20,593 nucleotides of DNA from an uncultured Chroococcidiopsis sp. (GCA_964248365.1 CAXTYC010000056.1:1-20593); one strand, 5' to 3'; counted from the stretch's first letter, positions 1 through 20,593 are shown. Notes: generated by a model from the letters alone, not told the origin. Program-made: numbers and translations.

Positions 1-1
1 G

Positions 2-2617
2 AGCAGTGCAGAATCTGAGCTAAACTTAGAGCTATTTGATGTGCCAACTTCTACTGGTGTCGAGAATACTGCTGATCTAATGGCAGGATTTGACGAGAGT
101 GGTGAGGAATTGGATTTTAGTCTAGATAGCAGCACAGACTTATTTAGCACAGAGGAATCCCAATCAAGCTTAGAGCTATTTGAAGATCCACCTTCCACTC
201 CTATTGTGGAGAACGCAACTGGGTTGATGGCTGAATTTGACCTCATTAATTCTACCGAAGTGGCTCTAGAACAGGAGTTAAATAGGTTAGATATGGGTGT
301 TGAAGAAATGCCCTCACAGACAGAATTCTTTCATGAAGATTCAGCAGCAAGTGTTGAATTTGATCTTGAAGTACAAGAAGAATTACCAAGTGATATTGCA
401 ACGGTAGCGGAGGATTTTGCAGAGTTAGAAGCGTTGCTACAAGAGGAATCAAACTCAAATGTAGTGGTGCAAGCTGAAGTTGGGTCAAATTTAAACACGC
501 TTAGTGTAGCACCAGTTATACAATCCGCTGCACCTGAGAGCAGCAACGATGAATTTGGTGATTTAGAAAAGCTATTGCAGGAAACACCTACCCCCGCTGC
601 AAACCCAGAAACAGTTAAGCCACCGCAGCAAAAACAAGCTGCTACTAATTCCCGCCGTTCAGCATTTGAACAAATGATGCGAGTACCAGTCAAGCAACTG
701 GACAGCATTAGTAACCAGGTTGGGGAACTAGTTGTATACCGTAATAGCTTAGAGCAGGATCAAGAACGGCTGCGACAATTCTTAGATAATTTGCTACATC
801 AAGTACAGCAACTCGGTGATGTGGGATCTAGAATGCAGGAGTTGTACGAGCGATCGCTAGTAGAAGCATCACTACTGACTAGTCGTACTGGTTCACAGTC
901 GGCATTAATCGATACCGCTCCTAACTCAAAAGGTCATGTTACTGGTATAAACTTTGATGCCTTGGAAATGGATCGCTTTACAGGCTTTCACACTTTGGCA
1001 CAGGAAATGATTGAGTTAATTGTGCGAGTGCGGGAGGCATCCTCTGATATTGAGTTTGTAACGGGTGAAACCGAGCAAGTCGCTCGTCAGTTTCGGCAGG
1101 TGACAACTCAACTGCAAGAAGGAATAACGCGATCGCGCATGGTTCCCTTTTCTCAGATCGCTGAGCGCTTGCCTAGAGCCGTAAGAGATATTTCCCTTAA
1201 ATATGGTAAGCAAGCAGAACTGCAAATCGAGGGAAAGGATTCCTTGATCGACAAGGTGATTCTCGAACAACTCTACGATCCAATGACTCACTTGGTAAAC
1301 AATGCGATTACTCATGGCATCGAGTCTTCCGACGAGCGTTCTGCCAAAGGTAAATCACCTATAGGTCAAATTACCATTCGGGCTTTCCACCAGGGAAACC
1401 AAACTGTAATCACTGTTAGCGATGATGGCGCTGGCATTGATCCGGAACGGGTAAAGGCAAAAGCGATCAAAAATGGTCTAATTACCCCAGAAGCAGCAAA
1501 TAATATGTCTCGCCTGGATGTGTATAATTTGCTGTTCCACGCTGGGTTTAGTACCAAAGACGCTGTTGATGAGTTTGCTGGGCGAGGTGTTGGCATGGAT
1601 GTAGTGCTAACTAGCCTAAGTCAAATTCGCGGCACAATCACTACAGATTCTACTCTCGGTAAGGGTACGACCTTCACCATTCGTCTGCCATTAACTCTAA
1701 GTATTTGCAAAGCACTTTGCTGCTTGAGTGACAAGGCTCGCGTTGCCTTCCCTATGGATGGTGTAGAACAAATGATCGACATTCCAGTAGAAAACGTAGT
1801 TACCAACGCCCAAGGGCAATCTTGTATTCATTGGCATGATTCCTTATTGCCATTCCGACACCTAAGAGAGTTCCTAACTTTCAATCGGCAAATTAGTAGA
1901 GGTACTATTTATGGCAGCAACCGTGATGACAACATGATTTCTGTCGTAGTGCTACGCTCAGCTGATATGTTCTTTGCTATCCAAGTTGACCAAGTGCTGG
2001 GAGAACAAGAAATTGTAATTAAGCAATTTGAAGGACCAGCGCCAAAGCCAGTTGGTATAGCTGGTGCTACCATCCTGGGTGATGGTCGGATCATGCCCAT
2101 TGCTGACGTGTTGGAGCTGATTGACCTCTCTATGGGACGCATCCGGCAGAACCGCGAGGGGACTTGGTGGACAGCTAATAATACTTCTTTGCCCCCAGAA
2201 ACTACGCCTGTGACTAGAACTGAACCAATGGTTCTAATCATCGATGACTCGATTACCGTCCGCGAACTGCTCTCGATGACTTTCATTAATGCAGGTTATC
2301 GTGTGGAACAAGCGCGTGATGGTCAGGAAGCTTGGGACAAGCTGCGCGATGGTCTACCTTGCGATCTGATTTTCTGTGACATTGAAATGCCCAGAATGGA
2401 TGGTTTAGAACTGCTATCACGGATGCAACAAGATGCCAAACTCAGCCAGTTACCTATTGCTATGTTGACCTCACGGGGTTCAGACCGCCATCGACAAATG
2501 GCATTACAGCTGGGTGCAAGTGGCTACTTCACTAAACCTTATCTAGAAGAAGCTCTATTGGATGGCGCTCAAAGGATGCTCAAAGGCGAGGTACTACTCA
2601 TTCCTAGTAGCAAGTAG
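2..2617 (+). CDS. cheA: CheA-like hybrid chemotaxis/pilus histidine kinase-response regulator (PilL/HmpE type); 5' end lies outside the window
   Basis: The frame is open from position 2, so the GTG at 41 is probably internal. An acidic linker is followed by the dimerisation motif MRVPVKQLD...VGELV, HATPase boxes (HLVNNAITHGIE, DDGAGID, GFST, GRGVGMDVV, GKGTTFTIRLPLT), a CheW domain (GATILGDGRIMPIAD) and a C-terminal receiver (IIDDS...CDIEMPRMDG...TKP). Confidence 0.93.
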   Translation, partial: SSAESELNLELFDVPTSTGVENTADLMAGFDESGEELDFSLDSSTDLFSTEESQSSLELFEDPPSTPIVENATGLMAEFDLINSTEVALEQELNRLDMGVEEMPSQTEFFHEDSAASVEFDLEVQEELPSDIATVAEDFAELEALLQEESNSNVVVQAEVGSNLNTLSVAPVIQSAAPESSNDEFGDLEKLLQETPTPAANPETVKPPQQKQAATNSRRSAFEQMMRVPVKQLDSISNQVGELVVYRNSLEQDQERLRQFLDNLLHQVQQLGDVGSRMQELYERSLVEASLLTSRTGSQSALIDTAPNSKGHVTGINFDALEMDRFTGFHTLAQEMIELIVRVREASSDIEFVTGETEQVARQFRQVTTQLQEGITRSRMVPFSQIAERLPRAVRDISLKYGKQAELQIEGKDSLIDKVILEQLYDPMTHLVNNAITHGIESSDERSAKGKSPIGQITIRAFHQGNQTVITVSDDGAGIDPERVKAKAIKNGLITPEAANNMSRLDVYNLLFHAGFSTKDAVDEFAGRGVGMDVVLTSLSQIRGTITTDSTLGKGTTFTIRLPLTLSICKALCCLSDKARVAFPMDGVEQMIDIPVENVVTNAQGQSCIHWHDSLLPFRHLREFLTFNRQISRGTIYGSNRDDNMISVVVLRSADMFFAIQVDQVLGEQEIVIKQFEGPAPKPVGIAGATILGDGRIMPIADVLELIDLSMGRIRQNREGTWWTANNTSLPPETTPVTRTEPMVLIIDDSITVRELLSMTFINAGYRVEQARDGQEAWDKLRDGLPCDLIFCDIEMPRMDGLELLSRMQQDAKLSQLPIAMLTSRGSDRHRQMALQLGASGYFTKPYLEEALLDGAQRMLKGEVLLIPSSK

Positions 2618-2690
2618 TGTTTAAGTAATTAGGTGGCTTTAGAGCTTCCCTCGGTCAAGGCTTAGTTGGGTAAAAGTAGCTGCATTGACA

Positions 2691-2824
2691 TATAGCAACC
2701 CTAAATCATTCGTGAACAGTAAATGATCTAGTAGGGTGGGCATTGCCCACCAAATGCGGTAATGGTGGGCAATGCCCACCTACTGTAATATTGATATGTT
2801 TACTTTTCAGATAGGACTGCTATA
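2691..2824. mobile_element. 134-bp MITE-like element with TA-ended imperfect terminal inverted repeats (IS630-like)
   Basis: Left end is TATAGCAACCCTAAATCA (2691). The reverse complement of the right end (to 2824) is TATAGCAGTCCTATCTGA. No coding capacity. Confidence 0.65.
2731..2783. repeat. Inverted pair of GTAG-type REP palindromes inside the MITE
   Basis: GTAGGGTGGGCATTGCCCACC at 2731-2751 and GGTGGGCAATGCCCACCTAC at 2764-2783, the reverse complement of a near-identical unit. Each unit is itself a hairpin. Confidence 0.8.
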
Positions 2825-2845
2825 GTTTGGGCTAATGTTTGCATA

Positions 2846-2884
2846 AAAGCGTCCAGGTAAAACACCTGGACGCTTTATTGTTTT
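2846..2884. terminator. Intrinsic terminator, probably bidirectional
   Basis: Perfect 13-bp stem AAAGCGTCCAGGT (2846-2858) / ACCTGGACGCTTT (2864-2876) with a 5-nt loop. T-rich tail on + (TTTATTGTTTT) and TTTT on -. Lies downstream of cheA. Confidence 0.75.
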
Positions 2885-3019
2885 AATTAATAGGTAGAAC
2901 TTCAAAGCAAAATGTTTCTACACATTGACGAACTTTTGAAAAATCTCATCTGTCAACCATTGGGTGGTGGCTTTAAAGTTACGTGCTGGCATCGTACCGC
3001 CCAGCCGTACCATAGCCGA

Positions 3020-3104
3020 TTGGGCTTGAACTCGTTGCCAAAGCGTCCTAATGCTCAAGCGATTTATGGAGCTTTCTGTACAACAAAGTTCATAACACGC
3101 TCTA
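3020..3104 (+). mobile_element. IS5-family remnant: 3' end of transposase plus right end (copy 1)
   Basis: Encodes GLELVA/(frameshift)/VLMLKRFMELSVQQSS*, then CACGCTC and a CTAG site. It is a near-identical inverted copy of 18345-18426, which extends into clear IS5 motifs. Confidence 0.75.
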
Positions 3105-3397
3105 GATGCCATTTGTCTTTTAGTCGGGAACGACTTGGGCAATTTGATTGGCAAAGTGCTGCCCAAACTTTTGACACCATTCTCGGATTGTCTCATAGGT
3201 GACGAACACTCCCCCCTAGAGGATCATTTTCAAGGGTGTCCCTGTAACTTAAGGGAAAGGTGAAGTATAGCCAAATGCAGTGGCTAATGATTTGTGCTGG
3301 GAAGCCTCGCGGTGATACAACTCAAATTTTGCAGTTATGGAAGAATATTATTTCACTGACTGCCACTCCTGCCAATTCCCATTAATTTGACAGTACC
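3105..3397 (-). mobile_element. IS6-family remnant: left end and degenerate transposase N-terminus
   Basis: The minus strand reads FPAQIISHCIWLYFTFPLSYRD...VTYETIREWCQKFGQHFANQI and, after a frameshift, SRSRLKDKWHL, typical of an IS6 transposase N-terminus. An IS6-like terminal sequence GGTACTGTCAAATTAA starts at 3397 on the minus strand. Confidence 0.8.
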
Positions 3398-3641
3398 ATT
3401 CCTGCTTGTGTTGAGCATTGAGATAGCCTTCGCTTCCCTTTGTAGTTCAATTTCAGTCCTTCCACGCCAGTTACATCGTAGCGTTGATCGCTCTGCCTAA
3501 TCAATCCCAGAGATACGAGCAAGCACCAGAACGAATTTTCCGATAGCTATACCCCTGTTGATTCATTTGTATGGTTAGCTGCACGTTTGAGTTTTTGTGG
3601 ACGGGGATTACGTTTGAATAAATTGCTTGTTGGCTATTCAT
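3398..3641 (-). pseudogene. Degenerate N-terminus (HTH region) of an IS630-family transposase
   Basis: Across several frameshifts the minus strand reads NPRPQKLKRA / LTIQMNQQGYSYRKIR / VSLGLIRQSDQRYDVTGVEGLKLNYKGK, resembling cyanobacterial IS630 transposase N-termini. Confidence 0.6.
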
Positions 3642-3699
3642 AACCTGGGACGGTCAACTCGACTTGAGGAACTGTTTAAATTTACCTTTCGTTCAAAAC

Positions 3700-4394
3700 C
3701 TATTTAGCGTCACACAAGAAGCGAAAGAATCAACAAGTAAAAGCAAAATATTGTTCATTGTAACTGCAACCGTGCATCATATAAGCTGTTTAAATAAATC
3801 AAAATTTTATCAAAAATGCCACTTTTCCTAGACAATGAGGTAGTTGAATTACTGGCAATATAAAATAAGTATAAGCAGGATAATGATGAGCAAATGAGTT
3901 GGATTTGTCTGATTGCTTAATTTTTGAGAAGCTTTTGATTAGAAAGATGTAATAGTTTGCTGAAAAAGCCTTTGCTCACAAGATGATTGTTGATGGGTGC
4001 TACAAAAATAGCCAAGTTGCATCAGGTTTCAGCCTTGATATTTTGATGGATGCTATAGGGGAGATTTTATTTTGCCGATAGTTTAAGCCAGAAAGTATAT
4101 TATGCAACAGCTACAAGTATATAAAACACTATAATAAAAGGGCAATAGGATTGATTAATTTACTGCTAAAGGGTGAAATTTTTTTCGCTAAAAACATCTA
4201 AATATAAAGTGAGGTTACTTTAAGTTAAGTTAATATGCTAAGAATTTAATATGTATTTAGTATTGTCATAAATATAAGAAAAAAAAGTAACTGAAAACTG
4301 TTTGAGCAAGGGAAAATATTAAATAAACACGGCTTTGAAGCAAAAGCGGGGAAATTTTAAATAACTTAGTTCGTCCCAAAAAAAGCTATCAATC
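3700..4394 (+). promoter_or_regulatory. AT-rich non-coding region upstream of PKS1, presumed to hold the cluster promoter
   Basis: About 700 bp with no ORF, visibly much richer in A/T than the flanking genes. No specific operator could be assigned. Confidence 0.45.
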
Positions 4395-7300
4395 ATGAAT
4401 TCTATGAATTCCTTCACCTGTTTTTCCCTGAGTCCGATTGGAATTGCTCACCCTGGTATAGCAGTAGCAACGACACGAGCAGGCGGCGTTGGATTACTGG
4501 ACAGGGAATTTTGGTCAGGTGGTGATGATGTGGCGATCGCAAATCTAGACCGACTTTTAGAGTTAGTCAAAGATACCAGTAGTGTGGGATTACGTTTGCG
4601 GTTGGATCAAATTGCCGAAAGTCGTGGGCTGCTGGAACGACTTGGCGATCGCCCCCATTGGTTGATATTGTGTGGTTGGGAGCAGCAGTTGTTATCTCGC
4701 ATAGCATTGCTACCACAAAGCCGCTCGCGCAGGTTGTTGCTTGAAGTTACAGATGTTAACTCGGTATTATTAGACGATCGCATTGACGGGCTAGTTGCCA
4801 AAGGGCATGAAAGTGGCGGTTGGGTAGGCGAAGACTCGGCATTTATTTTGACGCAGAAACTTTTAAACATACAACCCAAGCCAGTATACGTACAAGGTGG
4901 AATCGGCATTCATACAGTAGCAGCTTGCCGTGCTGCTGGGGCAGCAGGTGTCATATTAGACGATCAATTGTTGCTGATGCCCGAATCACCCATACCAGAT
5001 GAATGGCAACCTTATTTAAATCAGCTTAACGGTACAGAAGCGATCGCAATTGGTGAGAAACTAAATGCTAGTTGCCGCGTGTTGTCTCGTCCAGGTTTTG
5101 AGGTAATTTCTAGGCTGCAAAAGCTTGCAGAGCAAATAGAAGTTGAGCATGAGGCATCCCAGGCGGGAACTCAACAATGGAAGCAACAAGCGAAATCTTT
5201 AATCGGTTGGGATACGCCTGGAGTACTAGCATACCCGATTGGACAAGCAGTAGGATTGGCAGCAAGTTACCGCGATCGCTACAAGACTACAGGCAGATTA
5301 GTGCAAGCATTGCTCAAAGCAAGTCAATCGCAGATCGAAAGTGCTAAAACCCTGCGTCCGCTGCAACCAAATGCGCCATTAGCAGTTGCTCATCGAACCA
5401 GATATCCAATCGTCCAAGGACCGATGACGCGGGTAAGCGACACAGCAGAGTTTGCCGATGCTGTCTCTAGGGCAGGAGCTTTACCAATGTTAGCCCTGGC
5501 ATTATTACGGGGCGCACAAGTACGAGACTTATTGTACAAGACAAAAGAACTGATCGGCGACAAATCCTGGGGTATAGGCATTCTTGGTTTTGTTCCGACC
5601 GAATTACGAGCAGAACAAATGCAAGCAGTTCTAGAGGTAAAACCACCTTTTGCCTTAATTGCTGGAGGACGACCGGATCAGGCAGCGCAATTAGAAGCTC
5701 AAGGCATTGCTAGTTATATCCATGTTCCTACACCAGGATTACTAAAAATGTTTCTGGAGGCGGGGGCAAAACGGTTTGTATTTGAAGGGCGGGAATGCGG
5801 CGGTCATGTTGGTCCTTTGAGCAGCTTTATGCTTTGGGAAAGCGCGATTTCGACCCTTTTAGATCAAGTACCTGCAAAAGCAGCAGACATACACGTTCTA
5901 TTTGCAGGCGGCATTCATGATGCCCGTTCCGCCGCGATGGTGAGTGCAATGGCTGCTCCTTTAGTAGAACGTGGTATGCGTATAGGCGTACTCATGGGAA
6001 CTGCCTATTTGTTTACCAAAGAAGCTGTGGACTGTGGAGCGATTGTAGACTCATTTCAAAAGCAAGCGATCACGTGTAACAGTACCATCAACCTAGAAAC
6101 TGGTCCAGGTCATGCCAGCCGCTGCGTTCGTACCCAGTTTGCCGACGAGTTTTATGCTACCCGACGGCGGATGTTGGCAGCAGGAAATTCTGCCCACGAG
6201 ATAAAAAATGTCCTAGAGGAGCTTAATCTAGGACGCTTGCGGGTTGCATCAAAAGGTTTAGTAAGAGGTGCAGACAATCAAATCACCGCGATCGATCCAG
6301 AAAAACAACTTACCGACGGAATGTATATGATCGGTCAAGTTGCCACAATACGCGACAAAGTTTGTAGCATACATTCGTTGCATCAAGATGTTTCGGAAAA
6401 AAGCAGCGACCTGTTAGAAGGCATTAGAAACGACCTATCGCTTGATGCTGCTTCCACCCCTAACCCCCAGCCCCTAGCCTCTAGTCCCTCAGATATAGCC
6501 ATTATCGGCATCGGCACTTTACTCCCCAAAGCCACCGAGCCAGAAATTTTTTGGCAGAACATTTTAGCATCGGTAAATACCATCACCGAAATTCCGCCGC
6601 AACGTTGGGACTGGCGACTATACTACGATCCAGACCGCAATGCCAAAGATAAAGTCTATTCTAAATGGGGTGGTTTTTTAGACGACGTGCCGTTCGATCC
6701 TATACGTTTTGGCATCCCGCCTAAGTCGTTAAAATCAATTGAACCGCTGCAACTGCTGACCCTAGAAGTTGTCCGACGGGCATTAGCAGATGCTGGATAT
6801 GAATCTGGTAACTTTGATCGAGAGAATACTTCTGTTATACTTGGGGCTGGCGGCGGTGTGGGCGATCTAGGAGAGCAATACGCTACACGCTCTCAAATTC
6901 CCAGGATTTTAGATGCTCCATCCGCTCAAGTTTGGGAGCGTTTGCCTCAGTGGAGCGAGGAAACATTTCCAGGCTTGCTTTCTAATGTGTTAGCAGGTCG
7001 AGTTGCTAACCGTTTTGATTTTGGTGGCTCGAATTTCACTGTAGATGCTGCTTGTGCTTCTTCCCTAGCAGCGATCGATTTAGCTGTGAGAGAACTGGAA
7101 AGTGGTCGCAGCAATATAGCGATCGCTGGAGGTGTAGACGTGGGACAAAGCCCCTTCGCCTACTTATGTTTCAGCAAGACACAGGCTTTTTCGGCACAAG
7201 GAAAAGTACGTACTTTTGATAAAGCAGCTGATGGCATTATTATCAGTGAAGGGTTGGCAGTTGTCGTTCTCAAACGTCTCGAAGATGCCGAACGAGATGG

Positions 7301-10300
7301 CGATCGCATCTATGGTGTAATTAAAGCCGTAGCCTCTTCTAGCGATGGAAAGGCTTTAGGGCTGACAGCGCCTTTGCCAGCAGGACAGATGCGAGCCTTT
7401 GATCGCGCCTACAAGAAAGCTGGTATTTCTCCCAACACTTTAGGGCTGTATGAAGCTCATGGCACTGGTACTGTTGCAGGTGATAGAGCAGAATTAGAAA
7501 CGATTGTCAAGACTCTAAAGGCAAATAATTCAGCGAGTAAGTCTTGCGCGATCGGCTCGATTAAAACCACACTCGGTCATACCAAAAGTACGGCTGGTGC
7601 TGCTGCTTTAGTGAAAGCTGTCTTATCGCTACATCATAAAGTATTGCCCCCTCACAGCGGTGTAGATAATCCATTGGATGCGATCGCAGATCCAGAAAGC
7701 TCAGTGTATTTGTTAAAGCAAGCCCGCCCTTGGTTTGCTCACCCTGACTACCCACGCCGCTGCGGTGTTAGCGCTTTTGGTTTCGGTGGCACGAATTTTC
7801 ACGCGATTGTCGAAGAATACCGAGGTGAATTTAAAGGCGAAGTCTTGGGTGCTGATAATTGGTCTTGTGAGCTAGTTGTGTTGCGCTCATCTAACCATGA
7901 GGCTTTAGCTAAGGATGTAAACTCGCTAAAACAGGCTTTGGATAATGGTGCTGAGCCTCGTCTACCGAATCTAGCTTATAGCTATGCAAAACAAGCGAAT
8001 AGTAGCAGTAATCCTCATGTTTGTTTGAGCATCGTTGTAGAAAGCCTGCAACAATTAAGAGAAGCCTTAGACTCGGTTCTTGCTCACTTAAAAGATCGAG
8101 TAGCACTCCCACCACACATCCAGCTATCAACAGAATTAATTTCAAATTCTTCACCCATAGCCTTTTTGTTCCCAGGACAGGGATCGCAATATCCAAACAT
8201 GGCTTGTGAAGTGGCTCTATACTTCAAGGAAATGCGTAAGGCACTCGAAGCAGCAGATCGGCAACTAGGGCTGCCCAAACTGCTTAGCCAGTTCATTTAT
8301 CCGCCCAGTGCGTATTCAAAAGCAGATGAAACACGTAATTCTCAACAGCTAACTGATACCCAGATCGCTCAGCCTGCCATTGGCGTTGTAGAAGCGGGTT
8401 ATATGGACTTGCTTGCTCGACTAGGGCTATTTGCAGATATGGTTGGCGGAAACAGCTATGGTGAGTATGCTGCGTTGCATAATGCTGGAGTTTTGTCAAG
8501 GAAAGACTTTTTCAGCATTTCCCAAACGCGAGGTCGGGTAATGTCGGCAGCGTGTGGCGAGGTAGAAGGCGCGATGGCAGCTGTTCAGGCTACCCGCGAA
8601 GAATTGCAGGCACACTTAGACGGTCTTGAGAACGTTGTGATTGCCAATCATAATGCTCCGCTTCAGAGTGTGATTTCTGGTAACAAGCAAGCAGTTCAAC
8701 AAGTTGTCGATAGTCTGAATTCCCAGGGAATAGTAGCTCGGATGCTGCCCGTTGCTGGTGCTTTCCATTGTGCAATGCTCGCTTCCGCTCAAAAGCCTTT
8801 GGCTGATGCGATCGCTGCTGTCAAGATGTACTCCCCCAAAATTCCTGTTTACAGCAACTCTTCAGCTCGTCCCTACGACTGTGATATTGACCAGATCCGC
8901 ACTCAATTATCCCAACACTTGCTCAGTCCGGTAGAATTTGTCGAGCAAATCAAGTGTATGTACTCTGATGGCGCTCGTATATTTGTTGAAGTTGGTCCTA
9001 AGAGTACTCTGACGAAGTTGGTTGACCAAATTCTTGCCGGAAAAGAGCATACTGCCGTGTCTTTAGATGGGCAAGGCGGGGGCTTGCGAGGTTTACTGCT
9101 GGCTCTAGGTACAATGATTACGCGCGGTGTCAATATTCGGTTAACTGCTTTATTTGAGGGGCGTAATGTACGTCAGCTAGACCTGTCCCGACTAGTCCAG
9201 AATACGCGAAAACCAGAACTACCGCGTACAGCTTGGCTGGTAAATGGTGGATCTGCCAGACCTCAAGAGAAAGAGGGGGAGAGTGGGAGAGGGAAAGAGG
9301 AGGAGAAATTTTCATCCAAAATCCAAAATCCAAAATCTAAAATCCAAAATCCCCCAGCCCCAAGCCCCCAGCCTCTAGCCCCTCACAACTCGCGTACAAA
9401 CGGGTTTACCTCAGATCTTCATCAACAAACGGGTAATTCTCTTAAACCCGCCCCTACCAGTACGGGCGGGTTGACAAAAGATCTTCATCAACAAACGGGT
9501 AATTCTATTGAACCCGCCCCTACCAATGTACGCCGATCGCAAACGCCTGCAACACCAGCCATGACCTATCAACCAACACAACCACAAGTATTATCCAATA
9601 ACCATACCTCGTCCCCCGAAGTGGCTTTGGTAGCTTACCAAGCTTATCAAGAAACCATGCGTCAGTTTTTGGCGTTGCAGGAACAGGTAATGATGCAGTT
9701 TCTCAATGTCACTTCCTCAAGACAAATTATACCGCCGCCCCCAACAATAACTGCCATCGCCGCAACAACTGCTCCTCAAATTAGCCCTGACAATGGCAAA
9801 CGTAATGGCAATGGCAATGGTGCAGTAATGCCAGCCGTGCAACCTCCTACACCGCCTGCAATTCCTCCCTCACCCTCAATACCTACTCCCCAACTAGAGA
9901 TCGGTTCAGGGGAGAGTGGGAGAGTGGGAGAGTGGGAGAATGGGAGCAATTCACCTCGCACAGTCGTCACCTCCTCAGCTCCCTCAGCTCCCCAGGGGGA
10001 TCGCGCTACTTTAACTCAGACGCTGTTAGAGTTGGTAAGCGATCGCACTGGTTATCCCATAGAAATGCTGGGATTAGACCAAGACATGGAAGCAGAACTT
10101 GGCATTGATTCGATTAAGCGGGTGGAAATCTTGGGTGCGGTTGTAAAAAGCTTGCCACAAAATCTGAGTGCCAGCGTACAAGAGCAAATGGACAGCTTTA
10201 CCCAGGCAAAGACTCTTAATGGTATTGTTGCAGAATTGCTTCAAGTCATAAACAAAGAAGCTCCCCCTGCTTCCCCTGCCTTCTCTACCCAGGAGGACAT

Positions 10301-10343
10301 TAGCCTGGGAAAGTCTCCTTTGGGGCGATCCCCCGCTACGTGA
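4395..10343 (+). CDS. Iterative type I PKS/FAS subunit 1 (PfaA/ArsA-like): tandem FabK/nitronate-monooxygenase-like ER domains - KS - AT - ACP
   Basis: Two FMN TIM-barrel-like units (AKGHESGGWVG...YVQGGIG and IVQGPMTRVSD...FEGRECGGHVG...LFAGGIHD...GTAYL). KS with DAACASS (Cys codon 7053), EAHGTG and LGHTK. AT with FPGQGSQY, GNSYG and GAFH. One PfaA-type ACP, RTGYPIEML...LGIDSIKRVEIL (Ser codon 10110). Confidence 0.93.
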   Translation: MNSMNSFTCFSLSPIGIAHPGIAVATTRAGGVGLLDREFWSGGDDVAIANLDRLLELVKDTSSVGLRLRLDQIAESRGLLERLGDRPHWLILCGWEQQLLSRIALLPQSRSRRLLLEVTDVNSVLLDDRIDGLVAKGHESGGWVGEDSAFILTQKLLNIQPKPVYVQGGIGIHTVAACRAAGAAGVILDDQLLLMPESPIPDEWQPYLNQLNGTEAIAIGEKLNASCRVLSRPGFEVISRLQKLAEQIEVEHEASQAGTQQWKQQAKSLIGWDTPGVLAYPIGQAVGLAASYRDRYKTTGRLVQALLKASQSQIESAKTLRPLQPNAPLAVAHRTRYPIVQGPMTRVSDTAEFADAVSRAGALPMLALALLRGAQVRDLLYKTKELIGDKSWGIGILGFVPTELRAEQMQAVLEVKPPFALIAGGRPDQAAQLEAQGIASYIHVPTPGLLKMFLEAGAKRFVFEGRECGGHVGPLSSFMLWESAISTLLDQVPAKAADIHVLFAGGIHDARSAAMVSAMAAPLVERGMRIGVLMGTAYLFTKEAVDCGAIVDSFQKQAITCNSTINLETGPGHASRCVRTQFADEFYATRRRMLAAGNSAHEIKNVLEELNLGRLRVASKGLVRGADNQITAIDPEKQLTDGMYMIGQVATIRDKVCSIHSLHQDVSEKSSDLLEGIRNDLSLDAASTPNPQPLASSPSDIAIIGIGTLLPKATEPEIFWQNILASVNTITEIPPQRWDWRLYYDPDRNAKDKVYSKWGGFLDDVPFDPIRFGIPPKSLKSIEPLQLLTLEVVRRALADAGYESGNFDRENTSVILGAGGGVGDLGEQYATRSQIPRILDAPSAQVWERLPQWSEETFPGLLSNVLAGRVANRFDFGGSNFTVDAACASSLAAIDLAVRELESGRSNIAIAGGVDVGQSPFAYLCFSKTQAFSAQGKVRTFDKAADGIIISEGLAVVVLKRLEDAERDGDRIYGVIKAVASSSDGKALGLTAPLPAGQMRAFDRAYKKAGISPNTLGLYEAHGTGTVAGDRAELETIVKTLKANNSASKSCAIGSIKTTLGHTKSTAGAAALVKAVLSLHHKVLPPHSGVDNPLDAIADPESSVYLLKQARPWFAHPDYPRRCGVSAFGFGGTNFHAIVEEYRGEFKGEVLGADNWSCELVVLRSSNHEALAKDVNSLKQALDNGAEPRLPNLAYSYAKQANSSSNPHVCLSIVVESLQQLREALDSVLAHLKDRVALPPHIQLSTELISNSSPIAFLFPGQGSQYPNMACEVALYFKEMRKALEAADRQLGLPKLLSQFIYPPSAYSKADETRNSQQLTDTQIAQPAIGVVEAGYMDLLARLGLFADMVGGNSYGEYAALHNAGVLSRKDFFSISQTRGRVMSAACGEVEGAMAAVQATREELQAHLDGLENVVIANHNAPLQSVISGNKQAVQQVVDSLNSQGIVARMLPVAGAFHCAMLASAQKPLADAIAAVKMYSPKIPVYSNSSARPYDCDIDQIRTQLSQHLLSPVEFVEQIKCMYSDGARIFVEVGPKSTLTKLVDQILAGKEHTAVSLDGQGGGLRGLLLALGTMITRGVNIRLTALFEGRNVRQLDLSRLVQNTRKPELPRTAWLVNGGSARPQEKEGESGRGKEEEKFSSKIQNPKSKIQNPPAPSPQPLAPHNSRTNGFTSDLHQQTGNSLKPAPTSTGGLTKDLHQQTGNSIEPAPTNVRRSQTPATPAMTYQPTQPQVLSNNHTSSPEVALVAYQAYQETMRQFLALQEQVMMQFLNVTSSRQIIPPPPTITAIAATTAPQISPDNGKRNGNGNGAVMPAVQPPTPPAIPPSPSIPTPQLEIGSGESGRVGEWENGSNSPRTVVTSSAPSAPQGDRATLTQTLLELVSDRTGYPIEMLGLDQDMEAELGIDSIKRVEILGAVVKSLPQNLSASVQEQMDSFTQAKTLNGIVAELLQVINKEAPPASPAFSTQEDISLGKSPLGRSPAT
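9394..9523. repeat. Two tandem 64-bp palindrome-ended elements inserted in frame in the PKS1 AT-ACP linker
   Basis: Units at 9394-9457 and 9460-9523 (period 66 nt = 22 aa) share AGATCTTCATCAACAAACGGGTAATTCT. Unit ends are GTAC(GGG)CGGGTT and AACCCGCCCCTAC. Confidence 0.85.
10291..10333 (+). promoter_or_regulatory. Candidate -1 programmed ribosomal frameshift signal between PKS1 and KR
   Basis: SD-like AGGAGG at 10291-10296. Slippery heptamer G_GGA_AAG at 10307-10313, in the PKS1 phase. Hairpin GGGG-CGAT-CCCC at 10322-10333. The KR frame is -1 relative to PKS1 and is open from 10304. Confidence 0.7.
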
Positions 10344-11866
10344 TGCAAGCGCGATCGCAACCTTTGCCTGAATGTGAGTCGATCTCCCCTACTGGTTTAT
10401 TCCTGATTACTGAAGACCAATTATCAGTAGCAAGCTACGTTGCCCAAGCATTGCAGCAAAGGGGAGCCGTCACAGCAATTATATCGGGATCTAGCCTACT
10501 CGATCCCGAACAGATGGCAAGAGAAATTGCCTATGCGCGTCAACACTATGGATCTGTTGTTGGAATCGTACACTTAGCACCGCTTGCCAGCGCGCCTAAT
10601 TTAGAAAATTTAGCCCAGTGGCGCAAATATACTCAAATTCAGTTAAAAAGCTTGTTTGGAATGTTGCAGCTGTGTGCTGCCGATTTGCAACAAGTCGGTC
10701 GGGTTGTGGCTGCTTCTCTACTAGGGGGAAATTTTGGACGGGATCGCCACCTTCAACCTGGGCTACCAATTGGTGGCGGTTGTAATGGTTTACTCAAAGC
10801 AATGGCGATCGAGTGGTCGAATGTTCGTGCTAAGGCGATCGATTTTGACAATAGCCTGTCCCCCGCTGACATGGCACAACACATTATCAACGAGCTACTT
10901 TGCTCTAAAGGGCGGATAGAAGTTGGTTATATCCAAGGAAAGCGCACAGTTTTCGATACAGTCGAAGCACCTTTCAAAGCACCTATATCACAAAGTGAGC
11001 CAAATGTCAACTGGGTAGTTATGATTACTGGAGGGGCGAGGGGAATTACTGCCCAAATTGCTCATGAACTTGTAATCCCAGGCATGACAATGATAGTTGT
11101 AGGGCGATCGCCTCTACCACAGCCAGATCCCCAGTTCGACGGCATTGAAGATATTGCCGTATTGCGTAGAATGTTACTAGATCGTGCAAAGGCACAAGGT
11201 TTGTCACCTACACCAGTGCAGATTGAAAGCAAACTAGGGGAATTACTACGCGATCGCGCGATTTGCCACAACCTGGAAAATCTGGAAAAAGCAGGCGCGA
11301 TCGTTGAATACCACTGTATAGATGTTAGACAGCAGGAATTTGGCGAATTAATCGATAGTATTTATTCTCGCTACGGTCGTTTGGATGCAGTCATACATGG
11401 CGCTGGCATTATCGAAGATAAGCTGATAGTCAACAAAAGTCCAGCATCCTTCGACTCGGTATTTGATACCAAAGTAGATAGTACCTTCATTCTCAGCCGC
11501 TATTTACGACCCGAATCCTTAAAATTGCTTGTCTTGTTCGGTTCCGTTGCAGGTCGCTATGGTAATCGCGGACAATCGGACTACGCCGCCGCTAACGAAA
11601 CAATCAACCGTCTAGCATGGCAAATGGACAACCGTTGGTCAAATACACGAGTTGTGACAATTAACTGGGGTCCTTGGGATGTCGTCGGTATGGCTTCCGA
11701 TGACGTAAAACGCCAGTTAAAAGATCGTGGCATCATTCCCATCGATCCCCAAGCTGGTAGCCAGTTTTTTATGGATGAACTGCGATATGGACGCAAAGGC
11801 GAAACAGAAGTAATTGCAGGACAAGGGCTATGGTCAATATATGAAGATCTATACAGCAGCCGCTAA
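10340..11866 (+). CDS. PKS ketoreductase (structural plus catalytic KR subdomains); possibly translated as the C-terminus of PKS1
   Basis: NAD(P)H motif ITGGARGIT, then HGAGIIEDK, TKV, catalytic GQSDYAAAN and INWGPW. The GTG start overlaps the PKS1 TGA, but the frame is open 12 codons further upstream (from 10304). Confidence 0.92.
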   Translation: MMQARSQPLPECESISPTGLFLITEDQLSVASYVAQALQQRGAVTAIISGSSLLDPEQMAREIAYARQHYGSVVGIVHLAPLASAPNLENLAQWRKYTQIQLKSLFGMLQLCAADLQQVGRVVAASLLGGNFGRDRHLQPGLPIGGGCNGLLKAMAIEWSNVRAKAIDFDNSLSPADMAQHIINELLCSKGRIEVGYIQGKRTVFDTVEAPFKAPISQSEPNVNWVVMITGGARGITAQIAHELVIPGMTMIVVGRSPLPQPDPQFDGIEDIAVLRRMLLDRAKAQGLSPTPVQIESKLGELLRDRAICHNLENLEKAGAIVEYHCIDVRQQEFGELIDSIYSRYGRLDAVIHGAGIIEDKLIVNKSPASFDSVFDTKVDSTFILSRYLRPESLKLLVLFGSVAGRYGNRGQSDYAAANETINRLAWQMDNRWSNTRVVTINWGPWDVVGMASDDVKRQLKDRGIIPIDPQAGSQFFMDELRYGRKGETEVIAGQGLWSIYEDLYSSR

Positions 11867-11958
11867 ACCATTACATTTAATCCTCTGTTTCTTCCTTAGC
11901 GTCCTTGGCGTCTTTGCGGTTCGTTTAAGAAAAGATTGCTATAGCCAATCCAAACACA

Positions 11959-12021
11959 GTACGGGCGGGTTTATCTGTCTACCTGTGTTCCCACCAAGAT
12001 AAGAGTTGAACCCGCCCCTAC
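11959..12021. repeat. Intergenic 63-bp element with the same palindromic ends as the PKS1 linker inserts
   Basis: GTACGGGCGGGTT-(N37)-AACCCGCCCCTAC. The ends are identical to those of 9460-9523 and the interior differs. Confidence 0.8.
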
Positions 12022-12037
12022 TAACTCCTGATAACTG

Positions 12038-15000
12038 ATGATTTCTCAAAGCTCACCCACCGACATCGCTATCGTTGGTATGTCTGCATTGTTCCCTGGA
12101 TGTAAAGACTTGTCTACCTACTGGCAAAACATCCTTAACAACGTAGATAACGTCCATGATGCACCAGATGATTGGGTCAGTCCCTACTTCAATTTGAATT
12201 CTAATGCAAGCGATCGCCTCTACACTCGTAAAGGTGGCTTTCTTAGGGATCTGGCACAATTCGATCCAATAGAATTTGGCATTATCCCAAATTCAGTCAA
12301 AGCAGGAGATCCAGACCACTTTCTAGCGTTGAAACTCGCAAAAGATGCCCTGCGAGATGCTGGCTATAGCGATCGCCCCTTCAACCGAGAAAAGACAGGC
12401 ATTATTCTTGGTCGTGGAAACCACATGAATCGTGGCGGTGTCGCGGCAGTGCAACAAAGCATTATACTCGATCAAACTCTGGAGTTGCTGCGCCAATTCT
12501 GCCCTGAGATGGATGCAGATACTTTAAGCAATATTGGCAAAGAACTCCAAGCCAGCCTACCGCCGTATAGTTCTGATTCCTTATTGGGGATAGTACCCAA
12601 TTTGCTGACTGGGCGCATCGCTAATCGCCTCAATTTGATGGGAACGAATTACATTGTCGATGCTGCTTGCGCTTCTTCGTTGATTGCAGTCGAACAAGCA
12701 GTCAAAGAACTAGTGGATGGACGCTGTGACATGATGCTAGCCGGAGGGGTACAAGCTTCTACACCCGCACAAATTTTCATGATGTTCTGTCAGCTGAATG
12801 CTTTGTCACGCAACAAAATTCGTCCTTTCGACGTGAATGCTGATGGAACGCTGCTAGCCGAAGGTTTGGGGATTTTGGTTTTAAAACGGCTGCGTGATGC
12901 TCAACAAGATGGCGATCGCATTTATGCAGTCTTGAAAGCATTGGGTAGCTCTAGTGACGGCAAAGCATTAGGATTACTAGCACCACGTTTAGAAGGTCAA
13001 GTACTGGCACTACAAAGAGTATACACAGACAATGGCATCGATTCGAACACCGTAGAACTGATTGAAGCTCACGGCACAGGTATGCCATTAGGAGACAAGA
13101 CGGAAATCCAATCTCTCACGCGGGTCTTTGGTCAGCGTCAAGGAAAGATCCCCCGGTGTGCATTGGGTTCTGTCAAATCAATGCTCGGTCACTGCATCCC
13201 AGCGGCGGGAATTGCAGGCATGATTAAAGCTGCCCTGGCATTATATCATAAAATATTGCCACCAACACTATGCGATCGCGTTAATCCAGCTTTAGAAATT
13301 GAAAAAACACCCTTTTATATCAATACCCAAGCACGACCTTGGATTCATGGTAATCGAGCAGTGCCACGCCGTGCAGGTGTAAATGCCTTTGGATTTGGTG
13401 GCATTAATGCCCATGCGTTATTGGAAGAGTATACCTTAGATCGAGATCCCAAGCTGCTGCACAAGCAATGGTCTACAGAACTTTTGATATTTACAGCAGA
13501 TGAGCGTCAAAACCTGATTGCTCTAGTCCAAAAAGTACAGCGAATTCTGAGTGCCGATGTCAATATTTCCCTGGCTAACCTAGCATACACTCTATCAAAC
13601 TTACCTTTTGGTACTCATCGTCTAGCGATCGTTGCTCAGGATGTTTCGGACTTACAAACAAAACTTCAGCTGGCGCAAGAAAAACTTACCAATCCTCAAT
13701 GCACTCAACTACAGATACCAACTGGCATTTACTACACAGATCCCAATCTAACAGCCGAAAGAGGTAAAACAGCCTTTCTATTTCCAGGTGAAGGGTCGCA
13801 ATATCCGAATATGCTGGCTGAGCTTTGCTTACACTTTCCTACAGTTAGAAAATGTTTTGACATTTTAGACGAACATTTTCCCGATAAAAGCGAGTATTTA
13901 CCTAGTAGCCTGATTTTCCCCCCGCCAACTTGCACAACAGAAGATGAACGGCATTTGCTCACAACACAGTTATATAGTATGAAGGTTGCTCCAGGGGTGT
14001 TGTTCTCAATCAACCTAGCATTGTACGAACTGCTAAGCGATTTGGGTATCGAGTGCGATGTCATGGTAGGTCACAGTTCTGGAGAACAAGCTGCTCTTGC
14101 AGCTGCGGGTATACTACGTCCAATCGAGCGGGAGCGACTATTAAAAAGACTGGAATATCTCAACTCTGTTTATAGTGATTTAGAACGGCAAGACAAAATC
14201 CCTAGAGGAGTGCTTCTATCAGTAGGTGGTATTGCTCCTGCTTTGATTAAACAGCTAGTTGACAACTCTTTTGGTCGTCTACATCTGGCAATGGATAATT
14301 GCCCGAATCAGGCTGTATTATTTGGTAGCGAAGATGATATTGACGCAGTTGTTACCCAGCTTAAAGCAGCTGGTGGCATCTGTACGCGCTTACCCTTTGA
14401 CCGTGCTTATCACACTTCGCTGTTTGCAGGAGTAGAAAAGGCAATCCGTCCTTATTATGATGGTTTGGATGTAGGTGAGGGTCATACTCCTGTTTATAGT
14501 TGTGTTACCTGTGAGGCTTTCCCCAGCGAAACCGAAGCTATCAGTGATTTGACTGTCAAAAGTATGTCTAGTCCGGTGCGCTTTCGGGAAACTATTGAAA
14601 AACTTTATGATTATGAGCAGGTAAGAACTTTTATTACGGTTGGACCGAGCGACGATTTGACTGCTTTCGTGGATGACATACTACGCGATCGCCATAAACT
14701 TGCACTATCTAGCAATAGTCAGCATAAATCGAGTTTGGCACAAATTCAACATCTGTTGGCTCAACTGTTTACGAGGGGAAAGTCAGTCAATATAACTTAC
14801 CTGTACAAGTATCGGGAACTGATTGGGATCGATTTAGATGCTGCTACCCCAATCAAAGTCAGTTCAGCCTCGCCTGTACTGGATCTGAGTATGCCAGTTA
14901 TGCGTCTAAAGCCAGATTTCGTAAAGTCTATAGTCGAGCAGAAGAGCTGGAAAGCTGGGGATCCTGGGGAGCTGGGGACAGTGTTAGATGGGGAGCGTGG

Positions 15001-16933
15001 GAGAATGGGAGAAACACTAACTCCGAATTCCGAATTCTCCTCTGCCCCTTGCGCCCCTTGCCCCTTGCGCCCCTTGCCCCTCTACTCCTCTGCCTCTTCG
15101 GTTAGTTTATCTGGTATTTCTGCCCACTTTGAATTGATGCAAGAGTTCCTTGCTAGTCAAGCACGGGTGACGACAACGCTATTCTCTGGTGCTGCTACTG
15201 ACAACAATGCCGAAGAATGGGAAACTAATTCGGACTATACATTTACTAGTGCAAATTGTCAAGCTCTCCCGACGCAGCCGCAAGCTTTGCCGCTTTTAGG
15301 CAATATTATTGAAAGAGATGCTCAGCACTTATATTGCGAGCGTCAATTCGATATAGAAAGAGATGTATTTCTGCATGACCATACTATGGGCGGTACTATT
15401 TCCCAGGGTCATCCAGAATTGTTACCGTTGCCCGTTATCCCGTTTACCATCAGTATGGAAATTATTGCCCAGGCTGCTGTAAGTCTAGTTGGGGGTAATA
15501 AGTGTGTTACTAGTCTCTATAATCTGCGCGGCTATCGCTGGTTAGCACTCGACTGTGGACAACTAAACTTGGGTATACTTGCTCGGTTGCAGGCAACAGA
15601 TGACCATTCAAGCGATGTTCATGTGCAATTGTTCCAGTTGTCTGACACCATGCAGGCTAACCGCTTTTTAGCATTTGAAGGATACGTTAAACTATCAGAT
15701 CGATTTACGCTTTCGCCCCTTGCTATGGCTTTTGAAGGAGGCAAGCCAAAGATAGCAAAACCTGCGGATGCAGATTTGTATGGTACAATCATGTTTCACG
15801 GACGGCGTTTTCAAGGTGTCAAACACTTACGCTCTTGTGGCGAACATGGTATCGAAGCTGATTTGCAGGCGATCGCTTATAATGACTTTTTCACCGATAT
15901 CGAGCAGCCTGTTTTTCAAATCGATCCTAGCCTACTTGATGCTGCTGGGCAATTAGTAGGTTTTTGGATAGCAGCCGATCCGCAAAAAGATTTCAGTGTC
16001 TTCCCATTTCAGGTACAATCTTTTCACCAATATCAGCCGCCCTTACCTGCTGGTAGTTTTGTACTGTGTCGCGGCTTAATACGCCACACCAACCAGCAAC
16101 AAACCGAGGCAAGTTTTGATTTTACCGATTCTTCAGGTCGTTTGATCGCTCGTCTAGAAGGGTGGCTAGATAAATACTTTAGTATCCCAACCAATTATTG
16201 GCAATGCCTTAAGTATCCACAAACCGCTTACTTATCCTCGCCTTGGATGCAAGCAGAAACCGGACTAGTGTGTCGCCGTATTCAACCGTTTTCACAGCAA
16301 TTTTTTGAGAGCGCTTGGGGCATTTTTAAGCGTATCCTTGCCCATTTGATACTAAATGCCCAAGAACGTGACTTTTGGTATAATTTACCCGAAAAAGGTT
16401 CGCGCCGTACTGATTGGCTGTTGGGACGTGCTGCGGCTAAAGATGCTGTACGCCAATGGGCAAACGAACACTATAACATAGAACTTGCACCCGTTGATAT
16501 TGAAATTATAACCACAACTTCGGGTAAACCTGTGGTGCGTTGTCCTGAAGGGGAGGCTATTGGTTCGCCTCCTGAGATCTCTATCAGCCACAGCAATGGT
16601 TATGTGGTTGCAGCTGTGGCAAAGCAAAACAAGCGTATAGGCATAGATGTAGAACAAATTGACTCTGTTCGTACCGATGATTTGCTTTACAGTGCTTTTA
16701 CCAAGCAAGAACGAGAATTAATTTCTCAACACAATCACCCAGCTACCATTGTTAGTTTTTGGTCTGCAAAAGAAGCCGCAGCCAAGGCGCTGGGTAAAGG
16801 GCTTGATAATCCTCATCAATGGTGCATTACTGAATATTCTACAGATGGCATCGTCGTGAGTCACTTAGGTGAGACTTTCGAGGTCAAACTTTGGTATCAA
16901 GATATGAAAGTTATAGCTATCTGTTTAATATAG
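12038..16933 (+). CDS. Type I PKS/FAS subunit 2: KS - AT - DH - C-terminal 4'-phosphopantetheinyl transferase
   Basis: KS with DAACASS (Cys codon 12668), EAHGTG and LGHCIP. AT with FPGEGSQY, GHSSG (Ser codon 14075) and RAYHT. DH with FLHDHTMGG...PVIP, MFHGRRFQ and LLDAAGQ. PPTase with WLLGRAAAK, SISHS, IGIDVE and FWSAKEAAAKALG. No ACP or TE seen. Confidence 0.92.
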   Translation: MISQSSPTDIAIVGMSALFPGCKDLSTYWQNILNNVDNVHDAPDDWVSPYFNLNSNASDRLYTRKGGFLRDLAQFDPIEFGIIPNSVKAGDPDHFLALKLAKDALRDAGYSDRPFNREKTGIILGRGNHMNRGGVAAVQQSIILDQTLELLRQFCPEMDADTLSNIGKELQASLPPYSSDSLLGIVPNLLTGRIANRLNLMGTNYIVDAACASSLIAVEQAVKELVDGRCDMMLAGGVQASTPAQIFMMFCQLNALSRNKIRPFDVNADGTLLAEGLGILVLKRLRDAQQDGDRIYAVLKALGSSSDGKALGLLAPRLEGQVLALQRVYTDNGIDSNTVELIEAHGTGMPLGDKTEIQSLTRVFGQRQGKIPRCALGSVKSMLGHCIPAAGIAGMIKAALALYHKILPPTLCDRVNPALEIEKTPFYINTQARPWIHGNRAVPRRAGVNAFGFGGINAHALLEEYTLDRDPKLLHKQWSTELLIFTADERQNLIALVQKVQRILSADVNISLANLAYTLSNLPFGTHRLAIVAQDVSDLQTKLQLAQEKLTNPQCTQLQIPTGIYYTDPNLTAERGKTAFLFPGEGSQYPNMLAELCLHFPTVRKCFDILDEHFPDKSEYLPSSLIFPPPTCTTEDERHLLTTQLYSMKVAPGVLFSINLALYELLSDLGIECDVMVGHSSGEQAALAAAGILRPIERERLLKRLEYLNSVYSDLERQDKIPRGVLLSVGGIAPALIKQLVDNSFGRLHLAMDNCPNQAVLFGSEDDIDAVVTQLKAAGGICTRLPFDRAYHTSLFAGVEKAIRPYYDGLDVGEGHTPVYSCVTCEAFPSETEAISDLTVKSMSSPVRFRETIEKLYDYEQVRTFITVGPSDDLTAFVDDILRDRHKLALSSNSQHKSSLAQIQHLLAQLFTRGKSVNITYLYKYRELIGIDLDAATPIKVSSASPVLDLSMPVMRLKPDFVKSIVEQKSWKAGDPGELGTVLDGERGRMGETLTPNSEFSSAPCAPCPLRPLPLYSSASSVSLSGISAHFELMQEFLASQARVTTTLFSGAATDNNAEEWETNSDYTFTSANCQALPTQPQALPLLGNIIERDAQHLYCERQFDIERDVFLHDHTMGGTISQGHPELLPLPVIPFTISMEIIAQAAVSLVGGNKCVTSLYNLRGYRWLALDCGQLNLGILARLQATDDHSSDVHVQLFQLSDTMQANRFLAFEGYVKLSDRFTLSPLAMAFEGGKPKIAKPADADLYGTIMFHGRRFQGVKHLRSCGEHGIEADLQAIAYNDFFTDIEQPVFQIDPSLLDAAGQLVGFWIAADPQKDFSVFPFQVQSFHQYQPPLPAGSFVLCRGLIRHTNQQQTEASFDFTDSSGRLIARLEGWLDKYFSIPTNYWQCLKYPQTAYLSSPWMQAETGLVCRRIQPFSQQFFESAWGIFKRILAHLILNAQERDFWYNLPEKGSRRTDWLLGRAAAKDAVRQWANEHYNIELAPVDIEIITTTSGKPVVRCPEGEAIGSPPEISISHSNGYVVAAVAKQNKRIGIDVEQIDSVRTDDLLYSAFTKQERELISQHNHPATIVSFWSAKEAAAKALGKGLDNPHQWCITEYSTDGIVVSHLGETFEVKLWYQDMKVIAICLI

Positions 16934-16955
16934 CTGCCGTAGAGGAACAAACTTT

Positions 16956-18233
16956 ATGCCAATGCACATCCCCGCTAATAGCCTCTGGCGCGATCGCTCG
17001 TTCGTGCTATTCTGGCTGGCGCGATCCGTCTCAATTCTCGGCTCAACAATTACGACTGTGGTACTCCCCATCGTGGTTTTCCGCCTCACTGGTTCAGCAT
17101 TTCAGACTTCACTGCTGGCAACCTTTGAGGTACTACCCTACTTTTTCTTCGGTTTGTTTGCAGGAGCGATCGCCGATAGAGTAAACCGCCGACGGTTGAT
17201 GGTAATGTGTGACTTAATTAGCACGGCTGTGCTGGGGAGCATTCCGTTGGCAGCGATGTTTGGTACGCTTACACTCACACAAATCTACGCCGTCGCACTC
17301 CTCTCGGCTACGGTTTTTGTTTGGTTTGATGCGGCTAACTTCGGCGCTCTTCCAGCACTGGTGGGGCGAGAACGCATCATCGAGGCGAACAGCCTGCTGT
17401 GGTCAACACACACGCTGATCTGGGTTATTGGTCCTGCGATTGGTGGGATGCTCGCGGCTACAATTGATCCAGCCTTGGCGATAGGATGTGACTCGCTAAG
17501 CTATACCCTCTCAGCGGTTGCGATCTTGCTAATTCCGCGAACCTTAAGTGTCACCTACCCAGCAGTTGCCTCGGCTAATGCGCTAGTACGTCGCACTCTG
17601 ACTGATATCCGCGAGGGGCTGCAATTTCTTTGGCAGCAGCGCTTAGTGCGGGATCTAACTTTCCTCGGCTTCGGCAACAGTTTCACTGGCGGAGCGGTAC
17701 TCGGTCTGTTGGTGGTATACGCAGTGCAAGGACTTGGTTTAGCGAAGAACGACCCGAAGATCGGACTGTTGTTTGCAGCAGGCGCGATCGGCGCACTCCT
17801 GGCAAGCCTACTCCTGCCGCGCCTTAATAAGCGCTATTGGGTAGGGCGGATAGCGCTTACAGGCTTATTTCTTAACCCAGTGATGCTTCTAGGTATGGTG
17901 TTGGCTCCATCCTTTGGTGTTGGTATAGTATTTTATACCCTTTGGACGATGTGCTACACATTGTTTATCGTCACTACTATATCGCTGCGCCAGGTAGTGA
18001 CACCCGATCACTTGCAGAGTCGAGTTAATGCCAGCGCTCGGATAATTGGTTGGGGCGGTCAGCCGTTCGGAGCAGCAGTTGCGGGTCTAGTAGCCGAGGC
18101 AACGACGGTTCGTATTGCCTATGTAGTAGTGGGGATGGGTGTGGTCGTAAGTGCAGCCGCTGGCTGGTTTTCGTCGCTGCGTGAGGGTGAGAATGTGTCT
18201 CAGAAGCCGGAGTGTGACTGCAAAAATCTTTAA
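16956..18233 (+). CDS. Major facilitator superfamily transporter (EntS/DHA3-like efflux type)
   Basis: About 12 hydrophobic segments, motif A GAIADRVNRRRLMV, DIREGLQFLW and PDHLQSRV. SD AGAGGA at 16941-16946. Only 22 nt after the PKS2 stop, so probably co-transcribed. Confidence 0.92.
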   Translation: MPMHIPANSLWRDRSFVLFWLARSVSILGSTITTVVLPIVVFRLTGSAFQTSLLATFEVLPYFFFGLFAGAIADRVNRRRLMVMCDLISTAVLGSIPLAAMFGTLTLTQIYAVALLSATVFVWFDAANFGALPALVGRERIIEANSLLWSTHTLIWVIGPAIGGMLAATIDPALAIGCDSLSYTLSAVAILLIPRTLSVTYPAVASANALVRRTLTDIREGLQFLWQQRLVRDLTFLGFGNSFTGGAVLGLLVVYAVQGLGLAKNDPKIGLLFAAGAIGALLASLLLPRLNKRYWVGRIALTGLFLNPVMLLGMVLAPSFGVGIVFYTLWTMCYTLFIVTTISLRQVVTPDHLQSRVNASARIIGWGGQPFGAAVAGLVAEATTVRIAYVVVGMGVVVSAAAGWFSSLREGENVSQKPECDCKNL

Positions 18234-18344
18234 AGAATACCAACTGCAAGGATGCGGAAGCTGTTTATCCCAAATCTGTCTTGAAAGTGTAGCTAAGCGG
18301 AAGTTTACCCTCTTGAATTGGAACTGGGTTGAAGATTAATTTGG

Positions 18345-18578
18345 TAGAGCGTGTTATGAACTTTGTACAAAAAGCTAGATAAATCGCTTGAGCATTAGGA
18401 CGCTTTGGCAACGAGTTCAAGCCCAACCAATGTCTCTGCCAGCCGTTCATAGTCTCGTGCTAGACGATCGCCTGTGAGCCATCTTTTACGAAACTACGCT
18501 CTACCACAAGGGCGACGGGGCAGCAACACAAACGCTTTTTTTACATCAGGAATCCGGTGTACCTCTAAAAATAATGCG
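18345..18578 (-). mobile_element. IS5-family remnant: degenerate transposase C-terminus plus right end (copy 2)
   Basis: Across frameshifts the minus strand reads LEVHRIPDVKKAFVLLPRR / VVERSF / RLARDYERLAETLVGLELVA / VLMLKRF, which matches IS5 DDE C-terminal motifs. It ends in ...GTTCATAACACGCTC-TA. Confidence 0.85.
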
Positions 18579-18837
18579 GTCTCTGTATTAGGGTTTACAC
18601 AGTTGGTGGCGAGAGATCTTCAAAAGAGGGCTGACATTATTTTTAAGACGGAAAATCTTAGGAAGCTTAACTACTGTGCTTTGAATCATAAAATGGCATT
18701 TTCGACCAAGATATGCTTCACAAATCCTTAGACTAAGAGAATGCAAGGCAATTGGATGAGTTTAGAGTGGTGGGACAAATTGAATCTTGTAGTGATGGGA
18801 AAATAATTATCTACATCAGAAATTCCCTGTTACTAAA

Positions 18838-19965
18838 ATGTCTAATAACTCAGTTTTTGCTCAACCACCAGAGATTGAAGTTGGTACATTGACGCTGTAC
18901 CAACTGTACGATATTGCTGATGAAATTGACTTAACCATCGCACAGACCTGCCTAGCAAAGCCGACGGCACACCGACGTACACCTCCCCCTGTGCGGCAAT
19001 CAGAAAGTATCCAGATTGCTCAACCACCATTACGCATTGAACTTAGCACAGTAGCAATCACGCTTGGTAAAATAGCACTAGGTGGTACATTACGCGCTAG
19101 CATCTACGACTTAGGTGCAGTAGCGATCGCTATCGAGCTGTCTTTGCCACAGCCAACTAACTGGACAACCGTTGCTGACTTATTGGGGAATAGCAAAGAA
19201 TCTTCAGAAGTTTTGCATACTCGCTTTTTAACAACCCTGGAGGAACTTGAGCGGGTACTTGTGCCAGCACTGACGCAACCACGCCGCGCCACAATTGTCG
19301 AAGACTACGGAATTATTACTGTTAAACGCTTAGTCGATAACATTGATATTGCCGCTCTAAGTGAGCATCCGTTAGTTAAGGCAGCATTACTAGGAGAGCA
19401 ACGGCTGCTCTCCCAAAGCGCTATGGGATTAATCACTAGCATGAGTTACTACCCTGATGACTTGGCACTATTGAGTTGGAACGGGGCATTGTTGATCGAA
19501 CCGGAACCACTAGCTGCTGTAACCGCTGCCAATCTGATTGAGTTTGCCAATGTTGAACTTTTGCTGATGCGATGCTACGATGCCGAGTTAGATGCACAGT
19601 TGCCGCAAATGTATCAGCGGATCGCTAGGGAACAACGCCGCTTTGAGTTACCACTAGTACGCCCCTACAGCCAACTACTCCACGACGTTCAGCGTTTGAT
19701 TGCCGAGGTCACGGAAGTTACCGAGCGAGTAGATAACGCACTAAAGGTAACTGATGACGTTTACTGGAATCGATTGTATAGCGCCACACTTAACGTATTA
19801 CGGGTAAATGTATGGCGTGCTGGGGTGGAGCATAAGTTAGCACTAGTGCGTGAAACCTACAGTATGCTTCATGATGAAGCTGATGCTGAACGCGCCTCCG
19901 CACTGGAATGGACAATTGTGCTGCTAATCCTGTTTGAGATTATCATGGCGCTACTGGGACATTAA
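18838..19965 (+). CDS. RMD1/DUF155-like conserved protein with one C-terminal membrane anchor
   Basis: 375-aa intact ORF. The helical C-terminal region ERVDNALK...YWNRLY...WRAGVEHKL ends in ALEWTIVLLILFEI, the LEW-hydrophobic-EI signature of RMD1-like proteins. Confidence 0.65.
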   Translation: MSNNSVFAQPPEIEVGTLTLYQLYDIADEIDLTIAQTCLAKPTAHRRTPPPVRQSESIQIAQPPLRIELSTVAITLGKIALGGTLRASIYDLGAVAIAIELSLPQPTNWTTVADLLGNSKESSEVLHTRFLTTLEELERVLVPALTQPRRATIVEDYGIITVKRLVDNIDIAALSEHPLVKAALLGEQRLLSQSAMGLITSMSYYPDDLALLSWNGALLIEPEPLAAVTAANLIEFANVELLLMRCYDAELDAQLPQMYQRIAREQRRFELPLVRPYSQLLHDVQRLIAEVTEVTERVDNALKVTDDVYWNRLYSATLNVLRVNVWRAGVEHKLALVRETYSMLHDEADAERASALEWTIVLLILFEIIMALLGH

Positions 19966-19974
19966 GCTCAATCT

Positions 19975-20530
19975 CTGACGGGGTGACAACAGAGCTAGGA
20001 TGCACAAAGAATTAACTTCATAGCCCGAATACCTCGTTGATAATACTTGCGTTTATTAGGACTTAATCTCATTAGTGCGGCGACTAATTCTCTACATGGT
20101 TCGACAAAATTTACCCAAGTCTGAGCAGATAAGCCAAGATAAAAACTACTGTGTCGTCGTGTAGAACGCTTGTTTTCCTTTACACGACCAACATATTTTT
20201 GCACCCCGATTCGTTTAATTTTTTCTCCTTGTAAAGTAGCAGAAGTATAGGCAAGAGCTATCAACAAGATTAAAGTAGTTAATTGTTGACCTGATACATT
20301 AGTTACTTCCAAGTTGTAACCGCCACTCTTGAAATCCTTAAACATTTCTTCAATCCCAAAGCGTTTACAGTAAGCGCGCTCTCGCCGCCTCTAGACTTTC
20401 CAAATTTGTGAGAACAAACCATCCTTCTTCTGGTGTCCAGCCCCGATATTTTCTTTGCCATTTACAAGCAATTTTGAAGCCGACAAACTTTTTTGTCTTT
20501 GTCACCTTGACTGCGTGAAGATACAGGGTA
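19975..20530 (-). mobile_element. IS4-family remnant: 5'-truncated, frameshifted transposase plus right end
   Basis: The minus strand reads LYLHAVKVTKTK...ACKWQRKYRG...EGWFVLTNL, shifts frame near 20375-20385, then reads AYCKRFGIEEMFKDFKSGGYNLE (YREK-type motif) to the stop at 19995. A terminal-repeat-like CTGACGGGGTGACAA starts at 19975. Confidence 0.85.
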
Positions 20531-20593
20531 AACGCATCTTATACCAATTATCTAAATTTCGGCAACAGATAGTGCCTGTAAAATATACTGCCT

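What the first reader, a model, noticed from the sequence alone, without database searches (positions are those of the whole stretch)
10291..10343. Candidate -1 programmed ribosomal frameshift making KR an optional domain of the megasynthase
Seen: KR is in the -1 frame relative to PKS1. The -1 frame has a TAG at 10301-10303 and PKS1 stops at 10341-10343, so both frames are open only over 10304-10340. That window holds a correctly phased X_XXY_YYZ heptamer, ctG_GGA_AAG (10307-10313). A perfect AGGAGG lies 10 nt upstream and a GGGG-CGAT-CCCC hairpin 8 nt downstream. GGGGCGATC could alternatively pair with GATCTCCCC at 10381-10389. The AGGAGG is more than 40 nt from the KR GTG/ATG, too far to be its initiation SD. 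Established: an internal SD about 10 nt before an AAG-ending heptamer plus a 3' structure is the dnaX/IS3-type -1 frameshift layout, and KR is normally fused after the ACP in PfaA-like synthases. Inference: two isoforms, 1982 aa (ER-KS-AT-ACP) and about 2490 aa (...ISLGK-VSFGAIPRYVMQ...KR), at a ratio set by recoding. This could tune ACP:KR stoichiometry or the degree of product reduction. I do not know of a characterised case in this PKS class. Caveats: the hairpin is weak, the same heptamer occurs in frame twice elsewhere in the window, and the GTGA overlap also allows translational coupling.
Basis: partly seen in the sequence, partly recalled or inferred. Interest (0 to 1): 0.9.

Follow-up and report, generated by a model that had tools for sequence, protein, structure and literature searches.

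The report
Conserved ribosomal frameshift site in a lipid megasynthase
A short "slippery" RNA signal between two domains of a giant cyanobacterial lipid/polyketide-building enzyme is kept letter for letter in about 30 related gene clusters, which strongly suggests that ribosomes deliberately slip there to make the enzyme both with and without its reducing domain.

Summary
PKS1 (4395-10343, ER-KS-AT-ACP) ends in TGA, and KR (to 11866) lies in the -1 frame. Both frames are open only over 10304-10340. That stretch holds an in-phase G_GGA_AAG (10307-10313) with AGGAGG 10 nt upstream.

Comparison supports the frameshift reading.
- Every cyanobacterial-clade ortholog whose junction I could read carries the heptamer in phase: 26 genome loci and 5 further distinct metagenome loci.
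- The core GCYTGGGAAAG is invariant in 25 distinct loci, inside an otherwise unconserved linker.
- No multi-codon residue in 64 invariant KR columns keeps a single codon.
- All 22 split loci place KR in the -1 frame. The invariant R-Y motif is encoded before any usable start, and 5 of 18 have no start nearby.
- All 9 fused loci keep the heptamer. Eight of them have a -1-frame stop 3-4 codons on, the dnaX-gamma design.
- A GGAG/GAGG lies 7-14 nt upstream in 22 of 25 loci, against a 4% background.
- Non-cyanobacterial homologs are fused and lack the site.

I found no conserved 3' hairpin; the window's own is no better than shuffles. There is no protein evidence. Searches of the held literature found no frameshift described in a PKS or FAS. 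I read it as a dnaX-type -1 frameshift giving 1982-aa and 2490-aa isoforms.

The parts
4395..10343 (+). Zero-frame ORF PKS1 (ER/NMO-KS-AT-ACP), 1982 aa: the short isoform, ending ...ISLGKSPLGRSPAT*
10291..10296 (+). Internal Shine-Dalgarno-like AGGAGG, 10 nt 5' of the heptamer; proposed 5' stimulator
   Evidence: GGAG/GAGG ends 7-14 nt upstream in 22 of 25 orthologous loci against 4.1% of background positions. A 5-mer version is present in 20 of 25 against 1.9%. There is an information peak at -16..-11.
10303..10313 (+). Invariant nucleotide core GCCTGGGAAAG (GCYTGGGAAAG in the family). It holds the slippery heptamer G_GGA_AAG at 10307-10313, phased ctG GGA AAG.
   Evidence: 2.0 bits at 10 of 11 positions in 25 distinct loci; flanks are 0-0.7 bits apart from the upstream SD-like peak. 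Codon control.
10301..10303 (+). TAG that closes the -1 frame just 5' of the heptamer; sets the 5' limit of the shift window
10341..10343 (+). TGA stop of the zero frame, 30 nt after the heptamer; terminates the short isoform
10313..11866 (+). -1-frame continuation (VSFGAIPRYVMQ... KR domain ... stop 11864-11866), 517 codons. With residues 1-1973 of PKS1 it gives the 2490-aa long isoform.
   Evidence: R and Y of the IPRY motif are invariant in the 16 KR sequences of alignment A1 and lie 5' of GTG 10340.
10340..10345 (+). GTGATG: possible start codons of a free KR overlapping the TGA (translational-coupling alternative). The Met is a conserved residue of the family, present in fused orthologs too.
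10322..10334 (+). Weak GGGG-CGAT-CCCC(C) hairpin 8 nt 3' of the heptamer. It is not significant and not conserved, so probably not an essential part.

Best explanation
The ACP-KR linker of this cyanobacterial Pfa-like (iterative type I FAS/PKS) synthase carries a dnaX-type -1 programmed ribosomal frameshift cassette.

Proposed steps (all inferred from sequence):
1. GGA sits in the P site and AAG in the A site. tRNA-Gly(UCC) and the only tRNA-Lys species found in this genome (UUU) re-pair on GGG AAA.
2. Pairing of the 16S anti-SD with AGGAGG 10 nt upstream probably helps the slip.
3. In the window, ribosomes that stay in frame stop at TGA 10341 and release ER-KS-AT-ACP (1982 aa).
4. Ribosomes that slip read on through VSFGAIPRY... 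and make ER-KS-AT-ACP-KR (2490 aa).

The same site is used in both polarities in the family. In 'split' clusters the slip adds KR(-DH). In 'fused' clusters the slip runs into a -1-frame stop, at the 3rd or 4th codon counted from GGG in most and the 7th in one, and removes KR-DH.

So the conserved output is a mixture of subunits with and without the reductive C-terminal part.

Shown here: the anatomy, its conservation, and the frame logic.
Inferred: that slippage occurs, that the SD stimulates it, that its efficiency is substantial (perhaps near one half), and what the two isoforms are for.
For: 1. Nucleotide-level constraint.
- G_GGA_AAG is in phase at the junction of all 16 orthologs found by protein search in 401 genomes of the order. 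A 17th match sits at a contig edge and has no junction to read.
- It is also in phase in 16 of 77 loci with an N-terminal match from a protein-pattern scan of genome contigs. Ten of these are new distinct loci.
- It is in phase in 7 of 64 loci from metagenome contigs, 5 of them new distinct.
- GCYTGGGAAAG is invariant in 25 distinct loci (Y is C or T), inside a linker that is otherwise unconserved apart from the upstream SD-like peak.
- Control: of 64 invariant amino-acid columns of the KR domain in the same 25 loci, only a Trp column uses one codon. GGA is 24% of codons in invariant Gly columns and AAG is 30% in invariant Lys columns.
- The Leu codon before the heptamer is CTG or TTG and never any other, so only its third-position G is fixed.

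2. Frame logic.
- 22 of 22 distinct split loci have KR in the -1 frame, with the heptamer inside the stretch where both frames are open.
- The 9 fused loci keep the heptamer. The -1 frame stops at the 3rd or 4th codon in 7 of 7 distinct genome loci, against 12.9% of background positions, and uses TAA, TAG and TGA.

3. Coding constraint before any start codon.
- R and Y of (P/G)RY are invariant in the KR family. In the split loci they are encoded in the -1 frame upstream of the aligned Met.
- 17 of 18 split loci have no ATG/GTG/TTG between the opening of the -1 frame and this motif.
- 5 of 18 have no start within 4 or more codons of the aligned Met (first starts at +18, +26, +26 and +32 codons from GGG; none in the stretch examined for L057).

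4. Stimulator. GGAG/GAGG ends 7-14 nt upstream in 22 of 25 loci, mostly at 10 nt, against 4.1% of background positions.

5. tRNA. The genome has tRNA-Lys(UUU) x2 and no tRNA-Lys(CUU) among the 42 tRNAs found.

6. Literature. [quoted passage not shown]

7. History. Split and fused forms interleave on a KR tree. 'Split' needs 5 changes, well-supported branches force at least 2, and 0 of 200 bootstrap trees make it one clade.

8. Contrast.
- Non-cyanobacterial homologs are fused with A/P-rich linkers and no heptamer: 50 fused loci without an in-phase heptamer.
- Two Verrucomicrobia splits have their own start codon, an N-terminal extension and no slippery site.
- A Gloeobacterales relative carries a decayed site, CTG GGG GAG.

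9. Not an assembly error. Contigs of other samples span 10064-10900 and 10097-10415 with no indel listed between 10264 and 10529.
Against: - There is no direct evidence: no peptide, no ribosome profile, no reporter.
- I found no conserved 3' stimulatory structure. RNAalifold gives no consensus structure. The window's hairpin has z -0.4 to -0.6. The downstream 45 nt lie below the 10th percentile of local folding energy in only 8 of 26 loci.
- 13 of 18 split loci, the window included, have an ATG at the conserved Met touching the zero-frame stop. Coupled re-initiation could therefore also give free KR there. L035 has a -1-frame ATG 14 codons before the heptamer.
- Three of 25 loci lack a GGAG/GAGG at the tested spacing. 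Two of these, L035 and L055, have no SD-like match at all.
- One fused lineage (L130/L131) has its -1 stop only at the 7th codon.
- Two other in-phase GGGAAAG copies in the window are evidently not recoding sites, so the heptamer alone proves nothing.
- The loci are kin, so the counts overstate independence.
- From my own knowledge, not tested here: SD-anti-SD pairing is used less in cyanobacterial initiation than in E. coli.
Confidence: 0.8

Rival explanations
1. Two ordinary genes. PKS1 terminates at TGA, and KR is made only as a free 56-kDa protein by coupled re-initiation at the overlapping GTG/ATG. The heptamer is then conserved for some other reason.
For: There is a GTGATG overlap in the window. 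13 of 18 split loci have an ATG at the aligned Met next to the zero-frame stop. Split PKS subunits are common, as in the Verrucomicrobia homologs.
Against: - 5 of 18 split loci have no start codon near that position.
- The invariant R-Y residues lie upstream of the Met in the -1 frame in all split loci.
- The Met is equally conserved inside fused orthologs, so it is a family residue and not evidence of a start.
- This reading explains none of the following: the invariant 11-nt core, the uniform -1 phase (22 of 22), or the -1 stops after the heptamer in fused loci.
Confidence: 0.08
2. The SD-like motif plus heptamer is a conserved translational pause or regulatory element in the inter-domain linker. 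It might aid co-translational folding or phosphopantetheinylation of the ACP, or mark an RNA-processing site. It would act without productive frameshifting.
For: Internal SD-like sequences have been proposed to slow elongation (my own recollection; not tested here). The site lies exactly at a domain boundary. The GC at -4/-3 is invariant although the amino acid there varies, which the classical heptamer model does not require.
Against: A pause element puts no constraint on reading frames. It does not predict that all splits are -1 with the site inside the overlap, that fused loci have immediate -1 stops, or that conserved KR residues are encoded upstream of any start.
Confidence: 0.06
3. A recent frameshift mutation or an assembly indel has broken an originally fused gene. 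KR would then be a decaying or accidentally split remnant.
For: Most homologs outside cyanobacteria are fused.
Against: - The same -1 arrangement occurs in 22 distinct loci whose KR proteins differ by 36-51% from the window's.
- The KR ORFs are intact, 519-852 codons.
- Contigs from other samples span the junction without an indel.
- Split and fused forms interleave on the tree.
Confidence: 0.01
4. Transcriptional slippage (RNA polymerase stuttering) at GGGAAAG, rather than ribosomal slippage, produces the -1 message.
For: dnaX of Thermus uses transcriptional slippage to the same end (passage of PMC5009743).
Against: The motif has runs of only three G and three A. From my own knowledge, known slippage sites are longer homopolymer runs. 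The phasing X_XXY_YYZ, the AAG ending, the sole tRNA-Lys(UUU) and the SD-like motif at 10 nt are all features of ribosomal shifting. No RNA contig covered the site.
Confidence: 0.03

Closest known systems
E. coli dnaX tau/gamma -1 programmed frameshift cassette (A_AAA_AAG, SD-like 10 nt upstream, 3' stem-loop; about 50%)
   Same: - An X_XXA_AAG heptamer read by a sole tRNA-Lys(UUU).
- An SD-like element about 10 nt 5' of the heptamer.
- Two products that share the N-terminal part and differ by C-terminal domains.
- In the fused loci the -1 frame stops almost at once, as for gamma.
- Both polarities occur among orthologs, which the review reports for dnaX of some bacteria (PMC5009743 passages).
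   Different: - The gene family is a lipid/polyketide megasynthase, not a replication protein.
- The P-site codon is GGA, not AAA.
- No conserved 3' stem-loop was found.
- Efficiency and products are untested.
IS3-family (e.g. IS911) orfA-orfB -1 frameshift
   Same: Two overlapping ORFs with the second in the -1 frame. The fusion protein is made by slippage on an A_AAG-ending heptamer inside the overlap, and an upstream SD-like stimulator is known in members (my own recollection plus the review's general account).
   Different: This is a chromosomal biosynthetic gene, not a mobile element. There is no three-way-junction or pseudoknot 3' structure. Orthologs also exist in the opposite (fused) polarity.
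Carboxysome csoS2 -1 frameshift (CsoS2A/B) of chemoautotrophs and alpha-cyanobacteria
   Same: A -1 frameshift in a non-mobile cellular gene in lineages that include cyanobacteria. It yields a full-length and a truncated form at roughly 50% (PMC5009743 passages).
   Different: The review says csoS2 relies on a complex 3' stem-loop and has no 5' SD stimulator. Here the 5' SD-like motif is the conserved element and the 3' structure is not.
PfaA / HglE-type secondary-lipid synthase subunits (KS-AT-ACPn-KR-DH in one polypeptide)
   Same: The domain order KS-AT-ACP-KR(-DH) is that of the long isoform and of the fused homologs. There is a companion KS-AT-DH-PPTase subunit.
   Different: ER (NMO-type) is fused at the N-terminus. 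There are only 1-2 ACPs. The window's KR part has no DH after it. HglE-like paralogs in related genomes (32-34% identity) have no heptamer at their ACP-KR linker. The product of this cluster type is unknown.

Membership tests
dnaX/IS3-type -1 programmed ribosomal frameshift cassette | X_XXY_YYZ slippery heptamer in phase with the upstream frame, lying where the zero and -1 frames are both open | tested here: met
   G_GGA_AAG at 10307-10313 inside the open overlap 10304-10340. The same holds in 22 of 22 distinct split orthologs.
dnaX/IS3-type -1 programmed ribosomal frameshift cassette | The shift site is conserved at nucleotide level beyond what the protein requires | tested here: met
   The 11-nt core is invariant in 25 loci. 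None of 63 invariant non-Trp columns of KR uses a single codon. The site is absent from fused non-cyanobacterial homologs.
dnaX/IS3-type -1 programmed ribosomal frameshift cassette | [quoted passage not shown] | tested here: met
   Invariant R-Y and the KR N-terminal region are encoded in -1 upstream of the Met. 5 of 18 split loci have no nearby start. Fused homologs show the same order in a single frame.
dnaX/IS3-type -1 programmed ribosomal frameshift cassette | 5' Shine-Dalgarno-like stimulator about 10 nt upstream | tested here: met
   AGGAGG at 10 nt in the window. 22 of 25 loci against 4.1% background. Only presence and spacing were tested, not function.
dnaX/IS3-type -1 programmed ribosomal frameshift cassette | 3' stem-loop or pseudoknot 5-9 nt downstream | tested here: inconclusive
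   Window z is -0.4 to -0.6. There is no RNAalifold consensus. 8 of 26 loci have an unusually stable 45-nt downstream segment, and the mean percentile is 0.34. Any such structures are lineage-specific at best.
dnaX/IS3-type -1 programmed ribosomal frameshift cassette | AAG decoded by tRNA-Lys(UUU) in the absence of tRNA-Lys(CUU) | tested here: met
   aragorn on the whole assembly finds Lys-UUU x2 and no Lys-CUU among 42 tRNAs. tRNAs can be missed in a draft of 102 contigs.
dnaX/IS3-type -1 programmed ribosomal frameshift cassette | Frameshift product demonstrated (protein, reporter or ribosome profiling) | not testable with these tools
   No proteomic or ribosome-profiling data were reachable. 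The one RNA run laid covers only 9830-10096.
Pfa-like secondary-lipid (iterative type I FAS/PKS) synthase | KS-AT-ACP-KR(-DH) subunit, a second KS-containing subunit with DH, an ER of the NMO/PfaD type, and a PPTase | tested here: met
   Pfam finds NMO, KS, AT and PP-binding in PKS1, KR in the next ORF, and KS, AT, PS-DH and ACPS in ORF 12038-16933. Orthologs have KR-DH. The window lacks the DH after KR.
Translationally coupled gene pair (stop/start overlap) | A start codon of the downstream gene at or near the upstream stop, conserved among orthologs, with the conserved protein beginning at or after it | tested here: not met
   The window has GTGATG. However, 5 of 18 split orthologs have no start there, and invariant residues lie upstream of it in all of them.

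The most novel reading that the evidence does not exclude
This megasynthase family needs a fixed mixture, perhaps near 1:1, of subunits with and without the KR(-DH) arm. That would mean an asymmetric or heteromeric assembly, analogous to tau/gamma in the clamp loader, with the ratio set by a roughly 50% frameshift.

Because the ratio is near one half, lineages have flipped between 'slip to extend' and 'slip to truncate' designs at least twice, and five times on the best tree, without losing the site. The frameshift ratio would then be a genetically encoded control of reductive-domain stoichiometry, and so possibly of product reduction pattern, in a PKS/FAS. The invariant GC at -4/-3 would be an extra 5' context determinant of the shift.
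Probability: 0.35. Interest if true: 0.9.

Novelty: new member of a known kind. Interest (0 to 1): 0.85.

Why it matters
Programmed -1 frameshifts in non-mobile bacterial genes are few. The review I consulted discusses dnaX, csoS2 and copA.

My five answered literature searches found no paper describing one in a polyketide, fatty-acid or PUFA-type megasynthase. The searches covered the PMC open-access subset and bioRxiv only.

If the frameshift is real:
- It shows that domain composition of an assembly-line enzyme can be set at translation, so an 'optional' KR(-DH) arm is a designed feature.
- It warns annotators and genome miners that these split genes are neither pseudogenes nor simply separate subunits.
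- It offers a compact natural cassette, an SD-like motif plus an 11-nt core, for setting subunit ratios in cyanobacteria.
- It gives a second gene family in which frameshift polarity has reversed repeatedly. That pattern is an evolutionary signature of efficiency near one half.

Tried and rejected
- **3' stimulatory structure.**
  - Folding the 70 nt after the heptamer locus by locus gave mixed z-scores.
  - The local-energy percentile test gave a mean of 0.34, with 8 of 26 loci under 0.1.
  - The window folds were no better than shuffles.
  - RNAalifold on 21 split, 8 fused and all 29 sequences gave no consensus.
  - I do not count a 3' structure as part of the conserved signal.
- **Rfam.** No family reached its gathering score anywhere in the window.
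- **RNA evidence.** No run holds as much as half of the stretch's sampled words. The single RNA run laid covers 9830-10096 only, so nothing can be said about transcripts at the site.
- **Earlier notes of this scan.** None were found by place, words or sequence.
- **Chance heptamers.** The in-phase GGGAAAG at 14776 aligns to AAT GGT ACA in the ortholog. Out-of-phase copies near the junction in L078 and L152 are chance.
- **HglE-like paralogs** (32-34% identity) have no heptamer at their linker, so the site is specific to this orthogroup.
- **Assembly error or pseudogene:** rejected (see rivals).
- **Transcriptional slippage:** considered unlikely because there is no long homopolymer.
- **Cluster product.** I could not name it. 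Neighbours differ between genomes: MFS transporter here; sulfatase, phosphodiesterase and hydrolase in one relative; TauD, hydrolase and methyltransferase in another. I read passages of the 2011 survey of secondary-lipid synthases (PMC3098273) but did not assign this cluster to one of its types.

Full report
**1. The observation**

The window holds a Pfa-like gene cluster.
- PKS1 runs 4395-10343 (1982 aa). Pfam finds an NMO-type ER, KS, AT and one ACP.
- A KR ORF runs 10340-11866.
- A KS-AT-DH-PPTase ORF runs 12038-16933.
- An MFS transporter follows.

- KR is in the -1 frame relative to PKS1.
- The -1 frame is closed by TAG 10301-10303, and the zero frame by TGA 10341-10343.
- The only stretch open in both frames (10304-10340) contains ctG_GGA_AAG at 10307-10313 in the right phase.
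- AGGAGG lies at 10291-10296, 10 nt upstream.
- A GGGG-CGAT-CCCC hairpin starts 8 nt downstream.
- GTG and ATG overlap the TGA.
- Slipping at the heptamer would give a 2490-aa protein with no internal stop and the junction ...ISLGK-VSFGAIPRYVMQ....

**2. An unbiased sample of homologs**

I searched with the KR protein, not with the motif.
- 41 related genomes gave three close orthologs.
- A sample of 401 genomes of the phylum gave 4 carriers, this genome included.
- A sample of 401 genomes of the order gave 17 carriers.
- An alignment of 16 KR(-DH) sequences (A1) was then used for protein-pattern scans. These returned 80 loci from genome contigs and 80 from metagenome contigs.
- For every locus I located the start of the KR homology by tblastn. 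I then asked whether the KR frame stays open upstream (fused) or which frame the upstream gene uses.

**3. What the junctions show**

- In the order sample, 16 of 17 matches have the junction in the fetched DNA; the other is at a contig edge.
- All 16 carry G_GGA_AAG in phase. Nine are split with KR in the -1 frame, and seven are fused in frame.
- In genome contigs, 77 of 80 loci had an N-terminal match.
  - 16 carry the in-phase heptamer: 13 split at -1 and 3 fused. Six duplicate loci already seen.
  - 50 are fused without an in-phase heptamer.
  - 7 run off a contig end.
  - 4 are split without a heptamer.
- In a few of the heptamer-less loci the match begins only at query residue 29 or later. 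My 200-nt search window may not have reached the linker there.
- In metagenome contigs, 64 of 80 loci had an N-terminal match. Seven carry the in-phase heptamer: 5 split at -1 and 2 fused. That makes 5 new distinct loci.
- Altogether there are 22 distinct split loci, all -1, and 9 fused loci. Two of the fused loci are near-copies of each other.
- The carriers named by their records are cyanobacteria of many families (Fischerella, Symplocastrum, Coleofasciculaceae, Potamolinea, Hormoscilla, Aliterella, Chroococcus, Waterburya, Dactylococcopsis, a Gloeobacterales MAG), plus a few unnamed MAGs.
- The heptamer-less fused homologs are Acidobacteriota, Nevskiales/Solimonas, Sorangium, anammox and other Planctomycetota, and others. 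Their ACP-KR linkers are Ala/Pro-rich and have no LGK.

**4. The conservation is at nucleotide level**

- Anchored on the heptamer, 25 distinct loci share an invariant GCYTGGGAAAG. Ten of its 11 positions score 2.0 bits.
- The flanks score 0-0.7 bits, apart from a peak for GGAG at -16 to -11.
- As a control I took the 64 amino-acid columns of the KR domain that are invariant in the same 25 loci.
  - Only a Trp column uses a single codon.
  - GGA makes up 24% of codons at invariant Gly columns, and AAG 30% at invariant Lys columns.
- The Leu codon before the heptamer is CTG or TTG, never one of the other four. What is fixed is its third-position G, the X of X_XXY_YYZ.
- A second in-phase GGGAAAG in the window (14776) is not kept in an ortholog.

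**5. The frames behave as a frameshift site predicts**

*Split loci*
- The heptamer always lies where both frames are open. These overlaps are 22-175 nt long.
- R and Y of (P/G)RY are invariant in the KR family, fused members included. In the split loci they are encoded in the -1 frame between the heptamer and the aligned Met.
- 17 of 18 split genome loci have no ATG/GTG/TTG between the opening of the -1 frame and this motif. L035 has one ATG, 14 codons before the heptamer.
- 13 of 18 have an ATG at the aligned Met.
- 5 of 18 (L002, L036, L043, L057, L061) have none nearby. Their first possible starts are 18-32 codons from the site, or none in the stretch examined.
- That Met is equally conserved inside fused proteins.

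*Fused loci*
- The -1 frame ends at the 3rd codon counted from GGG, or the 4th in L062, in 7 of 7 distinct genome loci. The background rate is 12.9%.
- The stops used are TAA, TAG and TGA.
- The fused metagenome lineage L130/131 stops at the 7th codon.
- This is the dnaX-gamma layout.

**6. Stimulators**

- A GGAG/GAGG ends 7-14 nt upstream, most often at 10 nt, in 22 of 25 loci. The background rate is 4.1% of positions.
- A 5-mer version is present in 20 of 25 loci against 1.9%.
- I found no conserved 3' structure.
  - The window's downstream folds are no better than shuffles.
  - Eight of 26 loci have an unusually stable downstream segment.
  - RNAalifold finds no consensus.
- The genome has tRNA-Lys(UUU) x2 and no tRNA-Lys(CUU) among the 42 tRNAs found.
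- The Atkins et al. 2016 review (PMC5009743; I read passages only) states three relevant points.
  - G_GGA_AAG is highly shift-prone in E. coli.
  - The sole tRNA-Lys pairs better with AAA than with AAG.
  - dnaX shifts at 50%.

**7. History**

- I built a careful maximum-likelihood tree of 41 KR sequences: 18 split, 8 fused with heptamer, and 15 others. It interleaves the split and fused forms.
- 'Split' needs 5 changes, and well-supported branches force at least 2. None of 200 bootstrap trees makes it one clade.
- 'Fused with heptamer' needs at least 3 changes.
- Deep branches are weak, and I did not test the root.
- Some non-cyanobacterial, heptamer-less lineages nest among the cyanobacterial ones. 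One such clade has 100/96 support.
- A Gloeobacterales relative (L054) is fused and has CTG GGG GAG in place of the heptamer. It still has GGAGG 10 nt upstream and a -1 TGA after, so it looks like a decayed site.
- Two Verrucomicrobia homologs show what an ordinary split looks like. The upstream gene stops, the KR gene has its own start and a conserved N-terminal extension, and there is no slippery site.

**8. Not an error**

- Contigs from other samples are 90-99% alike to the window. They span 10097-10415, 10292-10452 and 10064-10900.
- The only length changes listed are an in-frame 9-nt insertion at 10263 and a compensating pair at 10530/10535.

**9. Interpretation**

- The best explanation is a dnaX-type -1 programmed frameshift cassette in the ACP-KR linker.
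- In the window the in-frame product is ER-KS-AT-ACP (about 213 kDa). The slipped product adds KR (about 269 kDa).
- In most orthologs the added part is KR-DH.
- Both polarities keep the site. What is conserved is therefore the production of two forms.
[quoted passage not shown] By analogy I infer a substantial efficiency here, possibly near one half.
- What the two isoforms are for is speculation. It may be the stoichiometry of reductive domains in a multimeric synthase.
- Free KR made by coupled re-initiation may add a third product where an ATG is present, as in this window.

**10. Novelty**

- The kind of mechanism is known. The gene family is new for it as far as I could search.
- These full-text searches found no paper describing such a site:
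  - 'programmed ribosomal frameshifting' + 'polyketide synthase' + 'cyanobacteria' returned 0 papers.
  - 'frameshifting' + 'polyketide synthase' + 'slippery' returned 2 unrelated papers by listing.
  - 'pfaA' / 'frameshift' / 'cyanobacteria' / 'enoyl reductase'.
  - 'GeneTack' + 'polyketide'.
  - 'programmed frameshift' + 'biosynthetic gene cluster' + 'ketoreductase'.
- The GeneTack survey (PMC3711429, passages) lists a 'polyketide cyclase' cluster as translational coupling. It shows nothing resembling this case in the passages I saw. I did not read its supplements.
- Subscription-only literature was not searched.

Noticed in passing
window 11864-12037; L031, L040: The window's KR ORF ends after about 519 codons and has no PKS-type DH domain behind it, followed by a 171-nt gap. 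13 of 16 orthologs carry KR-DH (798-852 codons). G128 (L031) and G608 (L040) are short like the window. The only DH-like match in the whole genome to an ortholog's DH is the one inside ORF 12038-16933 (25% identity).
   Followed up: partly
window 10303-10304 (positions -4/-3 of the heptamer): GC just before the Leu codon is invariant in 25 loci, although the amino acid there varies (Ser, Cys, Gly, Arg as AGC/TGC/GGC/CGC). This nucleotide constraint extends beyond the classical heptamer. In the window CCCAGG (10288-10293) can pair with CCTGGG (10304-10309), but I did not test this pairing in other loci.
   Followed up: no
L003 and L038, about 1434-1464: Two sister genomes with the fused design carry the heptamer twice, 24 nt apart and both in phase (LGKSEVNGLGK). 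The -1 stops fall 3 and 7 codons on.
   Followed up: no
window 9314-9382 and 9910-9946: There are short tandem repeats with periods that are not multiples of three inside the PKS1 AT-ACP linker: 7 nt x5.6, 14 nt x2.3 and 8 nt x4.6. The 8-nt array is covered by very many metagenome contigs (summed depth 390-1840, against 2-54 beside it), so it is a widespread repeat.
   Followed up: no
window 2618-4394: About 1.8 kb lies between the CheA-like hybrid kinase gene and PKS1 with no ORF of 100 aa or more. The longest are 96 and 92 aa on opposite strands at 2912-3202. There is no Rfam match.
   Followed up: no
L071, L083 (Verrucomicrobiota), about 2700-3000: The KR(-DH) genes here are separate. They have their own start and a shared N-terminal extension (...HQ.TMRAFLESQ.AV...), which may be a docking sequence. 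These lineages, two Gammaproteobacteria and some Acidobacteriota nest among cyanobacterial sequences on the KR tree, which suggests inter-phylum transfer.
   Followed up: partly
L124 (G619) and L125 (G028): Neighbouring genes differ between carriers. One has a sulfatase, a type I phosphodiesterase and an alpha/beta hydrolase. The other has a TauD dioxygenase, a hydrolase and a large methyltransferase-containing protein, with no KS-AT-DH-PPTase gene directly after the fused synthase. The product of this cluster family is not evident.
   Followed up: partly
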